Shown here one piece after another: positions 1 through 64,000 of a DNA stretch of 64,000 nt. The notes under the pieces were generated by a model. The model was given only the letters and a program-made list of their open reading frames with translations, was not told the origin of the DNA and did no database searches. The stretch comes from Escherichia coli (GTDB lineage: Bacteria > Pseudomonadota > Gammaproteobacteria > Enterobacterales > Enterobacteriaceae): NCBI RefSeq assembly GCF_013315695.1, contig NZ_CP054353.1, one strand, 5' to 3'. The translations under genes and the position numbers were made by a program. How positions within the stretch are numbered: the first letter of the stretch is position 1; each line of letters begins with the position of its first letter.

Positions 1-14
1 TAACTGCTCGCTCA
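1..14 (-). CDS. rpoE: 5' end (first codons, MSEQL) of RNA polymerase sigma-E factor; rest of gene lies outside window
   Basis: Reverse complement of nt 1-14 reads ATG AGC GAG CAG TT = MSEQL, the RpoE N-terminus; divergent from nadB as in E. coli. Confidence 0.5.
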
Positions 15-2767
<2,753 letters not shown>

Positions 2768-2898
2768 GAAAATAAAACCTTGCAGGAAAAACAGCGATAG
2801 CACCGGGTGAGAACAATACCCGAGAAGCGATATCCATACAAACAGATGAAGATTGCAGCCGTAACGTCTATAATCAGCGCCCCACACAGAGGTAGAAC

Positions 2899-4233
2899 AT
2901 GACTGTAACGACTTTTTCCGAACTTGAACTCGACGAAAGCCTGCTGGAAGCCCTCCAGGATAAAGGTTTCACTCGCCCGACCGCCATTCAGGCTGCCGCC
3001 ATTCCGCCTGCGCTCGATGGCCGTGATGTACTCGGTTCTGCGCCGACAGGCACCGGTAAAACGGCGGCGTATCTGCTGCCAGCGTTGCAGCACCTGCTCG
3101 ATTTCCCACGTAAGAAATCCGGTCCGCCGCGTATTTTGATCCTCACCCCAACTCGCGAGCTGGCGATGCAGGTGGCCGATCATGCCCGCGAACTGGCGAA
3201 ACATACGCATCTGGATATCGCCACCATCACAGGCGGCGTAGCCTATATGAACCACGCGGAAGTGTTCAGCGAAAATCAGGACATCGTGGTCGCCACGACC
3301 GGACGTCTGCTGCAATACATAAAAGAAGAGAACTTCGATTGCCGCGCGGTTGAAACGCTGATCCTCGACGAAGCAGACCGTATGCTGGATATGGGCTTCG
3401 CTCAGGATATCGAACATATTGCTGGCGAAACGCGCTGGCGTAAACAGACCCTGCTCTTTTCGGCAACGCTGGAAGGCGATGCGATTCAGGACTTTGCCGA
3501 GCGTCTGCTGGAAGATCCGGTGGAGGTTTCTGCCAATCCGTCCACCCGTGAGCGCAAAAAAATTCATCAGTGGTATTACCGCGCCGATGACCTGGAACAT
3601 AAAACCGCATTGCTGGTGCACCTGTTAAAACAGCCGGAAGCGACCCGCTCAATTGTGTTTGTGCGTAAGCGTGAGCGTGTGCATGAGCTGGCAAACTGGC
3701 TGCGCGAAGCGGGCATCAACAACTGCTATCTCGAAGGTGAGATGGTACAGGGCAAGCGTAACGAAGCGATCAAGCGTTTGACCGAAGGTCGCGTAAACGT
3801 ACTGGTTGCAACCGATGTTGCCGCGCGCGGTATCGACATTCCTGACGTCAGCCACGTCTTTAACTTCGATATGCCGCGCAGTGGTGATACTTATTTGCAC
3901 CGTATCGGACGTACCGCGCGCGCCGGTCGTAAGGGAACAGCGATTTCGCTGGTTGAAGCTCATGACCATCTGCTGCTGGGCAAAGTAGGCCGCTATATTG
4001 AAGAGCCAATTAAAGCTCGCGTTATTGATGAGTTACGCCCGAAAACGCGTGCGCCAAGCGAAAAGCAGACCGGCAAGCCATCGAAGAAAGTACTGGCTAA
4101 ACGTGCCGAGAAGAAAAAAGCTAAAGAGAAAGAGAAGCCGCGGGTGAAAAAACGCCATCGCGACACCAAAAATATTGGTAAGCGCCGTAAACCAAGCGGA
4201 ACGGGCGTGCCACCGCAAACGACAGAAGAGTGA
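2899..4233 (+). CDS. srmB: ATP-dependent DEAD-box RNA helicase SrmB
   Basis: 444-aa ORF with Q-motif, GTGKT (motif I), DEAD (motif II), [11 protein letters not shown]; basic C-terminal tail. Confidence 0.95.
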
Positions 4234-4441
4234 TCTTAATTCCGGGTTTAAGCCCGGAATTAAAAGTGCTGGCAAACGCAAAACTGCCTGATGCGCTACG
4301 CTTATCAGGCCTACATGGCTCATGCAATATATTGAATTTGCACGATCTTGTAGGCCGGATAAGGCGTTCACGCCGCATCCGGCATGAACAAAACGCACTT
4401 CGTCGACAAGTTGGGTGCCGGGTTTAAGCCCGGCATTATTT
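4234..4441. repeat. REP/BIME cluster bracketed by two hairpins with identical core CCGGGTTTAAGCCCGG
   Basis: REP-like units gcctgatgcgctacgcttatcaggcctac and gtaggccggataaggcgttcacgccgcatccggcatg; hairpin copies at about 4241-4264 and 4413-4432. Confidence 0.6.
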
Positions 4442-5323
4442 TTATCCCGGCAAAAAACACTCTTCAACACACTGAATAAAAATGTGCATCGCCGGGCTAA
4501 CCGCTTTTCCGGCATGGTGAGCGCACATTGCCGTAATGGTCTGCGACTGTTCGCCAAAAGGCAATTCGATTAATTCGCCACTCGCAAGTTCATTTGCCAC
4601 TGTAAAGCGCGGCAGGTAACTGACCCCGATATTTGCCGCGACACAACGCTTGATGCTTTCGATACTTATAAGCTCAATGGTGTTTTCCACCGTGATCCGT
4701 CGCTGGCGCAGCGTGCTCTCAAATATCTGGCGGAAGACACATTGCGGTTCATTGATAATAAAACTACAGGCGTTATGTCTTCCCTGCTCAGTAAAATCGA
4801 CATCTGCAATTTGCGGTGAAGCCACCAGCACCAGCGATTGTTCACCCAACTCTCGCCGGTTCAGAGCATTATCATTCCCTACGCGATAAAAAACCCCGAC
4901 ATCGGCCTCATCATTCAGTAGCGCATCACGGATCACGTAACAGTTCAGAGACTGCAACGATAAACGCACTTTTGGTGCGCGTTGCCGAAAACGCTGCAAC
5001 ACCTGCGGCATTCGGTAAGAGAGCAACGTTTCGCCTGAAACAACGCGTAGTTCCCCGTCCGGATCCGACTCTTTTTTGGCAGCCTCACGAAGGGTATCCA
5101 TCACTCTGGTGAGTTCATAAATGTGCGGCAGCAGCTTTTTTCCTTCGCGGGTAAGGCACATTCGTCGACCAATTTTCTCAAATAACTGGACTGAGAACTC
5201 CTGCTCAAGCTGCTGAATATGAAAAGTCACCGTCGATTGTGTGCAGCACAATTTTTGCGAAGCTCGCAAGAAGGAACCCTCTTCCACCACGGTTTTAAGC
5301 GTAATAAAACGGCGCAGATCCAT
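4442..5323 (-). CDS. yfiE: LysR-family transcriptional regulator
   Basis: ORF-track call trimmed to MDLRRFITLKTVVEEGSF (293 aa); N-terminal HTH typical of LysR family; divergent from eamB. Confidence 0.85.
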   Translation of the reverse strand: MDLRRFITLKTVVEEGSFLRASQKLCCTQSTVTFHIQQLEQEFSVQLFEKIGRRMCLTREGKKLLPHIYELTRVMDTLREAAKKESDPDGELRVVSGETLLSYRMPQVLQRFRQRAPKVRLSLQSLNCYVIRDALLNDEADVGVFYRVGNDNALNRRELGEQSLVLVASPQIADVDFTEQGRHNACSFIINEPQCVFRQIFESTLRQRRITVENTIELISIESIKRCVAANIGVSYLPRFTVANELASGELIELPFGEQSQTITAMCAHHAGKAVSPAMHIFIQCVEECFLPG

Positions 5324-5425
5324 AACCCCAAACCTATCGAAAATATCGAATTTAGAATGTAAAAACATTCATTTTTTTTAATGTTCCGTGTCGGGTACTG
5401 TCTACCAAAACAGAGGAGATAACAA

Positions 5426-6013
5426 GTGACACCGACCCTTTTAAGTGCTTTTTGGACTTACACCCTGATTACCGCCATGACGCCAGGACCGAACAATATT
5501 CTCGCCCTTAGCTCAGCTACAACGCACGGATTTCGTCAGAGTACTCGCGTGCTGGCAGGGATGAGTCTGGGATTTTTAATCGTCATGTTGCTATGCGCGG
5601 GAATTTCGTTTTCACTGGCTGTTATCGACCCGGCAGCAGTGCATCTGTTGAGTTGGGCAGGGGCGGCATATATTGTCTGGCTGGCGTGGAAAATCGCTAC
5701 CAGTCCAACAAAGGAAGATGGGCTTCAGACAAAACCAATCAGTTTTTGGGCCAGCTTTGCTTTGCAGTTTGTGAACGTCAAAATCATTTTGTATGGCATT
5801 ACAGCACTGTCGACGTTTGTCCTGCCGCAAACGCAGGCGCTAAGCTGGATAATTGGCGTCAGCGTTTTGCTGGCGATGATTGGGACGTTTGGCAATGTGT
5901 GCTGGGCGCTGGCGGGGCACCTGTTTCAGCGATTGTTTCGCCAGTATGGTCGCCAGTTAAATATCGTGCTCGCGCTGCTGCTGGTCTATTGCGCGGTACG
6001 CATTTTCTATTAA
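5426..6013 (+). CDS. eamB: LysE/RhtB-family cysteine/O-acetylserine exporter
   Basis: 195-aa polytopic membrane ORF, GTG start; matches remembered YfiK/EamB. Confidence 0.85.
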   Translation: MTPTLLSAFWTYTLITAMTPGPNNILALSSATTHGFRQSTRVLAGMSLGFLIVMLLCAGISFSLAVIDPAAVHLLSWAGAAYIVWLAWKIATSPTKEDGLQTKPISFWASFALQFVNVKIILYGITALSTFVLPQTQALSWIIGVSVLLAMIGTFGNVCWALAGHLFQRLFRQYGRQLNIVLALLLVYCAVRIFY

Positions 6014-6017
6014 TGAA

Positions 6018-6048
6018 AAAAGCGGAAGAGGTCGCCCTCTTCCGCTTA
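6018..6048. terminator. Bidirectional rho-independent terminator between convergent eamB and grcA
   Basis: Perfect hairpin aagcggaagagg-tcgc-cctcttccgctt flanked by A/T runs. Confidence 0.6.
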
Positions 6049-6067
6049 GTAACTTGCTACTTAAGCC

Positions 6068-6451
6068 TTACAGGCTTTCAGTAAAGGTACGAGCGATAAC
6101 GTCGCGCTGCTGTTCCGGAGTCAGAGAGTTAAAGCGAACTGCATAACCGGATACACGGATGGTCAGCTGCGGATATTTTTCCGGATGCTTAACTGCATCT
6201 TCCAGAGTTTCACGACGCAGAACGTTTACGTTCAGGTGTTGACCACCTTCAACGCGAACTTCTGGTTTCACTTCTACTGGAACTTCACGGTACTCAATGT
6301 CACCCAGTTTGCTTACTGCAACCACTTCGTCTTCTGCAAAACCTGCTTTCGCAACGATGCAACGCGCTTCGCCTTTTTCGCTGTCCAGCAGCCAGAAAGA
6401 GTTCAGCAGATCGTCGTTAGCGGCTTTAGTAATCTGGATACCTGTAATCAT
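6068..6451 (-). CDS. grcA: Autonomous glycyl radical cofactor (pyruvate formate-lyase repair protein)
   Basis: 127 aa from [14 protein letters not shown]...; C-terminal glycyl-radical motif RVSGYAV; ORF-track call has 6-codon extension. Confidence 0.9.
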
Positions 6452-6558
6452 GTGATGCCTCCCCGGCAAAATTATTTGATTTGTTCAGCCTGTCGCGGCC
6501 AATTGGTAAAACCATTGTTGCTTGAGTGTATATATACTCCTCAAACACCCTTGATTCT

Positions 6559-6572
6559 TTGATTTAAATCAA
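6559..6572 (-). promoter_or_regulatory. FNR-type binding site upstream of grcA
   Basis: TTGATttaaATCAA perfect match to FNR consensus TTGAT-N4-ATCAA, about 110 bp upstream of grcA start. Confidence 0.55.
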
Positions 6573-6755
6573 TAAAAACCACATATCGAATGTGGTCACA
6601 AATGGATTTTATTGTTTTACATCAACTTATGCAGGTGTGAAATTTTACCAATTTACATTTTTTTGCATGTCTTTTTGTCTATAAAATGAGCATGATTTTG
6701 TTCTGTAGAAAGAAGCAGTTAAGCTAGGCGGATTGAAGATTCGCAGGAGAGCGAG

Positions 6756-7445
6756 ATGGCTAACGAATTAACCTGGCATGATGTGCTGGCTGAAGAGAAG
6801 CAGCAACCCTATTTTCTTAATACCCTACAGACCGTCGCCAGCGAGCGGCAGTCCGGCGTCACTATCTATCCGCCACAAAAAGATGTCTTTAACGCGTTCC
6901 GCTTTACAGAGTTGGGTGACGTTAAAGTGGTGATTCTCGGCCAGGATCCTTATCACGGACCGGGACAGGCGCATGGTCTGGCATTTTCCGTTCGCCCCGG
7001 CATTGCGACACCGCCGTCACTGCTGAATATGTATAAAGAGCTGGAAAATACTATTCCCGGTTTCACCCGCCCTAATCATGGTTATCTTGAAAGCTGGGCG
7101 CGTCAGGGCGTTCTGCTACTCAATACTGTGTTGACGGTACGCGCAGGTCAGGCGCATTCCCACGCCAGCCTCGGCTGGGAAACCTTCACCGATAAAGTGA
7201 TCAGCCTGATTAACCAGCATCGCGAAGGCGTGGTGTTTTTGTTGTGGGGATCGCATGCGCAAAAGAAAGGGGCGATTATAGATAAGCAACGCCATCATGT
7301 ACTGAAAGCACCGCATCCGTCGCCGCTTTCGGCGCATCGTGGATTCTTTGGCTGCAACCATTTTGTGCTGGCAAATCAGTGGCTGGAACAACGTGGCGAG
7401 ACGCCGATTGACTGGATGCCAGTATTACCGGCAGAGAGTGAGTAA
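6756..7445 (+). CDS. ung: Uracil-DNA glycosylase
   Basis: 229-aa ORF with GQDPYH active-site motif and HPSPLS motif. Confidence 0.95.
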
Positions 7446-7492
7446 ATTTGCGGGAAAATGCCGGATGGCAGAGTTGCCACCCGGCTGATTTA

Positions 7493-8530
7493 TCAGGCTT
7501 TATTCTGACGCCACCATTCGCCAAGAAGAACGCCGGTTGCAACAGAGATATTTAGCCCGGCAACGTTGCCAGTACCATCAATCTTCACGCGCAAATCGTT
7601 CGGATCGCGTGCGGCATCCGGTAACCCTTCATATTCCTGACCCAGCACCAGTACCATTTTCGCTGGCAGACTGGTTTTGAACAGCGGTTTCCCCTGCTCG
7701 CTGGAAGTGGTCACTACGGTGTAACCTGCCTGACGGAAATCATCCAGCACGTTAACAATGTTGTCGCCAGTAATCGGCTGAACGTGCTCTGCGCCGCCTT
7801 CTGCGGTACGGATAGCCGCACCCGACTCCAGCAGTGCCGCATCCTGCACCACAACGCCTTTCACGCCGAAGTGCGCGCAGCTGCGCATCATGCCACCCAG
7901 GTTATGCGGGTTAGATTCGTTTTCCAGCGCCAGTACACAATCCTGCGCGCCTGCCTGGCTTACCCACTGCTGCACGGTTGTACCGTTACGCTTTTTGATC
8001 AGGAAGCAAACGCCGCCGTGATGTTCCGTGCCTGACGCTTTTGTCAGTTCCGCTTCATCTACCACATGGTACGCTTTGCGATTTGCTGCCATCCAGCGCA
8101 AGGCTTCTTTAAAACGCGGCGTTACACTCTGGATAAACCAGGCGCGAACAATCGCTTCCGGACGGCTCTGGAACAGTGCCTGACAGGCGTTTTCTCCGTA
8201 GACGCGGGTTTCTTCCGCACGCTGACGACGCAAAACTTCCGGATCAATAAAACTTTTACCACTGATACCACCGTGATCGGCCTTTTCCGGCGTCTCATCA
8301 CCCGGCGCGCGGGAAACCGTGCGCCACGGCGAATCTTCCCACTTGCGGTCACGGTGCTGACTCTGTTTGTCATCGCGGGCGGGGCGACGGCCACCGTCAG
8401 CACGAGATTTTCCTGGACGCCCGCCCCCTTTCCCGGTACGCGGGTTGTGGGTACGTTTATCAGAATCATCATCACTGCGGACATACATCACTTTGACCTT
8501 GCCGCTTTTACCTTTCATTTCATCGTTCAT
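7493..8530 (-). CDS. yfiF: SpoU/TrmH-family RNA 2'-O-methyltransferase with low-complexity basic N-terminal region
   Basis: ORF-track call trimmed to [11 protein letters not shown] (345 aa); C-terminal SpoU methylase fold motifs. Confidence 0.85.
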
Positions 8531-8736
8531 GCTTTTCTCCACCAGCGCTGCGCGAAGCGCGCAGATTACCCGAAGTCCGCGCGGTTCGCCATGATTTCGT
8601 TCCAAAGCCTGTGTCTATCATACCCATTGAATAAAACAGATTGTTGTCTGGAACAATGTCCCCGATAATATGTAACATATTAGAAACATACCGGCGTCGT
8701 TGCCGATAAGTCTCCTTACTCATCCCGAGGTTAGTT

Positions 8737-9156
8737 ATGAATACCGTTTGTACCCATTGTCAGGCCATCAATCGCATTCCCGACGATCGGATCGAAGATG
8801 CGGCAAAATGCGGACGCTGCGGTCACGACTTGTTTGACGGAGAGGTGATTAATGCGACCGGTGAAACGCTCGACAAATTGCTGAAAGATGATCTACCTGT
8901 GGTGATCGACTTCTGGGCACCGTGGTGCGGCCCCTGCCGTAATTTCGCACCAATTTTTGAAGATGTCGCGCAAGAGCGTAGCGGTAAAGTGCGCTTTGTG
9001 AAAGTGAATACCGAAGCTGAACGTGAATTAAGCAGTCGCTTTGGAATTCGTAGTATACCGACGATCATGATTTTCAAAAACGGTCAGGTTGTCGACATGC
9101 TTAATGGCGCAGTACCGAAAGCGCCGTTTGATAGCTGGCTGAACGAATCTCTTTAA
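8737..9156 (+). CDS. trxC: Thioredoxin 2 (zinc-finger N-terminal extension)
   Basis: 139 aa; N-terminal CxxC...CxxC zinc finger and WCGPC active site. Confidence 0.95.
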
Positions 9157-9162
9157 TCTTAC

Positions 9163-9190
9163 CGGGGCGCATCTTGTGCCCCGTTTTCTC
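9163..9190 (+). terminator. Putative trxC terminator
   Basis: Hairpin ggggcgc-atcttgt-gccccg followed by TTTT. Confidence 0.5.
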
Positions 9191-9224
9191 CTCTGCGACA
9201 ATGGCGTTTTTTCGACGCTCTCTT

Positions 9225-9923
9225 ATGACCGAAAACGCTGTTCTCCAGTTACGCGCCGAGCGTATTGCGCGCGCAACACGTCCTTTTCTTGCCCGCGGTA
9301 ATCGCGTTCGTCGCTGCCAACGCTGTCTTTTGCCAGAGAAATTATGTCTCTGTTCGACAATTACCCCAGCACAAGCAAAAAGTCGCTTCTGTTTGCTGAT
9401 GTTCGACACCGAGCCAATGAAGCCCAGTAATACCGGGCGTCTGATTGCTGATATTTTGCCTGATACCGTTGCGTTTCAATGGTCGCGTACCGAACCCTCG
9501 CTAGATTTGCTGGATCTGGTACAAAACCCGGACTATCAGCCAATGGTGGTCTTTCCCGCCTCGTATGCTGATGAGCAACGGGAAGTGATCTTCACACCAC
9601 CTGCCGGTAAGCCTCCGCTATTTATCATGCTCGATGGTACCTGGCCGGAAGCTCGCAAGATGTTTCGTAAAAGTCCGTATCTGGATAATCTTCCCGTCAT
9701 TTCCGTCGATCTTTCCCGGCTTTCTGCCTATCGCCTGCGTGAAGCCCAGGCTGAAGGCCAATATTGTACTGCCGAGGTAGCCATCGCACTGTTAGATATG
9801 GTCGGCGATACCGGGGCGGCGGCAGGGTTAGGCGAGCATTTTACCCGCTTTAAAACACGCTATCTGGCAGGAAAAACGCAACATCTGGGTAGCATCACAG
9901 CAGAACAGTTAGAAAGCGTTTAA
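9225..9923 (+). CDS. yfiP: DTW-domain protein (tRNA-uridine aminocarboxypropyltransferase family)
   Basis: ORF-track call trimmed to MTENAVLQL (232 aa); Cys-rich N-terminus and DGTW motif (FIMLDGTWPEA). Confidence 0.8.
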   Translation: MTENAVLQLRAERIARATRPFLARGNRVRRCQRCLLPEKLCLCSTITPAQAKSRFCLLMFDTEPMKPSNTGRLIADILPDTVAFQWSRTEPSLDLLDLVQNPDYQPMVVFPASYADEQREVIFTPPAGKPPLFIMLDGTWPEARKMFRKSPYLDNLPVISVDLSRLSAYRLREAQAEGQYCTAEVAIALLDMVGDTGAAAGLGEHFTRFKTRYLAGKTQHLGSITAEQLESV

Positions 9924-9954
9924 AATCATTCGGTCACTTCTGCGGGAGACCGGT

Positions 9955-12615
9955 ATGAGTCAGCGAGGACTGGAAGCACTACTGCGACCAAAATCGATTG
10001 CGGTAATTGGCGCATCGATGAAACCCAATCGCGCAGGTTACCTGATGATGCGTAACCTGCTGGCGGGAGGCTTTAACGGACCGGTACTCCCGGTGACGCC
10101 TGCCTGGAAAGCAGTGTTGGGTGTGTTGGCCTGGCCGGATATTGCCAGCTTGCCCTTTACACCAGACCTTGCGGTTTTATGTACCAATGCCAGCCGTAAT
10201 CTTGCTCTTCTGGAAGAGCTCGGCGAGAAAGGCTGTAAAACCTGCATTATTCTTTCCGCCCCGTCATCGCAACACGAAGATCTCCGCGCCTGCGCCCTGC
10301 GCCATAACATGCGCCTGCTTGGACCAAACAGTCTGGGTTTACTGGCTCCCTGGCAAGGTCTGAATGCCAGCTTTTCGCCTGTGCCGATTAAACGCGGCAA
10401 GCTGGCGTTTATTTCGCAATCGGCTGCTGTCTCCAACACCATCCTCGACTGGGCGCAACAGCGTGAGATGGGCTTTTCCTACTTTATTGCGCTCGGCGAC
10501 AGCCTGGATATCGACGTTGATGAATTGCTCGACTATCTGGCACGCGACAGTAAAACCAGCGCCATCCTGCTCTATCTCGAACAGTTAAGCGACGCGCGAC
10601 GCTTTGTTTCGGCGGCCCGTAGTGCCTCGCGCAATAAACCGATTCTGGTGATTAAAAGCGGACGTAGCCCGGCGGCTCAACGTCTGTTGAACACCACGGC
10701 AGGAATGGATCCGGCGTGGGATGCGGCTATTCAGCGTGCCGGTTTGTTGCGGGTACAGGATACCCACGAACTGTTTTCGGCGGTGGAAACCCTTAGCCAT
10801 ATGCGCCCGCTGCGTGGTGACCGGTTGATGATTATCAGCAACGGTGCTGCGCCTGCCGCGCTGGCGCTGGATGCCTTATGGTCACGCAATGGCAAGCTGG
10901 CAACGCTAAGCGAAGAAACCTGCCAGAAACTGCGCGATGCACTGCCAGGACATGTGGCAATCTCTAACCCTCTCGATCTGCGCGATGACGCCAGCAGCGA
11001 GCATTATGTCAAAACGCTGGACATTCTGCTCCACAGCCAGGATTTTGATGCGCTGATGGTTATTCATTCGCCCAGCGCCGCTGCTCCCGCAACAGAAAGC
11101 GCGCAAGCATTAATTGAAGCGGTAAAGCATCATCCCCGCAGCAAGTATGTTTCTCTGCTGACGAACTGGTGTGGCGAGTACTCCTCGCAAGAGGCACGAC
11201 GATTATTCAGTGAAGCCGGGCTGCCGACCTATCGCACACCGGAAGGAACCATCACTGCTTTTATGCATATGGTGGAGTACCGGCGTAATCAGAAGCAACT
11301 ACGCGAAACGCCGGCGTTGCCCAGCAATCTGACCTCCAATACCGCAGAAGCGCATCTTCTGTTGCAACAGGCGATTGCCGAAGGGGCTACGTCGCTCGAT
11401 ACCCATGAAGTTCAGCCCATCCTGCAAGCGTATGGTATGAATACTCTCCCTACCTGGATTGCCAGTGATAGCACCGAAGCGGTACATATTGCCGAACAGA
11501 TTGGCTATCCGGTGGCACTGAAATTGCGCTCGCCGGATATTCCACATAAATCGGAAGTTCAGGGCGTCATGCTGTACCTGCGTACAGCCAATGAAGTCCA
11601 GCAAGCGGCAAACGCTATTTTCGATCGCGTAAAAATGGCCTGGCCGCAGGCGCGGGTCCACGGCCTGTTGGTGCAAAGTATGGCTAACCGTGCTGGCGCT
11701 CAGGAGTTGCGGGTTGTGGTTGAGTACGATCCGGTTTTCGGGCCGTTGATCATGCTGGGCGAAGGCGGTGTGGAGTGGCGTCCTGAAGATCAAGCCGTCG
11801 TCGCGTTACCACCGCTGAACATGAACCTGGCCCGCTATCTGGTTATTCAGGGGATCAAAAGTAAAAAGATTCGTGCGCGCAGTGCGCTACGCCCCTTGGA
11901 TGTTGCAGGCTTGAGCCAGCTTCTGGTACAGGTTTCCAACTTGATTGTCGATTGTCCGGAAATTCAACGGCTGGATATTCATCCTTTGCTGGCTTCTGGC
12001 AGTGAATTTACCGCGCTGGATGTCACGCTGGATATCGCGCCGTTTGAAGGTGATAACGAGAGCCGGCTGGCTGTGCGCCCTTATCCGCATCAGCTGGAAG
12101 AGTGGGTAGAATTGAAAAACGGTGAACGCTGCTTGTTCCGCCCGATTTTGCCAGAAGATGAGCCACAACTTCAGCAGTTCATTTCGCGAGTCACCAAAGA
12201 AGATCTTTATTACCGCTACTTTAGCGAGATCAACGAATTTACCCATGAAGATTTAGCCAACATGACGCAGATCGACTACGATCGGGAAATGGCTTTTGTG
12301 GCGGTACGACGTATTGATCAAACAGAAGAGATCCTTGGCGTCACGCGTGCGATCTCCGACCCTGATAACATCGATGCCGAATTTGCCGTGCTGGTTCGCT
12401 CGGATCTCAAAGGGTTAGGCTTAGGTCGACGCTTAATGGAAAAATTGATTACCTATACGCGAGATCACGGACTGCAACGTCTGAATGGTATTACGATGCC
12501 AAACAATCGTGGCATGGTGGCGCTGGCCCGCAAGCTCGGGTTTAACGTTGATATCCAGCTCGAAGAGGGGATCGTTGGGCTTACGCTAAATCTTGCCCAG
12601 CGCGAGGAATCATGA
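9955..12615 (+). CDS. patZ: Protein lysine acetyltransferase (acyl-CoA synthetase-like NDP-forming domain fused to GNAT)
   Basis: 886-aa ORF; CoA-binding and ATP-grasp regions plus C-terminal GNAT domain; matches remembered YfiQ/Pka/PatZ. Confidence 0.95.
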   Translation: MSQRGLEALLRPKSIAVIGASMKPNRAGYLMMRNLLAGGFNGPVLPVTPAWKAVLGVLAWPDIASLPFTPDLAVLCTNASRNLALLEELGEKGCKTCIILSAPSSQHEDLRACALRHNMRLLGPNSLGLLAPWQGLNASFSPVPIKRGKLAFISQSAAVSNTILDWAQQREMGFSYFIALGDSLDIDVDELLDYLARDSKTSAILLYLEQLSDARRFVSAARSASRNKPILVIKSGRSPAAQRLLNTTAGMDPAWDAAIQRAGLLRVQDTHELFSAVETLSHMRPLRGDRLMIISNGAAPAALALDALWSRNGKLATLSEETCQKLRDALPGHVAISNPLDLRDDASSEHYVKTLDILLHSQDFDALMVIHSPSAAAPATESAQALIEAVKHHPRSKYVSLLTNWCGEYSSQEARRLFSEAGLPTYRTPEGTITAFMHMVEYRRNQKQLRETPALPSNLTSNTAEAHLLLQQAIAEGATSLDTHEVQPILQAYGMNTLPTWIASDSTEAVHIAEQIGYPVALKLRSPDIPHKSEVQGVMLYLRTANEVQQAANAIFDRVKMAWPQARVHGLLVQSMANRAGAQELRVVVEYDPVFGPLIMLGEGGVEWRPEDQAVVALPPLNMNLARYLVIQGIKSKKIRARSALRPLDVAGLSQLLVQVSNLIVDCPEIQRLDIHPLLASGSEFTALDVTLDIAPFEGDNESRLAVRPYPHQLEEWVELKNGERCLFRPILPEDEPQLQQFISRVTKEDLYYRYFSEINEFTHEDLANMTQIDYDREMAFVAVRRIDQTEEILGVTRAISDPDNIDAEFAVLVRSDLKGLGLGRRLMEKLITYTRDHGLQRLNGITMPNNRGMVALARKLGFNVDIQLEEGIVGLTLNLAQREES

Positions 12616-12725
12616 GTAAGGTACTGGAAATGTTGACCACTTAATCGGGACTGGTGTTATTATTGCCCGCTTATGTCGTCTGCATTGCACAGAGGACCCT
12701 TCAATGAACAGAGAAGAAATGCACT

Positions 12726-14084
12726 GTGATGTTGTCAAAATTTAAGCGTAATAAACATCAACAACACCTTGCCCAACTACCCAAGATTTCTCAATCAGTT
12801 GATGATGTCGATTTCTTTTACGCTCCCGCCGACTTCCGGGAGACGCTGCTGGAAAAAATAGCCAGCGCGAAGCAGCGCATTTGCATTGTCGCCCTGTATC
12901 TCGAACAGGATGACGGTGGCAAAGGCATTCTGAACGCGTTGTATGAGGCTAAAAGGCAGCGTCCGGAACTGGATGTACGGGTGCTGGTCGACTGGCATCG
13001 TGCACAACGTGGACGCATTGGCGCTGCGGCATCTAACACTAACGCTGACTGGTACTGCCGCATGGCGCAGGAAAATCCGGGCGTAGATGTTCCGGTTTAT
13101 GGCGTTCCAATCAATACCCGTGAAGCCCTTGGTGTTCTGCACTTTAAAGGCTTTATCATCGACGATAGCGTACTTTATAGCGGTGCCAGCCTGAACGATG
13201 TTTACCTGCATCAGCACGATAAATATCGCTACGACCGTTATCATCTGATCCGTAACCGTAAGATGTCAGACATTATGTTTGAATGGGTTACACAGAATAT
13301 TATGAATGGCCGCGGCGTTAATCGTCTGGATGATGTTAATCGGCCAAAAAGCCCGGAAATCAAGAACGACATTCGCCTGTTCCGCCAGGAGCTGCGTGAT
13401 GCCGCTTATCATTTCCAGGGCGATGCCGACAACGATCAGCTTTCCGTAACGCCGCTAGTGGGGCTGGGGAAATCGAGTCTGTTGAACAAGACCATTTTCC
13501 ATCTTATGCCTTGTGCCGAGCAGAAACTAACCATCTGTACGCCATACTTCAACCTGCCAGCAATCCTTGTGCGCAATATTATCCAGTTGCTGCGCGAAGG
13601 GAAAAAGGTCGAAATTATTGTTGGTGATAAAACCGCGAATGACTTCTACATTCCGGAAGATGAACCTTTCAAGATAATTGGCGCATTGCCTTATCTCTAT
13701 GAGATCAATCTGCGTCGTTTCCTGAGCCGTTTGCAGTATTACGTCAATACTGACCAGTTAGTGGTTCGGTTATGGAAAGACGACGACAACACCTATCACC
13801 TGAAAGGGATGTGGGTTGATGATAAGTGGATGCTGGTAACCGGCAATAACCTGAACCCGCGCGCCTGGCGTCTGGATCTGGAAAACGCCATTTTGATCCA
13901 CGATCCACAACTGGAGCTTGCGCCGCAGCGAGAGAAAGAACTGGAGCTGATCCGCGAGCATACCACCATCGTTAAGCACTATCGCGATCTGCAAAGTATT
14001 GCCGATTATCCGGTGAAGGTTCGTAAACTCATCCGCCGTTTGCGCCGTATCCGCATCGACCGATTAATTAGCCGCATCCTGTAA
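12726..14084 (+). CDS. pssA: Phosphatidylserine synthase (CDP-diacylglycerol-serine O-phosphatidyltransferase, PLD-type)
   Basis: 452-aa ORF with two HxK(x4)D phospholipase-D motifs. Confidence 0.9.
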   Translation: MMLSKFKRNKHQQHLAQLPKISQSVDDVDFFYAPADFRETLLEKIASAKQRICIVALYLEQDDGGKGILNALYEAKRQRPELDVRVLVDWHRAQRGRIGAAASNTNADWYCRMAQENPGVDVPVYGVPINTREALGVLHFKGFIIDDSVLYSGASLNDVYLHQHDKYRYDRYHLIRNRKMSDIMFEWVTQNIMNGRGVNRLDDVNRPKSPEIKNDIRLFRQELRDAAYHFQGDADNDQLSVTPLVGLGKSSLLNKTIFHLMPCAEQKLTICTPYFNLPAILVRNIIQLLREGKKVEIIVGDKTANDFYIPEDEPFKIIGALPYLYEINLRRFLSRLQYYVNTDQLVVRLWKDDDNTYHLKGMWVDDKWMLVTGNNLNPRAWRLDLENAILIHDPQLELAPQREKELELIREHTTIVKHYRDLQSIADYPVKVRKLIRRLRRIRIDRLISRIL

Positions 14085-14087
14085 TCA

Positions 14088-14117
14088 CAACCCCGTCCTG
14101 TACGGGGTTTGTTTTTT
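14088..14117 (+). terminator. pssA rho-independent terminator
   Basis: aaccccgt-cctg-tacggggtt followed by T-run. Confidence 0.6.
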
Positions 14118-14129
14118 GGAGGCCACGTT

Positions 14130-14453
14130 TTGCGTATTCTTTTTGTCTGTTCGCTATTGTTACTTTCTGGATGCAGCCATATGGCTAACGATAGCTGGAG
14201 CGGGCAGGATAAAGCTCAACACTTTATCGCCTCGGCGATGCTTTCCGCCGCCGGAAATGAATATTCACAGCATCAGGGGATGAGCCGGGATCGCAGTGCC
14301 ATGTTTGGATTGATGTTCTCTGTCAGTTTGGGGGCGTCAAAAGAGCTTTGGGATAGCCGCCCCGAAGGGAGCGGCTGGAGCTGGAAGGATTTGGCCTGGG
14401 ATGTCGCAGGTGCAAGCACCGGCTATACCGTCTGGCAACTGACCCGTCACTAA
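14130..14453 (+). CDS. yfiM: Small lipoprotein YfiM
   Basis: TTG start after GGAGG RBS; signal peptide with lipobox LLSGC; 107 aa. Confidence 0.8.
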
Positions 14454-15748
14454 AGACGCATCCCCTTCCCTTTGCGATGTAGCATCAAAGAAACCAGAAA
14501 CGCCACCACGGCCATCAAGGTCACATACCAGAAGAAGGCTGTTTCCATTCCTATTGATTTCAGCGACAACGCTACGTACTCCGCCGAACCACCAAATATA
14601 GCATTAGCGACCGCATATGACAGACCAACGCCTAATGCGCGAACCTGTGCCGGGAACATCTCAGCCTTCAGTATTCCACTGATTGATGTATAAAAACTCA
14701 CTATCAGCAGGGCACACATCACCAGACCAAAAGCGGCATAAGGCGAGGAAACGTTTTGCAATGCTGAGAGAATAGGAACGGTAAAAATGGCTGCCAGCGA
14801 ACCGAAACATAACATTGAGGTACGGCGACCAATCTTATCCGACAGCGCGCCAATGAGTGGTTGAATAAGCATGAATACAAACAATGCGGCAGTCATAATG
14901 CCACTCGCCACGTTGGCATGCATTCCCGCAGTATTTACCAGATACTTCTGCATATAAGTGGTGAAGGTATAGAAACAAAGGGAGCCCGCAGCGGTAAAAC
15001 CGAGAACCATGATGAATGCACGGCGATTGCGCCATAATCCTTTCAGAGATCCAGCTTCTTTTAAAGCGCGCGTTTCTTGTTGTGAAGTTTCATCTAACTG
15101 ACGACGTAACCACAACGCCACAACAGCTAACACAGCTCCTAACGCGAAAGGAATACGCCATCCCCACTCTCTGAGTGCAGCGTCTTCCATGGTGTGTTGT
15201 AAAACCACGACAACCAGTAGAGCTAGCAGTTGCCCGCCGATCAACGTCACATACTGAAATGATGCGTAAAAACCTTTGCGCCCTTCAACGGCAACTTCAC
15301 TCATATAGGTGGCGCTGGTGCCATATTCTCCGCCAACGGATAATCCCTGGAATAAACGAGCAAGAAGCAATAATGCCGGAGCCCAGGTACCGATTGTTTC
15401 GTAGCCTGGCAAACAGGCGATAACCAGTGAGCCGAAACACATCATACACACCGATAATAGCATCGATTTTTTGCGACCATGTTTATCGGCTATGCGGCCA
15501 AATAGCCAACCGCCTATTGGGCGCATCAGAAATCCCGCAGCAAAAACACCTGCTGTTTGTAGTAGTTGAGTCGTCGTGTTCCCGGAAGGGAAGAAGATGT
15601 GGGCAAAGTAGAGTGAACAGAACGAGTAGACATAGAAATCGAACCACTCGACCAGATTACCTGAAGAGGCCCCCACAATCGCCCAAATGCGGCGACGAGT
15701 ATCACTACTTGTCAGTTTTCTGTCTGCCGTTACAGTACTTTCAGCCAT
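14450..15748 (-). CDS. kgtP: Alpha-ketoglutarate:H+ symporter (MFS)
   Basis: 432-aa 12-TM MFS ORF matching remembered KgtP. Confidence 0.95.
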
Positions 15749-16030
15749 GCCATTATGTCTCCTGCCGTAATCCGATGCTTTTGTCGGTCACTTTTGTTTA
15801 TTTCTTTTGGTAAAGAAAATGTTATGCATTTGTTGCGTATCATTATGCAACCTTAACCATGAATTTAGTTAGCAGGAAAATGGTTATTGAGGAGCTTAAG
15901 GATAAATTTCTGGTAAGGAGGACACGTATGGAAGTAGGCAAGTTGGGGAAACCGTATCCGTTGCTGAATCTGGCATATGTGGGAGTATAAGACGCGCAGC
16001 ATCGCATCAGGCATTTTTTTCTGCACCAAT

Positions 16031-16062
16031 GCAAAAAGGCCATCCTGACGGATGGCCTTCTG
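16031..16062 (-). terminator. rRNA operon terminator downstream of 5S rRNA
   Basis: Minus-strand hairpin aaggccatcc-gtca-ggatggcctt followed by U-run. Confidence 0.7.
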
Positions 16063-16071
16063 CTTAATTTG

Positions 16072-16191
16072 ATGCCTGGCAGTTCCCTACTCTCGCATGG
16101 GGAGACCCCACACTACCATCGGCGCTACGGCGTTTCACTTCTGAGTTCGGCATGGGGTCAGGTGGGACCACCGCGCTAAGGCCGCCAGGCA
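16072..16191 (-). rRNA. rrfG: 5S ribosomal RNA
   Basis: 120-nt match (reverse complement) to E. coli 5S rRNA; tgcctggcggcc...gggaactgccaggcat. Confidence 0.95.
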
Positions 16192-16285
16192 AATTCTGTT
16201 TATCAGACCACTTCTGCGTTCTGATTTAATCTGTTATCAAGCTTACTTATCGATGTCTCTTCCGCCAAAACATCTTCGGCGTTGT

Positions 16286-19189
<2,904 letters not shown>

Positions 19190-19383
19190 TCACAACCCGA
19201 AGATGTTTCTTTCGACTCATCATCGTGTTGCGAAAATTTGAGAGACTCACGAACAACTTTCGTTGTTCAGTGTTTCAATTTTCAGCTTGATCCAGATTTT
19301 TAAAGAGCAAATATCTTAAACATGACTCGTAAGTCATCTTTAACGATATTAAGGTCGGTGACTTTCACTCACAAACCAGCAAG

Positions 19384-19459
19384 TGGCGTCCCCTAGGGGA
19401 TTCGAACCCCTGTTACCGCCGTGAAAGGGCGGTGTCCTGGGCCTCTAGACGAAGGGGAC
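19384..19459 (-). tRNA. gltW: tRNA-Glu (anticodon UUC) in 16S-23S spacer
   Basis: Reverse complement matches GTCCCCTTCGTCTAGAGGCCCAGGACACCGCCCTTTCACGGCGGTAACAGGGGTTCGAATCCCCTAGGGGACGCCA. Confidence 0.95.
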
Positions 19460-19544
19460 GTATCAGTCTGCTTCGCAAGACGCCTTGCTTTTCACTTTCT
19501 ATCAGACAATCTGTGTGAGCACTTCAAAGTACGCTTCTTTAAGG

Positions 19545-21086
<1,542 letters not shown>

Positions 21087-21210
21087 AAAAGTTTGATGCT
21101 CAAAGAATTAAACTTCGTAATGAATTACGTGTTCACTCTTGAGACTTGGTATTCATTTTTCGTCTTGCGACGTTAAGAATCCGTATCTTCGAGTGCCCAC
21201 ACAGATTGTC

Positions 21211-21230
21211 TGATAAATTGTTAAAGAGCA
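21211..21230 (-). promoter_or_regulatory. rrn leader boxA antitermination element
   Basis: Reverse complement reads TGCTCTTTAACAATTTATCA. Confidence 0.7.
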
Positions 21231-21259
21231 GTGCCGCTTCGCTTTTTCTCAGCGGCGCG

Positions 21260-21296
21260 GGGTGTGCATAATACGCTTTCCCGCTACAGAGTCAAG
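21260..21296 (-). promoter_or_regulatory. rRNA operon P2 promoter
   Basis: Minus-strand -35 TTGACT and -10 TATTAT with 16-bp spacer. Confidence 0.7.
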
Positions 21297-21374
21297 CATT
21301 TATTTTTGCTTTCTCTGCCGGAATTCTCAGGAGAACCCCGCTGACCCGGCGGCGTGTTTGCCGTTGTTCCGTGT

Positions 21375-21440
21375 CAGTGGTGGCGCATTATAGGGAGTTA
21401 TTCCGGCCTGACAAGAGGAAAATATAAAAACTTTATCGTT
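21375..21440 (-). promoter_or_regulatory. rRNA operon P1 promoter with A/T-rich UP element
   Basis: Minus-strand -35 TTGTCA (21409-21414), 16-bp spacer, -10 TATAAT (21387-21392); A/T-rich upstream. Confidence 0.75.
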
Positions 21441-21497
21441 CGCTCATTTTTCAGGCAAAACATCTTAAATATAGTCTTTCCCGTCTAACTTATAGAC

Positions 21498-21526
21498 AAA
21501 AACGAGCCCCGAAGGGCTCGTTTTAT
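21498..21526 (-). terminator. clpB rho-independent terminator
   Basis: Minus-strand hairpin acgagccc-ttcg-gggctcgt followed by U-run. Confidence 0.7.
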
Positions 21527-21529
21527 CAT

Positions 21530-24103
21530 TTACTGGACGGCGACAATCCGGTCTTCATTAACTTCCAGGCGAATCACTTTACCCGGAACCAATTCACCAG
21601 ACAGTATTTGCTGTGCCAGCGGGTTTTCGATCTGCTGCTGAATTGCACGTTTCAGAGGACGTGCACCATAGACCGGATCGTAACCGTTCTCGCTCAGCAG
21701 TTTCAGCGCCTCGTCAGAAATGTGGATTTCATAACCACGTTCTTCCAGACGTTTATACAGACGTTTCAACTGAATCTGCGCAATCGACGCAATGTGCTGT
21801 TCACCCAGCGGATGGAAGACCACCACTTCATCGATACGGTTAATGAATTCCGGACGGAAGTTATGGCTTACCACACCGAGCACCAGCTCTTTCATGTGCG
21901 CATAATCCAGTTCACCGAAGCGTTCCTGAATCAAATCGGAACCGAGGTTAGAGGTCATAATGACAACCGTATTACGGAAGTCGACCGTTCTCCCCTGCCC
22001 GTCAGTCAGACGCCCATCATCCAATACCTGCAACAGAATGTTGAAGACATCCGGATGCGCTTTTTCCACTTCATCCAGCAGGATGACGGAATACGGACGA
22101 CGACGCACCGCTTCGGTCAGGTAGCCACCTTCTTCATAACCGACATATCCCGGAGGCGCACCAACCAGACGAGACACCGAGTGTTTCTCCATAAACTCGG
22201 ACATATCGATACGGACCATCGCCTCGTCGCTATCAAACATAAAGTTCGCCAGCGCCTTACAAAGCTCAGTTTTCCCCACACCCGTTGGGCCGAGGAACAG
22301 GAATGAACCAATCGGGCGATTTGGATCCGCCAGCCCCGCACGGCTACGACGAATAGCGTTAGATACCGCATCAACCGCTTCGTTCTGACCAATAACGCGA
22401 TGGTGCAGTTCTTGCTCCATACGCAGCAGTTTTTCGCGCTCGCTTTCCATCATGCGAGAAACCGGAATCCCCGTCCAACGCGCCAGCACTTCAGCAATTT
22501 CGGCATCGGTCACTTTATTACGCAACAGACGCATAGTTTTGCCTTCGAGCTGCGTTGCGGCTTCCAGTTGCTTTTCCAGTTCCGGGATTTTGCCGTATTG
22601 CAGTTCAGACATCCGCGCCAGGTCACCCACACGGCGAGCCTGTTCAATAGCGATTTTCGCCTGTTCCAGTTCCGCTTTAATGGTCTGCGTACCAGAAAGC
22701 GATGCTTTCTCTGCTTTCCACTCTTCTTCTAACTCGGAGTACTGACGTTCTTTGTCGCTCAGTTCTTCGTTGAGCATATCCAGGCGTTTTTTACTGGCTT
22801 CATCAGACTCTTTCATTAACGCCTGTTGTTCCAGTTTGAGCTGGATGATACGGCGATCGAGTCGGTCGAGTTCTTCTGGTTTTGAGTCAATCTGCATACG
22901 AATGCTGGATGCTGCTTCATCGATCAGGTCGATGGCTTTATCTGGCAGCTGACGGTCAGCAATGTAGCGATGAGACAACGTCGCCGCTGCAACAATTGCC
23001 GGGTCAGTAATTTGCACATGGTGGTGCAATTCGTAACGTTCTTTCAGGCCACGCAGAATCGCAATGGTATCTTCAACAGAAGGCTCGGCAACAAACACTT
23101 TTTGGAAACGACGTTCCAGCGCAGCATCTTTTTCGATGTACTGGCGATATTCGTCAAGCGTCGTGGCACCTACGCAGTGCAATTCACCACGCGCCAGCGC
23201 CGGTTTCAGCATGTTTCCGGCGTCCATTGCGCCATCGGCTTTACCCGCGCCGACCATGGTATGTAATTCGTCGATAAACAGGATGACGTTGCCTTCCTGT
23301 TTGGCAAGATCGTTAAGTACGCCTTTTAAACGTTCTTCAAACTCACCGCGATATTTCGCCCCAGCCACCAGCGCGCCCATATCCAGCGCCAGTACGCGGC
23401 GGCCTTTCAACCCTTCGGGCACTTCGCCGTTGATAATACGCTGCGCCAGACCTTCAACGATGGCAGTCTTACCGACGCCGGGTTCACCAATCAGTACCGG
23501 GTTATTTTTAGTACGACGTTGCAGCACCTGAATGGTACGGCGAATTTCTTCATCACGACCAATCACCGGATCGAGTTTACCCTGTTCGGCTCGTTCGGTA
23601 AGGTCGATGGTATATTTTTTCAAAGCCTGACGTTGGTCTTCAGCACCTTGATCGTTCACGCTTTCACCTCCACGCATTTGTTCAATCGCTTGAGTAATGT
23701 TGGCGGTGGTCGCCCCTGCTGCTTTCAGGATGTCGGCCAGCGTGCCGCGAGACTCAAGTGCCGCCAGAACGAACAGTTCTGACGAGATAAAGTTATCACC
23801 ACGTTTTTGCGCCAGCTTGTCGCAAAGATTAAGAACGCGCACCAGATCCTGTGATGGCTGGACATCACCACCAGTACCTTCAACCTGCGGTAAACGATTT
23901 AATGCCTGATTGATATCTGTGCGCAACTGGCCAGCATTTATGCCAGCGGATGTTAATAAAGGACTAACCGAACCCCCTTCCTGATTCAGCAGGGCGCTCA
24001 TTAAATGAAGTGGTTCGATGAATTGGTTGTCGTGCCCGAGTGCAAGTGATTGGGCATCGGCAAGAGCAAGCTGGAATTTATTAGTAAGACGATCCAGACG
24101 CAT
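21530..24103 (-). CDS. clpB: Hsp100 disaggregase ClpB
   Basis: 857 aa from [11 protein letters not shown]; two AAA+ modules with Walker A GEPGVGKT and GPTGVGKT; coiled-coil middle domain. Confidence 0.95.
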
Positions 24104-24139
24104 AACTCCTCCCATAACGGATCAAAGTTGCTACTGGAG

Positions 24140-24172
24140 ATTAAATGAGGTCATCCCTCAATTATTCAAGGT
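24140..24172 (-). promoter_or_regulatory. Putative sigma-32 heat-shock promoter of clpB
   Basis: Minus-strand CTTGAAT -N14- CCTCATTTA resembling sigma-32 consensus CTTGAAA-N13-15-CCCCATNT. Confidence 0.55.
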
Positions 24173-24232
24173 TATTGACCAGATTAATGTGAAAAGAAAA
24201 TCACGCGTACCGGATCGTCTTGATTCTTTAGG

Positions 24233-24964
24233 TTATATCAGCCAAATGAAACTTGCCATACGACCGGTGGTCTTGTCGCGACGATAAGAGAAGAAAGTCT
24301 CATTTTCCGTATATGTACAACGGCCGCCGCCGAAAATTTGTTCAACGCCAACGCTCGCCAGACGCTGTCGGGCAAGGAGATAAATATCCGCCAGATACTT
24401 ATCACCATGCTGAATGAAAGCTGTACTCGCTTTGGCGTCTACTGCCATAAACGCCTCGCGAACCTCCGCCCCCACTTCAAACGCGCGTGGACCAATTGCC
24501 GGCCCTAACCAGGCGAGAATATTTTCCGGATTATCAGCAAAACAAGAAACCGTCTCTTCCAGCACGCCAGAACACAGCCCGCGCCAGCCTGCATGAGCGG
24601 CGGCAACTTCCGTTCCCGTACGATTGCAAAACAGCACAGGGAGGCAGTCAGCCGTCATCACTGCGCAAACCGTGCCGGGCGTATTGCTATAAGAGGCATC
24701 AGCTCGTTTTGAGGCATAAGGTTCGCCAGTAAGCTTAAGCACATCTTTGCCGTGTACCTGCTCAAGCCAGACCGGTTTTGAAGGCAAATTGCCCGCAGCA
24801 AAAAGTCGCTTGCGATTCTCTTCAACGTGATCCGGGTTATCGCCACAATGGGCACCGAGGTTGAGCGAGTCATACGGGGGCAAGCTCACGCCGCCGATAC
24901 GAGTAGAGCTACAAGCCGCAACACCTTTTGGCAGCGGCCACTGCGGGACAATCAGCTTACTCAT
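24233..24964 (-). CDS. pgeF: Peptidoglycan editing factor / purine nucleoside phosphorylase-like YfiH family protein
   Basis: 243-aa ORF matching remembered YfiH; overlaps rluD stop (operon). Confidence 0.9.
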   Translation of the reverse strand: MSKLIVPQWPLPKGVAACSSTRIGGVSLPPYDSLNLGAHCGDNPDHVEENRKRLFAAGNLPSKPVWLEQVHGKDVLKLTGEPYASKRADASYSNTPGTVCAVMTADCLPVLFCNRTGTEVAAAHAGWRGLCSGVLEETVSCFADNPENILAWLGPAIGPRAFEVGAEVREAFMAVDAKASTAFIQHGDKYLADIYLLARQRLASVGVEQIFGGGRCTYTENETFFSYRRDKTTGRMASFIWLI

Positions 24965-25941
24965 AACCAGTCCACTTCATCTTTATGCTCTTCGAAATCG
25001 GCGCGCATCACCTCAATCAGCTCCACCATATCTTGTGGAATAGGCGCATGCCATTCCATTTCGATACCGGAGATCGGGTGATAAAGACGCAGCATGGTTG
25101 CATGAAGCGCCTGGCGGTCAAATTTACGCAGCGTGGAGATAAACGCTTCCGAAGCACCTTTTGGCGGACGCGGACGGCCACCATAAACCGGATCGCCCAC
25201 CAGCGGATGAGTGATATGGGCCATATGCACGCGGATCTGGTGCGTACGTCCAGTTTCCAGACGCAACCGCAGACGCGTGTGCACACGGAAGTGTTCCATG
25301 ATGCGATAGTGAGTCACCGCTGGTTTGCCCATCGGATGCACCGCCATGTGAGTACGTTTGGTCGGGTGGCGACTGATTGGCTCATCCACCGTACCACCAG
25401 CGGTCATATGACCAATTGCGACAGCTTCATACTCACGAGTAATTTCACGCCGTTGCAAAGATTCGACTAAACGCGTCTGAGCCGGAACGGTTTTTGCCAC
25501 AACCATCAGGCCAGTGGTGTCTTTATCCAGACGATGGACGATGCCCGCACGCGGTACATCGGCAATGGGCGGATAATAATGAAGCAATGCATTCAGTACC
25601 GTGCCATCCGGGTTACCCGCGCCAGGATGTACCACCAGGTCGCGTGGTTTATTAATGACGATGATATCTTCATCTTCATAGACGATATCCAGCGGGATAT
25701 CCTGCGGTTCAAAACGCGCTTCTTCTTCAATCTCAGCGTTGATGGCCACCTGCTCGCCACCCAATACTTTTTCTTTCGGCTTATCACAAACTTTGCCGTT
25801 AACCAGCACGCGCTGGTCGAGGATCCATTCTTTTATCCGCGAACGTGAATAATCCGGGAACATTTCGGCCAAAGCCTGATCTAAGCGTTGACCGAGTTGG
25901 TTTTCGGACACCGTTGCAGTGAGCTGTACTCGTTGTGCCAT
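24961..25941 (-). CDS. rluD: 23S rRNA pseudouridine synthase D
   Basis: 326 aa; S4 domain N-terminus and RluA-family catalytic motif HRLDKDTTG. Confidence 0.95.
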   Translation of the reverse strand: MAQRVQLTATVSENQLGQRLDQALAEMFPDYSRSRIKEWILDQRVLVNGKVCDKPKEKVLGGEQVAINAEIEEEARFEPQDIPLDIVYEDEDIIVINKPRDLVVHPGAGNPDGTVLNALLHYYPPIADVPRAGIVHRLDKDTTGLMVVAKTVPAQTRLVESLQRREITREYEAVAIGHMTAGGTVDEPISRHPTKRTHMAVHPMGKPAVTHYRIMEHFRVHTRLRLRLETGRTHQIRVHMAHITHPLVGDPVYGGRPRPPKGASEAFISTLRKFDRQALHATMLRLYHPISGIEMEWHAPIPQDMVELIEVMRADFEEHKDEVDWL

Positions 25942-26075
25942 ATATACTGCTTCTTCGTTTATCGTTGGGGTTTTACGGCTTTGCCGTTTAATATAGTGTG
26001 CTATTGTAGCTGGTCTTAACCGGGAGCAGGAACAGAGAATCTCCCGTATTACATTTTGAGGAAAGTCAAAACGTC

Positions 26076-26813
26076 ATGACGCGCATGAAATATCTGGTGG
26101 CAGCCGCCACACTAAGCCTGTTTTTGGCGGGTTGCTCGGGGTCAAAGGAAGAAGTACCTGATAATCCGCCAAATGAAATTTACGCGACTGCACAACAAAA
26201 GCTGCAGGACGGTAACTGGAGACAGGCAATAACGCAACTGGAAGCGTTAGATAATCGCTATCCGTTTGGTCCGTATTCGCAGCAGGTGCAGCTGGATCTC
26301 ATCTACGCCTACTATAAAAACGCCGATTTGCCGTTAGCACAGGCTGCCATCGATCGTTTTATTCGCCTTAACCCGACCCATCCGAATATCGATTATGTCA
26401 TGTACATGCGTGGCCTGACCAATATGGCGCTGGATGACAGTGCGCTGCAAGGGTTCTTTGGCGTTGACCGTAGCGATCGCGATCCTCAACATGCACGAGC
26501 TGCGTTTAGTGACTTTTCCAAACTGGTGCGCGGCTATCCGAACAGTCAGTACACCACCGATGCCACCAAACGTCTGGTATTCCTGAAAGATCGTCTGGCG
26601 AAATATGAATACTCCGTTGCCGAGTACTATACAGAACGTGGTGCATGGGTTGCCGTCGTTAACCGCGTAGAAGGCATGTTGCGCGACTACCCGGATACCC
26701 AGGCTACGCGTGATGCGCTGCCGCTGATGGAAAATGCATACCGTCAGATGCAGATGAATGCGCAAGCTGAAAAAGTAGCGAAAATCATCGCTGCAAACAG
26801 CAGCAATACATAA
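26076..26813 (+). CDS. bamD: Outer membrane protein assembly factor BamD (TPR lipoprotein)
   Basis: 245 aa; lipoprotein signal LFLAGCSG; TPR-like repeats. Confidence 0.95.
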
Positions 26814-26850
26814 CAAAAACCTGAAACACAAAACGGCAGCCCTTGAGCTG

Positions 26851-28276
26851 TAATGCCGATCAGTTAAGGATCAGTTGACCGATCCAGTGGCTGTGTAAGA
26901 ATCCGGAAACGCTCACTTGTTTCCGGATTTTTTTATGCACATTGGACAGGCTCTTGATCTGGTATCCCGTTACGATTCTCTGCGTAACCCACTGACTTCT
27001 CTGGGGGATTACCTCGACCCCGAACTCATCTCTCGTTGCCTTGCCGAATCAGGTACTGTAACGCTACGCAAGCGCCGTCTTCCCCTCGAAATGATGGTCT
27101 GGTGTATTGTTGGCATGGCGCTTGAGCGTAAAGAACCTCTTCACCAGATTGTGAATCGCCTGGACATCATGCTGCCGGGCAATCGCCCCTTCGTTGCCCC
27201 CAGTGCCGTTATTCAGGCCCGCCAGCGCCTGGGAAGTGAGGCTGTCCGCCGCGTGTTCACGAAAACAGCGCAGCTCTGGCATAACGCCACGCCGCATCCG
27301 CACTGGTGCGGCCTGACCCTGCTGGCCATCGATGGTGTGTTCTGGCGCACACCGGATACACCAGAGAACGATGCAGCCTTCCCCCGCCAGACACATGCCG
27401 GGAACCCGGCGCTCTACCCGCAGGTCAAAATGGTCTGCCAGATGGAACTGACCAGCCATCTGCTGACGGCTGCAGCCTTCGGCACGATGAAGAACAGCGA
27501 AAATGAGCTTGCTGAGCAACTTATAGAACAAACCGGCGATAACACTCTGACGTTAATGGATAAAGGTTATTACTCACTGGGACTGTTAAATGCCTGGAGC
27601 CTGGCGGGAGAACACCGCCACTGGATGATACCTCTCAGAAAGGGAGCGCAATATGAAGAGATCAGAAAACTGGGTAAAGGCGATCATCTGGTGAAGCTGA
27701 AAACCAGCCCGCAGGCACGAAAAAAGTGGCCGGGACTGGGAAATGAAGTGACAGCCCGCCTGCTGACCGTGACGCGCAAAGGAAAAGTCTGCCATCTGCT
27801 GACGTCGATGACGGACGCCATGCGCTTCCCCGGAGGAGAAATGGCGGATCTGTACAGTCATCGCTGGGAAATCGAACTGGGATACAGGGAGATAAAACAG
27901 ACGATGCAACTGAGCAGGCTGACGCTGAGAAGTAAAAAACCGGAGCTTGTGGAGCAAGAGCTGTGGGGTGTCTTACTGGCTTATAATCTGGTGAGATATC
28001 AGATGATTAAAATGGCGGAACATCTGAAAGGTTACTGGCCGAATCAACTGAGTTTCTCAGAATCATGCGGAATGGTGATGAGAATGCTGATGACATTGCA
28101 GGGCGCTTCACCGGGACGTATACCGGAGCTGATGCGCGATCTTGCAAGTATGGGACAACTTGTGAAATTACCGACAAGAAGGGAAAGGGCCTTCCCGAGA
28201 GTGGTAAAGGAGAGGCCCTGGAAATACCCCACAGCCCCGAAAAAGAGCCAGTCAGTTGCTTAACTGACTGGCATTA
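26851..28276 (+). mobile_element. Insertion sequence IS4 (1426 bp) with imperfect terminal inverted repeats
   Basis: Left end taatgccgatcagttaagg, right end gcttaactgactggcatta; single transposase ORF; length matches IS4; no flanking direct repeat. Confidence 0.9.
26935..28263 (+). CDS. insG: IS4 transposase (DDE)
   Basis: 442 aa from [14 protein letters not shown]; matches remembered IS4 transposase. Confidence 0.9.
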
Positions 28277-28303
28277 CAGCCTTCGGGCTGGCATTTTTTA
28301 TGG
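28277..28303 (+). terminator. Orphan plus-strand hairpin + T-tract abutting IS4 right end (likely terminator of an absent rightward-reading gene, eno in K-12 order)
   Basis: cagcc-ttcg-ggctg followed by gcatttttta; no plus-strand gene upstream in window. Confidence 0.4.
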
Positions 28304-28308
28304 TTGAG

Positions 28309-29181
28309 TTACCAGCGACCGGACGCGCCGCCACCGCCAGAAGAACCGCCCCCGCCGCTAAATCCGCCGCCACTTGAGCCGCCACCGGAACCGCTGTTGT
28401 CTGAATGATAACTTCTACCAGATGCTTTTTTCTGAAGTACACATAAACAGGTAAAGACCATAATGGTGGTGAAAGTAAAAAAGAAGAAAAATACAGCAAT
28501 GGAAAAAGTTTTATCGGAGAACAGGAATAAATCTAAAAGATAGATTGCTGAAATACAGACACTGCTTTTACATGCGCGACAAAAATTACTGCCTTGATGA
28601 AAAAACCAGAAAGGGAAGAACATCACTGCAAATACCCAAAAAATAGCAAAGTAATAATGATCACTGGAAGACGCTGATTCAATTTCTGAAGGATTAGCCG
28701 GATATTGGTGTTGTGAAGTGAGTTGGTTATTCAAAGCGTTTATAGCTAGCTCTAATCCCTGAGCTAATTTTTGTTGTTTAAATGCGGGTATCATGTTGCT
28801 ACGGATGATATCTCCAGCCAGAGCATCGGTTACCTTTTCTTCCAGCCCATAACCTACCTGGATGCGGACAGTGCGATCCGACCAGGCAACAATGATCAGT
28901 ATCCCATCATTGCGTTTGGCATCTCCTAAACGCCAATTGTTAAAAACCCTTGTAGCATATTGTTCAATTGTCTCGTCTTTGGTTGTGGGAATAATTAATA
29001 CAGCAATTTGTACTTGGGTATTATTGAAAATAGATTCTAACTTCCGCGTCAGTTCTTTCTTTTCTTGTGAGTTTAAGCTACTCGTAAGATCCGTAACTTG
29101 TTGCTGTAATTGTGGGACAATAGTTGGTTGGGCTGCAACAAAGGAACACACGAATGTGAATATTAGTATGAAATAGCGCAT
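28309..29181 (-). CDS. ygcG: TPM-domain (YgcG-family) membrane protein with Gly/Ser-rich C-terminal tail
   Basis: 290 aa from [19 protein letters not shown] (signal peptide); TM segment; C-terminal [23 protein letters not shown] tail. Confidence 0.8.
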
Positions 29182-29474
29182 TATAAATGTCCCATTAAAG
29201 CTGGATAAATAAATTGACGGCGGCATCGGTAATTTGAGATTCGTTATAATTAAAAACGAACACAGAAAAAATAAGTATAATTTCGGTGAATGTTTTTGAC
29301 ATGATTAAATCCCTTTACTTTATTTATTTCTGACATAATACGTTACTTCCTTTTATTATTAACGATCTGTTTCTCATTTTTCTTTAAACCTGCCTGTAAC
29401 AGAATGTTAATAAGACATGATTGTTGTGGCAGGATCTGCAATAATTAACAATTATCCACTTCACAGAGAATGCT

Positions 29475-30146
29475 ATGCAGTACCCGATTAACGAGATGTT
29501 CCAGACCCTGCAAGGTGAGGGTTACTTTACCGGCGTCCCCGCCATTTTTATTCGTTTACAGGGATGTCCGGTCGGCTGTGCCTGGTGCGACACCAAACAC
29601 ACCTGGGAAAAGCTTGAGGATCGGGAAGTCTCCCTTTTCAGCATTCTGGCGAAGACCAAAGAGAGTGATAAGTGGGGGGCGGCGAGCAGTGAAGATTTGC
29701 TGGCTGTCATTGGTCGTCAGGGATACACCGCGCGGCATGTGGTGATTACGGGTGGTGAGCCTTGCATTCATGATTTGCTGCCACTGACTGACCTGCTCGA
29801 AAAGAACGGTTTTAGCTGCCAGATAGAAACCAGCGGCACTCACGAAGTACGTTGCACACCGAATACCTGGGTTACTGTTTCGCCAAAACTGAACATGCGC
29901 GGCGGCTATGAAGTGTTGTCACAGGCACTGGAGCGCGCTAACGAAATTAAACATCCTGTTGGGCGTGTTCGTGACATCGAAGCGCTGGATGAGCTATTAG
30001 CAACGCTGACCGATGATAAACCACGAGTCATTGCACTGCAGCCGATTAGCCAAAAGGATGATGCCACTCGTTTGTGCATTGAAACCTGCATTGCGCGTAA
30101 CTGGCGTTTGTCGATGCAAACACATAAATATCTAAATATTGCCTGA
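29475..30146 (+). CDS. queE: 7-carboxy-7-deazaguanine synthase (radical SAM, queuosine biosynthesis)
   Basis: 223 aa; radical-SAM Cys motif CPVGCAWCDT; matches remembered YgcF/QueE. Confidence 0.95.
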   Translation: MQYPINEMFQTLQGEGYFTGVPAIFIRLQGCPVGCAWCDTKHTWEKLEDREVSLFSILAKTKESDKWGAASSEDLLAVIGRQGYTARHVVITGGEPCIHDLLPLTDLLEKNGFSCQIETSGTHEVRCTPNTWVTVSPKLNMRGGYEVLSQALERANEIKHPVGRVRDIEALDELLATLTDDKPRVIALQPISQKDDATRLCIETCIARNWRLSMQTHKYLNIA

Positions 30147-30485
30147 TTAAACATTTATAAGCGTTATAAATGGGTGGAACCTGTAAAGACTTCTACTCAT
30201 TTATATTGTTTGTCGCCTCTGAAAACTCATCCATCTTGCCCATCCTGAACTAATCATTATCATTCTCTACAAATTCTGTGGCGTTAATTTTTCGCTGGAG
30301 TGAAAATTATTGCGGTAAAGTTTGGTAGATTTTAGTTTGTATAGAGTTATTTTAAATATTTACCTTTTTAATCAATGGATTAAGTGCTCTTTAACATAAT
30401 GGATGTGTTGTTTGTGTGATACTGTAAAGTTGGTAGATTGTGACTGGCTTAAAAAATCATTAATTAATAATAGGTTATGTTTAGA
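30147..30485 (+). promoter_or_regulatory. CRISPR leader (A/T-rich) of distal array
   Basis: A/T-rich 340 bp ending in motif agttggtagattgt shared with the cas-adjacent leader; immediately precedes first repeat. Confidence 0.6.
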
Positions 30486-31307
30486 GTGTTCCCCGCGCCA
30501 GCGGGGATAAACCAAATACAGGACCAATATTTTGATATATATAATCGTGTTCCCCGCGCCAGCGGGGATAAACCGGTGATTCTGGCAATACTGGCACTTC
30601 CGTTTTGGTGTTCCCCGCGCCAGCGGGGATAAACCGGGCGGTTAACTGGTCCTGTGCGGATATGCGCTGTGTTCCCCGCGCCAGCGGGGATAAACCGATG
30701 TGGAAAGGCGAGCTGAGGGTGGCCTACGCGTGTTCCCCGCGCCAGCGGGGATAAACCGGCTGAGGAAATTGCTAAACCCTCGCAGGATCCGTGTTCCCCG
30801 CGCCAGCGGGGATAAACCGTTGCCGGTACAGCTCCAGCATTAATCCCCACCGTGTTCCCCGCGCCAGCGGGGATAAACCGTTGCGACGTGGTGCGCGCTC
30901 GAGCACAACGTTGTGTTCCCCGCGCCAGCGGGGATAAACCGATGTAAACCCCTCGCGCATCGAGTCAAATGTCGTGTTCCCCGCGCCAGCGGGGATAAAC
31001 CGCCACCTCAGCCTGCGCGCCCGCTGAATATTCCGTGTTCCCCGCTCCAGCGGGGATAAACCGGGACGCGTTCCATCAGGGCGGGTCCAGGGAATGTGTT
31101 CCCCGCGCCAGCGGGGATAAACCGCAGGCGGCGCAGTGGCGCATGAATCCGTTCGCGTGTTCCCCGCGCCAGCGGGGATAAACCGGAGTTTGTGAATTTA
31201 ACAGAATTCCGCGCCCGGTGTTCCCCGCGCCAGCGGGGATAAACCAGCCAATTGCCATATATGCCATCGCCAGCAGCCGTGTTCCCCGCGCCAGCGGGGA
31301 TAAACCA
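30486..31307 (+). CRISPR. Type I-E CRISPR array, 14 repeats / 13 spacers (distal array between queE and ygcE)
   Basis: 29-bp repeat GTGTTCCCCGCGCCAGCGGGGATAAACCG at exact 61-bp period from 30486 to 31279; 32-bp unique spacers; repeat 10 has GCTCC variant; repeats 1, 13, 14 end in A. Confidence 0.97.
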
Positions 31308-31394
31308 CCATATAACCCGTTATCTCTTTCTCAAGTTTTTATATTAGCTGTACTTGTAATAAGCAACATATCCACATAACACCTCATGTTCAAA

Positions 31395-31425
31395 ATAGTT
31401 CCCCATGCCAGATAAGTTCACAATT
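31395..31425 (+). repeat. Degenerate fossil CRISPR repeat
   Basis: atagttccccatgccagataag resembles repeat with internal deletion, about two periods beyond last intact repeat. Confidence 0.4.
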
Positions 31426-31760
31426 ATCGATACAAAAAATCAAATTTAATCAAAGTGTTATTTGTATAATCCTTAAACCGTTAAGAAATTTTAATATATT
31501 ATTTTTTTAATATTAATTAATGCCTGTTAATTTTTTCTTTAGAATAACAGTGTATTTTTTAAGCTTGTTATTCATTGATTAAGTAATAAATCTGGAAGTT
31601 TGTCTTTGTTTTGAGGCTAATGAGTGGTTTTACATAACCGCCTCTATACGCTGTTGATGAATAGTTCTTATGAATAAAGATATCCAGTTCATACTTTAAG
31701 TGAAAATTGATAAAGTGCGATTCGTATTGTCTTTTATTCTAAAGACATCGAGTGTAGTTA

Positions 31761-31898
31761 ATATTCCTTGTAAAAACAGGGATAAACCGAACTAGTTAAA
31801 GTTTTTATTATGTTCCCTGCATCAGCGGGGATAAACCGGACTTGTTATCATTTTTTAAGTTGTCGAACTTATGTTCCCCGCGTCAGCGGGGATAACCA
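31761..31898 (+). CRISPR. Degenerate CRISPR mini-array (3 decayed repeats)
   Basis: atattccttgtaaaaacagggataaaccg / atgttccctgcatcagcggggataaaccg / atgttccccgcgtcagcggggataacc; last two 61 bp apart; abuts ygcE 3' end. Confidence 0.7.
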
Positions 31899-31944
31899 TT
31901 CAGGTATGTTCAGGCCGGGCAGTTTCCCGCCCGGCCTTCCTCAC

Positions 31945-33423
31945 TTACGCATTCGACCAGCTCTGGATCGAATCCGCATTCCCCAATTCCCCATGCATCA
32001 CTTCATACGATTTTTTCAGTATCACATCAGTGTGTTTGGTTAGGTCTTTGAAAATGCCTTTATTCATCGCGTCGTAGCGTTTGGCGTTGCTCTCAACAGG
32101 CATAAAGATATCTTTCACGCGAACCATTTTGTCGACAGCCGTTGCGTAATCCGGATACAGACCAAGCCCTACCGCCGTATTAATCGCCGCCCCCAGACTT
32201 GCACAACCATTAATGGCGTTACGGCGTGCCGGAAGGTTGAACACGTCGGCAAAAATCTGCATAAACAGATCGCTGTTCGAACCGCCGCCAGTAATGATCA
32301 CATGCTTTGCAAAGTGATTCATTTCATTACACATATTGTCGTAATTGTTCTTCAGCGTCAGCGCCACGCTTTCCAGTATCGAACGATATATCCATGCGTA
32401 ATCCATGCTGGAATCAAAGCCGATCATAATCCCGCGTTTGTATGGTTCCCACGGATTGGTCAGCCAGTCCAGCACCGTCATCAGACCATTACAGCCAGGT
32501 GGCACACAAGACGCTTTTTTGTTGAGCAAATCTTCCGGTGAAAGATCCTGTGCTTTGGCATCCTGAATTAACGACTCGCCTAGCATGTCGCGTAGCCAGC
32601 TCACCGTCCACATGCCTTTGCGAATACCGTAACCTTCATACAGCAAGGTTTGCGGAATAGAAGACATAATCGGCCAGTACGCTACCGGATCTTTCGGCAG
32701 TGCTTTACCGTTCATCATCAGCGCGATGTAGGTGCCAAGAGAAATCACCGCCGTTTCATCATCCAGTAATCCGGCTCCCAGAGCTTCTACCGGTTTATCA
32801 CTGGTGGTACAAACAACCGGCAGCCCAGCTGGGAAATGTGTCGCCAGCGCGGCTTGAGGAGTGATATGCCCAAGAACAGTGCCCGGCATTTGCACATCAA
32901 ACAGCATATGACGGGGGATATTAAACTTCTCCATGACTGCGGCATCTTCACTCCATGCCCAGCTCTTATAATCCACCGGCCACTGACCAAAATAGTTGGC
33001 GATATTGTCTTTAAACTCGCCGGTTAAGCGATGCGTCAGATAACCCGAAAAAGAGGTGACATATGCCACGTCAGGATTCGTATGTTCGTAAGGGCGTGTA
33101 ACGCGTGCATCCTGCCAGCTAATCAACGGCGCAGCTGGCGTGCCATCGGCTTTCAATAACGCACGGCAGCAACGGATGGATCCCAGACCAATACCGACAA
33201 TATCTTCTTTATTTCCGGCAAACTGACTCATCAAATCGTGACCGGCAAAACATAATGATGCCCATAAATCGTCGTCAGGATGTTCTGCGGTATCGGCATC
33301 TGGCGTGTGCATCGGCTGCAATAAGCCTTTGCCTTCGCAAACCACATTACCTTCCAGATCATACATCACCACTTTTGTGCTCTGACTTCCGCCATCAATC
33401 CCTATGATGTATTTTTTCGACAT
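31945..33423 (-). CDS. ygcE: FGGY-family carbohydrate kinase
   Basis: 492-aa ORF with FGGY kinase N- and C-terminal motifs (IGIDGGSQSTK...). Confidence 0.9.
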   Translation of the reverse strand: MSKKYIIGIDGGSQSTKVVMYDLEGNVVCEGKGLLQPMHTPDADTAEHPDDDLWASLCFAGHDLMSQFAGNKEDIVGIGLGSIRCCRALLKADGTPAAPLISWQDARVTRPYEHTNPDVAYVTSFSGYLTHRLTGEFKDNIANYFGQWPVDYKSWAWSEDAAVMEKFNIPRHMLFDVQMPGTVLGHITPQAALATHFPAGLPVVCTTSDKPVEALGAGLLDDETAVISLGTYIALMMNGKALPKDPVAYWPIMSSIPQTLLYEGYGIRKGMWTVSWLRDMLGESLIQDAKAQDLSPEDLLNKKASCVPPGCNGLMTVLDWLTNPWEPYKRGIMIGFDSSMDYAWIYRSILESVALTLKNNYDNMCNEMNHFAKHVIITGGGSNSDLFMQIFADVFNLPARRNAINGCASLGAAINTAVGLGLYPDYATAVDKMVRVKDIFMPVESNAKRYDAMNKGIFKDLTKHTDVILKKSYEVMHGELGNADSIQSWSNA

Positions 33424-33449
33424 GATTTTTCTCCTGTAATTTTCTGGAC

Positions 33450-34727
33450 TTACTTGCTGCTAGCCATAGCAGGGGCGCTATCAGCAGTACGAATTTTTTG
33501 GAACAGCAAAAAGGTAAAGACGATCACCATGGCAAGCGCCGCCATGCCCATCAGCCACATATTGCGGTAGGCTTCTGCAGCGGGCAGGGTGTCTTGCCAG
33601 TAGCCGATAATCGGGTAAACGAAGACATCCGGCAGGAATCCAATCACCGAACAAATACCTACCGTGGTGCCCATAATGTAAGACGGTGTTCTCGCTTCGC
33701 CAGGGCAGGCCCAGTACAGCCCGCGTGAGGCGTAACAGGTGAATCCCAGCAGTAAAATCAGGCCAATCCCCATCGCGACCGATTGCGGGTTAGAGTTCGT
33801 GACGAGCAGGGCAGTTAACGCCAGCAAGCCGAGTACGGAAAGGATTTGGATCACGCGGGTAGGGGATTTCACTTTACTGTAGGTGGTGATAATGCCGCCA
33901 AGTGGACCACACAGCGCGCGGAATATTTTGTTGATCACAATCCCCATGTAGCTCGCCGCCACCAGCGACATGCCGTACATTTCGGTGAGATAGTTGGTGG
34001 AGTAACTCAGAATGGCGTAGATGGTGAAGACACCAAAAATCACCATGCTGCAATACCAGGTGGTGCTGATGCGCAAAACGGCCAGGATGTCGCTAAGCTG
34101 GAATGACTGTTTTTCTTCGTTATTGGTATTGCGCAGGTTGTTGTTATCGCTAACAAAAAACCAGCACAGAATCCCCAATAAAATGTAGACCACACTGTAG
34201 ATGATAATGACCGTTTTCAGGCTGGCGCTGTCATCCGGTGCAAAGCGAGAAAAGACCCACATGGTAAACACCGCCAGCGACATTACACCGACGCCGCGCA
34301 GCCCTTCCATCCAGCCCATAATTTTCCCTTGCTCGCTATGATCGCCCAGCAACGATGCGGCTTTAATCGACACCGACCACAGCATTAAAATCGTCGTTAT
34401 CGCAAAGGCGACCTGAATACAGAGCATTACCCACAGCGGTGGATAAGTTGCCATTAACAGACCCAGTAATCCGGTAATGATCATCGCGGAAGTAATCATT
34501 TTGCGATGTGAGAATTTATCGGCAATAACGCCACTGGGCGCATAAAGAATAATAGCTGCAATACCAAAGGTACTCATTATTAAACCTATCTCGGTATTGC
34601 TGAATCCCATAAATTTTGCTATGGGAATTTGATAAATATAACGTAAATAAGCCAGGTCGAAACTAACGCCGCCGCTAAAACTAATTATCGCGAGGGTTAT
34701 CCAACGGCGATATGAGTTGTGTTGCAT
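33450..34727 (-). CDS. yqcE: MFS transporter
   Basis: 425-aa polytopic membrane ORF; co-directional and adjacent to ygcE. Confidence 0.85.
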   Translation of the reverse strand: MQHNSYRRWITLAIISFSGGVSFDLAYLRYIYQIPIAKFMGFSNTEIGLIMSTFGIAAIILYAPSGVIADKFSHRKMITSAMIITGLLGLLMATYPPLWVMLCIQVAFAITTILMLWSVSIKAASLLGDHSEQGKIMGWMEGLRGVGVMSLAVFTMWVFSRFAPDDSASLKTVIIIYSVVYILLGILCWFFVSDNNNLRNTNNEEKQSFQLSDILAVLRISTTWYCSMVIFGVFTIYAILSYSTNYLTEMYGMSLVAASYMGIVINKIFRALCGPLGGIITTYSKVKSPTRVIQILSVLGLLALTALLVTNSNPQSVAMGIGLILLLGFTCYASRGLYWACPGEARTPSYIMGTTVGICSVIGFLPDVFVYPIIGYWQDTLPAAEAYRNMWLMGMAALAMVIVFTFLLFQKIRTADSAPAMASSK

Positions 34728-34750
34728 ATCGTATTCCCATTTGTAATAGA

Positions 34751-34797
34751 CAAAAAAAAGAGAAAAGTAAGCCGCCCTTTCAGGTGGATTACTTTTC
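34751..34797 (-). promoter_or_regulatory. Leader hairpin + U-tract 25 nt upstream of yqcE start (candidate attenuator)
   Basis: Minus-sense gaaaagtaa-N18-ttacttttc followed by cttttttttg. Confidence 0.35.
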
Positions 34798-34905
34798 TCA
34801 GGTCTCTAGTAATTGCAATAAGAAATAACATGGAAAGCAGTGGTGTTGTGTGAGAGTAGTCACGCTTCTGCTTTTTAAAATTATTTGATAATACGAATAT
34901 CACAC

Positions 34906-34921
34906 TGTGATTACGATCACA
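34906..34921. promoter_or_regulatory. CRP-type binding site in divergent yqcE/ygcW promoter region
   Basis: TGTGAttacgaTCACA, perfect match to CRP half-sites TGTGA-N6-TCACA. Confidence 0.6.
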
Positions 34922-34973
34922 TTAGCGCTTATGCCCTTATGCTAAAAATTATATCCAGTTACCAGAGATAATG

Positions 34974-35022
34974 AGAAAGGTAACTTCCCTCTCGCGGGGG
35001 AAGTTACCTTTCTTTTTTTTTT
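34974..35022 (+). terminator. Leader hairpin + T-tract 25 nt upstream of ygcW start (candidate intrinsic terminator/attenuator)
   Basis: Perfect 15-bp inverted repeat agaaaggtaacttcc-N10-ggaagttacctttct followed by T10. Confidence 0.5.
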
Positions 35023-35046
35023 GCCTTACGGAAATTGGAGCTAACT

Positions 35047-35832
35047 ATGTCAATCGAATCTCTCAATGCGTTCTCAATGGATTTTTTCTCCCTGAAAGGT
35101 AAAACAGCAATTGTTACCGGCGGGAATAGCGGTTTAGGCCAGGCATTTGCCATGGCGTTGGCCAAAGCTGGCGCAAATGTCTTTATCCCTAGCTTCGTCA
35201 AAGATAACGGCGAAACAAAGGAAATGATTGAAAAACAGGGTGTCGAAGTTGATTTTATGCAGGTGGATATCACCGCAGAAGGCGCGCCGCAGAAGATTAT
35301 CGCTGCCTGCTGTGAGCGCTTCGGTACCGTAGATATTCTGGTTAACAATGCCGGTATTTGTAAGCTGAATAAGGTGCTGGACTTCGGTCGTGCCGACTGG
35401 GACCCGATGATTGATGTGAACCTGACCGCCGCATTCGAGTTAAGCTACGAAGCGGCAAAAATTATGATCCCGCAGAAAAGCGGTAAAATTATTAATATCT
35501 GTTCATTGTTCTCTTACTTAGGTGGACAATGGTCACCTGCATATTCTGCAACTAAACATGCTCTTGCCGGATTCACCAAAGCTTATTGTGATGAACTAGG
35601 TCAATATAATATTCAGGTAAATGGTATTGCCCCTGGATATTACGCTACCGATATCACCCTGGCGACACGCAGTAATCCAGAAACCAATCAGCGCGTTCTT
35701 GATCATATTCCAGCAAACCGTTGGGGCGATACTCAGGATTTAATGGGCACAGCCATATTTCTCGCAAGTCCGGCATCGAATTATGTCAACGGACATTTAT
35801 TAGTGGTTGATGGCGGTTATTTAGTGCGCTAA
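35047..35832 (+). CDS. ygcW: Short-chain dehydrogenase/reductase (KduD/2-deoxygluconate dehydrogenase-like)
   Basis: 261 aa; Rossmann TGGNSGLG motif; catalytic YSATK. Confidence 0.9.
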   Translation: MSIESLNAFSMDFFSLKGKTAIVTGGNSGLGQAFAMALAKAGANVFIPSFVKDNGETKEMIEKQGVEVDFMQVDITAEGAPQKIIAACCERFGTVDILVNNAGICKLNKVLDFGRADWDPMIDVNLTAAFELSYEAAKIMIPQKSGKIINICSLFSYLGGQWSPAYSATKHALAGFTKAYCDELGQYNIQVNGIAPGYYATDITLATRSNPETNQRVLDHIPANRWGDTQDLMGTAIFLASPASNYVNGHLLVVDGGYLVR

Positions 35833-35901
35833 TCCATAACGGTGGTTTCTGTTTTCTCTTATTAATGATTATTCCATTTTTATTATCAGGAAGGAATTAC
35901 T

Positions 35902-37356
35902 ATGTCTTTATCTCGCGCAGCGATTGTCGACCAGCTAAAGGAAATTGTTGGTGCAGATCGCGTAATTACCGATGAAACAGTATTAAAGAAAAACAGTATT
36001 GACCGTTTTCGCAAATTTCCGGATATTCATGGCATTTATACTTTGCCTATTCCGGCAGCGGTCGTAAAACTCGGTTCCACAGAGCAAGTGTCCCGTGTGC
36101 TGAATTTTATGAATGCGCACAAAATTAACGGTGTGCCGCGTACCGGTGCTTCCGCTACCGAAGGTGGACTGGAAACCGTTGTGGAAAACTCGGTAGTGCT
36201 TGATGGCTCTGCAATGAATCAAATCATTAATATTGATATAGAGAATATGCAGGCGACGGCGCAATGTGGTGTTCCGCTGGAGGTGCTGGAAAACGCGTTG
36301 CGTGAAAAAGGTTACACCACGGGGCATTCACCGCAATCAAAACCGCTGGCGCAGATGGGCGGCCTGGTAGCAACCCGCAGTATCGGGCAGTTCTCCACAC
36401 TCTACGGCGCAATCGAAGATATGGTCGTTGGTCTGGAAGCAGTATTGGCTGATGGCACCGTAACACGTATTAAAAACGTGCCACGCCGCGCGGCTGGCCC
36501 GGACATTCGTCACATTATCATCGGCAACGAAGGTGCATTGTGCTATATCACTGAAGTAACAGTGAAAATCTTTAAGTTCACCCCGGAAAACAACCTCTTC
36601 TACGGCTATATCCTGGAAGATATGAAAACCGGCTTCAACATCCTGCGTGAAATCATGGTGGAAGGGTATCGTCCGTCGATTGCTCGTTTGTATGATGCTG
36701 AAGATGGCACCCAACACTTCACCCATTTTGCCGACGGCAAATGCGTGCTGATCTTTATGGCTGAAGGTAACCTTCGCATTGCGAAGGCGACGGGCGAAGG
36801 GATTGCTGAAATCGTGGCACGTTACCCGCAATGCCAGAGCGTGGACAGCAAGCTGATCGAAACCTGGTTTAACAACCTGAACTGGGGACCGGATAAAGTG
36901 GCTGCCGAACGTGTGCAGATCCTCAAAACCGGCAACATGGGCTTTACCACCGAAGTGTCCGGCTGCTGGAGCTGCATTCACGAAATCTACGAAAGCGTTA
37001 TTAACCGTATTCGTACCGAGTTCCCGCACGCCGACGACATCACCATGCTGGGCGGTCACTCCTCTCATAGCTATCAGAACGGCACCAACATGTACTTCGT
37101 CTACGACTACAACGTCGTTGACTGTAAGCCGGAAGAGGAAATCGACAAGTACCACAATCCGCTCAACAAAATCATCTGCGAAGAAACCATTCGCCTCGGC
37201 GGTTCGATGGTGCACCACCACGGTATTGGTAAACATCGCGTTCACTGGAGCAAACTGGAACACGGCAGCGCGTGGACGTTGCTGGAAGGGCTGAAAAAAC
37301 AGTTCGATCCTAACGGCATTATGAATACGGGTACTATCTATCCGATTGAAAAATAA
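35902..37356 (+). CDS. ygcU: FAD-linked oxidase (alkyl-DHAP synthase/D-lactate dehydrogenase-like)
   Basis: 484-aa ORF with FAD-binding PCMH-type domain features. Confidence 0.9.
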   Translation: MSLSRAAIVDQLKEIVGADRVITDETVLKKNSIDRFRKFPDIHGIYTLPIPAAVVKLGSTEQVSRVLNFMNAHKINGVPRTGASATEGGLETVVENSVVLDGSAMNQIINIDIENMQATAQCGVPLEVLENALREKGYTTGHSPQSKPLAQMGGLVATRSIGQFSTLYGAIEDMVVGLEAVLADGTVTRIKNVPRRAAGPDIRHIIIGNEGALCYITEVTVKIFKFTPENNLFYGYILEDMKTGFNILREIMVEGYRPSIARLYDAEDGTQHFTHFADGKCVLIFMAEGNLRIAKATGEGIAEIVARYPQCQSVDSKLIETWFNNLNWGPDKVAAERVQILKTGNMGFTTEVSGCWSCIHEIYESVINRIRTEFPHADDITMLGGHSSHSYQNGTNMYFVYDYNVVDCKPEEEIDKYHNPLNKIICEETIRLGGSMVHHHGIGKHRVHWSKLEHGSAWTLLEGLKKQFDPNGIMNTGTIYPIEK

Positions 37357-37449
37357 TGTGTGAGGCAGCGTTCCGCGATGACGGGGCGTTGCCTTTTCGG
37401 CTTCTCAGGCGAGAAGCCGTTCTTATTACCGGACAATGAAGGGGTAAAG

Positions 37450-38787
37450 ATGAACACTTCACCGGTGCGAATGGATGATTTACCGCTTAACCGTTTTCAC
37501 TGTCGAATTGCTGCGCTCACTTTCGGCGCGCACCTGACCGACGGTTATGTTCTCGGCGTCATTGGTTACGCCATTATTCAGCTTACGCCCGCCATGCAAC
37601 TGACGCCGTTAATGGCGGGAATGATCGGCGGCTCGGCGCTCCTTGGTTTGTTTCTTGGCAGCCTGGTTCTTGGGTGGATCTCCGACCATATTGGTCGGCA
37701 AAAAATCTTCACCTTCAGCTTTTTGCTGATTACGCTCGCTTCGCTCTTGCAATTTTTTGCCACCACGCCAGAGCATCTTATTGGATTGCGCATTTTGATC
37801 GGCATTGGTCTGGGAGGCGATTACTCAGTCGGTCACACCTTGCTGGCTGAATTTTCCCCGCGCCGCCATCGCGGTATTTTGCTGGGCGCATTCAGTGTGG
37901 TGTGGACCGTAGGCTATGTGCTGGCAAGTATTGCCGGACATCACTTTATTACCGAAAGCCCGGAGGCCTGGCGCTGGCTGCTGGCATCAGCGGCGTTACC
38001 AGCCTTGCTGATTACGCTGCTACGTTGGGGCACGCCGGAATCGCCACGCTGGCTACTGCGCCAGGGGCGTTTTGCAGAAGCTCACGCTATCGTTCATCGC
38101 TATTTTGGCCCGCATGTTTTACTGGGCGATGAAGTGGCAACGGCGACCCATAAACACATCAAAACCTTGTTCTCTTCGCGCTACTGGCGGCGCACAGCGT
38201 TTAACAGCGTCTTCTTTGTCTGCCTCGTAATCCCATGGTTTGTGATTTATACCTGGCTGCCAACTATCGCCCAGACTATTGGACTGGAAGATGCGCTGAC
38301 TGCCAGCCTGATGCTTAATGCGTTGTTAATTGTTGGCGCGCTGCTGGGATTAGTTCTGACGCACCTGCTGGCACATCGCAAGTTTTTGCTGGGAAGTTTT
38401 TTGTTGCTGGCGGCAACGCTGGTAGTGATGGCCTGTTTGCCTTCCGGCAGTTCATTAACGCTGCTGCTTTTTGTTCTCTTCAGCACCACCATTTCGGCAG
38501 TCAGTAATCTGGTGGGCATTTTGCCTGCGGAAAGTTTTCCTACTGACATTCGCTCGCTGGGCGTCGGTTTTGCCACCGCCATGAGTCGGTTGGGGGCGGC
38601 GGTAAGTACTGGCCTGCTGCCGTGGGTGCTGGCGCAGTGGGGAATGCAAGCCACCTTATTGCTCCTGGCGGCAGTGTTGTTGGTTGGTTTTGTTGTGACC
38701 TGGCTATGGGCACCAGAAACCAAAGCACTCCCGCTGGTGGCGGCGGGAAATGTAGGAGGTGCGAATGAACATTCTGTTAGCGTTTAA
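37450..38787 (+). CDS. ygcS: MFS transporter
   Basis: ORF-track call trimmed to MNTSPVRMDD (445 aa); 12-TM MFS. Confidence 0.85.
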   Translation: MNTSPVRMDDLPLNRFHCRIAALTFGAHLTDGYVLGVIGYAIIQLTPAMQLTPLMAGMIGGSALLGLFLGSLVLGWISDHIGRQKIFTFSFLLITLASLLQFFATTPEHLIGLRILIGIGLGGDYSVGHTLLAEFSPRRHRGILLGAFSVVWTVGYVLASIAGHHFITESPEAWRWLLASAALPALLITLLRWGTPESPRWLLRQGRFAEAHAIVHRYFGPHVLLGDEVATATHKHIKTLFSSRYWRRTAFNSVFFVCLVIPWFVIYTWLPTIAQTIGLEDALTASLMLNALLIVGALLGLVLTHLLAHRKFLLGSFLLLAATLVVMACLPSGSSLTLLLFVLFSTTISAVSNLVGILPAESFPTDIRSLGVGFATAMSRLGAAVSTGLLPWVLAQWGMQATLLLLAAVLLVGFVVTWLWAPETKALPLVAAGNVGGANEHSVSV

Positions 38788-39544
38788 AGCCGAACCGGAT
38801 GCCGGAATGCTGGCGGAAAAAGAGTGGCAGGCGGCGGCTCAGGGTAATATTGGACCAGATGTTTCGCTACTGCGAAGTTTACTCGGTGCTGATGAACAGG
38901 CTGCCGCCGCGCTGCTGTTGGCGCAGAGAAAAAACGGTACGTCGATGTCTTTAACCGCGTTGAGCATGGGGGATGAACGGGCGTTGCACTGGCTGCGCTA
39001 TCTCATGGCTCTTGGGTTTGAGGACGCTGTATTGCTGGAGACGGTGGCAGATCTGCGCTTTGCGCCGGAATTTGTCGCTCGCCATATTGCCGAATGGCAG
39101 CGTCAGAATCCGCTGGATCTGATAATTACCGGCTGCCAAAGCAGCGAAGGGCAGAATGGGCAAACGCCATTTTTGCTGGCGGAAATGCTGGGCTGGCCCT
39201 GCTTCACCCTGGTGGAGCGTTTTACTCTCGACGCGCCGTTTATCACCCTTGAACAGCGTACTGAACATGGGCTGCGCTGTTACCGGGTTCGCTTGCCTGC
39301 GGTGATTGCCGTGCGCCAGTGTGGTGAAGTGGCCTTGCCAGTACCGGGAATGCGCCAGCGAATGGCTGCGGGGAAAGCAGAAATTATCCGTAAAACTGTT
39401 GCTGTCGAATTGCCAGCGATGCAGTGTCTGCAACTGGCAAGAGCAGAGCAACGACGCGGAGCGACGCTGATTGATGGGCAAACGGTAGCAGAAAAAGCGC
39501 AAAAGCTATGGCAGAACTATTTACGCCAAAGGATGCAGCCATGA
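38765..39544 (+). CDS. ygcR: Electron transfer flavoprotein beta-subunit-like protein
   Basis: 259 aa from MNILLAFKAEPD; FixA/EtfB-like; overlaps ygcS end. Confidence 0.85.
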   Translation: MNILLAFKAEPDAGMLAEKEWQAAAQGNIGPDVSLLRSLLGADEQAAAALLLAQRKNGTSMSLTALSMGDERALHWLRYLMALGFEDAVLLETVADLRFAPEFVARHIAEWQRQNPLDLIITGCQSSEGQNGQTPFLLAEMLGWPCFTLVERFTLDAPFITLEQRTEHGLRCYRVRLPAVIAVRQCGEVALPVPGMRQRMAAGKAEIIRKTVAVELPAMQCLQLARAEQRRGATLIDGQTVAEKAQKLWQNYLRQRMQP

Positions 39545-40401
39545 ATATCGCAATTGTGACAATAAATCAGGAGAATGCCGCAATAGCGAGCTGGCTGGCA
39601 GAACAGGATTTCAGCGGTTGTACCCTGGCACACTGGCAGATTGAACCTCAGCCCGTAGTGGCGGAACAGGTGCTGGATGCGCTGGTGGAACAGTGGCAGC
39701 GAACGCCAGCGGACGTTGTTCTCTTTCCGCCGGGAACGTTTGGTGATGAACTGTCGACACGGCTGGCCTGGCGTTTACATGGTGCAAGCATCTGCCAGGT
39801 GACTTCGTTAGATATTTCAACCGTAAGCGTGCGCAAATCCCACTGGGGAAATGCGCTAACGGCGACGCTGCAAACAGAAAAACGCCCGCTATGCCTTTCC
39901 CTTGCCCGCCAGGCGGGAGCAGTGAAAAACGCCACATTGCCCTCTGGTATGCAGCAACTGAACATTGTCCCCGGCGCACTTCCCGACTGGCTGGTTAGCA
40001 CAGAGGATCTGAAAAATGTTACCCGTGACCCATTAGCTGAGGCCAGACGGGTGCTGGTGGTGGGGCAGGGCGGAGAGGCAGATAACCAGGAAATCGCTAT
40101 GCTGGCAGAAAAGCTGGGAGCCGAAGTGGGCTACAGTCGGGCGCGAGTAATGAACGGTGGCGTTGATGCCGAAAAAGTGATTGGTATTTCCGGACATCTG
40201 CTGGCACCTGAGGTGTGTATTGTTGTTGGCGCTTCTGGCGCAGCAGCGTTAATGGCGGGCGTATGCAATAGCAAGTTTGTGGTGGCGATTAATCATGACG
40301 CCAGCGCAGCGGTATTTTCACAGGCAGATGTTGGCGTGGTTGATGACTGGAAAGTGGTGCTGGAGGCAATGGTGACAAACATTCACGCAGATTGCCAATA
40401 A
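39541..40401 (+). CDS. ygcQ: Electron transfer flavoprotein alpha-subunit-like protein
   Basis: 286 aa from MNIAIVTINQ; FixB/EtfA-like; ATGA overlap with ygcR stop. Confidence 0.85.
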   Translation: MNIAIVTINQENAAIASWLAEQDFSGCTLAHWQIEPQPVVAEQVLDALVEQWQRTPADVVLFPPGTFGDELSTRLAWRLHGASICQVTSLDISTVSVRKSHWGNALTATLQTEKRPLCLSLARQAGAVKNATLPSGMQQLNIVPGALPDWLVSTEDLKNVTRDPLAEARRVLVVGQGGEADNQEIAMLAEKLGAEVGYSRARVMNGGVDAEKVIGISGHLLAPEVCIVVGASGAAALMAGVCNSKFVVAINHDASAAVFSQADVGVVDDWKVVLEAMVTNIHADCQ

Positions 40402-40547
40402 CGTGTTGCTGGATGATCCTGCCTACGGTTCTGGCCTGGGGACTTGTAGGCCTGATAAGACGCGTCAAGCGTCGCATCAGGCGCTGAATGTCCGATGTGG
40501 CGTACAGCCTACAAATCACACAAATTCAATTCGTTACGATTATCCCG
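40402..40547. repeat. REP element(s) between convergent ygcQ and ygcP
   Basis: gtaggcctgataagacgcgtcaagcgtcgcatcaggc REP consensus-like palindrome. Confidence 0.5.
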
Positions 40548-41123
40548 TCAAAGCAATTTTTTCGCTAGCGTCCAGACCCCGGTATTCGTGGTGGAAAGCG
40601 CCACGACACCTGCGTTAATCGCATTACGCGCATCTTCTTCATCGCACACCAGCCCGCCAGCAATCAGCGGTTGGCGGATTTTCTCCGTCACCCAGCCCAG
40701 CACTTTGGGCATACAGCCAGGCAGGATCTCAATACAATCCGGATTCGATTGCGCAACTTGCTTATCAATGTTGTGAAACGAAATCGAATCAACAATAAAC
40801 AGGCGATGAATACAGAAAAAACCTTCCGCTCTTGCTGCTTTCAGCATTGAGGCTTTGGTACTGATAATGCCGTCCGCCTCGGTCACCAGTTTCAGAAACT
40901 GAATCACCACTTCTTTGTTCGATGCGCCTTCCAGCAAATCGACATGAATAAAGGCATATTTCCCGGCACTTTTAATCTTTTTGACGATATGACTGATGGT
41001 GCAGATATTGCCGTACAACACGGAAATAAACTGGCATTCAGAGTCGATTGCCAGTTGCAGGCTGGCATTATCTTTAACGGCAGCAATCACCGGATTCTGG
41101 CGGAGCAGGTGTAAGAGGGGCAT
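40548..41123 (-). CDS. ygcP: GlpP-family (glycerol-3-phosphate-responsive antiterminator-like) protein
   Basis: 191-aa ORF matching remembered YgcP / GlpP family. Confidence 0.85.
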   Translation of the reverse strand: MPLLHLLRQNPVIAAVKDNASLQLAIDSECQFISVLYGNICTISHIVKKIKSAGKYAFIHVDLLEGASNKEVVIQFLKLVTEADGIISTKASMLKAARAEGFFCIHRLFIVDSISFHNIDKQVAQSNPDCIEILPGCMPKVLGWVTEKIRQPLIAGGLVCDEEDARNAINAGVVALSTTNTGVWTLAKKLL

Positions 41124-41139
41124 AAATTATCCTTATTAT

Positions 41140-41400
41140 TTATCCAAAACGGTAGGTGATGCCGAATCCGGAAGGCGGATAGCGCCACTGTTGTAGTGTT
41201 GATTCGTCGCACAGCAAACGGCAGGTGCCACACTCCAGGCAGCCGCGATAATCAACGCGTAAGTCACCTTCCGGTGTGAGCGAAAAAAGACCAGCCGGAC
41301 AAGCGTTAATCAACCGTTGTACCGTCTGGCGCTCAACGGAGTCAGCCGGAACAATGTGCGGCGCATCGGCAACGCGCCAGAGATTACGGGCTACAGACAT
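41140..41400 (-). CDS. ygcO: FixX-like ferredoxin
   Basis: 86 aa from MSVARNLW; Cys cluster CLECGTCRLLC; overlaps ygcN 3' end. Confidence 0.8.
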   Translation of the reverse strand: MSVARNLWRVADAPHIVPADSVERQTVQRLINACPAGLFSLTPEGDLRVDYRGCLECGTCRLLCDESTLQQWRYPPSGFGITYRFG

Positions 41401-42662
41401 CGAATACTCCTGACAACATCGCCCGCCAGATGCCACAGGCCGTGACGACGTAAATGACGCCAGAGCAACTGGCGCAGCGGCGGAACAGGTTTATCACCCT
41501 GATCCCATAAATCGCGGGAAATATCCTGCATTAACGCAGGCCACGCACGGTACCATCCAGGGCGTTGCAAAAGCGCCGGAACATGCTGATAACGTTGTAG
41601 AACATCCCATAGCAGGCTGCGCTCGACGTTGTGATGATAAAGCGCAAACAGATTTTGCGGCTCGCGGTGCTGGCAGGCGCTTATCAGCGTTTGTGCCGCC
41701 GCCTGCGCGCCAGTCAGCGCCATATCCATGCCGCGCACGGAAATTCCGGTATTGACGCAACTGCGCAACGCATCGCCCACCAGCAGCCAGCCGTTACCGG
41801 CGTATTGCACCGGCATACTGTGCAAGCCACCTTCTGGCACCAGATGCGCACCATACTCCAGTGATTCCGTGTTTTTGATAAGCGGGCGCACTGCCGGATG
41901 CGTTTTAAAGCGAGCCAGCAGCTCGCTTGCCGGAACACGACTTTGCGTAAGGGAAGAGAGCGGGCAAACAATCCCTAACGAGAGCGTTTGTTGATTAGTA
42001 TAAAGAAATGCGCCGCCGGGTAAGTCATCACAGATCCCGCCGCTGAACAGCAACGCTGCGCCTTCGTTATTCTCCAGATGAAAACGTTCTTCAATAGCGG
42101 ATGTTTCCAGCGACAGCACTTCTTTGATCCCCAACGCCATCGCTTCGCCAGCAGGACGAGTCACTAACCCGTGACGCTCAGCCAGGACGCTGTTGGCACC
42201 TTCTGCCAGCACCACATAACGGGCGCGGAGAATATCGTCACCACAAATGACACCACACACCCTGCCGTTTTCTTCATACAGCGCATCTACCGTCGCACCA
42301 GGGATGCATTCGACACCTTCTTTTTCGGCTTCGGCAACCAGCCACGGATCGAACCGTGCACGTAATACGCTCCAGGATTCACCGCCGGGCTGTAAGCTGG
42401 AAAACGTCGTTGCGCCATCCGGCGTTAGCAGAGAAAGACTTTCGTGAGTGATGCGTCGTTCAAGAGGCGCGGTCAGGTGAAACTGAGGGAGGAGTTCCGC
42501 GAGCGCCTGGGTATATAAACGCCCGCCGGAAAGGTTTTTACTGCCGGGAATTTCAGCGCGTTCCAGTAACAGAACGGATAAACCTGCCCGCGCGCAGCGT
42601 AAAGCACAAGCGGTGCCTGCTATACCGGCACCAATAATAATAATGTCGCAGTCGTCTTCCAT
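41391..42662 (-). CDS. ygcN: FixC-like flavoprotein (electron transfer flavoprotein-quinone oxidoreductase family)
   Basis: 423 aa from MEDDCDIIIIGAGIAG (FAD dinucleotide-binding motif). Confidence 0.85.
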   Translation of the reverse strand: MEDDCDIIIIGAGIAGTACALRCARAGLSVLLLERAEIPGSKNLSGGRLYTQALAELLPQFHLTAPLERRITHESLSLLTPDGATTFSSLQPGGESWSVLRARFDPWLVAEAEKEGVECIPGATVDALYEENGRVCGVICGDDILRARYVVLAEGANSVLAERHGLVTRPAGEAMALGIKEVLSLETSAIEERFHLENNEGAALLFSGGICDDLPGGAFLYTNQQTLSLGIVCPLSSLTQSRVPASELLARFKTHPAVRPLIKNTESLEYGAHLVPEGGLHSMPVQYAGNGWLLVGDALRSCVNTGISVRGMDMALTGAQAAAQTLISACQHREPQNLFALYHHNVERSLLWDVLQRYQHVPALLQRPGWYRAWPALMQDISRDLWDQGDKPVPPLRQLLWRHLRRHGLWHLAGDVVRSIRCL

Positions 42663-42739
42663 GTCATGCCCCAGATATCCAGAGCGCAACACCCTAACAT
42701 AGCGTTACTTAAGGGAAATTGACCGCCGACACACTCTTA

Positions 42740-43105
42740 TCATTCGCCGCGATAGATGCAACCTGCGGTGCAGGTTTCTTTCACCATCACCGCACTTAAC
42801 AGCGGAACAACCGGTTTAACCTGATCCCAAATCCATTTTGCTAAAACCTCGCTGGTCGGGTTTTCCAGGCCAGGAATATCATTGAGATAATAGTGATCGA
42901 GGCGATCATAGGTTGGTTTAAACGCTGCTTTCAGTTCAGCGAAATCGATAATCCAGCCCGTATGCGGATCGACTTCCCCGGTAATTTCCAGTCGCACCAT
43001 AAAGGAATGCCCGTGCAGGCGACCACATTTATGTCCTTCCGGGACGTGTGGTAAGCGGTGAGCGGCTTCGAAGGTGAAATCTTTAAATAACGTGGTGGAC
43101 ATCAT
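42740..43105 (-). CDS. queD: 6-carboxy-5,6,7,8-tetrahydropterin synthase (queuosine biosynthesis)
   Basis: 121 aa from [18 protein letters not shown]; PTPS-family His/Cys motif CGRLHGHSF. Confidence 0.9.
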
Positions 43106-43420
43106 AATTTCTCTACAGGACGATAAAACCGCCGTAGAGTACCGGAAAGGCTGTTTTTTCGCATTATCTAAAACGACTTTGTTGCGCAAAATCGCTGATT
43201 TATCTTAATGATTGGCTAAATTCACTTGTTTTTCATTGGGTTGAGTAATCTATTTTGTTGTTAAAGACTATTGCTAAAACAGGTTAGTCGATTTGGTTAT
43301 TAGTTATCGCTATCCCGTCTTTAATCCACACCGTTCACCCCGTTAACCTTACCTTCTCTTCTGTTTTATGGGCGCTGACAGGGCGCAGAAACAGCTTTGC
43401 TTACTGGAACATAACGACGC

Positions 43421-45220
43421 ATGACGACACAGGTCTCACCTTCCGCGTTGCTTCCGTTGAACCCGGAGCAACTGGCACGCCTTCAGGCGGCCACGACCGA
43501 TTTAACTCCCACCCAGCTTGCCTGGGTTTCTGGCTATTTCTGGGGCGTGCTCAACCAGCAGCCTGCTGCGCTTGCAGCGACGCCAGCGCCCGCCGCAGAA
43601 ATGCCGGGTATAACTATTATCTCCGCCTCGCAAACCGGCAATGCGCGCCGGGTTGCTGAAGCATTACGCGATGATTTATTGGCAGCAAAACTGAACGTTA
43701 AGCTGGTGAACGCGGGCGACTATAAATTCAAACAAATCGCCAGCGAAAAACTGCTTATCGTGGTGACGTCAACGCAAGGAGAAGGGGAACCGCCGGAAGA
43801 AGCCGTCGCGCTGCATAAGTTCCTGTTCTCCAAAAAAGCGCCAAAGCTGGAAAACACCGCGTTTGCCGTGTTTAGCCTCGGCGATAGCTCTTATGAATTT
43901 TTCTGCCAGTCCGGGAAAGATTTTGACAGTAAGCTGGCGGAACTGGGCGGTGAACGCCTGCTTGACCGTGTCGATGCCGATGTTGAATATCAGGCCGCTG
44001 CCAGCGAGTGGCGCGCCCGCGTGGTTGATGCGCTTAAATCGCGTGCGCCTGTCGCGGCACCTTCGCAATCCGTCGCTACTGGCGCGGTAAATGAAATCCA
44101 CACCAGCCCGTACAGCAAAGACGCGCCGCTGGTGGCGAGCCTCTCTGTTAACCAGAAAATTACCGGGCGTAACTCTGAAAAAGACGTTCGCCATATCGAA
44201 ATTGACTTAGGTGACTCGGGCCTGCGTTACCAGCCGGGTGACGCGCTGGGTGTCTGGTATCAGAACGATCCGGCACTGGTGAAAGAACTTGTCGAACTGC
44301 TGTGGCTGAAAGGCGATGAACCTGTCACCGTCGAGGGCAAAACGTTGCCTCTGAACGAAGCGCTACAGTGGCACTTCGAACTGACCGTCAACACCGCCAA
44401 CATTGTTGAGAACTATGCCACGCTTACCCGCAGCGAAACGCTGCTGCCGCTGGTGGGCGATAAAGCGAAGTTACAGCATTACGCCGCGACCACGCCGATT
44501 GTCGACATGGTGCGTTTCTCTCCGGCGCAACTGGATGCCGAAGCGCTGATTAATCTGCTGCGCCCGCTGACCCCGCGCCTGTATTCCATCGCCTCCTCGC
44601 AGGCGGAAGTCGAGAACGAAGTACACGTCACCGTTGGCGTGGTGCGTTACGACGTGGAAGGCCGCGCCCGTGCCGGTGGTGCCTCCAGCTTCCTCGCGGA
44701 CCGCGTGGAAGAAGAGGGCGAAGTCCGCGTATTTATCGAACATAACGACAACTTCCGCCTGCCAGCCAACCCAGAAACCCCGGTGATTATGATTGGCCCA
44801 GGCACCGGCATCGCGCCGTTTCGCGCCTTTATGCAGCAGCGCGCCGCTGACGAAGCGCCGGGTAAAAACTGGTTGTTCTTTGGCAACCCGCACTTTACGG
44901 AAGATTTCCTCTACCAGGTGGAGTGGCAGCGCTACGTCAAAGAGGGCGTGCTGACGCGTATCGATCTTGCCTGGTCGCGCGACCAAAAAGAAAAAGTTTA
45001 TGTACAAGACAAACTGCGCGAACAGGGCGCAGAGCTGTGGCGCTGGATCAATGACGGTGCCCACATTTATGTCTGCGGCGACGCTAATCGCATGGCGAAA
45101 GACGTTGAACAGGCACTTCTGGAAGTGATTGCCGAATTTGGTGGCATGGACACCGAAGCGGCGGATGAATTTTTAAGTGAGCTGCGCGTAGAGCGCCGTT
45201 ATCAGCGAGATGTCTACTAA
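43421..45220 (+). CDS. cysJ: Sulfite reductase [NADPH] flavoprotein alpha component
   Basis: 599 aa; flavodoxin-like and FAD/NADPH-binding domains. Confidence 0.95.
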
Positions 45221-46932
45221 TGAGCGAAAAACATCCAGGGCCTTTAGTGGTCGAAGGAAAACTGACAGACGCCGAGCGCATGAAGCTTGAAAGCAACTAC
45301 CTGCGCGGCACCATTGCGGAAGATTTAAACGACGGTCTGACCGGCGGCTTTAAGGGCGACAACTTCCTGCTGATCCGCTTCCACGGCATGTATCAGCAGG
45401 ATGACCGCGACATCCGCGCCGAACGTGCTGAACAGAAGCTGGAGCCGCGCCACGCGATGCTGTTGCGCTGTCGTCTGCCGGGTGGGGTGATTACCACCAA
45501 ACAGTGGCAGGCGATCGATAAATTTGCCGGTGAAAACACCATCTATGGCAGCATTCGCCTGACCAACCGCCAGACGTTTCAGTTCCACGGCATTCTGAAA
45601 AAGAACGTCAAACCGGTGCACCAGATGCTGCACTCGGTCGGTCTTGATGCGCTGGCGACTGCTAACGACATGAACCGTAACGTACTCTGCACCTCGAACC
45701 CTTACGAGTCGCAGCTGCACGCGGAAGCCTATGAATGGGCTAAGAAAATATCTGAACATCTGCTGCCGCGTACCCGCGCGTATGCGGAGATCTGGCTCGA
45801 TCAGGAAAAAGTCGCCACCACCGATGAAGAACCGATCCTCGGTCAGACTTATTTGCCGCGTAAGTTCAAAACCACGGTAGTGATCCCGCCGCAGAACGAT
45901 ATCGATCTGCACGCCAACGACATGAACTTCGTGGCGATCGCCGAAAACGGCAAGCTGGTGGGCTTTAACCTGCTGGTGGGCGGTGGGCTTTCCATCGAGC
46001 ACGGCAACAAGAAAACCTACGCCCGCACGGCGAGTGAGTTTGGTTATCTGCCGCTGGAGCATACGCTGGCGGTGGCAGAAGCCGTCGTGACGACTCAGCG
46101 CGACTGGGGTAACCGAACCGATCGTAAAAATGCCAAAACCAAATACACGCTGGAGCGCGTGGGGGTTGAGACGTTTAAAGCGGAAGTGGAGCGTCGCGCG
46201 GGGATCAAATTTGAACCGATCCGTCCGTATGAGTTCACCGGACGCGGCGATCGTATTGGTTGGGTTAAGGGCATTGATGATAACTGGCACCTGACGCTAT
46301 TTATCGAAAATGGTCGCATCCTTGATTATCCGGGGCGTCCGCTGAAAACTGGCCTGCTGGAGATCGCGAAGATCCACAAAGGTGATTTCCGCATTACGGC
46401 GAACCAGAATCTGATCATCGCCGGTGTGCCGGAAAGCGAGAAAGCGAAGATCGAGAAGATCGCCAAAGAGAGCGGGTTAATGAATGCCGTCACGCCGCAG
46501 CGTGAAAACTCAATGGCCTGCGTGTCATTCCCGACTTGCCCGCTGGCGATGGCGGAAGCGGAGCGTTTCCTGCCGTCTTTTATCGACAACATCGATAATT
46601 TAATGGCGAAACATGGTGTCAGCGATGAGCATATCGTGATGCGTGTAACAGGCTGCCCGAACGGTTGTGGTCGCGCGATGCTGGCGGAAGTGGGCCTGGT
46701 GGGGAAAGCGCCGGGTCGCTACAACCTGCATCTTGGCGGCAACCGCATTGGGACACGTATCCCACGGATGTATAAAGAAAACATCACCGAGCCGGAAATC
46801 CTGGCGTCGCTTGATGAACTGATAGGGCGCTGGGCGAAAGAGCGCGAAGCGGGTGAAGGCTTCGGCGACTTTACGGTGCGTGCGGGCATCATTCGCCCGG
46901 TGCTCGATCCGGCGCGCGATTTGTGGGATTAA
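45220..46932 (+). CDS. cysI: Sulfite reductase [NADPH] hemoprotein beta component
   Basis: 570 aa; siroheme/Fe-S Cys motifs ([19 protein letters not shown]); start overlaps cysJ stop. Confidence 0.95.
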
Positions 46933-46996
46933 CCATCAGCCCGGTCTTGTAGGCCTGATAAGACGCGTGAGCGTCGCATCAGGCAAGGCAAACAGT
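46933..46996. repeat. REP element between cysI and cysH
   Basis: gtaggcctgataagacgcgtgagcgtcgcatcaggc. Confidence 0.5.
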
Positions 46997-47005
46997 GAGG
47001 AACTT

Positions 47006-47740
47006 ATGTCCAAACTCGATCTAAACGCCCTGAACGAACTGCCAAAGGTAGACCGGATTCTGGCGCTGGCGGAAACTAACGCCCAACTGGAAAAACTGGA
47101 CGCTGAAGGCCGCGTAGCCTGGGCGCTGGATAATCTGCCCGGTGAATATGTACTTTCTTCCAGCTTTGGCATTCAGGCGGCGGTGAGCCTGCATCTGGTG
47201 AATCAGATTCACCCGGATATTCCAGTGATCCTCACCGATACCGGTTATCTGTTCCCGGAAACCTACCGCTTTATTGACGAGTTAACGGACAAACTCAAAC
47301 TCAACCTGAAAGTGTACCGTGCTACCGAAAGCGCTGCCTGGCAGGAAGCGCGCTACGGCAAACTGTGGGAACAGGGCGTTGAAGGTATTGAAAAGTACAA
47401 CGATATCAACAAAGTCGAACCGATGAACCGGGCGCTAAAAGAACTGAACGCGCAAACCTGGTTTGCCGGCCTGCGCCGTGAACAATCCGGCAGTCGTGCC
47501 AATTTACCGGTGCTGGCAATTCAGCGTGGCGTATTTAAAGTGCTGCCGATTATCGACTGGGATAACCGAACTATTTATCAGTACCTGCAAAAACATGGCC
47601 TGAAATATCACCCATTATGGGATGAAGGATATTTATCGGTCGGTGATACCCATACAACCCGTAAATGGGAACCCGGCATGGCGGAAGAAGAAACGCGTTT
47701 CTTTGGCTTAAAAAGAGAATGTGGGTTACACGAAGGGTAA
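47006..47740 (+). CDS. cysH: Phosphoadenosine phosphosulfate (PAPS) reductase
   Basis: 244 aa from [11 protein letters not shown]; C-terminal ECGLH motif; ORF-track call has 51-codon upstream extension. Confidence 0.9.
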
Positions 47741-47757
47741 ATATTGCCGGATAAATT

Positions 47758-47796
47758 AAACGCCTCTGTCAGAAATGATGGGGGCGTTTTTATTTT
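47758..47796 (+). terminator. Putative cysH terminator
   Basis: aaacgcc...ggcgttt stem followed by TTATTTT; long loop, modest confidence. Confidence 0.4.
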
Positions 47797-47906
47797 GCGA
47801 GCAGCATTCCTGATTTTAAACGTGAACGTCGTTGGAAGAATTAACAGGTATAGAATGGCGTTGGGTGCTTGAGGCTGTCTGGCGTTAAGCATTCGCGAGG
47901 TTCCAG

Positions 47907-48008
47907 ATGGACAAAAGCCCCAGGCGATATTTCTATCAACCTGAGGCCAGCGTTCGAACCCAAACAATTCGAATGTTAGTCTCTTCTTTGCAGGGAGGCA
48001 AGACATGC
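47907..48008 (+). CDS. mok-like leader ORF translationally coupled to hok-like toxin
   Basis: 33-codon ORF ([34 protein letters not shown]) whose stop overlaps the toxin start (ATGcTGA). Confidence 0.4.
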
Positions 48009-48157
48009 TGACAAAATATGCCCTTGTGGCAATCATAGTGCTGTGTTTTACAGTACTGGGATTCACGCTGATGGTAGGCGACTCGTTGTGTGAGTTGAGT
48101 ATCAGAGAACGTGGTATGGAGTTTAAGGCGGTTCTCGCTTACGAATCGAAGAAGTAG
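48005..48157 (+). CDS. Hok/Gef-family type I toxin (50 aa)
   Basis: [50 protein letters not shown]; single TM helix then conserved SLCE...AYES periplasmic motif; RBS agggagg 7 nt upstream; below 60-aa cutoff of ORF track. Confidence 0.8.
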
Positions 48158-48160
48158 CCA

Positions 48161-48225
48161 CCACGCGGGGGTAAAACCCCGCGTACTGAATTGTGATGGT
48201 TTGGTCTCCTGCACCCTTTTTTAAT
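48161..48225 (+). terminator. 3' structured region of the hok-like transcript
   Basis: GC hairpin acgcgggg-gtaaaa-ccccgcgt, then ggtctcctgcaccc + T6; 3' GCACCC could pair with upstream GGGUGC (47873-47878). Confidence 0.4.
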
Positions 48226-48351
48226 TTATATTGTTTATGTGAATATTATGCCTATGTTTATTATTCATATATATTACGGATGAAAATTATTTGATTATTC
48301 ATAATGTAAATATTTTATTGAACGATATATATCACAGATAATTTTTAATAT
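48226..48351 (+). promoter_or_regulatory. A/T-rich region upstream of cas3 (probable promoter/regulatory region)
   Basis: About 125 bp of >80% A+T immediately upstream of cas3 start; exact promoter not pinned. Confidence 0.4.
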
Positions 48352-51051
48352 ATGCGTAAATATCCTTTAAGTTTACTGAAGGATAAAAATATTGTGACTT
48401 TTTTTGATTTCTGGGGAAAAACCCGACGCGGCGAGAAAGACGGGGGCGACGACTATCACCTTCTTTGCTGGCATTCGCTGGATGTAGCCGCGATGGGCTA
48501 TTTAATGGTTAAAAGCAATTGCTTCGGACTGGCTGACTATTTTCGTCAATTAGGTTTCGCTGACACGGAGCTGGCAGCACAATTTTTCGCCTGGCTGCTG
48601 TGCTGGCACGATATTGGAAAATTTGCCCGCTCTTTTCAGCAACTTTACCTGCACCCACAACTCAAGGTTCCGGAAGGCGCAAGAAAGAATTACGAAAAGA
48701 TCTCTCATTCAACGCTGGGCTACTGGTTGTGGAACCATTATTTAAGTGAATGTCAGGAGTTGCTTCCTTCATCTTCACTCTCTCCGCGCAAACTTAAACG
48801 GGTGATGGAGATGTGGATGCCCATGACTACCGGGCATCATGGTCGACCCCCTGAGCGTATGGATGAACTGGATAATTTTCTGCCTGAAGACAAAGGTGCC
48901 GCACGAGATTTTCTCCTTGCAATCAAGGTACTGTTTCCGCTCATAGAGATCCCCACATTCTGGGATGATGACGAGGGCGTTGAACTTATAAAACAACTTT
49001 CCTGGTATATCTCTGCAACCGTCGTACTTGCAGACTGGACGGGATCGTCAACGCGATATTTTCCACGCGTCGCACAGACAATGGATATTGAAGATTACTG
49101 GCAGAAAACTTTAGTTCAGGCTCAAAACGCCTTAACCGTCTTTCCTCCAAAAGCAGAAAGCGCGCCTTTCACCGGAATTAATACGCTGTTTCCTTTTATT
49201 GAGAATCCGACACCGCTACAGCAAAAGGTGCTGGATCTGGATATCAGCCAGCCGGGACCACAGTTATTTATTCTGGAGGATGTAACCGGCGCAGGTAAAA
49301 CAGAAGCGGCGCTTATCCTGGCGCACAGGTTGATGGCTGCGGGGAAAGCGCAGGGTTTGTTTTTTGGCCTGCCAACAATGGCAACGGCCAATGCCATGTA
49401 CGATCGACTGGTCAAAACCTGGCTTGCTTTCTATTCGCCAGAGTCCCGCCCCAGCCTGGTGCTGGCACACAGTGCCCGAACATTAATGGACCGCTTTAAT
49501 GAATCACTCTGGTCCGGTGATTTAGTCGGGTCAGAAGAACCGGATGAACAAACGTTCAGTCAGGGATGTGCGGCCTGGTTTGCCGACAGTAACAAGAAGG
49601 CGCTACTGGCTGAAATTGGCGTCGGCACGCTGGATCAGGCGATGATGGCTGTGATGCCGTTCAAACATAATAATCTGCGGCTTCTGGGACTGAGTAACAA
49701 AATCCTGCTGGCTGATGAGATCCATGCCTGTGACGCTTACATGTCATGCATTCTTGAAGGGCTGATCGAGCGGCAGGCGCGTGGCGGAAACAGCGTCATT
49801 TTGCTTTCTGCCACGTTATCTCAACAGCAGCGCGACAAACTCGTTGCTGCCTTTGCGCGTGGTATAGAGGGCCAGCAAGAAGCTCCGTTCCTGGAAAAGG
49901 ATGATTACCCCTGGCTGACGCACGTTACGAAATCCGATGTGCATTCACACCGGGTAGCGACGCGCAAAGACGTTGAGCGCAGCGTGAGTGTGGGTTGGCT
50001 TCATAGCGAACAAGAGTGTATTGCGCGTATCGAATCGGCGGTAAGTCAGGGGAAATGTATCGCCTGGATCCGAAATTCTGTCGATGACGCCATCCAGGTT
50101 CATCGTCAGTTACTTGCCCGCGGCGTCATTCCTGCTTCCAGCCTTTCACTTTTTCATAGCCGCTTTGCTTTTAGCGATCGCCAGCGAATTGAAACGGAGA
50201 CGCTGGCACGCTTTGGTAAAGAAGACTGTTCACAGCGTGCCGGAAAAGTCCTCATTTGTACTCAAGTCCTGGAGCAGAGCGTTGACTGCGACCTGGACGA
50301 AATGATTTCCGACCTTGCCCCTGTTGATTTACTGATCCAGCGAGCAGGGCGATTACAGCGACATATCCGCGATATGAATGGCCAGTTAAAGCGTGACGGT
50401 AAAGACGAGCGTCACCCTCCTGAATTGCTGATTCTGGCCCCCGTCTGGGACGACTCTCCGGGTGACGAATGGTTTGGCAGTGCCATGCGTAACAGTGCAT
50501 TTGTCTATCCCGATCATGGGCGAATCTGGCTGACGCAGCGTGTGCTGCGTGAGCAAGGTGCTATTCAGATGCCACACTCAGCCCGGCTTCTGATTGAATC
50601 AGTCTACGGTGAGGACGTAGTAATGCCGGAAGGGTTTGCCCGCAGCGAGCAGGAGCAAGTGGGCAAATATTACTGCGATCGCGCAATGGCTAAAAAGTTT
50701 GTACTGAACTTCAGGCCCGGCTATGCCGCCAATATCAACGATTACCTCCCGGAAAAACTGTCGACACGTCTGGCTGAAGAGTCTGTTTCCCTGTGGCTGG
50801 CTACCTGTATTGACGGTGTGGTGAAGCCTTATGCCACAGGTGCACACGCATGGGAAATGAGCGTTGTCAGAGTGCGCCGAAGCTGGTGGAAAAAACATCG
50901 GGATGAGTTTGCTTTACTGGAAGGGGATGCGTTCAGGCAGTGGTGCGTTGAACAGCGGCATGATCCGGAGATGGCAAACGTGATTTTAGTCACCGATGAC
51001 GAAAGTTGTGGGTATTCGGCTACGGAGGGATTGATTGGCAAGGTTGGTTGA
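48352..51051 (+). CDS. cas3: Cas3 HD-nuclease/helicase (type I signature protein)
   Basis: 899-aa ORF; HD motif LCWHDIGKF; helicase motif I TGAGKTEA, motif II DEIHA; position upstream of cse1; start codon uncertain. Confidence 0.9.
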   Translation: MRKYPLSLLKDKNIVTFFDFWGKTRRGEKDGGDDYHLLCWHSLDVAAMGYLMVKSNCFGLADYFRQLGFADTELAAQFFAWLLCWHDIGKFARSFQQLYLHPQLKVPEGARKNYEKISHSTLGYWLWNHYLSECQELLPSSSLSPRKLKRVMEMWMPMTTGHHGRPPERMDELDNFLPEDKGAARDFLLAIKVLFPLIEIPTFWDDDEGVELIKQLSWYISATVVLADWTGSSTRYFPRVAQTMDIEDYWQKTLVQAQNALTVFPPKAESAPFTGINTLFPFIENPTPLQQKVLDLDISQPGPQLFILEDVTGAGKTEAALILAHRLMAAGKAQGLFFGLPTMATANAMYDRLVKTWLAFYSPESRPSLVLAHSARTLMDRFNESLWSGDLVGSEEPDEQTFSQGCAAWFADSNKKALLAEIGVGTLDQAMMAVMPFKHNNLRLLGLSNKILLADEIHACDAYMSCILEGLIERQARGGNSVILLSATLSQQQRDKLVAAFARGIEGQQEAPFLEKDDYPWLTHVTKSDVHSHRVATRKDVERSVSVGWLHSEQECIARIESAVSQGKCIAWIRNSVDDAIQVHRQLLARGVIPASSLSLFHSRFAFSDRQRIETETLARFGKEDCSQRAGKVLICTQVLEQSVDCDLDEMISDLAPVDLLIQRAGRLQRHIRDMNGQLKRDGKDERHPPELLILAPVWDDSPGDEWFGSAMRNSAFVYPDHGRIWLTQRVLREQGAIQMPHSARLLIESVYGEDVVMPEGFARSEQEQVGKYYCDRAMAKKFVLNFRPGYAANINDYLPEKLSTRLAEESVSLWLATCIDGVVKPYATGAHAWEMSVVRVRRSWWKKHRDEFALLEGDAFRQWCVEQRHDPEMANVILVTDDESCGYSATEGLIGKVG

Positions 51052-51140
51052 GATGTCTGCGACAGGATTCTCTGAATAGTTGATACACAAAAAAGGATGG
51101 ACAACCGACCAGGGATGGTCTTTTTTACGAGAGGATGCGT

Positions 51141-52703
51141 ATGAACTCGTTTTCACTTCTGACAACCCCGTGGTTGCCTGTTCGTTTCAAAGACGGAACG
51201 ACAGGCAAGCTGGCATCAGTCGATCTGGCTGATGAGAATGTTGTCGATATCGCCGCACCGCGAGCAGATTTACAAGGTGCGGCCTGGCAGTTTTTGCTGG
51301 GACTACTACAAACCAGCTTCGCGCCAAAAGATCATCGTCGTTGGGATGATATCTGGGAAGACGGACTGGAAGCTGAAAAGCTACGAGAAGCATTGCTGTC
51401 TTTAGAACATGCTTTCCAGTTTGGGCCTGATTCATCTTCATTTATGCAGGATTTTGAGGCGCTCACGGGAGATAAAGTTCCGGTCGCTTCGCTACTGCCT
51501 GAGATTCCCGGCTCTCAAACGACGAAGTTTAATAAAGACCATTTTATCAAGCGGGGTGTAACGGAATATCTGTGCCCCCATTGCTTAGCATTGGCCTTGT
51601 TCTCTTTACAGTTGAATGCACCCGCGGGCGGCAAAGGCTATCGCACCGGTTTACGCGGCGGTGGGCCGATGACGACTCTCATTGAATTACAGGAATATCA
51701 GGGCAATCAACAAACACCCTTGTGGCGCAAACTGTGGCTCAACGTGATGCCGCAGGATGAAGCCGACTTACCGCTACCCAAAAAATTTGACGATCTGATT
51801 TTCCCCTGGCTAGGCCCGACGCGTACCAGCGAACTGGCCGGTGCGGTGGTAACCCATGATCAGGTCAATAAACTCCAGGCGTACTGGGGAATGCCGCGGC
51901 GTATACGTATTGATTTTAATACCACGACAGTCGGCAACTGCGATATTTGCGACGAGCAGAACGACGCGCTCCTGAGCCTGATGACGACCAAAAATTATGG
52001 TGCCAATTATGCCATGTGGCAGCATCCCTTAACGCCTTACCGTGTACCACTTAAAGAGGGTGGCGAGTTTTACTCCGTTAAACCACAACCGGGCGGTTTA
52101 ATCTGGCGCGACTGGTTAGGCCTTATCGAAACGGGTAAATCAGAAAACAATACGGAACTTCCCGCGCTGGTGGTGAAACTCTTTAATGCCAGCAGTCTGA
52201 AACAGGCAAAAGTGGGCCTATGGGGATTTGGTTATGATTTTGACAACATGAAAGCGCGCTGTTGGTACGAACACCATTTCCCGCTACTGCTCAATAAAAA
52301 AGAAGGCCAGATACCGAAGCTGCGGCTGGCTGCGCAAACGGCTTCACGGATTCTGAGTCTGTTACGGAGTGCATTGAAAGAAGCATGGTTCTCCGATCCA
52401 AAAGGTGCAAGGGGTGATTTCAGTTTTGTGGATATCGACTTCTGGAACAAAACTCAGCATCGCTTCCTGAGGTTAGTGCGCCAAATTGAAGAAGGTCAGG
52501 ATGCGGATGAATTACTCGGCAAATGGCAAAAGGAAATTTGGTTATTCGCGCGTCAGGATTTTGACGAGCGTGTATTCACTAATCCTTATGAGCCCGTTGA
52601 TTTGAAACGCGTCATGACCGCGCGCAAGAAATATTTTACAACATCGGCGGAGAAGCAAAGTGCTAAAGCCGCCAGGGAGAAAAAGCAGGAGGCTGCTGAA
52701 TGA
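51141..52703 (+). CDS. casA: Cascade large subunit Cse1 (CasA)
   Basis: About 520 aa; first gene of Cascade operon after cas3; RBS gagagga before ATG 51141 (alternative ATG 51135). Confidence 0.85.
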   Translation: MNSFSLLTTPWLPVRFKDGTTGKLASVDLADENVVDIAAPRADLQGAAWQFLLGLLQTSFAPKDHRRWDDIWEDGLEAEKLREALLSLEHAFQFGPDSSSFMQDFEALTGDKVPVASLLPEIPGSQTTKFNKDHFIKRGVTEYLCPHCLALALFSLQLNAPAGGKGYRTGLRGGGPMTTLIELQEYQGNQQTPLWRKLWLNVMPQDEADLPLPKKFDDLIFPWLGPTRTSELAGAVVTHDQVNKLQAYWGMPRRIRIDFNTTTVGNCDICDEQNDALLSLMTTKNYGANYAMWQHPLTPYRVPLKEGGEFYSVKPQPGGLIWRDWLGLIETGKSENNTELPALVVKLFNASSLKQAKVGLWGFGYDFDNMKARCWYEHHFPLLLNKKEGQIPKLRLAAQTASRILSLLRSALKEAWFSDPKGARGDFSFVDIDFWNKTQHRFLRLVRQIEEGQDADELLGKWQKEIWLFARQDFDERVFTNPYEPVDLKRVMTARKKYFTTSAEKQSAKAAREKKQEAAE

Positions 52704-53236
52704 GTATTGTAAAAGAGGAGCACAAAGCCACGCTGCGTAAATGGCACGAAGAGTTGCAGGAAAAACGCGGCAATCGTGCCAGTCTGCGGCGTAGCACAAC
52801 GGTTAATGATGTTTGTCTGTCAGAAGGTTTTCGTTCTCTGCTGATGCAGACCCACACGTTGTGGAAAATTGAATCACAGGAGTGGCGTTTTACCGCACTG
52901 GCGCTGGTTGCCGCCGTTGCCGCCAATGTAAAAGCCATTGATGAACGGCAGCCTTTTGCCGCGCAGTTGGCGGCGGTAATGTCTGAGGGGCGTTTTACTC
53001 GCCTGTCGGCAGTCAAAACGCCGGATGAATTACTGCGCCAGTTACGTCGCGCGGTCAAATTATTAAATGGTTCCGTCAATCTTATCTCTTTGGCAGACGA
53101 TATTTTCCGCTGGTGCCAGGAGAGTGACGACCTGCTCAATCATCACCGCCGCCAGCAGCGGCCAACAGAATTTATCCGTATCCGCTGGGCGCTGGAATAT
53201 TACCAGGCTGGCGACGCCGATAACGAACAAAATTAA
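52700..53236 (+). CDS. casB: Cascade small subunit Cse2 (CasB)
   Basis: 178 aa; ATGA overlap with casA stop; position between cse1 and cas7e. Confidence 0.8.
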   Translation: MSIVKEEHKATLRKWHEELQEKRGNRASLRRSTTVNDVCLSEGFRSLLMQTHTLWKIESQEWRFTALALVAAVAANVKAIDERQPFAAQLAAVMSEGRFTRLSAVKTPDELLRQLRRAVKLLNGSVNLISLADDIFRWCQESDDLLNHHRRQQRPTEFIRIRWALEYYQAGDADNEQN

Positions 53237-53250
53237 TAAAGGACTATCTC

Positions 53251-54306
53251 ATGACGACATTTATTCAGCTTCATTTGTTAACCGCTTACCCTGCTGCCAA
53301 CCTTAACCGTGATGACACCGGTGCGCCAAAAACTGTGGTACTGGGTGGAGCAACGCGTCTGCGCGTTTCCTCGCAAAGTCTGAAACGTGCGTGGCGCACT
53401 TCTGCACTTTTTGAACAGGCGCTGGCGGGCCATATTGGTATTCGTAGTGGGCGTATCGCGCGCGAGGCAGCAACTATCATGATTGAGAAAGGAATCGAAG
53501 AAAAAAAAGCCATCGAATGGGCGGCAGATATTGCCGATTATCTTGGTAAAGCCAAAAAAGACAAAAAACCAAAAGATCCGCTCACTAACGCTGAAACTGA
53601 ACAGCTCGTCCATATCAGCCCGGCAGAATTTGACGCCGTAAAAGCGCTGGCCCATCAACTGGCAGAAGAAAAGCGCGCGCCAAAAGAGGACGATCTCGCT
53701 TTGTTACGTAAAGATCGTATGGCGGTAGATATCGCCATGTTTGGTCGTATGCTGGCGAATAAACCCGAGTTTAATGTTGAAGCCGCCTGTCAGGTCGCGC
53801 ACGCGTTTGGTGTCAGTGAAACGATTGTCGAAGATGATTTTTTCACCGCCGTTGATGATTTGCGCCAGGCCTCTGAAGATGCTGGTGCAGGGCATCTTGG
53901 TGAAACTGGATTTGGTTCTGCGCTGTTCTACACCTATATCTGCATTGATAAAGATCTGCTGGTCGAAAACCTCGGCGGTGACGAAGCATTAGCTAATCAG
54001 ACCCTGCGCGCCTTTACGGAAGCAGCGTTTAAAGTTTCCCCAACCGGTAAACAAAACAGCTTTGCCAGCCGTGCCTACGCCTCCTGGGCGCTGGCAGAAA
54101 AAGGCACCGAACAACCGCGTTCTCTGGCGGCGGCTTTCTATGAACCCATTAATGGCACACGTCAGTTAGATGTGGCGGTGCAGCGTATTACAACGCTTCG
54201 CGAAAACATGAATACGGTTTACGAACAGAAGACCGAATGCGCAAGTTTTGACGTGATGAACAAACAGGGAAGCATGAAGGACGTGCTGGACTTTATCTGC
54301 GCGTAA
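53251..54306 (+). CDS. casC: Cascade backbone subunit Cas7e (CasC)
   Basis: 351 aa; N-terminus MTTFIQLHLLTAYPAANLNRDDTGAPK typical of Cas7e. Confidence 0.9.
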   Translation: MTTFIQLHLLTAYPAANLNRDDTGAPKTVVLGGATRLRVSSQSLKRAWRTSALFEQALAGHIGIRSGRIAREAATIMIEKGIEEKKAIEWAADIADYLGKAKKDKKPKDPLTNAETEQLVHISPAEFDAVKALAHQLAEEKRAPKEDDLALLRKDRMAVDIAMFGRMLANKPEFNVEAACQVAHAFGVSETIVEDDFFTAVDDLRQASEDAGAGHLGETGFGSALFYTYICIDKDLLVENLGGDEALANQTLRAFTEAAFKVSPTGKQNSFASRAYASWALAEKGTEQPRSLAAAFYEPINGTRQLDVAVQRITTLRENMNTVYEQKTECASFDVMNKQGSMKDVLDFICA

Positions 54307-54316
54307 GGGGCGGCTT

Positions 54317-55063
54317 ATGAGCCAATATCTGATTTTTCAGCTTCATGGGCCAATGGCATCCTGGGGCGTTGATGCACCCGGTGAGGTGCGTCATACCCAT
54401 GAACTGCCTTCGCGTTCAGCATTGCTGGGGCTGCTGGCTGCCGGGGTAGGGATACGGCGTGATGACACCGAATGCTTAAACGCGTTTAATCGCCACTATT
54501 CACTGGTGGTTTGCGCCAGCCGTAACCCGCGCTGGGCACGGGATTATCACACGGTCCAGATGCCAAAAGAGGTGCGTAAAGCGCGTTATTTCAGCCGTCG
54601 CGAAGAGTTGAGCGACCCTGATCTTCTAAGCGCGATTATCTCCCGGCGCGACTACTACACCGATGCCTGGTGGATGGTGGCCGTGGCAACAACAGCTGAT
54701 GCGCCTTACAGCCTCGAACAGTTGCAGGAAGGTTTACGCCATCCGGCTTTTCCGCTTTATCTGGGGCGAAAAAGCCATCCGCTGGCATTACCCCTTGCGC
54801 CGTTACTGCTTGAAGGTAACGCGTCTGATGCCTTACGTAACGCATACCAACAGTATCAGGATCGTTTCCACGAACTGAAAGTCTCACTCCCGAAACTTCA
54901 GGATGAATGCTGGTGGGAAGGGGAGCACGATGGCCTGGTCTCGAGCAAAATATTACGCCGCCGGGATGTTCCTTTAAATCGTCAGCAGTGGCTGTTTGGG
55001 GAACGCACCGTCAATCAGGGGCCGTGGCTCAGCAAGGAGGAACCATGTACCTCTCAAGAATAA
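54317..55063 (+). CDS. casD: Cascade subunit Cas5e (CasD)
   Basis: 248 aa; N-terminus MSQYLIFQLHGPMASWG...LLGLLAAGVGIRRDD typical of Cas5e. Confidence 0.9.
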   Translation: MSQYLIFQLHGPMASWGVDAPGEVRHTHELPSRSALLGLLAAGVGIRRDDTECLNAFNRHYSLVVCASRNPRWARDYHTVQMPKEVRKARYFSRREELSDPDLLSAIISRRDYYTDAWWMVAVATTADAPYSLEQLQEGLRHPAFPLYLGRKSHPLALPLAPLLLEGNASDALRNAYQQYQDRFHELKVSLPKLQDECWWEGEHDGLVSSKILRRRDVPLNRQQWLFGERTVNQGPWLSKEEPCTSQE

Positions 55064-55691
55064 CCTTACATACCGGTCAGCTTTCGCCTGCGCAGTTGCT
55101 GCATTTGGTGGATCGCGGTGAATATGTGATGCATCAGTGGCTGTGGGATCTTTTTCCTGGCGGCAAAGAAAGGCAATTTCTTTATCGTCGGGAAGAACTC
55201 CAGGGCGCGTTTCGCTTTTTTGTCCTGTCGCAGGAACGCCCGGCGGAAAGTGAAACGTTCACCATCGAATGCCGGTCATTTGCGCCTGAACTGCATACCG
55301 GACAATCCCTTTGTTTCAACCTGCGGGCGAATCCAACAGTCTGTAAAGCGGGTAAGCGCCACGATCTGCTGATGGAGGCGAAACGGCAGGTGAGGGGGCA
55401 GGCGGAAGGAAGAAATGTCTGGTTGCATCAACAACAGGCGGCGCTGGACTGGCTGGCAGCGCAGGGGGAGAGAAGCGGTTTTACACTGCTGGATACCTCG
55501 GTCGATGCCTACCGACAACAGCAACTGCGGCGGGAAAACTCCCGGCAACTGATCCAGTTCAGTAGCGTGGATTATACGGGGATGCTTACGGTCACCGATC
55601 CTGGGTTATTTCTGCAACGTCTGAGCCAGGGGTATGGCAAAAGCCGGGCGTTCGGTTGTGGTCTGATGCTGATCAAACCTGGAGCAGAGGC

Positions 55692-55695
<4 letters not shown>
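55045..55695 (+). CDS. casE: crRNA endoribonuclease Cas6e (CasE)
   Basis: 216 aa from MYLSRITLHTGQ after AGGAGG RBS; C-terminal Gly-rich loop GYGKSRAFGCGLM; overlaps casD 3' end. Confidence 0.85.
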
Positions 55696-56905
<1,210 letters not shown>

Positions 56906-57001
56906 GTTACCCGTTCTTTAAAAATAAGGAAAAGTTTGAATTTAGTTGGTAGATTGTTGTTGTGGAATAAAATTGTTTAAAAACAGATACGTATGCTTAG
57001 T
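56906..57001 (+). promoter_or_regulatory. CRISPR leader of cas-adjacent array
   Basis: A/T-rich 96 bp containing agttggtagattgttg motif shared with distal leader; directly precedes repeat 1. Confidence 0.6.
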
Positions 57002-57212
57002 GTGTTCCCCGCGCCAGCGGGGATAAACCGGCTGGGTACTAGCCAGGGTGAAAGGAAGTCACGTGTTCCCCGCGCCAGCGGGGATAAACCGTCGACAATG
57101 GATAAGTTGACTTCAGGTCTGGGGAGTTCCCCGCGCTAGCGGGAATAAACCGTGCAGTACGCCTGATGACAAACCAGGCATCGGGAGTTCCCCCGCGTCA
57201 GCGGGGAACTCC
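57002..57212 (+). CRISPR. Type I-E CRISPR array adjacent to cas2, 4 repeats / 3 spacers
   Basis: Repeats at 57002, 57063, 57124, 57185 (61-bp period); repeats 3 and 4 degenerate; spacers gctgggtactagccagggtgaaaggaagtcac, tcgacaatggataagttgacttcaggtctggg, tgcagtacgcctgatgacaaaccaggcatcgg. Confidence 0.9.
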
Positions 57213-57233
57213 CAGCTCCCATTTTCAAACCCA

Positions 57234-58271
57234 TCAAGACGCCTTCGCCAGCTCCTTCACCAGCGGTAGCATTATCCGCATAACGTCACGGCAGCGACGT
57301 TCTATTCTTCCAGGAAGCGCCTTATCAATATGCTGTTGATTATCAAGCCTTACATCATGCCAGCTATTTCCTGCAGGGAATGCGGTTGTTTTTGCGCGTT
57401 GCTGATAACCATCCTTATTCCCAAGATCCCAGTTAGTCGCTTCCACCGAAAGTACAGCAATGCCCGCTTTGTCGAATATTTCTGCGTCATTACAACACCC
57501 AGTGCCTTTCGGATAATTTTTATTCAAACCCGGATTGGTCGTTGCGGCAATTCCATGACTACGCGCAATTGCCAGCGCCCTGTCGCGCGTTAATTTCCTT
57601 ACTGCTTCAGGGGTTTTTACACCGCTGTTGAAATACAATTTATCGCCAACAATTAAGTTATCGAGATTAATCACCAGCAGTGTATTTTTCTTTTCGGAGT
57701 CACTCATCCGCTTGAGTAAATTCTCAGCGCCTAATTTCCCTTCCTCTTCGCCGCTGGTCGCCACAAATCGAATACCATACTCGGTAGGCGTATTTTTCAG
57801 GCGTTCTGCCAATTCCAGCATGACACCTAAACCTGCGGCGTTATCATCCATTCCTTGTAACGTCAGCCCGCCGAGATTGGCATCGGCGTCAGCATCGCTC
57901 AGCGGGGCGTAAGTATCCAGATGCGCCATAATGATGATCTGCTGCGGCGCTTTGCCTTCATGAGCGGCAATCACCGTACTTCCCGTCACGTTATGCCAGC
58001 TCTTGCGATTATCGCGGGCGGTATAAATATACCGACTATTAAATGTCCGAATATCACTGCGATAACCCATTTGCTGAAACTGTTGGCGAATATAATCGGC
58101 AGATAACATTTCTGCAGGAGTTCCGGTCATGCGTCCCGGAAAGAAAGTAGCAATATGTCGTGCCTGGGTATTAGCAAAATCGCCAGGTTTAGGTGACGAG
58201 GCGTGTACGGGGAGAATAAAGCATACGCCGAGCGCCAGGGCAGCGGTACGGTGGCGCAATGCGGAAAACAT
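57234..58271 (-). CDS. iap: Alkaline phosphatase isozyme conversion aminopeptidase (M28 family)
   Basis: 345-aa ORF with signal peptide, matching remembered Iap; convergent on CRISPR array end. Confidence 0.9.
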   Translation of the reverse strand: MFSALRHRTAALALGVCFILPVHASSPKPGDFANTQARHIATFFPGRMTGTPAEMLSADYIRQQFQQMGYRSDIRTFNSRYIYTARDNRKSWHNVTGSTVIAAHEGKAPQQIIIMAHLDTYAPLSDADADANLGGLTLQGMDDNAAGLGVMLELAERLKNTPTEYGIRFVATSGEEEGKLGAENLLKRMSDSEKKNTLLVINLDNLIVGDKLYFNSGVKTPEAVRKLTRDRALAIARSHGIAATTNPGLNKNYPKGTGCCNDAEIFDKAGIAVLSVEATNWDLGNKDGYQQRAKTTAFPAGNSWHDVRLDNQQHIDKALPGRIERRCRDVMRIMLPLVKELAKAS

Positions 58272-58522
58272 AGTGAGTCCTTAAATACCATGCAAATTTT
58301 TTTACCGCCATAGTATGAAACTGCCGCTGCGCTAAAACAATTTCAAATCTTCCTAAACGCCCGAAATCCGGTGCCTTAAGCACTTTTTGATATTAGCTTT
58401 GCCAAATCGTTATTCCGTTAAGGAACTACTCATTCTAATTGGTAATTTCATTCGTTCTCTTACGCTCCCTATAGTCGAAACATCTGATGGCAAGAAAATA
58501 GCGGTATTGCAAAGGAACGGTT

Positions 58523-59431
58523 ATGGATCAAAAACGACTTACTCACCTGCGGCAACTGGAGGCGGAAAGCATCCACATTATTCGCGAGGTGGCGGCAGAA
58601 TTCTCAAATCCGGTGATGCTCTACTCTATCGGTAAAGATTCCAGCGTCATGTTGCATCTGGCGCGCAAGGCGTTTTATCCAGGTACGCTGCCTTTCCCGT
58701 TGCTGCATGTCGATACCGGCTGGAAATTCCGCGAGATGTATGAGTTCCGCGATCGTACGGCGAAAGCCTACGGCTGCGAGCTGCTGGTGCATAAAAACCC
58801 GGAAGGCGTGGCGATGGGGATTAATCCATTCGTACACGGCAGCGCGAAACATACCGATATTATGAAAACTGAAGGCCTGAAACAGGCGCTGAACAAATAC
58901 GGTTTTGATGCCGCCTTCGGTGGTGCGCGCCGTGACGAAGAGAAATCCCGCGCTAAAGAGCGAATCTACTCTTTCCGTGACCGCTTCCATCGCTGGGATC
59001 CGAAAAATCAGCGCCCGGAGCTGTGGCACAACTACAACGGGCAAATTAACAAAGGCGAAAGCATCCGCGTCTTCCCGCTCTCTAACTGGACCGAGCAGGA
59101 TATCTGGCAATACATCTGGCTGGAAAATATCGACATTGTGCCGCTGTATCTCGCTGCGGAACGTCCGGTTCTGGAACGCGACGGTATGTTGATGATGATT
59201 GATGACAACCGTATCGACCTGCAACCGGGCGAAGTGATTAAAAAACGGATGGTGCGTTTCCGTACGCTGGGCTGCTGGCCGCTGACCGGTGCGGTGGAGT
59301 CAAATGCACAAACACTGCCGGAGATCATCGAAGAGATGCTGGTTTCCACCACCAGTGAACGTCAGGGCCGCGTGATTGACCGCGACCAGGCGGGGTCTAT
59401 GGAGCTGAAAAAACGTCAGGGGTATTTTTAA
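58523..59431 (+). CDS. cysD: Sulfate adenylyltransferase subunit 2
   Basis: 302 aa; PAPS-reductase-like fold motif SIGKDSSV. Confidence 0.95.
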
Positions 59432-59432
59432 G

Positions 59433-60860
59433 ATGAACACCGCACTTGCACAACAAATCGCCAATGAAGGCGGCGTCGAAGCCTGGATGATTGCGCAACA
59501 ACATAAAAGCCTGCTGCGTTTTCTGACCTGTGGTAGCGTCGATGACGGCAAAAGTACCCTGATTGGTCGCCTGCTGCACGATACCCGCCAAATCTACGAA
59601 GATCAGCTCTCATCGCTGCATAACGACAGTAAGCGTCACGGCACCCAGGGCGAAAAGCTGGATCTGGCGCTTCTGGTGGATGGTCTGCAAGCCGAGCGTG
59701 AACAGGGCATTACTATTGATGTGGCCTACCGCTATTTCTCTACCGAGAAGCGTAAATTTATTATCGCCGACACACCTGGGCACGAGCAGTACACCCGCAA
59801 TATGGCGACCGGCGCATCGACATGCGAACTGGCGATCTTACTGATCGACGCCCGTAAAGGCGTGCTCGATCAAACCCGTCGTCACAGTTTTATCTCCACA
59901 CTGTTGGGGATCAAACATCTGGTCGTGGCGATCAACAAAATGGATCTGGTGGATTACAGTGAAGAGACGTTCACCCGTATTCGTGAAGATTATCTGACTT
60001 TTGCCGGGCAGCTGCCGGGTAATCTGGATATCCGCTTTGTGCCGCTCTCTGCACTGGAAGGCGACAACGTGGCTTCGCAAAGTGAAAGTATGCCGTGGTA
60101 CAGCGGTCCGACACTGCTCGAAGTGCTGGAAACCGTGGAGATCCAGCGAGTGGTGGATGCCCAGCCAATGCGCTTCCCGGTGCAGTACGTTAATCGCCCG
60201 AATCTCGATTTTCGTGGCTACGCCGGAACGCTGGCATCCGGTCGCGTGGAAGTCGGGCAACGTGTCAAAGTGCTGCCCTCTGGTGTGGAATCAAACGTCG
60301 CGCGGATCGTGACCTTTGATGGCGATCGCGAAGAAGCCTTTGCCGGAGAAGCGATCACCCTGGTGCTGACGGATGAAATCGACATCAGCCGTGGCGATCT
60401 GCTGCTGGCGGCAGACGAAGCGTTACCGGCTGTGCAGAGCGCGTCGGTGGATGTGGTATGGATGGCGGAACAGCCGCTTTCCCCGGGCCAGAGTTACGAC
60501 ATCAAAATTGCCGGTAAGAAGACGCGTGCTCGTGTTGATGGCATTCGTTATCAGGTTGATATCAATAACCTTACCCAACGCGAAGTTGAAAACCTGCCGC
60601 TGAACGGCATCGGCCTGGTAGATCTCACCTTTGACGAGCCACTGGTGTTAGATCGTTATCAGCAAAACCCGGTTACCGGTGGGCTGATTTTTATCGATCG
60701 CCTGAGTAATGTGACCGTAGGTGCCGGTATGGTGCACGAACCAGTTAGCCAGGCAACTGCTGCACCATCTGAATTCAGTGCATTCGAACTGGAATTGAAT
60801 GCCCTGGTTCGCCGCCATTTCCCTCATTGGGGTGCGCGCGATTTACTGGGAGATAAATAA
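59433..60860 (+). CDS. cysN: Sulfate adenylyltransferase subunit 1 (GTPase)
   Basis: 475 aa; GTP-binding motifs [18 protein letters not shown]. Confidence 0.95.
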
Positions 60861-61465
60861 TGGCTCTGCATGACGAAAACGTCGTCTGGCATAGCCACCC
60901 AGTAACTCCGCAACAACGCGAACAGCACCACGGTCATCGTGGTGTTGTGCTGTGGTTTACCGGCCTCTCTGGTTCCGGTAAATCAACCGTCGCGGGGGCG
61001 CTGGAGGAGGCGTTACATAAACTTGGCGTCAGTACGTATCTGCTGGATGGCGACAATGTTCGCCACGGATTATGCAGCGATCTCGGTTTTAGCGATGCCG
61101 ATCGTAAAGAAAATATCCGTCGCGTCGGTGAAGTGGCGAATTTGATGGTTGAAGCCGGACTGGTGGTGCTGACCGCATTTATCTCGCCACACCGCGCCGA
61201 ACGCCAGATGGTTCGCGAACGCGTAGGAGAAGGGCGCTTTATCGAAGTGTTTGTCGATACACCGCTGGCGATTTGCGAAGCCCGCGATCCAAAAGGCTTA
61301 TATAAGAAAGCGCGTGCCGGTGAACTGCGCAACTTTACGGGAATAGATTCCGTTTACGAAGCGCCTGAATCGGCAGAAATTCATCTCAATGGTGAACAAT
61401 TAGTAACAAATTTGGTACAGCAATTATTAGATCTGTTGAGACAGAACGATATTATCAGATCCTGA
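60860..61465 (+). CDS. cysC: Adenylylsulfate (APS) kinase
   Basis: 201 aa; P-loop GLSGSGKST; start overlaps cysN stop. Confidence 0.95.
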
Positions 61466-61514
61466 GACACCACCGGGTTTCCATGCCCGGTTCGTCAAAG
61501 TAACAGGATCAAAT

Positions 61515-61838
61515 ATGCGTAATAGCCATAACATTACACTAACAAATAACGACAGCCTTACTGAGGATGAAGAAACCACATGGTCACTGCCTGGTGCCGT
61601 GGTCGGTTTTATCTCATGGTTATTTGCGCTGGCGATGCCGATGTTGATTTATGGCTCTAACACGCTGTTCTTCTTTATCTACACCTGGCCTTTCTTTCTG
61701 GCACTGATGCCTGTCGCGGTAGTGGTGGGGATTGCGCTGCATTCATTGATGGACGGAAAGCTACGCTACAGTATTGTTTTCACCCTGGTGACAGTAGGCA
61801 TTATGTTTGGCGCACTGTTTATGTGGCTACTGGGCTAA
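61515..61838 (+). CDS. ygbE: Small inner-membrane protein YgbE
   Basis: 107-aa ORF with three hydrophobic segments; conserved position between cysC and ftsB. Confidence 0.85.
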   Translation: MRNSHNITLTNNDSLTEDEETTWSLPGAVVGFISWLFALAMPMLIYGSNTLFFFIYTWPFFLALMPVAVVVGIALHSLMDGKLRYSIVFTLVTVGIMFGALFMWLLG

Positions 61839-62031
61839 TTTGTACTTTCTTGTCTCCTCTGTTCATAATTCAAACCGTAACTAATAATGAGATTATGTTC
61901 TGCACGCCCTGGGTATACGTAACAATGGACAAATGTGGTACATTTGCCCGCGTTGTCGCGGTATCCCCAACAGAGGATGTAGAGTCGTCTTCGGATGCAT
62001 GGGATGATGATGCCGTTTTTCAGGGGGCAGG

Positions 62032-62343
62032 ATGGGTAAACTAACGCTGCTGTTGCTGGCTATTCTGGTCTGGCTACAGTATTCGCTGTGGTTCGGTAAG
62101 AACGGTATACATGACTATACCCGCGTCAATGATGATGTGGCGGCACAGCAAGCTACAAACGCGAAACTTAAAGCGCGAAACGATCAACTTTTTGCCGAAA
62201 TTGACGATCTCAATGGCGGCCAGGAGGCGCTCGAAGAGCGTGCGCGTAATGAACTCAGCATGACCAGGCCGGGCGAAACTTTTTATCGTCTGGTGCCTGA
62301 CGCGTCGAAGCGCGCACAGTCTGCGGGGCAAAACAATCGATAA
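62032..62343 (+). CDS. ftsB: Cell division protein FtsB
   Basis: 103 aa; N-terminal TM helix then coiled coil. Confidence 0.9.
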
Positions 62344-62361
62344 ATCAGCCCAGGAATTAAC

Positions 62362-63072
62362 ATGGCAACCACTCATTTGGATGTTTGCGCCGTGGTTCCG
62401 GCGGCCGGATTTGGCCGTCGAATGCAAACGGAATGTCCTAAGCAATATCTCTCAATCGGTAATCAAACCATTCTTGAACACTCGGTGCATGCGCTGCTGG
62501 CGCATCCCCGGGTGAAACATGTCGTCATTGCCATAAGTCCTGGCGATAGCCGTTTTGCACAACTTCCTCTGGCGAATCATCCACAAATCACGGTTGTTGA
62601 TGGTGGTGAAGAGCGTGCCGATTCCGTGCTGGCAGGTCTGAAAGCCGCTGGCGACGCGCAGTGGGTATTGGTGCATGACGCCGCTCGTCCTTGTCTGCAT
62701 CAGGATGACCTCGCGCGATTGTTGGCGTTGAGCGAAACCAGCCGCACGGGGGGGATCCTCGCCGCACCAGTGCGCGATACGATGAAACGTGCCGAACCGG
62801 GCAAAAATGCCATTGCTCATACCGTTGATCGCAACGGCTTATGGCACGCGCTGACGCCGCAATTTTTCCCTCGTGAGCTGTTACATGACTGCCTGACGCG
62901 CGCTCTAAATGAAGGCGCTACCATTACCGACGAAGCCTCGGCGCTGGAATATTGCGGATTTCATCCGCAGTTGGTCGAAGGCCGCGCGGATAACATTAAA
63001 GTCACGCGCCCGGAAGATTTGGCACTGGCCGAGTTTTACCTCACCCGAACCATCCATCAGGAGAATACATAA
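62362..63072 (+). CDS. ispD: 2-C-methyl-D-erythritol 4-phosphate cytidylyltransferase
   Basis: 236 aa; N-terminal [11 protein letters not shown] nucleotide-binding motif. Confidence 0.95.
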
Positions 63073-63551
63073 TGCGAATTGGACACGGTTTTGACGTACA
63101 CGCCTTTGGCGGTGAAGGCCCAATTATCATTGGTGGCGTACGCATTCCTTACGAAAAAGGATTGCTGGCGCATTCTGATGGCGATGTGGCGCTCCATGCG
63201 TTGACCGATGCATTGCTTGGCGCGGCGGCGCTGGGGGATATCGGCAAACTGTTCCCGGATACCGATCCGGCATTTAAAGGTGCCGACAGCCGCGAGCTGC
63301 TACGCGAAGCCTGGCGTCGTATTCAGGCGAAGGGTTATACCCTTGGCAACGTCGATGTCACTATCATCGCTCAGGCACCGAAGATGTTGCCGCACATTCC
63401 ACAAATGCGCGTGTTTATTGCCGAAGATCTCGGCTGCCATATGGACGATGTTAACGTGAAAGCCACTACTACGGAAAAACTTGGATTTACCGGACGTGGG
63501 GAAGGGATTGCCTGTGAAGCGGTGGCGCTACTCATTAAGGCAACAAAATGA
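63072..63551 (+). CDS. ispF: 2-C-methyl-D-erythritol 2,4-cyclodiphosphate synthase
   Basis: 159 aa; [12 protein letters not shown] Zn-binding motif; start overlaps ispD stop. Confidence 0.95.
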
Positions 63552-64000
63552 TTGAGTTTGATAATCTCACTTACCTCCACGGTAAACCGCAAGGCACCGG
63601 GCTGCTGAAAGCCAATCCGGAAGACTTTGTGGTGGTGGAAGATTTGGGCTTTGAGCCTGATGGTGAAGGTGAGCATATTCTGGTTAGAATCCTCAAAAAC
63701 GGCTGCAATACCCGTTTTGTGGCGGATGCACTGGCGAAATTCCTGAAAATTCATTCCCGTGAAGTCAGCTTCGCTGGGCAAAAAGACAAACATGCTGTTA
63801 CGGAACAGTGGTTATGCGCTCGCGTGCCGGGCAAAGAGATGCCCGATCTGAGCGCCTTTCAACTGGAAGGCTGCCAGGTGCTGGAGTATGCGCGGCACAA
63901 GCGCAAGCTGCGTTTAGGCGCGCTGAAAGGTAACGCCTTTACCCTGGTTCTGCGCGAAGTGAGCAATCGCGATGACGTTGAACAACGTCTGATCGATATT
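63548..64000 (+). CDS. truD: tRNA pseudouridine13 synthase TruD (3'-truncated by window end)
   Basis: ATG overlapping ispF stop (ATGA); N-terminus [27 protein letters not shown]; runs off window end. Confidence 0.9.

What the first reader, a model, noticed from the sequence alone, without database searches (positions are those of the whole stretch)
4234..4441. REP cluster bracketed by two copies of the same hairpin core
Downstream of srmB, two REP-type palindromes are flanked by two hairpins sharing the core CCGGGTTTAAGCCCGG. The first directly follows the srmB stop; the second precedes a T-run just before the convergent yfiE stop. The layout looks like a composite BIME-like element that may act as terminator and mRNA stabiliser.
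Basis: seen in the sequence. Interest (0 to 1): 0.2.

Follow-up and report, generated by a model that had tools for sequence, protein, structure and literature searches.

The report
BIME-1 insertion duplicated srmB terminator hairpin
The two identical hairpins are the two halves of a footprint left when a 153-bp mobile REP element (BIME-1) inserted into the single terminator hairpin between srmB and yfiE and duplicated it; the same hairpin-doubling footprint flanks about half of the other BIME-1 copies examined, a clue to how these elements move.

Summary
CCGGGTTTAAGCCCGG occurs exactly twice in the 64-kb window (4242 and 4418; 0.02 expected). It is part of a 21-24-nt direct repeat spaced 176 bp.

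The 153 bp between the copies (4262-4414) is one complete BIME-1: arm, Y REP, L linker with an IHF-like site, inverted Z1 REP, arm.

The hairpins are not part of that repeat family. About half of 5,426 complete E. coli genomes carry an allele exactly 176 bp shorter, with one hairpin plus T-tract between the two stop codons. E. albertii and Citrobacter also have a single hairpin there. The hairpin pair is therefore a palindrome-length target duplication of the srmB/yfiE terminator.

The pattern is general. Of 18 independent BIME-1 sites, 9 (plus yddM-fdnI) are bracketed by two copies of a site-specific hairpin of 17-34 bp, in fixed register with the element ends. All 5 such sites tested have single-hairpin empty alleles.

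The element and locus are known. I found no description of this footprint in the literature I could read.

Terminator or stabiliser function is only predicted. K-12 3'-end data list no 3' end here and show Rho-dependent termination further downstream on both strands.

The parts
2899..4233 (+). srmB coding sequence (stop TGA 4231-4233)
   Evidence: ORF list; annotated as srmB in matching E. coli records.
4238..4261 (.). Left copy of the duplicated terminator palindrome (AATTCCGGGTTTAAGCCCGGAATT; the extended palindrome is 4236-4263). It is followed by no T-tract.
   Evidence: It aligns to the single hairpin of empty alleles. It carries a compensatory G:C to T:A change relative to the ancestral AATGCC...GGCATT.
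4262..4414 (+). One complete BIME-1 unit, 153 bp
   Evidence: Other genomic BIME-1 copies match window 4263/4267 to 4409/4414 at 86-92% identity. Most of 18 sites have a 153-bp unit. This segment plus one hairpin copy (176 bp) is what is absent from empty alleles.
4262..4285 (+). Left arm of BIME-1 (the 'A' motif; name from memory), a diverged form of the consensus GAGACTGATGACAAACGCAAAACT; TIR-like
   Evidence: Consensus of 18 sites. The left end and the reverse complement of the right end agree at 13 of the first 16 positions.
4286..4314 (+). Y-type REP / palindromic unit
   Evidence: Published PU pattern hit at 4283-4315 (+).
4315..4348 (.). L linker of BIME-1 with an IHF-like site (4325-4337, - strand, ATTCAATATATTG, 1 mismatch to WATCAANNNNTTR)
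   Evidence: Rfam ES036/CssrF hit at 4307-4349 (-), 48.1 bits against a gathering score of 37.6. IHF-like match, which is not significant on its own. PMC3333891 states that the BIME-1 L linker frequently carries an IHF site.
4349..4386 (-). Z1-type REP / palindromic unit, inverted relative to the Y REP
   Evidence: Published PU pattern hit with 0 mismatches; weak naRNA4 (REP325) hits.
4387..4414 (+). Right arm of BIME-1 (the 'B' motif; name from memory), a diverged form of ...GCGCACTTTGTCAGCAATCTGA; TIR-like
4414..4437 (.). Right copy of the duplicated terminator palindrome (GGTGCCGGGTTTAAGCCCGGCATT)
4438..4446 (+). T-tract (ATTTTTATC). Together with the right hairpin it forms the predicted intrinsic terminator of srmB. 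It overlaps the yfiE stop codon.
   Evidence: Terminator scan: stem 4414-4437, 10 pairs, tail ATTTTTATCC.
4442..5368 (-). yfiE (LysR-family regulator) coding sequence, convergent with srmB
   Evidence: ORF list; annotation in matching records.

Best explanation
Ancestral state. srmB and yfiE were separated by about 32 bp holding one GC-rich palindrome, AATGCCGGGTTTAAGCCCGGCATT, followed by ATTTTTAT. This is an intrinsic terminator for srmB whose T-tract overlaps the yfiE stop.

The event. A 153-bp BIME-1 integrated at this palindrome and the whole palindrome (23-25 bp) was duplicated. The result is hairpin copy 1, then BIME-1, then hairpin copy 2 plus T-tract. BIME-1 here means: arm, Y REP, L linker with IHF-like site, inverted Z1 REP, arm, with imperfect 16-bp terminal inverted repeats.

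What is shown:
- the identity of the element;
- the empty-site alleles and the single hairpin in outgroups;
- the same footprint at other BIME-1 sites.

Consequences, inferred from the sequence:
- The srmB transcript now meets a tail-less hairpin 3 nt after its stop, then the REP pair, and only then the hairpin with T-tract 176 bp further on.
- The 24-bp direct repeats allow precise loss of the element, which may account for part of the polymorphism.
- They also allow tandem gain, as in Escherichia sp. E1V33, which has two units.

Mechanism of integration, inferred with roughly 0.35 confidence:
- The duplicated segment is the hairpin itself at every site, whatever its length (17-34 bp).
- This suggests the target is recognised as an extruded hairpin or cruciform and each strand is nicked at the same foot of its hairpin.
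- That would give a stagger equal to the palindrome length, which is filled in after the element is joined.
- The REP-associated Y1 transposase (RAYT, TnpA_REP), which acts at the foot of REP hairpins in single-stranded DNA, is the obvious candidate. A Holliday-junction-type cut of a cruciform would give the same product.
For: Allele counts at srmB-yfiE.
- 2,524 of 5,426 complete E. coli genomes hold the full 601-bp query. Many others span 423-425 bp, 176 bp shorter.
- An empty-site query is covered at 80% or more in 2,503 genomes.
- Alignment A1 shows empty alleles with one hairpin, TCTCAATGCCGGGTTTAAGCCCGGCATTATTTTTAT.

Outgroups.
- E. albertii and three Citrobacter species have a single hairpin between srmB and yfiE.
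- Salmonella arizonae, Klebsiella, Enterobacter and others have a single srmB terminator hairpin.
- Two other Escherichia species are filled, with the same idiosyncratic element ends. This indicates one insertion event.

The spacer is one full BIME-1. Other copies (entD-fepA, nagD-asnB, yddM-fdnI, cueO-gcd) match window 4263/4267 to 4409/4414.

Generality.
- In 18 independent sites, the left-flank versus right-flank alignment score reaches the 99th percentile of mismatched pairs (10; null mean 6.2) at 9 sites. yddM-fdnI adds a tenth.
- The left copy ends 3-6 nt (most often 4) before the CTGATGAC motif at 10 of 11 aligned pairs.
- The right copy starts -1 to +1 nt from the ...CAATCTGA end at 8 of 11.
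- Each copy folds as a hairpin.

Filled and empty alleles confirmed at 5 of 5 such sites:
- srmB-yfiE;
- yddM-fdnI;
- metE-ysgA and artJ-rlmC;
- ymdF-rutG.
Each empty allele has one hairpin.

The left copy keeps its pairing through stepwise changes. At the 7:18 pair, G:C becomes G.T (L114, L124) and then A:T (K-12). In the window, G:C has become T:A.
Against: - About half of the BIME-1 sites sampled show no recognisable flanking repeat. Some have a hairpin on one side only.
- The nagD-asnB alternative allele is not a simple empty site.
- No de novo insertion has been observed. Direction at srmB-yfiE is inferred from outgroups, and within E. coli some empty alleles could be secondary precise deletions.
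- IS200/IS605-type Y1 transposases, the relatives of RAYT, make no larger target duplications (PMC2817692). Ton-Hoang et al. expected integration into targets that already carry a REP or BIME. A RAYT-made long duplication would therefore be unprecedented.
- The right junction at yddM-fdnI shares CAAT with the target, which would also fit a microhomology or template-switch route.
- The older BIME papers (Gilson 1991; Bachellier 1994, 1997) could not be read.
Confidence: 0.85

Rival explanations
1. Hairpin, REP, REP and hairpin together form one composite BIME-like repeated module, and the hairpin core is a dispersed motif that travels with it.
For: The two hairpins are nearly identical and symmetrically placed. 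Hairpins also flank many other BIME-1 copies.
Against: The flanking hairpins differ in sequence from site to site, and each matches the single hairpin of that site's own empty allele. Other BIME-1 copies share only window 4263-4414. The core is found only at this locus in the 1.57 Mb held.
Confidence: 0.03
2. The duplication and insertion arose by replication template switching or microhomology-mediated repair at a stalled hairpin, copying a BIME-1 from elsewhere, rather than by transposase-type staggered nicking. The structure is the same; only the mechanism of origin differs.
For: The duplication length varies (17-34 bp), unlike classical transposases. There are 1-nt overlaps at several right junctions, and a shared CAAT at the yddM-fdnI junction where the element end lacks CTGA. 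Hairpins are known replication obstacles (general knowledge).
Against: The element boundaries are very uniform: 153 bp at most sites, with the left copy ending 3-6 nt (most often 4) before CTGATGAC at 10 of 11 aligned pairs. This argues for defined ends rather than variable copy-choice junctions. One nucleotide of microhomology is too little to direct a return precisely to the 5' foot of each palindrome.
Confidence: 0.3
3. The presence/absence polymorphism inside E. coli reflects repeated precise loss by recombination or slippage between the 24-bp direct repeats after one ancient insertion. It does not reflect recent insertion or ancestral empty alleles.
For: Filled alleles in E. coli and in two other Escherichia species share the same diverged element ends, so there was one event. 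The window-like yfiE haplotype occurs both filled (window) and empty (L001, 98.2% identical), whereas K-12, also filled, is only 93.7% identical. Tandem doubling in L008 shows that the repeats do recombine. From memory, the Bachellier 1997 abstract reports 'excisions of a whole BIME-1'.
Against: This rival does not explain where the direct repeats came from. E. albertii and Citrobacter have a single hairpin. Homologous recombination between strains could equally shuffle the two states. It complements the main explanation rather than replacing it.
Confidence: 0.5
4. The two hairpins are independently evolved, gene-specific terminators: one for srmB, one for yfiE.
For: Each hairpin sits next to one stop codon.
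Against: They are 20/21 identical, including the asymmetric loop TTTAAG and in the same orientation. Neither is followed by a T-tract in the direction of its adjacent gene: the left copy lacks one on the + strand and the right copy lacks one on the - strand. Empty alleles have one hairpin.
Confidence: 0.01

Closest known systems
BIME-1 (also called RIB or RIP elements) of E. coli
   Same: A Y REP and an inverted Z1 REP separated by the conserved long L linker with an IHF-type site, flanked by conserved arms. It lies at the 3' ends of convergent genes and is normally a single unit per locus (description in PMC3333891; tested).
   Different: Nothing differs in the element itself. What the descriptions I could read do not mention is that the element sits between two copies of the host terminator hairpin. 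In one Escherichia species the hairpin-plus-BIME-1 unit is tandemly doubled.
REPINs mobilised by RAYT (TnpA_REP), and their IS200/IS605 relatives
   Same: Two inverted REP hairpins with a spacer. The element folds as one long hairpin. It is non-autonomous, and presence/absence polymorphism suggests mobility.
   Different: IS200/IS605-type transposition makes no larger target duplication (PMC2817692). Ton-Hoang et al. expected integration into an existing REP or BIME. Here the target is a non-REP terminator palindrome, and it is duplicated whole.
Bacterial MITEs (for example ERIC/IRU, Correia, RUP)
   Same: Size of about 150 bp, imperfect terminal inverted repeats (13 of 16), flanking direct repeats, intergenic location.
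   Different: MITE target duplications are short and of fixed length, set by the transposase. Here the length is 17-34 bp and follows the size of the target hairpin. The review PMC3184786 states that REPs lack MITE signatures.
Mobile elements that target DNA stem-loops (group IIC introns at terminators; IS1397, IS621 and ISPpu9-type IS in REPs) - comparison from memory
   Same: The insertion site is chosen by a hairpin or palindrome rather than by a plain sequence. An IS200-family element sits next to the yddM-fdnI hairpin in one strain.
   Different: To my knowledge those elements do not duplicate the whole target hairpin.
Intrinsic (partly bidirectional) terminators between convergent genes
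   Same: The empty allele is a GC-rich hairpin plus T-tract squeezed between two stop codons. The right copy keeps this form.
   Different: The left copy has lost the T-tract. No 3' end is catalogued here in K-12, and Rho-dependent termination regions lie downstream on both strands.

Membership tests
BIME-1 (RIB/RIP) | Two palindromic units (REPs) of Y and Z1 type in inverted orientation | tested here: met
   A published PU pattern hits 4283-4315 (+) with 1 mismatch and 4349-4386 (-) with 0 mismatches. The Y/Z1 naming rests on the description in PMC3333891 and on memory of the consensus sequences.
BIME-1 (RIB/RIP) | Conserved long L linker between the REPs, carrying an IHF-type site | tested here: met
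   Rfam ES036 (43-nt model) matches 4307-4349 at 48.1 bits against a gathering score of 37.6. The linker is conserved across about 30 other sites retrieved with an L-motif pattern. An IHF consensus match with 1 mismatch lies at 4325-4337. Binding itself was not tested.
BIME-1 (RIB/RIP) | Member of a dispersed repeat family sharing the whole unit, including the outer arms | tested here: met
   There are at least 40 matching places per genome in nearly all of 5,425 genomes. Other loci match 93-97% of the 153-base query. The unit is 153 bp at most of 18 sites.
BIME-1 (RIB/RIP) | Single copy per locus | tested here: met
   There is one unit in the window. Exception elsewhere: two tandem units in L008.
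REPIN/RAYT system | A cognate RAYT (tnpA_REP) gene in the same genome, and RAYT-dependent mobility | not tested
   No RAYT search was made in the window or the genome. Mobility is inferred only from filled and empty alleles.
MITE | Terminal inverted repeats | tested here: met
   The consensus left end TGAGACTGATGACAAA and the reverse complement of the right end TCAGATTGTTGACAAA agree at 13 of 16 positions.
MITE | Short target-site duplication of fixed length | tested here: not met
   The duplications are 17-34 bp and track the size of the hairpin.
Intrinsic terminator | GC-rich hairpin immediately followed by a T/U-tract | tested here: met
   Right copy: stem 4414-4437 plus ATTTTTAT. The left copy does not meet this, since AAAAGTG follows it.
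Intrinsic terminator | Transcript 3' ends mapped at the tract | tested here: inconclusive
   Adams et al. 2021 list no curated 3' end at MG1655 2714200-2714599. Rho regions lie at 2714601 (+) and 2713962 (-). K-12's right copy is weakened (-9.3 kcal/mol), so this may not apply to the window strain.

The most novel reading that the evidence does not exclude
BIME-1 is, or was, a MITE-like transposon that specifically integrates at intrinsic-terminator palindromes. Its integration duplicates the entire palindrome, whatever its length (17-34 bp). This would imply strand-symmetric cleavage at the feet of an extruded hairpin or cruciform. That integration mode and footprint have not been described for REP/RAYT (HUH Y1) systems, and they would give the first sequence-level handle on how REP elements colonise new loci.
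Probability: 0.45. Interest if true: 0.75.

Novelty: new variant of a known kind. Interest (0 to 1): 0.5.

Why it matters
How REP/BIME elements spread has been open for about 40 years. Ton-Hoang et al. 2012 state that the mechanism is unknown, and a 2011 review says REPs lack transposon-like signatures.

A reproducible footprint changes what can be tested:
- defined 153-bp ends;
- a target that is a terminator hairpin;
- a duplication equal to the hairpin.

Together these define the target and the geometry of the cuts. They predict the junctions to look for in RAYT induction experiments. They also explain how BIME-1 can be lost precisely or doubled in tandem.

The footprint also means each insertion rewires 3' ends. 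One gene of a convergent pair keeps the hairpin but loses the T-tract, and its 3' UTR is extended through REP structures. That is a natural filled-versus-empty experiment already present in roughly half of sequenced E. coli.

For annotation, paired hairpins around a REP pair should be read as target duplication, not as extra terminators or a new motif family.

Tried and rejected
- Dispersed hairpin family. The core occurs only at this locus in the window and in the 1.57 Mb of loci held. A whole-genome count in one E. coli genome was not possible with the tools, because short queries fall below the BLAST thresholds.
- Rfam. It gives only the BIME-derived hits, ES036 and weak naRNA4. The other matches are noise.
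- Promoter scan. None in 3900-4800.
- 3'-end data. Adams 2021 has no curated 3' end in the intergenic region. Dar & Sorek 2018 and the 3'-UTR valves paper have no held supplements. The TERMITe supplements do not mention srmB or yfiE.
- Literature on a BIME or REP target duplication. Nine full-text searches and eleven papers read found no description. Bachellier 1997 and Boccard & Prentki 1993 are not held.
- IHF consensus alone. It is not informative: 51 matches against 54 expected in the window.
- nagD-asnB as a short-duplication example. The apparent 7-bp repeat TTGGCTC is not supported, because the alternative allele is a complex replacement.
- Independent terminators, and a composite repeat: rejected (see rival explanations).

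Full report
**1. The observation**

The region lies between the convergent genes srmB (+, stop TGA 4231-4233) and yfiE (-, stop at 4442-4444). The window matches E. coli strain MS 21-1 at 100% here, and K-12 at only 93.7%.

The 16-mer CCGGGTTTAAGCCCGG occurs exactly twice on the + strand, at 4242 and 4418, and nowhere else in 64 kb. Shuffles give a mean of 0.02 matches. The repeat is really 21 nt at 20/21 identity, spaced 176 bp. Each copy sits in a palindrome that folds at -17.4 kcal/mol as + strand RNA.

The second copy is followed by ATTTTTAT and is the only terminator-like site found in 3900-4800. A published palindromic-unit (PU) pattern hits 4283-4315 (+) and 4349-4386 (-). Rfam ES036 matches the linker between them above its gathering score.

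**2. What lies between the hairpins**

I searched the 153 bases between the hairpin copies against 5,426 complete E. coli genomes. Every genome has dozens of matches. In genomes where the best match is at another locus (entD-fepA, nagD-asnB, yddM-fdnI, cueO-gcd), it covers positions 1/5/11 to 142-152 of the query, at 86-92% identity.

The whole spacer (4262-4414) is therefore one unit of a dispersed family:
- an arm (consensus GAGACTGATGACAAACGCAAAACT);
- a Y REP;
- the L linker with an IHF-type site;
- an inverted Z1 REP;
- an arm (...GCGCACTTTGTCAGCAATCTGA).

This is BIME-1 as described in PMC3333891. In 18 independent sites the unit is almost always 153 bp, and its two ends are imperfect inverted repeats agreeing at 13 of 16 positions. 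The flanking hairpin is not part of the family.

**3. The hairpin pair is a target duplication**

Allele counts:
- 2,524 genomes hold the full 601-bp query.
- Many others span 423-425 bp instead, 176 bp less, which equals the repeat spacing.
- A query built from such an allele is covered at 80% or more in 2,503 genomes. The count is slightly contaminated by joined filled hits such as H55.

The alignment shows these alleles have a single hairpin between the two stop codons: GAGTAA-TCTC-AATGCCGGGTTTAAGCCCGGCATT-ATTTTTAT.

Outgroups fetched through SrmB give the direction of the event:
- E. albertii, the E. coli species representative and three Citrobacter species have one hairpin between srmB and yfiE.
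- Salmonella arizonae, Klebsiella, Enterobacter, Trabulsiella, Yokenella and others have one terminator hairpin after srmB.
- Two other Escherichia species (MOD1-EC7003 and E1V33) are filled. They carry the same diverged element ends (GTGCTGGC..., ...GTCGACAAGTTG), so this was one insertion.
- E1V33 has two tandem hairpin-plus-BIME units.

The ancestral state was one terminator palindrome. A BIME-1 went in and the 23-25-bp palindrome was duplicated.

**4. The footprint is general**

One scan of metagenome contigs with an L-linker pattern returned 120 stretches. These gave 112 instances in 33 site groups. Many show two diverged copies of a site-specific GC-rich hairpin on either side of the element.

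For the 19 entries with both ends definable (18 independent loci):
- Local alignment of the 45 nt on the left with the 45 nt on the right gave a null, from mismatched pairs, with mean 6.2 and 99th percentile 10.
- Nine independent sites reach 10-19. yddM-fdnI, found separately, is a tenth.

The register is fixed:
- The left copy ends 3-6 nt (most often 4) before CTGATGAC at 10 of 11 aligned pairs, that is, just before the conserved GAGA.
- The right copy starts -1 to +1 nt from the end of ...CAATCTGA at 8 of 11.
- The repeat is 18-34 nt and folds as a hairpin in both copies.

I tested five such sites for empty alleles, and all five have them, each with one hairpin:

| Site | Size difference | Duplication |
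|---|---|---|
| srmB-yfiE | 176 bp | 23-25 bp |
| yddM-fdnI | 179 bp | 30-34 bp, including the A/T arms of the palindrome |
| metE-ysgA | about 171 bp | about 20 bp |
| artJ-rlmC | 170 bp | 17-18 bp |
| ymdF-rutG | 174 bp | about 22 bp |

All five are convergent gene pairs. About half the sites lack a recognisable repeat, and some have a hairpin on one side only. The nagD-asnB alternative allele is a complex replacement, not an empty site.

**5. How it probably works**

Shown:
- the element has defined ends;
- the target is a terminator palindrome;
- the duplicated segment is that palindrome, whatever its size.

Inferred:
- A duplication whose length follows the target structure is what staggered nicks at the two feet of an extruded hairpin or cruciform would give. 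One nick falls on each strand at the equivalent foot, and the overhangs are filled in after joining.
- A Holliday-junction-type cut of a cruciform gives the same product.
- RAYT (TnpA_REP) cleaves single-stranded DNA at the foot of REP hairpins and is the obvious candidate.
- However, its IS200/IS605 relatives make no such duplications, and Ton-Hoang et al. expected REP-bearing targets.
- A template-switch route remains possible. The yddM-fdnI right junction shares CAAT with the target and lacks the terminal CTGA.

**6. Consequences at this locus**

- The srmB transcript meets a tail-less hairpin 3 nt after its stop, then the Y/Z1 pair, which folds as one long stem, and then the hairpin plus T-tract.
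- The yfiE transcript meets the right copy directly after its stop, with no T-tract in its direction in either allele.
- The left copy keeps its pairing through stepwise changes: G:C to G.T (L114, L124) to A:T (K-12), and G:C to T:A in the window, with a mismatch intermediate in L007.
- The intermediates are wobble pairs only in the srmB-sense RNA: -13.0 against -6.4 kcal/mol. This hints at constraint on the srmB 3' UTR, but on few events.

Function is otherwise untested. In K-12, Adams et al. 2021 list no curated 3' end in 2714200-2714599. They do list Rho-dependent regions at 2714601 (+, 371 nt past the srmB stop) and 2713962 (-, antisense to srmB), which indicates read-through both ways. 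K-12's right copy is weakened to -9.3 kcal/mol.

**7. Novelty**

The element family, its location at 3' ends and its presence/absence polymorphism are known. The last rests on my memory of the Bachellier 1997 abstract, which mentions 'excisions of a whole BIME-1'.

In what I could search and read, the hairpin-length target duplication is not described:
- A 2011 review says REPs lack MITE signatures.
- The 2012 RAYT paper says the mechanism is unknown.
- Recent REP papers do not mention it.

The key older papers were not available, so priority is uncertain.

**Verdict**

The finding is a real and ordinary object (BIME-1 in a known locus). Its odd feature, the twin hairpins, has a clear explanation. 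That explanation exposes a general and possibly unreported insertion footprint. Interest is moderate (0.5).

Noticed in passing
L008 about 4338-4720 (Escherichia sp. E1V33, srmB-yfiE): There are two tandem hairpin-plus-BIME-1 units, with three hairpin copies at 4344, 4520 and 4696. BIME-1 is described as single-copy per locus. The arrangement looks like unequal exchange between the duplicated hairpins.
   Followed up: partly
L212 about 243-957 (E. coli ECSC054, yddM-fdnI): An IS200/IS605-family tnpA element is inserted immediately 5' of the same terminator hairpin that is the BIME-1 target at this locus in other strains.
   Followed up: no
window 4307-4349 (-): The Rfam 'sRNA' family ES036 (CssrF) matches above its gathering score, but the matched segment is simply the L linker of BIME-1. 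The family may describe the repeat rather than a discrete sRNA gene.
   Followed up: partly
window 4050-4650 as a query; rows H37-H39: Some E. coli genomes match only query 1-320 or 262-599. The locus is interrupted inside the BIME, around the L linker or Z1 REP. An IS inserted in the REP is a possible cause.
   Followed up: no
window 4442-4650 (3' part of yfiE): There are two diverged haplotypes. K-12 is 93.7% identical to the window over 601 bp, while an empty-site strain (L001) is 98.2% identical. The filled and empty states are therefore not tied to the flanking haplotype, which points to recombination or repeated loss.
   Followed up: partly
L086 versus L217 (nagD-asnB): The allele without this BIME-1 is 140 bp shorter and has different sequence after the nagD hairpin. 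It is not a simple empty site. The apparent 7-bp repeat TTGGCTC in the filled allele is unexplained.
   Followed up: partly
window 46948-46987 (-): This is another palindromic unit (REP), matching the published PU pattern with 0 mismatches. Its context was not examined.
   Followed up: no
window 16074-21086 (-), 24084-24222 (-), 47863-48020 (+): An rRNA operon (5S, 23S, a tRNA, 16S), the RyfD sRNA and a sok antitoxin RNA (hok/sok-type locus) lie elsewhere in the window.
   Followed up: no

Follow-up and report, generated by a model that had tools for sequence, protein, structure and literature searches.

The locus lies in a 64-kb stretch of Escherichia coli DNA (hereafter the window), in which the intergenic region between bamD and ygcG (26814-28308) contains a complete IS4 element on the plus strand (26851-28276, 1426 bp). 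This region is bounded by the stop codon of bamD (ORF 26076-26813, plus strand), which is identical to and collinear with the annotated bamD of strain MSB1_4I and belongs to the side that keeps the K-12 orientation, and by the stop codon of ygcG (28309-29181, minus strand, the ORF ending at 28309), which is identical to the annotated ygcG of MSB1_4I and is the first gene of an inverted block. The original prediction had placed a complete IS4 between the bamD stop and the 3' end of ygcG, and comparison with the IS4 annotated in K-12 MG1655 (4502090-4503515) bore this out, the two elements being equal in length and differing at 4 of 1426 positions.

The IS4 element

An inverted-repeat search located the left and right inverted repeats of the element at 26851-26868 and 28259-28276, where TAATGCCGATCAGTTAAGG at 26851 pairs with the minus strand of 28258-28276 with three mismatches, so that the roughly 18-bp terminal inverted repeats are imperfect. 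The IS4 end sequence had just two matches in the 64-kb window, both corresponding to these terminal repeats, against a chance expectation of 0.01. The transposase gene (26935-28263, plus strand) is an intact insG-type ORF of 442 amino acids that matched the NCBIfam profile NF033592 (transpos_IS4_1, IS4 family transposase) with 304.5 bits (cut-off 115) and differs from K-12 InsG by two amino acids; RefSeq additionally annotates a 448-amino-acid form of the transposase starting at a TTG at position 26917. The window copy thus shares with the K-12 element (ISfinder IS4; insG) its length of 1426 bp, 99.7% identity, the terminal inverted repeats, and an intact 442-amino-acid DDE transposase. It is a known element (IS4 family, IS4 subgroup), and the locus presents neither a new element nor a new mechanism. 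The two copies differ in their surroundings: a 12-bp direct repeat, CAGAACCAAGAT, encloses the one in K-12, whereas the window copy has none, because each of its flanks stems from a separate insertion site.

Inside the left end of the element, at 26897-26936 on the plus strand, an inverted repeat folds into a very stable hairpin (-22.3 kcal/mol, z -5.9) that is followed by a run of seven T residues and sits directly upstream of the transposase ATG. This structure looks terminator-like and would protect the transposase against transcription entering from outside. Given the state of the bamD terminator described below, the same hairpin probably now halts read-through from bamD, acting as a surrogate bamD terminator.

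Flanks and terminators

The sequence to the left of IS4 reads ...aaaacggCAGCCCTTGAGCTG and that to the right CAGCCTTCGGGCTGgcatttttt..., with no direct repeat between them. As had been predicted, a target-site duplication (TSD) is missing, since the 14 nucleotides on the left (CAGCCCTTGAGCTG) and those on the right (CAGCCTTCGGGCTG) differ; a search of the window IS4 flanks for a degraded or shorter direct repeat likewise gave none, and the best relation between the two flanks was an imperfect inverted repeat. The further claim that the flanks are unrelated held only in part: they share no direct repeat, but they derive from two similar terminator palindromes, both of whose empty sites have the form AAA-N20-TTT, and it is this similarity that the imperfect inverted repeat reflects. 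The absence of a TSD marks recombination after insertion and is no argument against the element being IS4.

On the left, positions 26830-26850 (plus strand; aaaacgg followed by CAGCCCTTGAGCTG) correspond to the 5' part of the bamD terminator, as identified from the empty site in K-12, from the parental insertions, and from the loss of folding. The last 14 bp of this remnant (26837-26850) represent a single copy of the bamD-site TSD, known from parental insertions in strains 102651, 14EC007, and MSB1_4I. The intact terminator of K-12 reads aaaacggcagcccttgagctgccgttttttt, and the empty K-12 site, aaaacggCAGCCCTTGAGCTGccgttttttt, forms a strong intrinsic terminator with a folding energy of -17.3 kcal/mol (z -5.9). 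The left flank of the window has lost the 3' arm ccgttttttt, and what is left of the hairpin does not fold better than shuffled sequence does (-6.8 kcal/mol, z -0.4). The proposal that a terminator hairpin is represented on the left by its 5' half alone was thereby verified, the terminator being that of bamD.

On the right, positions 28277-28299 (plus strand) are the ygcG-proximal part of the bidirectional terminator shared by eno and ygcG, an assignment supported by the empty site in K-12, the parental insertion in MSB1_4I, the terminator-like site, and its fold. The flank opens with a copy of the eno/ygcG-site TSD (28277-28290, CAGCCTTCGGGCTG), a 14-mer that MSB1_4I has on both sides of its insertion, followed by gcatttttt. 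In K-12, the empty ygcG/eno site, aaaaaatgcCAGCCCGGAGGCTGgcattttt, is a bidirectional terminator with a folding energy of -20.3 kcal/mol (z -5.5), of which the right flank of the window retains the 5-bp core hairpin and the T-tract. A hairpin with a T-tract and no gene upstream to terminate had been described here, and this orphan structure is the distal part of the terminator of eno.

As for the two neighboring genes, bamD stands in the window without a terminator of its own, and ygcG is left with only the 5-bp hairpin and no T-tract on its strand. Since the simple parental insertions already show these two changes, we infer that the inversion itself adds no further local disruption.

Gene order and parental insertions

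In K-12, bamD (b2595) is followed by raiA, and ygcG (b2778) adjoins eno about 170 kb away. The block from ygcG to truD in the window is inverted relative to K-12 and to bamD, in agreement with the gene order that the original prediction had given; the K-12 map and collinearity with MSB1_4I both support it. The visible part of the inverted segment (28277-64000, minus strand) comprises ygcG, yqcG, queE, a CRISPR array, ygcE through cysJIH, hok, cas3 to cas2, a further CRISPR array, iap, cysDNC, ygbE, ftsB, ispDF, and truD, and is collinear with positions 1146952-1182737 of MSB1_4I. GC skew is -0.052 to the left of IS4 and +0.037 to its right, a modest change of sign whose left value is largely driven by the rRNA operon; it is consistent with the right-hand block having flipped recently.

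The genome of MSB1_4I (NZ_LR898874.1) carries both parental insertions, bamD-IS4-raiA and eno-IS4-ygcG. In the former, found also in strains 102651 and 14EC007, the TSD CAGCCCTTGAGCTG stands on both sides of the element, and in the latter CAGCCTTCGGGCTG does so, each being a perfect 14-bp repeat. The two MSB1_4I copies, at 1145526-1146951 (plus strand) and 1333811-1335236 (minus strand), lie in opposite orientation 186,859 bp apart, and neither shows any difference from the window IS4 over 1426 positions. The window matches MSB1_4I end to end over all 64 kb in two blocks that meet inside IS4: positions 1-28276 are the reverse complement of the bamD side of MSB1_4I including IS4, and positions 26851-64000 correspond to the MSB1_4I IS4 together with the ygcG-to-truD side. 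MSB1_4I is a near-clonal relative: outside the flanks of the junction, it departs from the window only within the rRNA operon and by one CRISPR unit. The left flank of the window IS4 is the TSD of the bamD site and the right flank that of the eno/ygcG site, one half coming from each parental site, and a crossover inside the two IS4 copies of MSB1_4I would yield exactly the window sequence. The crossover point within IS4 was sought and cannot be placed, because the parental copies are identical. Insertion of an IS into a DNA break without a TSD, as described elsewhere (bioRxiv 10.1101/2024.06.02.596822), was considered for this element and rejected, both flanks being exact TSDs of two pre-existing insertions.

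Both IS4 copies in the uninverted arrangement of MSB1_4I were also found in OZ547117, Z226-1, and TCM3e1, so that the matches listed include at least four uninverted genomes with both parental insertions and one inverted genome. These genomes bear directly on whether the transposase itself could have made the inversion, a single IS4 having transposed replicatively, intramolecularly, and in inverted orientation into the other terminator, thereby creating the second copy and the inversion in one step. Such an event would leave the same arrangement of flanks, with one old TSD and one copy of the new target at each IS. It would, however, start from a single IS copy, whereas MSB1_4I has both, as do the other three uninverted genomes, and each copy in MSB1_4I has a complete TSD of its own. 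As both copies are present in an uninverted clone-mate, both predate the inversion in the window lineage. Moreover, the characterized transposases of the IS4 family, those of IS10 and IS50, act by non-replicative cut-and-paste, which also speaks against this route. We therefore regard a transposase-driven inversion as highly improbable, and homologous recombination, rather than the transposase, would have been used.

An independent instance with its reciprocal joint

Among 5426 complete E. coli genomes, the bamD-IS4-ygcG joint was found in one, that of the enterotoxigenic (ETEC) strain TW10690 (NZ_CP127034.1), and a chimeric query of eno, IS4, and raiA recovered the reciprocal eno-IS4-raiA joint from TW10690 alone among the same 5426. 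The reciprocal joint reads eno...CAGCCTCCGGGCT-IS4-CAGCCCTTGAGCTGccgttttttt...raiA and the other joint bamD...CAGCCCTTGAGCTG-IS4-CAGCCTCCGGGCTGgcatttttt...ygcG, so that the TSD halves are exactly exchanged. About 170 kb from the first joint, the TW10690 chromosome holds nothing but prophage and island DNA in place of the reciprocal junction, as the inverted segment of this strain measures 236 kb; the two joints are 235,759 bp apart. In the source genome of the window, the corresponding eno-IS4-raiA joint would fall about 187 kb beyond the 64-kb window; the reciprocal product is documented in TW10690. Adjacency of bamD and ygcG without IS4, which the original prediction had named as a finding that would speak against it, occurred in none of 5425 complete E. 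coli genomes searched (0/5425).

The architecture of the bamD-IS4-ygcG joint in TW10690 is identical to that in the window, and the reciprocal joint has been demonstrated there, yet the two differ in several respects. TW10690 belongs to a different lineage, with 98.2% identity to the window over a 3.4-kb locus query; its IS4 allele differs from that of the window at nine positions; its eno-side TSD is 13 bp long rather than 14 bp; and its inverted segment of 235,759 bp includes prophage and island DNA. Together with the uninverted state of the window's clone-mate MSB1_4I, these differences in lineage, allele, TSD, and segment show the two inversions to be independent. On these comparisons, the same intra-replichore inversion of about 190-240 kb arose separately in two E. 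coli lineages.

The TW10690 genome also bears on the possibility that the window joint is an assembly artefact, the true arrangement being that of MSB1_4I and the identical inverted IS4 repeats having been traversed in the wrong combination. Given the 100% identity of the parental copies across 1426 bp, a misjoin would leave no trace in the sequence; the remainder of the window is identical to MSB1_4I; and short reads cannot resolve IS-flanked inversions (PMC5009759). The source, however, appears to be a finished genome, long reads routinely span repeats of 1.4 kb, and the same inversion is present in the independent assembly of TW10690, which was made with Flye from nanopore reads at >100x coverage (PMC10761095), so that at least this instance is unlikely to be a repeat misjoin. 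The source genome further differs from MSB1_4I by a CRISPR spacer and by rRNA microheterogeneity; these small differences mark it as a separate isolate, for which a rearrangement of recent date is plausible. On balance, an artefact seems unlikely, though the identity of the repeats lends it some weight, and we infer that the inversion took place in cells and not in the assembler.

A third alternative is a mixed population, in which the segment flips measurably in culture and one of the two coexisting orientations ended up in the assembly. Two identical 1.4-kb repeats in inverted orientation can recombine reversibly, and the same inversion is seen independently in two lineages; even so, the inverted state is present in only one genome of the collection, although at least four others carry both copies. 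We give this explanation hardly any chance.

Proposed origin of the inversion

Very probably, the element at 26851-28276 is a recombinant IS4 sitting at one end of a roughly 187-kb inversion that extends from raiA to ygcG, and the inversion was most likely made by homologous recombination between two oppositely oriented IS4 copies, each residing in a terminator. In an ancestor, IS4 would have transposed independently into the bamD terminator and into the shared eno/ygcG terminator, each insertion generating a 14-bp TSD from the middle of the N20 of an AAA-N20-TTT site. The two ancestral copies would have been identical and oppositely oriented, and a single reciprocal homologous crossover within them, presumably RecA-dependent, would have flipped the intervening segment, leaving at both of its ends an intact IS4 with one TSD from each original site. 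Such a crossover history would explain why the window IS4 has no direct repeat, a half-terminator on its left, and an orphan hairpin with a T-tract on its right. A near-clonal genome shows the parental state, the flanks are exact matches to the parental TSDs, and another strain carries the reciprocal product. Recombination between two IS4 copies, giving an inversion whose breakpoints are bamD/raiA and ygcG/eno, was among the origins initially proposed, and the parental copies of MSB1_4I, the TSD halves, and the TW10690 joints all support it.

Recombination between inverted IS copies, a textbook process of known mechanism that the locus cleanly exemplifies, turns around the DNA between them and leaves both ends with a copy (PMC5009759). 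Inversions of this kind between copies of IS1, IS5, and IS150, in laboratory evolution of E. coli and in Shigella genomes, resemble the present one in their identical inverted copies, flipped segment, intact IS at each end, and exchanged TSD halves (PMC5009759). They differ from it in that both end points here are IS4 sites that recur across E. coli, and both are terminators. In K-12, IS4 is a low-copy, low-activity element, with one copy and no recombinations in a mutation-accumulation study (PMC5009759), unlike in the window lineage, where searches with IS4-containing queries gave up to about 18 matching places per genome.

IS4 target sites and recurrence

Counted directly on the K-12 sequence, the empty bamD site reads AAAA-CGGCAGCCCTTGAGCTGCCG-TTTT and the empty eno/ygcG site AAAA-TGCCAGCCCGGAGGCTGGCA-TTTT, both conforming to AAA-N20-TTT. 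The site of the K-12 IS4, AAA-CACCAGAACCAAGATGCCTA-TTT, also has 20 nucleotides between the runs, as at the bamD and eno/ygcG sites. At all three sites, the duplication is drawn from inside the N20, and at the two terminator sites it is centered. The consensus AAA-N20-TTT is reportedly the IS4 target described by Mayaux et al. in 1984; a literature search for it as the IS4 target consensus returned no match.

The duplication made by IS4 is usually quoted as 11-13 bp, and the parental 14-bp TSDs seen here are slightly longer, lying outside that range. With the standard boundaries of 1426 bp, TSDs measured 14 bp at both terminators, 13 bp at the eno/ygcG site of another lineage, and 12 bp in K-12, and all of them begin with CAG beside the right inverted repeat. 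A review of the IS4 family gives duplications only as "about 10 bp".

The bamD-IS4 junction was present in 335 and the IS4-ygcG junction in 74 of 5426 complete E. coli genomes, counts that come from junction-specific queries for one IS4 orientation and may combine hot-spot reuse with clonal inheritance. In strain WP8-S17-ESBL-05, the eno/ygcG insertion has a 13-bp repeat, CAGCCTCCGGGCT, and an IS4 allele with nine differences; the eno/ygcG site has therefore been struck independently at least twice.

The target preference of an IS can thus predetermine where large inversions fall, here through IS4 in two intrinsic terminators of the AAA-N20-TTT type. That a preference for terminator-type targets set up one large inversion twice is the single, mildly notable point of the locus. 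For annotation, the recombination accounts for an IS that lacks a target duplication and stands between a half-terminator and an orphan terminator, and comparative pipelines should expect a synteny break at the IS4 of the window clone. A bolder reading, in which the segment from raiA to ygcG is a recurrently and perhaps reversibly invertible block in IS4-carrying E. coli, maybe selected or serving as a population-level switch, strikes us as quite improbable. If it were true, the preference of IS4 for AAA-N20-TTT terminator palindromes would preset identical inversion end points in many lineages, and a flip might alter the replication orientation or dosage of rpoS, mutS, recA, and the cas and cys genes, which by the K-12 map presumably lie inside the inverted segment.

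Other features of the window

Several further features lie within the inverted block. The small envelope-stress gene yqcG lies just upstream of ygcG (29195-29336, minus strand); the MSB1_4I annotation marks it as frameshifted and the window has the same sequence there, so it is probably a pseudogene in this clone. A toxin gene of the hok/gef family (about 48005-48157) adjoins an apparently complete type I-E cas operon from cas3 to cas2 (48352-56905), and one CRISPR array is located between queE and ygcE (about 30486-31307), a second one between cas2 and iap (about 56990-57230). The toxin gene, the cas operon, and both arrays all fall inside the inverted block, the coordinates of the toxin gene, the cas operon, and the queE-ygcE array having been transferred from the MSB1_4I annotation.

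The cas2-iap array of the window is without one 61-bp repeat-spacer unit (about 57002-57091) that is found in MSB1_4I. The missing spacer, GATAACAAAGTTACGCCATCAGTTGAATATGT, is internal, the second from the leader; the difference was found by reading the sequence, and Tandem Repeats Finder returned nothing useful for this array. It looks like a spacer deletion between repeats, as opposed to an acquisition at the leader end.

On the bamD side, the other differences from MSB1_4I all fall within the rRNA operon between kgtP and clpB (15826-21322), where they form three patches, at about 15826-16273, 17709, and 20904-21322. Such clustering points to either gene conversion among rrn operons or differences in polishing, as opposed to point mutation.

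Follow-up and report, generated by a model that had tools for sequence, protein, structure and literature searches.

The spacer between queE and queD in Escherichia coli is most probably a permissive spot, in which a CRISPR array and an old ygc island are two independent, nested fillings, with ygc inherited mostly vertically. The window studied is a 64,000-nt stretch of E. coli DNA (GCF_013315695.1, NZ_CP054353.1); it matches E. coli MSB1_4I (NZ_LR898874.1) with 100% identity from about 26.85 kb up to at least 52 kb, where the fetched locus ends. The order queE-CRISPR-ygc-queD and the position of CRISPR-II have been published before, and the arrangement is real but ordinary. Since the gene order comes from annotation, the question of chance does not arise. 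The result matters little beyond bookkeeping: the order is a derived nested-insertion state and does not itself show that queuosine synthesis, CRISPR, and ygc are functionally linked. The comparison also illustrates cleanly how the spacer of a convergent gene pair can hold cargo over long periods throughout a bacterial family.

Gene content of the queE-queD interval

queE and queD are convergent genes on opposite strands, with 12,593 bp between their stop codons (30147-42739). As the initial annotation described, they bracket a 14-repeat array, decayed repeats, and the whole ygc cluster; all of its coordinates agree with RefSeq annotation, profile matches, and the repeat search. The features are listed in window coordinates.

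29475..30146, + strand: queE (ygcF), 7-carboxy-7-deazaguanine synthase, left anchor (TIGR04322, RefSeq annotation, CxxxCxxC motif)
30147..30485, + strand: AT-rich CRISPR leader (GC 0.30)
30157..30212, + strand: AU-rich-stem hairpin just 3' of the queE stop (fold of 30140-30240)
30486..31307, + strand: type I-E CRISPR array, 14 repeats and 13 spacers, leader-adjacent array of CRISPR-II (repeat search, RefSeq direct_repeat feature)
31308..31760, no strand: AT-rich non-coding stretch of ~0.45 kb between repeat groups (GC 0.33 for 31308-31944)
31761..31899, + strand: three degenerate repeats, a decayed small array adjoining ygcE (repeat families D1/D2, D1/D4)
31945..33423, - strand: ygcE, FGGY-family carbohydrate kinase, left end of the island, convergent with queE (RefSeq annotation; NCBIfam)
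33450..34727, - strand: yqcE, MFS transporter (annotation and profile search)
34973..35024, + strand: terminator-like hairpin with T run, candidate target of antitermination, 23 nt 5' of the ygcW start codon
35047..35832, + strand: ygcW, KduD-like short-chain dehydrogenase (NF005390, 348.6 bits, slightly below the cut-off of 369)
35902..37356, + strand: ygcU, GlcD-like FAD-binding oxidase (annotation and profile search)
37378..38787, + strand: ygcS, MFS transporter (annotation and profile search)
38765..40401, + strand: ygcR and ygcQ, FixA/FixB-like electron-transfer flavoprotein beta and alpha subunits (annotation and profile search)
40548..41123, - strand: ygcP, GlpP-family (glycerol-3-phosphate-responsive) antiterminator (RefSeq product; PF04309 on the Citrobacter orthologue)
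41140..42662, - strand: ygcO and ygcN, FixX-like ferredoxin and FixC-like FAD oxidoreductase, right end of the island (annotation and profile search)
42740..43105, - strand: queD (ygcM), 6-carboxytetrahydropterin synthase, right anchor (TIGR03367, CGRLHGH motif, RefSeq annotation)
43421..47740, + strand: cysJIH, conserved core flank next after queD in every species examined (RefSeq annotation and species loci)

QueE (223 aa) scores 368.3 bits against TIGR04322 "rSAM_QueE_Ecoli" in a whole-protein profile search (equivalog cut-off 200). Its translation contains the radical-SAM 4Fe-4S cysteine motif C31PVGC35AWC38 (C31-x3-C35-x2-C38), and QueE homologues match PF04055. QueD (121 aa) scores 111.6 bits against TIGR03367 (cut-off 89.25) and carries C27GRLH31GH33, the QueD/PTPS-I signature CxxxHGH, which separates QueD from other PTPS subfamilies (PMC5041015).

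In E. coli, CRISPR-II sits between ygcE and ygcF (Almendros et al., 2014, mBio, PMC3903273). Its CRISPR2.2/2.3 arrays have 29-nt Type 2 (I-E) repeats, a leader that adjoins the main array, and, about 0.5 kb away, another array that is small and degenerate (PMC3903273). The window has the same locus with no structural difference (14 repeats, ~0.45 kb, three degenerate repeats), and spacer content and repeat number alone are strain-specific. E. coli CRISPR2 holds a "~0.5 kb conserved non-coding sequence" (PMC2886076, PMC3903273), which the stretch at 31308..31760 matches. The repeat unit is GTGTTCCCCGCGCCAGCGGGGATAAACCG (29 nt, 14 copies, 61-nt period, repeat family D1). The partially palindromic 29-nt E. 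coli-type repeat, the regular spacing, and the AT-rich leader upstream in the direction of transcription are those of type I-E, and matching cas genes are present in the genome (from 48352 onward the annotation lists cas3 and casA). The fold of 30140-30240, which contains the hairpin behind queE, has an energy of -22.9 kcal/mol (z = -3.1) that 0 of 200 shuffles matched, and related species have a GC-rich hairpin at the same place.

In both Escherichia and Salmonella, CRISPR2 is a satellite of the cas-adjacent CRISPR1 and is located between cysJ and ygcF, both core genes, and the genes between cysJ and ygcF were already treated as non-core across these genera (Touchon and Rocha, 2010, PMC2886076). 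We verified the same position relative to core genes in one Salmonella genome; Salmonella has 18 repeats behind queE and no ygc. Extending that study, arrays of the same position and orientation, again without ygc, were found in Phytobacter, Pseudocitrobacter, and an Enterobacteriaceae MAG (UBA3516), and array and ygc island are recognised as insertions independent of each other. The last ~80 nt of the window's leader, proximal to the repeats, can be aligned with the leaders of the queE-adjacent arrays in all four.

The ten ygc genes, from ygcE to ygcN, span 31945-42662 (10.7 kb). No ygc protein reached a curated equivalog cut-off in the NCBIfam search (the top matches of YgcE, XylB and AI-2 kinase, are both under the cut-off), and no function was assigned in the literature searched. 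YgcR, YgcQ, YgcN, and YgcO match ETF-beta, ETF-alpha/FixB, FixC, and FixX models, respectively. E. coli has the electron-transfer-flavoprotein clusters fixABCX and ydiQRST, and GlpP acts in antitermination of the B. subtilis glp genes. Like the former, ygc has an ETF/Fix-type set; like the GlpP system, it has a PF04309 G3P_antiterm protein (YgcP) together with a conserved terminator hairpin in the ygcW leader. This hairpin consists of a 19-pair stem and T run with perfect 16-nt arms, and it is kept, with two compensatory pairs, in 15 ygc-carrying species loci. The island looks self-contained, with a kinase, two transporters, two dehydrogenases/oxidases, an ETF/Fix-like module, and a GlpP-type antiterminator with its leader terminator. 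We infer a catabolic role, resembling sugar catabolism, under antitermination control.

Adjacency of queE and queD in related bacteria

QueD genes are physically clustered with Q-pathway genes (PMC5041015), and the B. subtilis queCDEF (ykvJKLM) operon is quoted there from Reader et al. (2004). As a tendency, the premise of usual queD-queE adjacency in bacteria is fair: of three distant QueE homologues sampled, two are encoded in queD-queE operons, with queE directly after queD, and one phage-like contig carries queC-folE-queD-queE. Adjacency of the operon type does not extend to Enterobacterales, in which the genes were convergent in every locus examined. As in B. subtilis queCDEF and similar co-directional clusters, pathway genes are physically close, but the enterobacterial pair is convergent and queC is absent from the fetched loci. 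In E. coli K-12, queC lies at another chromosomal place.

The backbone in 80 Enterobacteriaceae species loci is pyrG-eno, a variable part, then queE and queD facing each other, and cysJIH. These loci are those with QueE closest to E. coli rather than a balanced sample, and Salmonella was added by hand. In 40 of the 76 informative loci, queE and queD are tail-to-tail and 28-184 bp apart, and they are likewise adjacent in the outgroups Yersinia ruckeri (Yersiniaceae), Dickeya solani (Pectobacteriaceae), and genome AP025685. The 40 "empty" spacers contained a hairpin only and no ygc remnants. Under Fitch parsimony the root lacks ygc and the tree has at least 10 gain or loss events, although root state and count are rough because the species tree is a neighbour-joining tree of three very conserved genes (pyrG, eno, queE).

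Because queE and queD are adjacent in relatives and outgroups, the E. coli filling is inserted material. The adjacency in 40 of 76 species, the outgroups, and the parsimony root support the insertion proposed in the initial annotation, in which an ancestral queE/queD pair took up the DNA that now separates the two genes. That pair was convergent, and therefore no operon was split. The initial annotation had also allowed for rearrangement within the que locus, which fails since both flanks (eno-queE and queD-cysJ) are unchanged. The opposite strands of the genes and an IS4-associated inversion junction nearby in the window might suggest that an inversion or translocation divided a former queD-queE operon. 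However, the eno-to-queE and queD-cysJIH flanks are kept in every species, adjacent pairs are convergent too, and the IS4 junction is left of ygcG, outside the queE-queD interval. The conserved flanks already refute a split operon, and we give it virtually no chance.

Age and descent of the ygc island

The ygc island follows queE in 17 of 76 species (at least eight genera), and across the family the intervening block is accessory, as first proposed. Within E. coli this description fails by the refuting condition that the initial annotation had set, and the island behaves as near-core. At least 80% of the ygc cluster is present in 5060 of 5426 complete E. coli genomes (93%), which is under the usual core threshold of 95-99% but far higher than accessory genes typically reach. 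One deletion allele (ygcE'-queD), which leaves 456 bp of ygcE, accounts for 276 genomes (~5%). The comparison of GC and codon usage suggested in the initial annotation gave core-like values: GC is 0.510 against 0.511 for the window, and the RSCU of ygc correlates with that of other window genes at 0.96 (cas, 0.86), with the per-gene median equal to background. Divergence is also flank-like, with 95.4-97.3% nucleotide identity to K-12 for ygc genes and 95.1-97.4% for the flanks (queE, cysJIH, relA). Between E. coli and Citrobacter, YgcE, YgcU, YgcW, and YgcP are 89-97% identical at the protein level, and CysJ is 89-92% identical.

Across species, ygc and core distances are correlated (Mantel r = 0.81, reached by 0 of 2000 permutations), with ratios of 0.83-3.84. 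Judged from this divergence, which tracks core divergence, the ygc insertion is old, not recent. No integrase or recombinase gene is annotated in 30.1-42.7 kb, and searches for tRNA genes and for boundary direct repeats found none. The ygc island lacks the marks of an integrase-borne mobile island (mobility gene, att target, or repeats; deviant GC or codon usage).

The initial annotation implied that ygc is a recent, repeatedly transferred accessory island, acquired separately by Escherichia and other genera. Such a history could account for the patchy distribution, the 10 or more state changes, and the many unrelated cargoes at the spot. The ygc gene tree also groups C. youngae with K. spallanzanii, an incongruence that points to ygc transfer between genera. 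However, no genus pair has ygc much closer than core (the minimum ratio is the 0.83 given above), and host-like composition, 93% frequency in E. coli, flank-like divergence, and the lack of mobility genes all speak against recent transfer, which we consider very unlikely.

At the other extreme, ygc between queE and queD could be ancestral to Enterobacteriaceae or deeper, with tight adjacency derived by repeated deletion. The scaling of ygc divergence with core agrees with this, as does the island's ending at the same points in E. coli and Citrobacter. Deletion is documented in the 276 E. coli genomes, and closely related species pairs can differ in ygc state. In opposition, the Yersiniaceae and Pectobacteriaceae outgroups have adjacent genes, the parsimony root is absence, and 40 adjacent spacers are scar-free, whereas the one documented deletion leaves a scar. 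Repeated deletion, also in the preferred reading with its many losses, sits a little uneasily with scar-free empty sites, unless exchange spread the empty alleles as well. Overall, an ancestral ygc is unlikely. The preferred reading of an inserted, mostly vertical island leaves its early history broad, in that one ancient gain followed by many clean losses would fit the data as well as several flank-mediated transfers between genera. As a side product, the island is dated as old and is under purifying selection, and therefore it is a reasonable target for functional work.

Independent fillings and other cargoes

CRISPR and ygc had been regarded as one inserted block, which is contradicted by the occurrence of each at the site without the other. 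ygc without CRISPR follows queE in some Citrobacter, Klebsiella, Raoultella, Cedecea, and others, and in ygc-carrying species outside Escherichia the queE-ygcE spacer is just 39-110 bp. In Citrobacter, the island occupies the entire queE-queD gap, with junctions of 39 bp and 80 bp (versus 77 bp for queD-ygcN in E. coli); with the 10-kb flank used, the queD end of the island is visible in E. coli and Citrobacter only. Eight other cargo types at the same spot are a histidine acid phosphatase; an MFS transporter with an M20 peptidase and an AraC regulator; an SDR; an alpha/beta hydrolase; a DAO oxidoreductase; a GPH transporter with an arabinofuranosidase; a Stv-like protein; and CRISPR alone. 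The Salmonella queE-queD spacer also has an MBL-fold gene, and Erwinia has an 8-kb insert. In total, at least 10 cargo types were found between species across ~85 loci.

In the proposed explanation, the ancestral state would be queE and queD tail-to-tail between eno and cysJIH, with a short hairpin-containing spacer. Because DNA arriving in this spacer breaks neither a promoter nor an operon, and because conservation of the flanks is high, the spot would be permissive; queE and queD function would be unaffected because each gene retains its own upstream region. Cargo may then be gained, swapped, and lost, probably by homologous recombination in the conserved flanks. One filling is the type I-E satellite array with its leader directly behind queE, reading away from it, and the other the 10.7-kb ygcE-ygcN island abutting queD. 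The island would have entered once, early in Enterobacteriaceae, and inheritance since then would have been largely vertical, with many losses and probably one or more exchanges between genera.

CRISPR arrays have been suggested to outlive cas genes and to serve as integration hotspots (Touchon and Rocha, PMC2886076). The queE/queD junction might be a family-wide, integrase-independent exchange point that anchors the satellite I-E array, with array and leader, rather than the permissive position alone, helping to recruit or retain cargo such as ygc. Along similar lines, ygc might have captured read-through from queD, which would tie ygcNOP expression to queD. We give these ideas little credence. 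A functional neighbourhood, in which a link of 7-deazaguanine metabolism with defence or with the ygc pathway (for example, by queD-ygcNOP read-through) keeps CRISPR and/or ygc beside queE and queD, is highly improbable. queD and ygcN do share a strand, ygcN lying 77 bp downstream, with no terminator-like fold between them (z = -0.19), and the Citrobacter spacing is alike. QueC-family proteins have known defence roles (PMC13329287), and the phage-like contig mentioned above combines queC, folE, queD, and queE. Against coupling, queE and queD of most species have neither CRISPR nor ygc, each of these occurs alone, and unrelated cargoes occupy the spot.

Transferred genes cluster in few intervals bounded by core genes (Oliveira, Touchon and Rocha, 2017, PMC5635113). 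The permissive queE-queD spacer resembles these hotspots in being one core-bounded interval with many unrelated gene sets, and many hotspots also lack mobility genes. It differs in that hotspots are defined within species, whereas the queE-queD interval varies only between species or genera and is near-uniform in E. coli.

The queE-queD interval

All genes and features that the initial annotation named in this region were found at the positions it gave. queE (ygcF) and queD (ygcM) are convergent, and their stop codons lie 12,593 bp apart. The RefSeq gene order is ygcG, queE, CRISPR, ygcE, yqcE, ygcW, ygcU, ygcS, ygcR, ygcQ, ygcP, ygcO, ygcN, queD, cysJIH, hok, cas3, and casA. The K-12 locus has the same order, and this is the classical arrangement. 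From ~26.85 kb to at least 52 kb, the window is 100% identical to E. coli MSB1_4I (NZ_LR898874.1).

Features of the interval and the two genes that bound it
29475-30146, + strand: queE; E. coli-type QueE equivalog (368 bits, cut-off 200), CxxxCxxC radical-SAM motif
30147-30485: AT-rich CRISPR leader (GC 0.30)
30486-31307: type I-E CRISPR array, fourteen 29-nt repeats with a 61-nt period
Between the array and the degenerate repeats: ~0.45 kb of non-coding AT-rich DNA
31761-31899: three degenerate repeats
31945-42662: ten ygc genes (the ygc island)
42740-43105, - strand: queD; QueD equivalog (111.6 bits, cut-off 89.25), CxxxHGH signature of QueD/PTPS-I (motif as defined in PMC5041015)

The locus and the position of its array are textbook E. 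coli knowledge. CRISPR-II has been located between ygcE and ygcF (PMC3903273), and CRISPR2 lies between core genes cysJ and ygcF in Escherichia and Salmonella, where it is a satellite of the cas-adjacent array (PMC2886076). The separation of queE and queD is confirmed as an observation, and its initial interpretation is partly supported; our comparison adds a cleaner evolutionary reading.

Insertions between convergent queE and queD

We mapped E. coli proteins onto queE neighbourhoods from 80 species-representative Enterobacteriaceae genomes. All 80 loci share a constant backbone of pyrG, eno, a variable segment, and queE, followed by queD in the opposite direction and then by cysJIH. queE and queD are tail-to-tail and 28-184 bp apart in 40 of the 76 informative loci; the ygc island is present in 17, and other filling in 19. 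A GC-rich hairpin is all that the short spacers contain. Outgroups from other families (Yersinia ruckeri, Dickeya solani, and genome AP025685) also have the adjacent convergent pair. On a pyrG+eno+queE tree, parsimony assigns the root the state "ygc absent" and requires at least 10 changes. Together, the adjacency in relatives and outgroups and this root state indicate insertion into an ancestral queE/queD pair. Rearrangement within an ancestral que locus, which the initial annotation offered as the other option, is rejected on the conservation of the two flanks at every locus. In Enterobacterales the two genes never formed an operon, and the insertion split none.

The premise that queD and queE are usually adjacent in bacteria holds as a tendency. 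Physical clustering of QueD with other genes of the Q pathway has been reported (PMC5041015), and two of three distant QueE homologues sampled (48-58% identity) are encoded directly 3' of queD. One of these is in an operon with it; the other (48% identity to E. coli) is in a co-directional queC-folE-queD-queE cluster on a Tara Oceans scaffold (L094, 3994-6388). The third is next to queC and has no queD closer than 6 kb. The Tara Oceans contig is phage-like, carrying lysozyme and ParB-like genes.

CRISPR and the ygc genes had been read as one inserted block, but they represent two separate events, as each occurs without the other in relatives. Salmonella enterica has a type I-E array of 18 repeats directly behind queE in the same orientation, then an MBL-fold gene and queD, without ygc. 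Arrays at the same place, again without ygc, occur in Phytobacter ursingii, P. massiliensis, a Pseudocitrobacter MAG, and MAG UBA3516, and the repeat-proximal leader segments of the queE-adjacent arrays align with each other. Conversely, in ygc carriers outside Escherichia the queE-ygcE spacer measures only 39-110 bp and holds no CRISPR. In Citrobacter the island occupies the entire gap, lying 39 bp from queE and 80 bp from queD (queD-ygcN is 77 bp in E. coli). Within Escherichia the array has decayed in E. albertii and E. whittamii, which retain only degenerate repeats. In Pluralibacter sp. UBA7423 (L061, 1655-8596), 6.9 kb of low-GC (0.44) DNA with unannotated ORFs separates queE from ygcE, another nested insertion in the position that the CRISPR array occupies in Escherichia.

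The queE/queD spacer is generally permissive for cargo. The 19 loci with other filling hold eight different cargoes, and at the same spot an unrelated insert of 8 kb is present in Erwinia sp. E602.

Alternative cargoes between queE and queD
Histidine acid phosphatase (Kluyvera group)
MFS transporter, M20 peptidase, and AraC-type regulator (Enterobacter cloacae group)
Lone SDR
Alpha/beta hydrolase
DAO-type oxidoreductase
GPH transporter and arabinofuranosidase
Stv-like protein
CRISPR alone

In K. oxytoca and Kosakonia pseudosacchari, a single YgcW-like SDR (75-76% identity) lies between queE and queD. It could be taken for a decayed ygc island, but this is unsupported; the hairpin conserved in the ygcW leader is absent upstream, so the lone SDR was treated as a separate cargo. 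Cargo gain and loss probably proceed by recombination in the conserved flanks, which is compatible with known transfer hotspots (PMC5635113). No tRNA genes, boundary direct or inverted repeats, or integrase or transposase genes were found in 30.1-43.2 kb, and no integrase lies beside the alternative cargoes within the fetched part of the loci. An Rfam scan of the whole window at gathering thresholds gave no match between 29 and 43.5 kb. A survey of E. coli defence islands does not mention the queE-queD interval.

Age, spread, and content of the ygc island

The insertion is ancient. Distances for ygcE+yqcE+ygcW+ygcU+ygcS+ygcP correlated with core distances in 14 ygc-carrying genomes (Pearson r 0.81, reached by 0 of 2000 permutations). 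The ygc/core distance ratio was 0.83-3.84 (median 1.9), and no recently transferred pair was apparent from these ratios among the 14 genomes. The islands of C. youngae (L015) and K. spallanzanii (L021) group together, whereas core genes put these strains in different genera; this grouping suggests inter-genus exchange in which the island may have been replaced. YgcE, YgcU, YgcW, and YgcP share 89-97% identity between E. coli and Citrobacter, about as much as CysJ (89-92%). Nucleotide identity to K-12 is 95.4-97.3% for the ygc genes and 95.1-97.4% for the flanking queE, cysJIH, and relA, and protein identities are 94-99%, indicating that the island has been inherited with its flanks under purifying selection.

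The initial annotation regarded the intervening block as accessory, which is valid across the family only; judged by the refuting condition that the annotation set for it, the claim fails within E. coli. There, 5060 of 5426 complete genomes carry the island with at least 80% of it covered. Its composition is host-like, with GC of 0.510 (window 0.511) and an RSCU correlation with other window genes of 0.96 (0.86 for cas genes). One deletion allele, common to 276 E. coli genomes, lacks almost the whole island and retains 456 bp of ygcE beside queD; in L082 (NZ_AP022482.1, 4001-4957), which carries it, queD is ~2.3 kb from queE. Loss by deletion is therefore real, but it left a scar.

Island products are an FGGY kinase, two MFS transporters, a KduD-like SDR, a GlcD-like FAD oxidase, FixA/B-like ETF subunits, FixC/X-like proteins, and a GlpP-family antiterminator. 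No ygc protein reached an NCBIfam equivalog cut-off, and in the literature searched the genes appear only in promoter, CRP-site, and screening papers, which give no function. A strong, perfect hairpin followed by a T run (34973-35024, + strand) lies 23 nt upstream of ygcW (start 35047). All 15 ygc-carrying species loci examined, from at least eight genera, share this leader hairpin, with two compensatory pairs. Together with the GlpP-family protein YgcP, the hairpin suggests that ygcWUSRQ may be controlled by antitermination. The ETF/Fix-like module (ygcR and ygcQ, 38765-40401; ygcO and ygcN, 41140-42662) is diverging far more quickly than the other island genes. Identity to Citrobacter is 57-62% for YgcQ and 71-72% for YgcR, compared to 92-97% for YgcW and 95-96% for YgcP; YgcR (95.0%) and YgcO (94.3%) are the least conserved relative to K-12.

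DNA surrounding the locus

A second variable spot is the eno-queE interval, whose length differs between species from 124 bp to 5.2 kb (loci L002-L081 from relatives; 28309-29474 in the window). ygcG is largely Escherichia-specific, and in Klebsiella spallanzanii a type I-E array of 22 repeats lies between eno and queE. Between ygcG and queE, the small gene at 29195-29336 (yqcG in K-12) carries a frameshift in this strain and is annotated as a pseudogene. At 47863-48157, between cysH and cas3, lies a toxin-antitoxin pair of the hok/sok type, with an Rfam match to sok at 111 bits and a Hok/Gef CDS. cas3 (48352-51051) has only ~58% nucleotide identity to K-12 cas3, whereas flanking core genes have ~97%, indicating that the strain carries the other published cas-E variant (PMC3903273).

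An IS4 element is located at 26917-28263, and to its left (~1-26850) are clpB, an rRNA operon, rluD, and bamD instead of eno and pyrG. In the otherwise identical MSB1_4I, this left-hand DNA is ~186 kb away and oppositely oriented, beside another IS4. The source genome and MSB1_4I thus differ by an IS4-IS4 inversion. An identical junction is present in strain TW10690 (NZ_CP127034.1).

What the first reader, a model, noticed from the sequence alone, without database searches (positions are those of the whole stretch)
30486..31307. 13-spacer distal type I-E array: spacer targets unknown, possible self or prophage matches
Fourteen near-identical 29-bp repeats with 32-bp spacers lie downstream of an A/T-rich leader next to queE. 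The array is far larger than the 3-spacer array next to cas1-cas2, although both leaders share the agttggtagattgt motif. Spacer content can reveal past phage or plasmid encounters or self-targeting. I could not detect matches to the rest of the window by eye. Repeat 10 carries a GCGCC to GCTCC change that would weaken the crRNA hairpin stem.
Basis: seen in the sequence. Interest (0 to 1): 0.45.

Follow-up and report, generated by a model that had tools for sequence, protein, structure and literature searches.

The report
E. coli CRISPR2.3 array, prophage memory
This is the ordinary second CRISPR array of an Escherichia coli type I-E immune system. It is an old, inherited record whose identifiable spacers come from temperate phages, plus one harmless copy of a piece of the bacterium's own abrB gene.

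Summary
Fourteen 29-nt repeats and thirteen 32-nt spacers lie at 30486-31307, downstream of a 30%-GC leader beside queE. This is the known CRISPR2.3 array of the E. coli CRISPR-II locus (ygcF/queE-ygcE). RefSeq already annotates it as CRISPR in strain MSB1_4I, the only one of 5,426 complete genomes with the identical array.

Five of 13 spacers now have sources:
- S01: phage neck gene, 32/32, flank ATA.
- S03: P2-like prophage portal gene, 32/32, flank ATG.
- S07: lambdoid tail-fibre gene, 31/32, flank ATG.
- S11: prophage recT, 30/32, flank ATG.
- S13 (trailer end): chromosomal gene abrB. It matches 32/32 in about 1,190 E. coli genomes and 31/32 in MSB1_4I itself, flank CCA.

So a self-match exists. 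C at PAM positions -3 and -2 is reported to block both interference and priming, so autoimmunity is not expected. S01-S12 have no other match in MSB1_4I, and no spacer matches the window.

Four related arrays keep the same spacer order and differ only by internal deletions. The array therefore looks like a decaying inherited memory, not an actively growing one.

The repeat-10 change is real, but it lies in the hairpin tetraloop, not the stem (-15.2 to -13.9 kcal/mol, same fold). Eight spacers remain orphans. Ordinary, low novelty.

The parts
29475..30146 (+). queE (ygcF), the left flanking gene of the CRISPR-II locus
   Evidence: ORF of 223 aa. RefSeq annotates it as queE in the identical MSB1_4I sequence.
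30147..30485 (+). A/T-rich leader of CRISPR2.3 (30% GC). It contains the motif AGTTGGTAGATTGT at 30428-30441, 58 nt before repeat 1.
   Evidence: The same motif lies at the same distance in the cas-adjacent leader (56944).
30486..31307 (+). CRISPR2.3 array: 14 repeats of 29 nt (type A, starting GTG) and 13 spacers of 32 nt
   Evidence: RefSeq annotates a 'CRISPR' direct_repeat feature at the same bases.
30486..30546 (+). R1 (ends in A) plus S01. S01 matches a phage neck/tail-completion gene 32/32, flank ATA. The flank's -1 base (A) equals R1's last base.
   Evidence: IMG/VR contig UViG_2529293142_000021; phrog_27.
30637..30668 (+). S03: 32/32 match to the portal gene of a P2-like prophage, PAM ATG
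   Evidence: Seven E. coli genomes (H90-H96); gene context; alignment.
30881..30912 (+). S07: 31/32 match (mismatch at position 8) to a lambdoid prophage tail-fibre gene, PAM ATG
   Evidence: (H114-H115).
31035..31063 (+). R10 with G12->T in the hairpin tetraloop (GCCA becomes TCCA)
   Evidence: The same variant precedes S10 in strains AF3 and MS 21-1.
31125..31156 (+). S11: 30/32 match (mismatches at positions 16 and 24) to recT of lambdoid prophages, PAM ATG; 29/32 to Salmonella phage SPN1S recT
31218..31278 (+). R13 (ends in A) plus S13. S13 derives from chromosomal abrB: 32/32 with the allele of e.g. ST131, 31/32 with MSB1_4I's own abrB, flank CCA.
31279..31307 (+). R14, the terminal repeat (ends in A)
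31761..31899 (+). CRISPR2.2 remnant: three degenerate repeats (10, 4 and 5 mismatches), 0.5 kb past the array
   Evidence: The two-array layout of the locus is described in PMC3903273.
31945..33423 (-). ygcE, the right flanking gene of the CRISPR-II locus
48352..56905 (+). Intact type I-E operon cas3-casA-casB-cas7e-cas5e-cas6e-cas1e-cas2e, which would serve this array in trans
   Evidence: ORFs. In RefSeq none of the eight genes is flagged as a pseudogene.
57002..57213 (+). cas-adjacent CRISPR2.1 array with 3 spacers; its last two repeats are degenerate

Best explanation
This is the CRISPR2.3 array of the E. coli CRISPR-II locus, between queE/ygcF and ygcE. It is the cas-distal array of a type I-E system with type-A (O157-like) repeats.

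How it most likely works (inferred from what is established for this family): it is transcribed rightward from the leader. Cas6e cuts the transcript at the base of each repeat hairpin into 61-nt crRNAs. The Cascade and Cas3 proteins encoded about 17 kb downstream (48352-56905) use those crRNAs.

What the spacers are (shown here): they are mainly a record of temperate phages. The sources found are a neck gene, a P2-like portal gene, a lambdoid tail-fibre gene and recT, with flanks ATA, ATG, ATG and ATG. The oldest spacer, S13, was copied from the chromosomal gene abrB.

Why the self-match is tolerated (inferred): the abrB protospacer is flanked by CCA. That resembles the repeat's own CCG 'self' signal, so Cascade should neither cleave nor prime there.

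State of the array (shown): it is an inherited memory that is shrinking. Relatives carry the same spacers in the same order, and they differ only by internal deletions. None has a leader-end spacer of its own.
For: Anatomy.

Locus identity: RefSeq annotation of the identical sequence. Published description of CRISPR-II with CRISPR2.3, and CRISPR2.2 0.5 kb away (PMC3903273).

Targets and flanks:
- S03 32/32 with ATG, S07 31/32 with ATG, S11 30/32 with ATG.
- S01 32/32 with ATA in a phage head-neck module.
- S13 32/32 to abrB in the >=99% identity class of 1,196 genomes. Only 7 records have a second place, i.e. an array copy.
- S13 is 31/32 in MSB1_4I with flank CCA and 32/32 with the same flank in an ST131 strain.

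Last repeat base comes from the PAM: R1 and R13 end in A, matching the -1 base of their protospacers. This is the rule described in PMC3338789.

PAM behaviour in the literature:
- ATG is the typical PAM of arrays with type-A repeats (PMC3737337; PMC4678831).
- C at -3 or -2 blocks interference and priming (PMC4678831).
- ATA supports interference or priming, depending on the spacer.

Deletion-only evolution: the arrays of AF3, MS 21-1, AF14 and one metagenome contig fit a single ancestral order. S01-S02 at the leader end and S13 at the trailer end are kept in all of them.

No self-match for S01-S12: only one place (the array) in MSB1_4I at E<=1, and no plasmid hits in any genome.
Against: - Eight of 13 spacers (S02, S04, S05, S06, S08, S09, S10, S12) have no identified source, so 'mainly temperate phages' rests on 4 spacers.
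- There are no expression data. E. coli type I-E systems are generally reported as silent in the laboratory (PMC10910852), so transcription, processing and interference here are inferred, not shown.
- The PAM activity data come from the K-12 variant of Cascade, not from this type-A variant.
- The S07 target found has a mismatch at seed position 8 and would probably escape.
- The window differs from MSB1_4I by one spacer unit in the other array. MSB1_4I is therefore a near-identical proxy host, not provably the same isolate.
Confidence: 0.9

Rival explanations
1. S13 is a working self-targeting spacer. Its crRNA would guide Cascade to abrB and either cause autoimmunity or repress abrB, a CRISPRi-like regulatory role.
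For: S13 matches abrB of MSB1_4I at 31/32, and the only mismatch is at non-seed position 19. All eight cas genes are intact. The spacer has been kept at the trailer end in every related array. The crRNA would pair with the coding strand of abrB.
Against: The flank is CCA, and C at -3 and -2 abolishes interference and priming in PAM screens (PMC4678831). Both abrB and the cas genes are intact, which is not the outcome expected from autoimmunity. Trailer-end spacers persist in E. coli arrays generally (PMC3903273), so its retention needs no function.
Confidence: 0.04
2. S13 was not taken from the cell's own chromosome. It came from incoming chromosomal DNA of another E. coli lineage, by conjugation or transduction, so it records foreign DNA that happens to be a core gene.
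For: S13 is 32/32 with the abrB allele found in about 1,190 genomes, such as ST131. All five S13-carrying genomes listed have the T19 allele, which gives 31/32.
Against: S13 is the oldest spacer. The T19 (M234I) change is confined to 65 genomes and could simply have arisen after the spacer was acquired. The spacer's allele is the common state at that position. The two histories cannot be separated with these data.
Confidence: 0.25
3. The array is currently active and still acquiring spacers, and its larger size than the cas-adjacent array reflects preferential recent uptake.
For: cas1e and cas2e are intact and the leader has its conserved motif. S01 and S03 match their phage targets perfectly.
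Against: The two leader-proximal spacers are shared by all four related arrays. S01 is also found in the arrays of three further strains that share no other spacer with this array (H100-H102). All differences between relatives are internal losses. The size difference between the two arrays is explained by deletions, and MSB1_4I itself differs from the window by one unit in CRISPR2.1.
Confidence: 0.07

Closest known systems
E. coli CRISPR2.3 array (CRISPR-II locus, ygcE-ygcF), type I-E, as in K-12 and O157:H7
   Same: Same chromosomal site, same leader type and the same 29-nt repeat consensus GWGTTCCCCGCGCCAGCGGGGATAAACCG. It also has the same 61-bp period, the CRISPR2.2 remnant 0.5 kb away, and cas genes at the separate iap-cysH locus.
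   Different: The spacer set is specific to a lineage. The identical array is in 1 of 5,426 complete genomes, and partial versions are in four others listed. Repeats are type A (GTG) as in O157:H7, not type T (GAG) as in K-12.
Self-targeting spacers in E. coli genomes (about 10% of 1,014 genomes; PMC10910852)
   Same: A spacer whose sequence also occurs elsewhere in the same chromosome: S13 and abrB, 31/32.
   Different: The target is a core gene, not a prophage. The flank is the inactive CCA. The spacer is the oldest in the array, and both the cas genes and the target are intact.
Prophage-directed spacer repertoires of E. coli CRISPR1 arrays (PMC10910852)
   Same: The identifiable targets are temperate phages or prophages found in other Enterobacteriaceae genomes, and not in the resident genome.
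   Different: This is the CRISPR-II array, not CRISPR1. Only 4 of 13 spacers (31%) could be assigned to phages here, against 60% of spacer clusters with an identified target in that study.

Membership tests
Type I-E CRISPR array of E. coli (CRISPR2 repeat family) | 29-nt repeat matching GWGTTCCCCGCGCCAGCGGGGATAAACCG | tested here: met
   Ten of 14 repeats are identical to the consensus with W=T. The other four differ by one base each. The consensus is taken from PMC3338789.
Type I-E CRISPR array of E. coli (CRISPR2 repeat family) | Unique spacers of 32-33 nt, giving a period of 61 bp | tested here: met
   All 13 spacers are 32 nt and all are different. The spacing is exactly 61 bp throughout.
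Type I-E CRISPR array of E. coli (CRISPR2 repeat family) | The repeat folds into a stable stem-loop, the Cas6e substrate | tested here: met
   7-bp stem with a 4-nt loop, -15.2 kcal/mol, z = -3.2. R10 gives the same fold at -13.9 kcal/mol. Cleavage by Cas6e itself was not tested.
Type I-E CRISPR array of E. coli (CRISPR2 repeat family) | A/T-rich leader upstream, with elements shared with the cas-adjacent leader | tested here: met
   30% GC. A 14-nt motif lies at the same 58-nt distance in both leaders.
Type I-E CRISPR array of E. coli (CRISPR2 repeat family) | Cognate type I-E cas genes in the genome | tested here: met
   cas3 through cas2e lie at 48352-56905, and none is flagged as a pseudogene.
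Type I-E CRISPR array of E. coli (CRISPR2 repeat family) | Protospacers flanked 5' by AWG, with the last repeat base copied from PAM position -1 | tested here: met
   ATG flanks three of the five protospacers found. The two exceptions (ATA, CCA) are exactly the spacers preceded by repeats that end in A.
Type I-E CRISPR array of E. coli (CRISPR2 repeat family) | Transcription and processing into crRNAs, and interference in vivo | not testable with these tools
   No expression data are available. The promoter-like scan of the leader gave no more sites than shuffled sequence (5 found against 3.7 expected).
CRISPR2.3 of the CRISPR-II locus | Located between ygcF (queE) and ygcE, with CRISPR2.2 about 0.5 kb away | tested here: met
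   The locus definition is from PMC3903273.
Functional self-targeting spacer | The spacer matches a site elsewhere in the same genome | tested here: met
   S13 matches abrB at 31/32 at 3626051-3626082 of MSB1_4I. MSB1_4I is a proxy host.
Functional self-targeting spacer | The self protospacer carries a PAM that allows interference or priming | tested here: not met
   The flank is CCA, and C at -3 and -2 is reported as inactive (PMC4678831). That activity was measured in the K-12 variant, not in this one.

The most novel reading that the evidence does not exclude
S13 would be a natural, long-lived example of PAM-based self-tolerance. On this reading, a spacer copied from the core gene abrB survived because the chromosomal site carries CC at -3 and -2, which mimics the repeat's self-signal. 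The spacer may still let Cascade bind abrB weakly and modulate it. Alternatively, the lineage-specific abrB M234I change inside the protospacer could be a relic of past self-targeting pressure.
Probability: 0.05. Interest if true: 0.45.

Novelty: already known. Interest (0 to 1): 0.2.

Why it matters
Mostly this closes the question. The array is a textbook E. coli CRISPR2.3 locus that RefSeq already annotates.

The spacer analysis adds three modest points:
- It agrees with the recent view that E. coli type I-E spacers mainly record temperate phages that are absent from the carrying genome.
- It gives two clean natural examples of the rule that the last repeat base is copied from the PAM.
- It documents a core-gene-derived spacer that sits next to an inactive CCA flank, a small natural illustration of how self-derived spacers can persist.

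The spacer order could serve as a typing marker for this lineage. The abrB allele shared with ST648-named strains hints that the lineage is ST648-related.

Tried and rejected
Searches that found no target:
- Rfam at gathering thresholds reported no CRISPR-DR family over the array. This is not informative for so short a repeat.
- blastn of all 13 spacers against 50,697 phage records found only S11 (recT). The other hits had E>=1 and were in unrelated hosts.
- Against 72,556 plasmid records, only S11 and S13 hit. The 'plasmid' records hit by S13 are 0.28-4.9 Mb, most of them chromosome-sized, and the hit lies in abrB where annotated.
- Exact 20-mer scans of IMG/VR found nothing for S02, S04, S05, S06, S08 and S12.
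- The S09 20-mer hit (L013) does not extend beyond the 20-mer and has a CCG flank, so I treat it as chance.
- The S10 20-mer scan of GTDB genomes gave six hits in unrelated MAGs. All have only 22-24 of 32 bases matching, so they are chance.
- The S12 24-mer scan of metagenomes found only another copy of the same array.

Ideas tested and rejected:
- S03 targets the resident P2-like prophage of MSB1_4I. Rejected: the portal genes are 52% identical, with 19/32 mismatches at the homologous site.
- The abrB T19 change is an escape mutation confined to S13 carriers. Rejected: 65 genomes have it, and most of them lack S13.
- The R10 mutation weakens the stem. Rejected.

Full report
**1. Observation**

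The sequence at 30486-31307 holds 14 copies of the 29-nt repeat GTGTTCCCCGCGCCAGCGGGGATAAACCG. They are spaced exactly 61 bp apart, which gives 13 different 32-nt spacers. A search with the repeat pattern finds 17 matches in the window, against none in 100 shuffles. The three extra matches are the cas-adjacent array at 57002-57152.

Repeats 1, 13 and 14 end in A instead of G.

The upstream intergenic region 30147-30485 is 30% GC, against 51% for the window. It follows a 223-aa ORF that RefSeq calls queE. The motif AGTTGGTAGATTGT occurs exactly twice in the window, each copy starting 58 nt before the first repeat of an array.

No spacer matches the rest of the window; the best ungapped match is 21/32.

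**2. What it is**

The stretch 30150-31450 is 100% identical to E. coli MSB1_4I (NZ_LR898874.1, a rectal swab isolate from Australia). No other of 5,426 complete E. coli genomes has it; the rest match only through the repeats and flanks. RefSeq annotates the same bases as 'CRISPR', between queE and ygcE.

This is the CRISPR-II locus described by Almendros et al. It holds CRISPR2.3 with its leader, plus a CRISPR2.2 remnant 0.5 kb away (PMC3903273). The remnant is present here as three degenerate repeats at 31761-31899.

The eight type I-E cas genes, cas3 to cas2e, lie at 48352-56905, and none is flagged as a pseudogene. The repeats are of the 'A' type (GTG on this strand). The literature associates this type with the O157:H7-like cas variant (PMC3737337).

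The window equals MSB1_4I over all 39.9 kb that I could compare, with one exception. The RefSeq record has one extra spacer-repeat unit in the cas-adjacent array. MSB1_4I is therefore a near-identical proxy for the host, not provably the same isolate.

**3. Spacer sources**

I searched the 13 spacers, joined end to end, against phage records, plasmid records and complete E. coli genomes. I then ran exact 20-24-mer scans of IMG/VR, GTDB genomes and metagenomes. Five spacers have clear sources.

| Spacer | Source | Identity | 5' flank |
|---|---|---|---|
| S01 | Neck/tail-completion gene (phrog_27) in the head-neck module of an IMG/VR viral contig | 32/32 | ATA |
| S03 | Portal gene of a P2-like prophage, in seven E. 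coli genomes | 32/32 | ATG |
| S07 | Lambdoid prophage tail-fibre gene | 31/32 (mismatch at 8) | ATG |
| S11 | recT of lambdoid prophages integrated next to guaA | 30/32 (mismatches at 16, 24) | ATG |
| S13 | Chromosomal gene abrB | 32/32 or 31/32 (see section 4) | CCA |

S11 also matches recT of Salmonella phage SPN1S at 29/32.

ATG is the PAM most often seen for spacers in type-A arrays (PMC3737337; PMC4678831).

The two spacers with a non-G base at flank position -1 (S01 and S13) are exactly those preceded by repeats ending in A. This is what the rule 'the last repeat nucleotide is copied from the PAM' predicts (PMC3338789). It shows that these are genuine acquisition events and not chance similarities.

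Eight spacers remain orphans: S02, S04, S05, S06, S08, S09, S10 and S12.

**4. The self-match**

S13 matches abrB in 5,420 of 5,426 genomes. It is 32/32 in the 1,196 genomes of the >=99% class, for example ST131. Only seven records have a second place, meaning an array copy of S13.

In MSB1_4I the match is 31/32, at 3626051-3626082, with the mismatch at position 19. That allele causes M234I (ATG->ATA) and occurs in 65 genomes, including strains named ST648. All five S13-bearing genomes listed have it, but most genomes with the allele lack S13. It is therefore a lineage polymorphism and not demonstrably an escape mutation.

The protospacer flank is CCA. Xue et al. found that C at -3 or -2 disrupts both interference and priming, and that the repeat's own CCG protects arrays from self-priming (PMC4678831). 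My inference is that S13 is a self-derived spacer tolerated because its chromosomal copy looks like 'self' to Cascade. Survivorship would explain why a self-derived spacer with such a flank is the one that persisted.

Whether S13 came from the cell's own chromosome or from incoming DNA of another E. coli cannot be decided with these data.

S01-S12 have no second match in MSB1_4I at E<=1, which corresponds to roughly three mismatches or fewer. They also match no plasmid of any genome in the collection.

The resident P2-like prophage of MSB1_4I is unrelated at the S03 site. Its portal gene is 52% identical to the target portal, with 19/32 mismatches at the homologous position.

**5. History of the array**

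Strains AF3, MS 21-1 and AF14, and a metagenome contig, carry arrays with the same spacers in the same order, interleaved with others. All of them fit one ancestral order. All keep S01-S02 at the leader end and S13 at the trailer end.

Compared with those relatives, the window's array has lost spacers between S08 and S09 and between S12 and S13. No relative has a private leader-end spacer. S01 is also found in the arrays of three further strains that share no other spacer with this array (H100-H102).

The array is thus inherited and is eroding by deletions between repeats. This fits the published picture of slow E. coli arrays that mostly record prophages (PMC10910852).

**6. Repeat 10**

The repeat folds into a 7-bp stem (positions 5-11 paired with 16-22) and a 4-nt loop (positions 12-15). 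G12->T changes the loop from GCCA to UCCA. The predicted structure is unchanged and the energy goes from -15.2 to -13.9 kcal/mol.

The same variant precedes S10 in AF3 and MS 21-1, so it is an old neutral marker.

**7. Mechanism and confidence**

Shown here:
- the anatomy of the array and its leader;
- the locus identity;
- intact cas genes;
- five spacer sources with their flanks;
- the pattern of deletion-only differences between relatives.

Inferred from the established biology of type I-E systems:
- transcription from the leader;
- Cas6e processing into crRNAs;
- use of the crRNAs by Cascade and Cas3;
- silence of the abrB site.

No expression evidence is available. The simple promoter scan of the leader was no better than shuffled sequence.

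**8. Verdict**

This is a correctly observed but ordinary and already annotated CRISPR2.3 array. The useful additions are the assignment of 5 of 13 spacers, a harmless self-derived spacer, and a correction of the repeat-10 interpretation.

Noticed in passing
window 57063-57092 (CRISPR2.1 array): The window is identical to NZ_LR898874.1 over about 39.9 kb compared. The exception is that the RefSeq record has one extra spacer-repeat unit (GATAACAAAGTTACGCCATCAGTTGAATATGT) between spacers 1 and 2 of the cas-adjacent array. The window therefore comes from a sibling or variant of MSB1_4I, and it shows a very recent one-unit difference.
   Followed up: partly
window 57092-57123 (CRISPR2.1 spacer 2): This spacer matches a DUF6651 head-module gene on phage-plasmids of about 95-115 kb that also carry terminase and major capsid genes. 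There are 234 plasmid places among E. coli genomes. The match is 29/32 in p.CT29-P1 with a canonical AAG PAM. The mismatches are at positions 6, 21 and 24, and 6 and 24 are positions that, to my recollection, Cascade does not base-pair.
   Followed up: partly
window 31761-31899: Three degenerate type I-E repeats (10, 4 and 5 mismatches) lie 0.5 kb past the array. This is the known CRISPR2.2 remnant, just before the 3' end of ygcE.
   Followed up: yes
window 47863-48020 and the adjacent Hok CDS: A hok/sok toxin-antitoxin module lies between cysH and cas3 (Rfam sok at 111 bits; Hok/Gef CDS in RefSeq). It is a known variable feature of CRISPR-I arrangements.
   Followed up: no
window 26917-28263: An IS4-family transposase gene sits next to ygcG, about 1.2 kb upstream of queE.
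   Followed up: no
window 57002-57213: The RefSeq feature table for MSB1_4I lists no CRISPR feature for the cas-adjacent array between cas2e and iap, although it annotates the distal array.
   Followed up: no
NZ_LR898874.1 3625363-3626409 (abrB; locus L011 864-1910): The abrB allele of this lineage has ATG->ATA (M234I) inside the S13 protospacer. It occurs in 65 of 5,426 genomes, including strains named ST648, which hints that the host belongs to an ST648-related lineage.
   Followed up: partly
NZ_LR898874.1 about 3548000-3586210 (loci L022, L010): MSB1_4I has a resident P2-like prophage integrated next to a tRNA-Lys/Val cluster. No spacer of this array targets it.
   Followed up: yes
locus L008 (MS 21-1 array), repeat 16: Another repeat ends in a non-G base (…ACCC) before its spacer. 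This is a further candidate example of a spacer taken from a non-canonical PAM.
   Followed up: no

What the first reader, a model, noticed from the sequence alone, without database searches (positions are those of the whole stretch)
31308..31898. Fossil repeats and a 3-repeat mini-array downstream of the main array
Beyond the last intact repeat there is a decayed repeat at about 31395-31425, then about 340 bp of A/T-rich leader-like DNA, then three degenerate repeats (31761-31898) abutting the ygcE 3' end. This suggests two ancestral arrays, one now reduced to remnants. The ORF track reports small ORFs here that are read-through of repeat sequence.
Basis: seen in the sequence. Interest (0 to 1): 0.3.

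Follow-up and report, generated by a model that had tools for sequence, protein, structure and literature searches.

The report
Known E. coli CRISPR2.2 relic mini-array

Summary
The window holds the E. coli queE(ygcF)–ygcE "CRISPR-II" locus. It has leader2.3 (30147-30485) and a 14-repeat CRISPR2.3 array (30486-31307). Then follow 336 bp at 25% G+C and three degenerate type I-E repeats: R1 31761-89, R2 31810-38 and R3 31871-99. The mini-array lies 45 bp from the ygcE stop codon.

[quoted passage not shown] It is present in about 4,100 of 5,426 complete E. coli genomes and is more than 99% identical in 3,868 of them.

New detail from comparison:
- R3 is the same degenerate terminal repeat that ends the single short arrays of E. 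albertii, E. whittamii and phylogroup-B2-type E. coli (S88, CFT073, Nissle 1917).
- Variants lacking S1+R2 or R2+S2 exist.
- A divergent allele preserves F1 much better than the window does.

The A/T-rich stretch shows no leader homology, no promoter-like site, no periodicity and no phage or plasmid homologue. Whether there were once two arrays or one interrupted array stays unresolved. R1-R3 all keep the Cas6e hairpin, so processing of the S2 unit is possible but untested.

Verdict: already known, low interest.

The parts
30147..30485 (+). leader2.3, the A/T-rich leader of the main CRISPR-II array (context)
   Evidence: 30.4% G+C. It runs from the queE stop to the first repeat. The same sequence precedes the short arrays of E. 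albertii, E. whittamii, S88 and CUWW06.
30486..31307 (+). CRISPR2.3 array: 14 type I-E repeats and 13 spacers with a 61-nt period (context)
   Evidence: Annotated as CRISPR in near-identical genomes.
31308..31339 (+). 32-nt spacer-length segment between the last intact repeat and fossil F1
   Evidence: Conserved flank in all E. coli alleles (100% identical to K-12, 75% to E69).
31340..31368 (+). fossil repeat F1, unrecognisable in the window on its own
   Evidence: The orthologous position in the divergent E69 allele reads GTTCCCTGTATCAGCAATAAA. That is 14/15 identical to the 5' part of R2, with score P<0.001, and it lies 33 nt after the last intact repeat. It does not fold.
   Evidence: The core 31398-31411, GTTCCCCATGCCAG, is 12/14 with P=0.001. 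The G-run of the 3' stem arm is missing and there is no hairpin.
31425..31760 (+). 336-bp A/T-rich non-coding stretch of unknown origin
   Evidence: 25.3% G+C. No repeat-like signal, no 40-80 nt periodicity and no tandem repeats. No significant leader similarity and no + strand promoter-like site. No phage or plasmid homologue. Conserved in about 4,150 E. coli genomes. 70-88% identical in sub-blocks to the E69 allele.
31761..31789 (+). R1, first and most degenerate repeat of CRISPR2.2
   Evidence: 19/29 to the consensus and 22/29 to R2. The canonical 7-bp/4-nt hairpin is kept at -7.9 kcal/mol through C9:G18>U:A, C11:G16>U:A and C8>U. Identical in all alleles, including E69.
31790..31809 (+). 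S1, a short (20 nt) fixed spacer at 15% G+C
   Evidence: Absent in E69, where S1+R2 are deleted.
31810..31838 (+). R2, second repeat of CRISPR2.2
   Evidence: 25/29. Hairpin at -12.1 kcal/mol. Absent, together with S2, in O145 RM8988.
31839..31870 (+). S2, a 32-nt fixed spacer at 28% G+C
   Evidence: No protospacer in the phage or plasmid collections: the only full matches are E. coli chromosomes filed as plasmids. 30/32 identical in E69.
31871..31899 (+). R3, degenerate terminal repeat of the whole CRISPR-II locus
   Evidence: 24/29, with a degenerate 3' end GATAACCAT. Hairpin at -15.1 kcal/mol. The same repeat plus the same downstream flank ends the arrays of E. albertii, E. whittamii, S88 and CUWW06. 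R3 plus the terminator region is present in 4,521 of 5,426 genomes.
31900..31944 (.). 45-bp gap holding a G+C-rich inverted repeat (31913-31936) between R3 and the ygcE stop
   Evidence: Read directly from the sequence. 64% G+C. Not called by the simple terminator scan, which requires a T run.
31945..33423 (-). ygcE (FGGY-family sugar kinase), the convergent neighbour
48352..56905 (+). type I-E cas operon (cas3, casA-E, cas1, cas2), supplying Cas6e/Cascade in trans
   Evidence: The window is 99.9% identical to annotated strain MS 21-1 over this range. Coordinates were transferred from that annotation.
57002..57214 (+). CRISPR2.1 array: 3 repeats plus a degenerate terminal repeat at 57186-57214

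Best explanation
The interval is the promoter-distal (trailer) end of the E. coli type I-E CRISPR-II locus between queE/ygcF and ygcE, and it has already been described.

The three degenerate repeats with two fixed spacers are the published CRISPR2.2 array. The roughly 0.45 kb before it is the conserved non-coding stretch that separates it from the active CRISPR2.3 array. The first 117 bp of that stretch are two decayed repeat units (F1, F2).

R3 is the ancestral terminal repeat of the locus. It is the one unit that survives in every lineage that still has anything of the array.

The mini-array is a frozen relic, not an independently adapting array. Its spacers do not turn over. Its first repeat is its most decayed one. 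No leader features can be shown next to it.

Variation at the locus is generated by recombination between repeats. This removes internal units, giving R1-S2-R3, R1-S1-R3, array-R3 or leader-R3 forms. The divergent end repeats are left behind. This fits the published idea that degenerate terminal repeats act as recombination-resistant 'anchors' (PMC3903273).

Shown here: anatomy, identity with CRISPR2.2, population frequency, orthology of R3 across species, the deletion variants, and hairpin retention.

Inferred: that deletions rather than insertions explain the variants, that the relic is selectively near-neutral, and that the S2 unit could be cut out by Cas6e if read-through transcription from the CRISPR2.3 leader reaches it. 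The S2 unit has the 5' handle AUAAACCG from R2 and an intact R3 hairpin. I put production of an S2 crRNA at some level at about 0.3.
For: - Locus identity: flanked by queE and ygcE, with the array annotated as CRISPR in near-identical genomes.
[quoted passage not shown] CRISPR2.2 and CRISPR2.3 are 'separated by 0.5 kb', and leaders lie only next to 2.1 and 2.3 (PMC3903273; PMC3737337). [quoted passage not shown]
- Repeat matches are above chance.
- Frequency and invariance: the 591-bp interval is in 4,176 of 5,426 genomes, and 4,126 of them hold at least 80% of it. The mini-array is at least 99% identical in 3,868 of 4,156.
- R3 plus its downstream flank is the terminal repeat in E. albertii, E. 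whittamii, S88 and CUWW06.
- Deletion variants: E69 lacks S1+R2 and O145 RM8988 lacks R2+S2.
- Fossils F1 and F2.
- No leader evidence.
- All three repeats fold into the canonical hairpin.
- A complete cas I-E operon lies in the same window.
Against: - The relic may not be neutral. Against the divergent E69 allele, the mini-array differs at 3/90 sites, while the adjacent flanks differ at 24/165 (Fisher P=0.005).
- R1 keeps its hairpin through paired changes (P 0.005-0.03 under mixed substitution models, but 0.15 if only transitions are allowed).
- The direction of change, deletion or insertion of the 0.45 kb, is not established. The outgroups that lack it have only 0-2 spacers. The B2-type spacer was found in 231 genomes; in the 40 rows listed, no PGAP CRISPR annotation lay under it.
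- No expression data were available.
Confidence: 0.85

Rival explanations
1. Two originally independent arrays. Array A (now CRISPR2.3) ended in its own decaying terminal repeats F1 and F2. The 336-bp A/T-rich stretch is the dead leader of array B, of which only R1-S1-R2-S2-R3 remain. Single-array strains arose by recombination between an array-A repeat and R2 or R3.
For: - F1 and F2 are decayed repeats exactly where an array end would be.
- The stretch is A/T-rich (25% G+C against 30% for leader2.3), directly upstream of R1 in the transcribed orientation, and about the same length as leader2.3 (336 against 339 bp).
- The two accepted leaders 2.1 and 2.3 are themselves barely similar (z about 3), so absence of similarity is weak evidence.
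- The stretch is old: it is present, 62-88% identical by sub-block, in the E69 lineage.
- One IHF consensus match lies at 31448, as in each true leader.
Against: - No significant similarity to either leader (z 2.7 and -1.2).
- No + strand promoter-like site.
- The IHF-like site is 313 nt from R1, against 105-116 nt in the true leaders.
- R1, which would be the leader-proximal repeat, is the most decayed one.
- No genome seen has a longer second array.
- The literature assigns no leader to CRISPR2.2.
Confidence: 0.35
2. One ancestral array (leader2.3 ... R3) that was interrupted by insertion of about 0.35-0.45 kb of foreign A/T-rich DNA. The units cut off from the leader (R1-S1-R2-S2-R3) froze, and the units next to the insertion decayed.
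For: - R3 is the terminal repeat of uninterrupted arrays in E. albertii, E. whittamii and B2-type E. coli, which carry leader2.3 but no 0.45 kb.
- 25% G+C is far below what decay of 55-66% G+C spacers and repeats would give.
- Touchon & Rocha treat it as a conserved non-coding sequence inside CRISPR2.
- IS1 insertions into this same interval occur in present-day strains (rows H15 and H23).
Against: - No homologue of the stretch in phages or plasmids, elsewhere in the window, or in the other fetched Enterobacteriaceae loci.
- I saw no terminal inverted repeats or target duplication at its ends when reading the sequence.
- All genomes lacking it have tiny arrays that could be deletion products.
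- It is old, being present in the divergent E69 allele.
Confidence: 0.35
3. The whole 0.45 kb is a run of about 7 repeat-spacer units decayed beyond recognition, so the locus is one continuous array with a rotted middle.
For: - F2 to R1 is 365 bp, which is 6 x 61 - 1.
- F1 to F2 is 56 bp, which fits 61 minus the roughly 5-nt deletion in the fossil.
- A TAAACCG 7-mer ends at 31480, the register predicted for a next unit.
Against: - No autocorrelation at any lag from 40 to 80 (best z 2.2, against a 95% null of about 3.0).
- TRF finds nothing.
- The TAAACCG hit is not significant (P=0.3).
- 25% G+C cannot be reached by neutral decay while F2 still keeps 12/14 of its core.
Confidence: 0.05
4. The mini-array is kept by selection for a function of its own. 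Possibilities are a conserved crRNA from S2 (or the short S1), a cluster of hairpins that ends or stabilises the convergent pre-crRNA and ygcE transcripts, or a recombination 'anchor' that helps re-acquisition of CRISPR-Cas modules.
For: - Three of three repeats keep the Cas6e-type hairpin. R1 does so through two double changes.
- The mini-array is much more conserved than its flanks against the E69 allele (P=0.005) and than the terminator among seven E. coli alleles (P=0.0002).
- The anchor idea is published for CRISPR2.1.
- Touchon & Rocha remarked on unexplained retention of old spacers.
Against: - Within E. coli proper, the low-diversity block also covers the adjacent 140 bp of A/T-rich DNA (5/140 against 3/139 variable columns, P=0.72; population figures). 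The signal is therefore not specific to the mini-array and could reflect recombination history.
- All stem changes in R1 are transitions (P=0.15 under that model).
- Viable natural deletions of S1+R2 and of R2+S2 exist, and about 1,250 genomes lack the mini-array.
- No target was found for S2.
Confidence: 0.12

Closest known systems
E. coli CRISPR2.2 array of the CRISPR-II (ygcE-ygcF) locus (Díez-Villaseñor et al. 2010, as cited in PMC3903273, PMC3737337 and PMC4489801)
   Same: Same genomic position, same orientation, three type-2 (I-E) repeats, two invariable spacers, and 0.5 kb from CRISPR2.3. This is that element.
   Different: Nothing essential. The accessible papers do not mention the 20-nt length of S1, the two fossil repeats F1 and F2, or the one-spacer variants seen here. 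The original 2010 paper could not be read.
'Large (~0.5 kb) non-coding sequence' inside CRISPR2 (Touchon & Rocha 2010, PMC2886076)
   Same: The same 0.45-kb conserved stretch, read there as an interruption of one array.
   Different: That paper gives no origin for it. Here its first 117 bp are shown to be decayed repeat units and the remaining 336 bp to have no detectable homologue.
Degenerate terminal 'anchor' repeat of E. coli CRISPR2.1 (Almendros et al. 2014, PMC3903273)
   Same: R3 is a 3'-degenerate last repeat retained across lineages whatever the array content. It carries the same T13 variant (GCGTCAG) as the terminal repeat of CRISPR2.1 in this window (57186-57214).
   Different: The anchor idea was put forward for the iap-proximal end of CRISPR2.1. 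Its extension to the CRISPR-II locus is my inference.
CRISPR leaders 2.1 and 2.3 of E. coli type I-E
   Same: A/T-rich, a few hundred bp long, and directly upstream of a first repeat in the transcribed orientation.
   Different: No significant sequence similarity, no promoter-like site, no IHF consensus near the repeat, and no spacer acquisition at the adjoining repeat.

Membership tests
Type I-E CRISPR array (E. coli CRISPR2.2) | Two or more direct repeats matching the 29-nt type-2/I-E consensus, above chance | tested here: met
   R2 25/29, R3 24/29, R1 19/29. The chance maximum is 18-19 in 64 kb. R2 and R3 fall in the same repeat family as the main array.
Type I-E CRISPR array (E. coli CRISPR2.2) | Regular 61-nt period (29-nt repeat plus 32-nt spacer) | tested here: inconclusive
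   R2 to R3 is 61 nt, with a 32-nt S2. R1 to R2 is 49 nt, with a 20-nt S1.
Type I-E CRISPR array (E. coli CRISPR2.2) | Repeat forms the 7-bp stem / 4-nt loop hairpin recognised by Cas6e | tested here: met
   R1, R2 and R3 all give the identical dot-bracket structure, at -7.9, -12.1 and -15.1 kcal/mol. Binding by Cas6e itself was not tested.
Type I-E CRISPR array (E. coli CRISPR2.2) | Published position and composition: ygcE side of the ygcE-ygcF region, 0.5 kb from CRISPR2.3, 3 repeats, 2 invariable spacers | tested here: met
Type I-E CRISPR array (E. coli CRISPR2.2) | Cognate cas genes in the genome | tested here: met
   cas3-cas2 lie at about 48352-56905, by 99.9% identity to the annotated strain MS 21-1.
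Type I-E CRISPR array (E. coli CRISPR2.2) | Active array: spacer content differs between strains through leader-end acquisition | tested here: not met
   The mini-array is at least 99% identical in 3,868 of 4,156 genomes. The only variants seen are losses of one unit.
Type I-E CRISPR array (E. coli CRISPR2.2) | Transcribed and processed into crRNA | not testable with these tools
   No expression data. No paper found in the library reports it.
CRISPR leader (for 31425-31760) | A/T-rich and immediately upstream of the first repeat on the transcribed strand | tested here: met
   25.3% G+C, and it abuts R1.
CRISPR leader (for 31425-31760) | Sequence similarity to known I-E leaders of the same genome | tested here: not met
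   Local-alignment z is 2.7 against leader2.3 and -1.2 against leader2.1, both within the shuffle range. The two true leaders give z of about 3 against each other.
CRISPR leader (for 31425-31760) | Promoter reading into the array | tested here: not met
   No + strand sigma-70-like site in 31308-31760. The total count for the region is at shuffle level. This is a consensus scan only.
CRISPR leader (for 31425-31760) | IHF site close to the first repeat | tested here: not met
   The only WATCAANNNNTTR match is at 31448, 313 nt upstream of R1. The true leaders have theirs 105-116 nt upstream.
Degenerate terminal ('anchor') repeat (for R3) | Last repeat of the locus, degenerate at its 3' end, retained across lineages whatever the spacer content | tested here: met
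   The same repeat and downstream flank are present in E. albertii, E. whittamii, S88, CUWW06, E69, K-12, O145 and O157. It is found in 4,521 of 5,426 genomes.
Degenerate terminal ('anchor') repeat (for R3) | Protects the locus from complete loss by repeat-repeat recombination | not testable with these tools
   A published hypothesis only.

The most novel reading that the evidence does not exclude
CRISPR2.2 is not a neutral fossil but a selectively maintained element. Its three repeats have kept the Cas6e hairpin (R1 through compensatory changes), and it is far more conserved than its flanks in the one deep comparison available. It might therefore yield a fixed, species-wide crRNA (S2, or the 20-nt S1, which is 12 nt shorter than a standard spacer) with a non-immune role. 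Alternatively it might act as a hairpin cluster that defines the 3' ends of the convergent pre-crRNA and ygcE transcripts.
Probability: 0.1. Interest if true: 0.45.

Novelty: already known. Interest (0 to 1): 0.1.

Why it matters
It matters little beyond correct annotation. The element is a described feature of the best-studied CRISPR locus. Automatic annotation (PGAP) leaves it unmarked, and ORF callers can produce spurious ORFs starting at the ATG of R2 and R3.

The small additions here give a cleaner picture of how the trailer end of an array ages and is trimmed by repeat-repeat recombination. These are two fossil repeats, R3 as the locus-wide terminal repeat shared with E. albertii and E. 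whittamii, the one-unit deletion variants, and hairpin retention in R1.

If the weak conservation signal were real selection, it would point to a non-immune role for a fixed crRNA or hairpin cluster. The present evidence does not require that.

Tried and rejected
1. Whole 0.45 kb as a decayed array. Rejected: no periodicity, TRF finds nothing, no further repeat-like hits, and 25% G+C.

2. 'Split repeat' idea, in which the 5' half of F2 and the 3' half of R1 are one repeat cut by a 365-bp insertion. Rejected because the 5' half of R1 shares the derived bases of R2 (A1, T9, A12; 22/29 identity), and R1 folds as a complete repeat.

3. S1 as a decayed duplicate of S2, suggested by family D2. Not supported: alignment score P=0.12 against shuffles, and equal scores occur against random 32-mers of the A/T-rich stretch.

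4. Leader homology. Not significant.

5. Rfam. No family match in 29800-32400 even at E<=1.

6. Protospacer for S2. Only chance-level hits and E. coli chromosomes misfiled as plasmids.

7. Mobile-element or phage origin of the A/T-rich stretch. No hits, and none in the 80 fetched ygcE loci from other genera.

8. Strain HH45, which seemed to hold a variant with only R3. Its array region decays into junk sequence, which is an assembly or polishing artefact.

9. Testing whether the B2-type single-array form is a deletion product, by looking for its spacer inside long arrays. The spacer occurs in 231 genomes; in the 40 rows listed, no PGAP CRISPR annotation lay under it, so the test is uninformative.

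10. Mini-array-specific conservation within E. coli proper. Not specific, because the adjacent 140 bp is equally invariant.

11. The original description (Díez-Villaseñor 2010) is not in the library.
Full report
**What is there**

[quoted passage not shown] The finding lies between queE (ygcF; 29475-30146, +) and ygcE (31945-33423, -). The 591 bp of the finding are 100% identical to strain MS 21-1. They occur in 4,176 of 5,426 complete E. coli genomes, and 4,126 of these hold at least 80% of the interval, always once and always on the chromosome.

On the + strand the order is as follows:

| Coordinates | Element | Notes |
|---|---|---|
| 30147-30485 | leader2.3 | 30% G+C |
| 30486-31307 | CRISPR2.3 array | 14 repeats, 61-nt period |
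| 31308-31899 | the finding | described below |
| 31900-31944 | 45-bp G+C-rich inverted repeat | sits between R3 and the ygcE stop |
| 31945-33423 | ygcE | - strand |

The + strand is the crRNA sense, because the leader is on the left and the repeat reads GTGTTCCCCGCGCCAGCGGGGATAAACCG. A complete cas3-cas2 operon (about 48352-56905) and the short CRISPR2.1 array (57002-57214) lie in the same window.

**Checking the observation**

The three repeats match the array consensus as follows:

| Repeat | Coordinates | Match to consensus |
|---|---|---|
| R1 | 31761-31789 | 19/29 |
| R2 | 31810-31838 | 25/29 |
| R3 | 31871-31899 | 24/29 |

Outside CRISPR repeats, the best + strand scores in 64 kb are one 19 and one 18. 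R2 and R3 are therefore far above chance. R1 is borderline by score alone. It is secured by its perfect 3' 11-mer GGGATAAACCG, its position, its 22/29 identity to R2 and its fold. Spacer S1 is only 20 nt and S2 is 32 nt.

Its 5' half GTTCCCCATGCCAG is 12/14. A local-alignment score that high is reached by 1 in 1000 simulated sequences of the same composition.

The stretch 31425-31760 is 336 bp at 25.3% G+C.

The small + strand ORFs start at the ATG formed by the first bases of R2 and R3, or cover R1. They are not annotated in any RefSeq genome inspected.

**What it is called**

This is a described structure.
- Almendros et al. state that the CRISPR-II locus holds either one array (CRISPR2.2-3) or two (CRISPR2.2 and CRISPR2.3, "separated by 0.5 kb"), and that leaders lie next to CRISPR2.1 and CRISPR2.3 (PMC3903273; also PMC3737337).

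The novelty class is therefore 'already known'.

**Comparative anatomy**

I fetched ygcE loci from one genome per species and read the DNA downstream of ygcE.
- E. albertii has leader2.3, three repeats and two spacers. Its last repeat, ...GCGTCAGCGGGGATAACCATT, and the following flank are the same as R3 and its flank in the window. There is no 0.45-kb stretch.
- E. whittamii has leader2.3 joined directly to that one repeat.
- Within E. coli, S88 (a B2-type form also found in CFT073 and Nissle 1917) has leader2.3-repeat-spacer-R3. CUWW06 has leader2.3-R3.

R3 plus the terminator region is in 4,521 genomes, against 4,176 with the 0.45 kb and 5,372 with ygcE. R3 is thus the terminal repeat of the whole locus, not of a private second array.

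Citrobacter, Enterobacter and the other genera fetched have no repeats next to ygcE. The exception is Klebsiella spallanzanii, whose 22-repeat array lies about 3.3 kb away.

One-unit variants exist:
- The record titled E. coli E69 has R1-S2-R3. Its ygcE DNA is 93% identical to the window's.
- O145 RM8988 has R1-S1-R3.

Both are what recombination between neighbouring repeats would produce.

**A second fossil**

The E69 allele of the 0.45 kb is only 62-88% identical to the window in sub-blocks. No close relative of it exists among the 5,426 complete genomes.

Thirty-three nucleotides after its last intact repeat it reads GTTCCCTGTATCAGCAATAAA. That is 14/15 identical to the 5' part of R2 (score P<0.001). 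The orthologous window segment, 31340-31368, has decayed beyond recognition.

So the first 117 bp after the main array are spacer, F1, spacer, F2. Each lineage preserves a different fossil better. Neither fossil folds, and both have lost part of the G run.

**Is the A/T-rich stretch a leader, an insertion, or rotted array?**

Rotted array is unlikely:
- No periodicity at lags 40-80.
- No TRF hit.
- No further repeat-like segment. TAAACCG at 31474-31480 is in register but has P=0.3.
- A G+C content of 25% is not where 55-66% G+C DNA would drift while F2 is still recognisable.

Leader is plausible only by composition, position and length:
- Similarity to leader2.3 and leader2.1 is within the shuffle range. 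The two true leaders are hardly more similar to each other, so this is weak evidence either way.
- There is no + strand promoter-like site.
- The single IHF-consensus match (31448) is 313 nt from R1.

Insertion has no positive evidence either. There is no homologue in phages, plasmids, the window or other fetched loci.

The stretch is old, since it is shared with the E69 lineage. All genomes lacking it have 0-2 spacers and could be deletion products. I could not prove that: the B2-type spacer occurs in 231 genomes, and in the 40 rows listed no PGAP CRISPR annotation lay under it. I leave the two origins at roughly equal weight.

**Could it still work?**

R1, R2 and R3 all fold into the same 7-bp stem and 4-nt loop as the consensus repeat. 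R1 does so despite ten substitutions, through C9:G18>U:A, C11:G16>U:A and C8>U.

Random placement of ten substitutions keeps all seven pairs with probability 0.005-0.03 under mixed models. The figure is 0.15 if only transitions are allowed, and all five stem changes are transitions. This is suggestive, not decisive. Hairpin-templated (quasipalindrome) mutation is an alternative to selection; that point rests on established knowledge.

The S2 unit has an intact 5' handle (last 8 nt of R2) and an intact R3 hairpin. It could be cut by Cas6e if transcription from the CRISPR2.3 leader reads through. This is inference only. S2 has no match in the phage or plasmid collections.

**Conservation**

Variable columns among seven E. 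coli alleles:

| Segment | Variable columns |
|---|---|
| 31308-31620 | 12-16% across three sub-blocks |
| 31621-31760 | 3.6% |
| mini-array | 2.2% |
| terminator | 20% |
| ygcE 3' end | 8-12% |

Share of genomes at least 99% identical to the window:

| Segment | Genomes |
|---|---|
| mini-array | 3,868 of 4,156 |
| adjacent 139 bp | 3,705 of 4,150 |
| ygcE 3' end | 13 of 5,368 |

The low-diversity block is wider than the mini-array, and the window's ygcE allele is rare. This points to recombination history as much as to constraint.

Only the E69 comparison singles out the mini-array: 3/90 differences against 24/165 in the flanks (P=0.005). I record this as the basis of the 'novel case' at low probability.

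**Verdict**

The element is the known CRISPR2.2 relic with its 0.5-kb separator. Interest is low.

Noticed in passing
window 31340-31368: A second fossil repeat (F1), one spacer length after the last intact CRISPR2.3 repeat. It is recognisable only because the divergent allele in 'E. coli E69' (L008) preserves it as GTTCCCTGTATCAGCAATAAA.
   Followed up: yes
window 30486-31307 versus L001 2935-4000: The window's CRISPR2.3 array has 13 spacers and that of the otherwise 99.9-100% identical strain MS 21-1 has 17. They share 7 spacers in the same order, and each has private internal spacers. This is a mosaic consistent with internal deletions from a larger ancestral array.
   Followed up: partly
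window 31621-31899 and 31945-32083: A low-diversity block covers the mini-array plus the adjacent 140 bp of A/T-rich DNA. The window's ygcE 3' end is a rare allele, at least 99% identical in only 13 of 5,368 genomes. This suggests a recombination breakpoint near the ygcE terminator.
   Followed up: partly
window 30370, 31448, 56897: Each of leader2.3, the 0.45-kb stretch and leader2.1 has exactly one + strand match to the IHF consensus WATCAANNNNTTR, all with the core AATCAA....TTA. In the two true leaders it lies 116 and 105 nt upstream of the first repeat. No functional meaning was tested.
   Followed up: no
window 57002-57214: CRISPR2.1 has only three repeats plus a degenerate terminal repeat (57186-57214, 19/29). 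That terminal repeat carries the same GCGTCAG (T13) variant as R3.
   Followed up: partly
window 37434-37452 versus L006 5836-6603: MS 21-1 carries an IS1 between ygcU and ygcS that is absent from the window. Separate IS1 insertions inside the 591-bp finding interval occur in other strains (rows H15 and H23).
   Followed up: no
window 16074-21086 and 24084-24222: A complete rRNA operon (5S, 23S, tRNA, 16S on the - strand) and the RyfD sRNA lie only about 6-14 kb upstream of queE. MS 21-1 has an IS4 transposase next to ygcG where K-12-type strains have eno. From my recollection of the K-12 map, this is not the K-12 gene order, which would suggest an IS-associated rearrangement.
   Followed up: no
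window 47863-48020: A sok antitoxin RNA (Rfam RF01794, 111 bits) lies next to a Hok/Gef family gene, between cysH and cas3.
   Followed up: no
L004 2310-2990 (E. coli HH45, NZ_CP116411.1): The CRISPR-II array of this 'complete' assembly degrades progressively into purine-rich junk before resuming at R3. This is almost certainly a long-read assembly or polishing artefact, not biology.
   Followed up: partly
L036 (Klebsiella spallanzanii), about 3.3-4.7 kb from the ygcE 3' end: A 22-repeat array with the same I-E repeat consensus and the same orientation lies about 3.3 kb from ygcE in this species. Citrobacter, Enterobacter and the other genera fetched have none. The intervening DNA was not examined.
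   Followed up: no
window 30515-30546: The leader-proximal spacer of the main array is unusually A/T-rich (22% G+C, AATACAGGACCAATATTTTGATATATATAATC), against a mean of 55% for the array.
   Followed up: no
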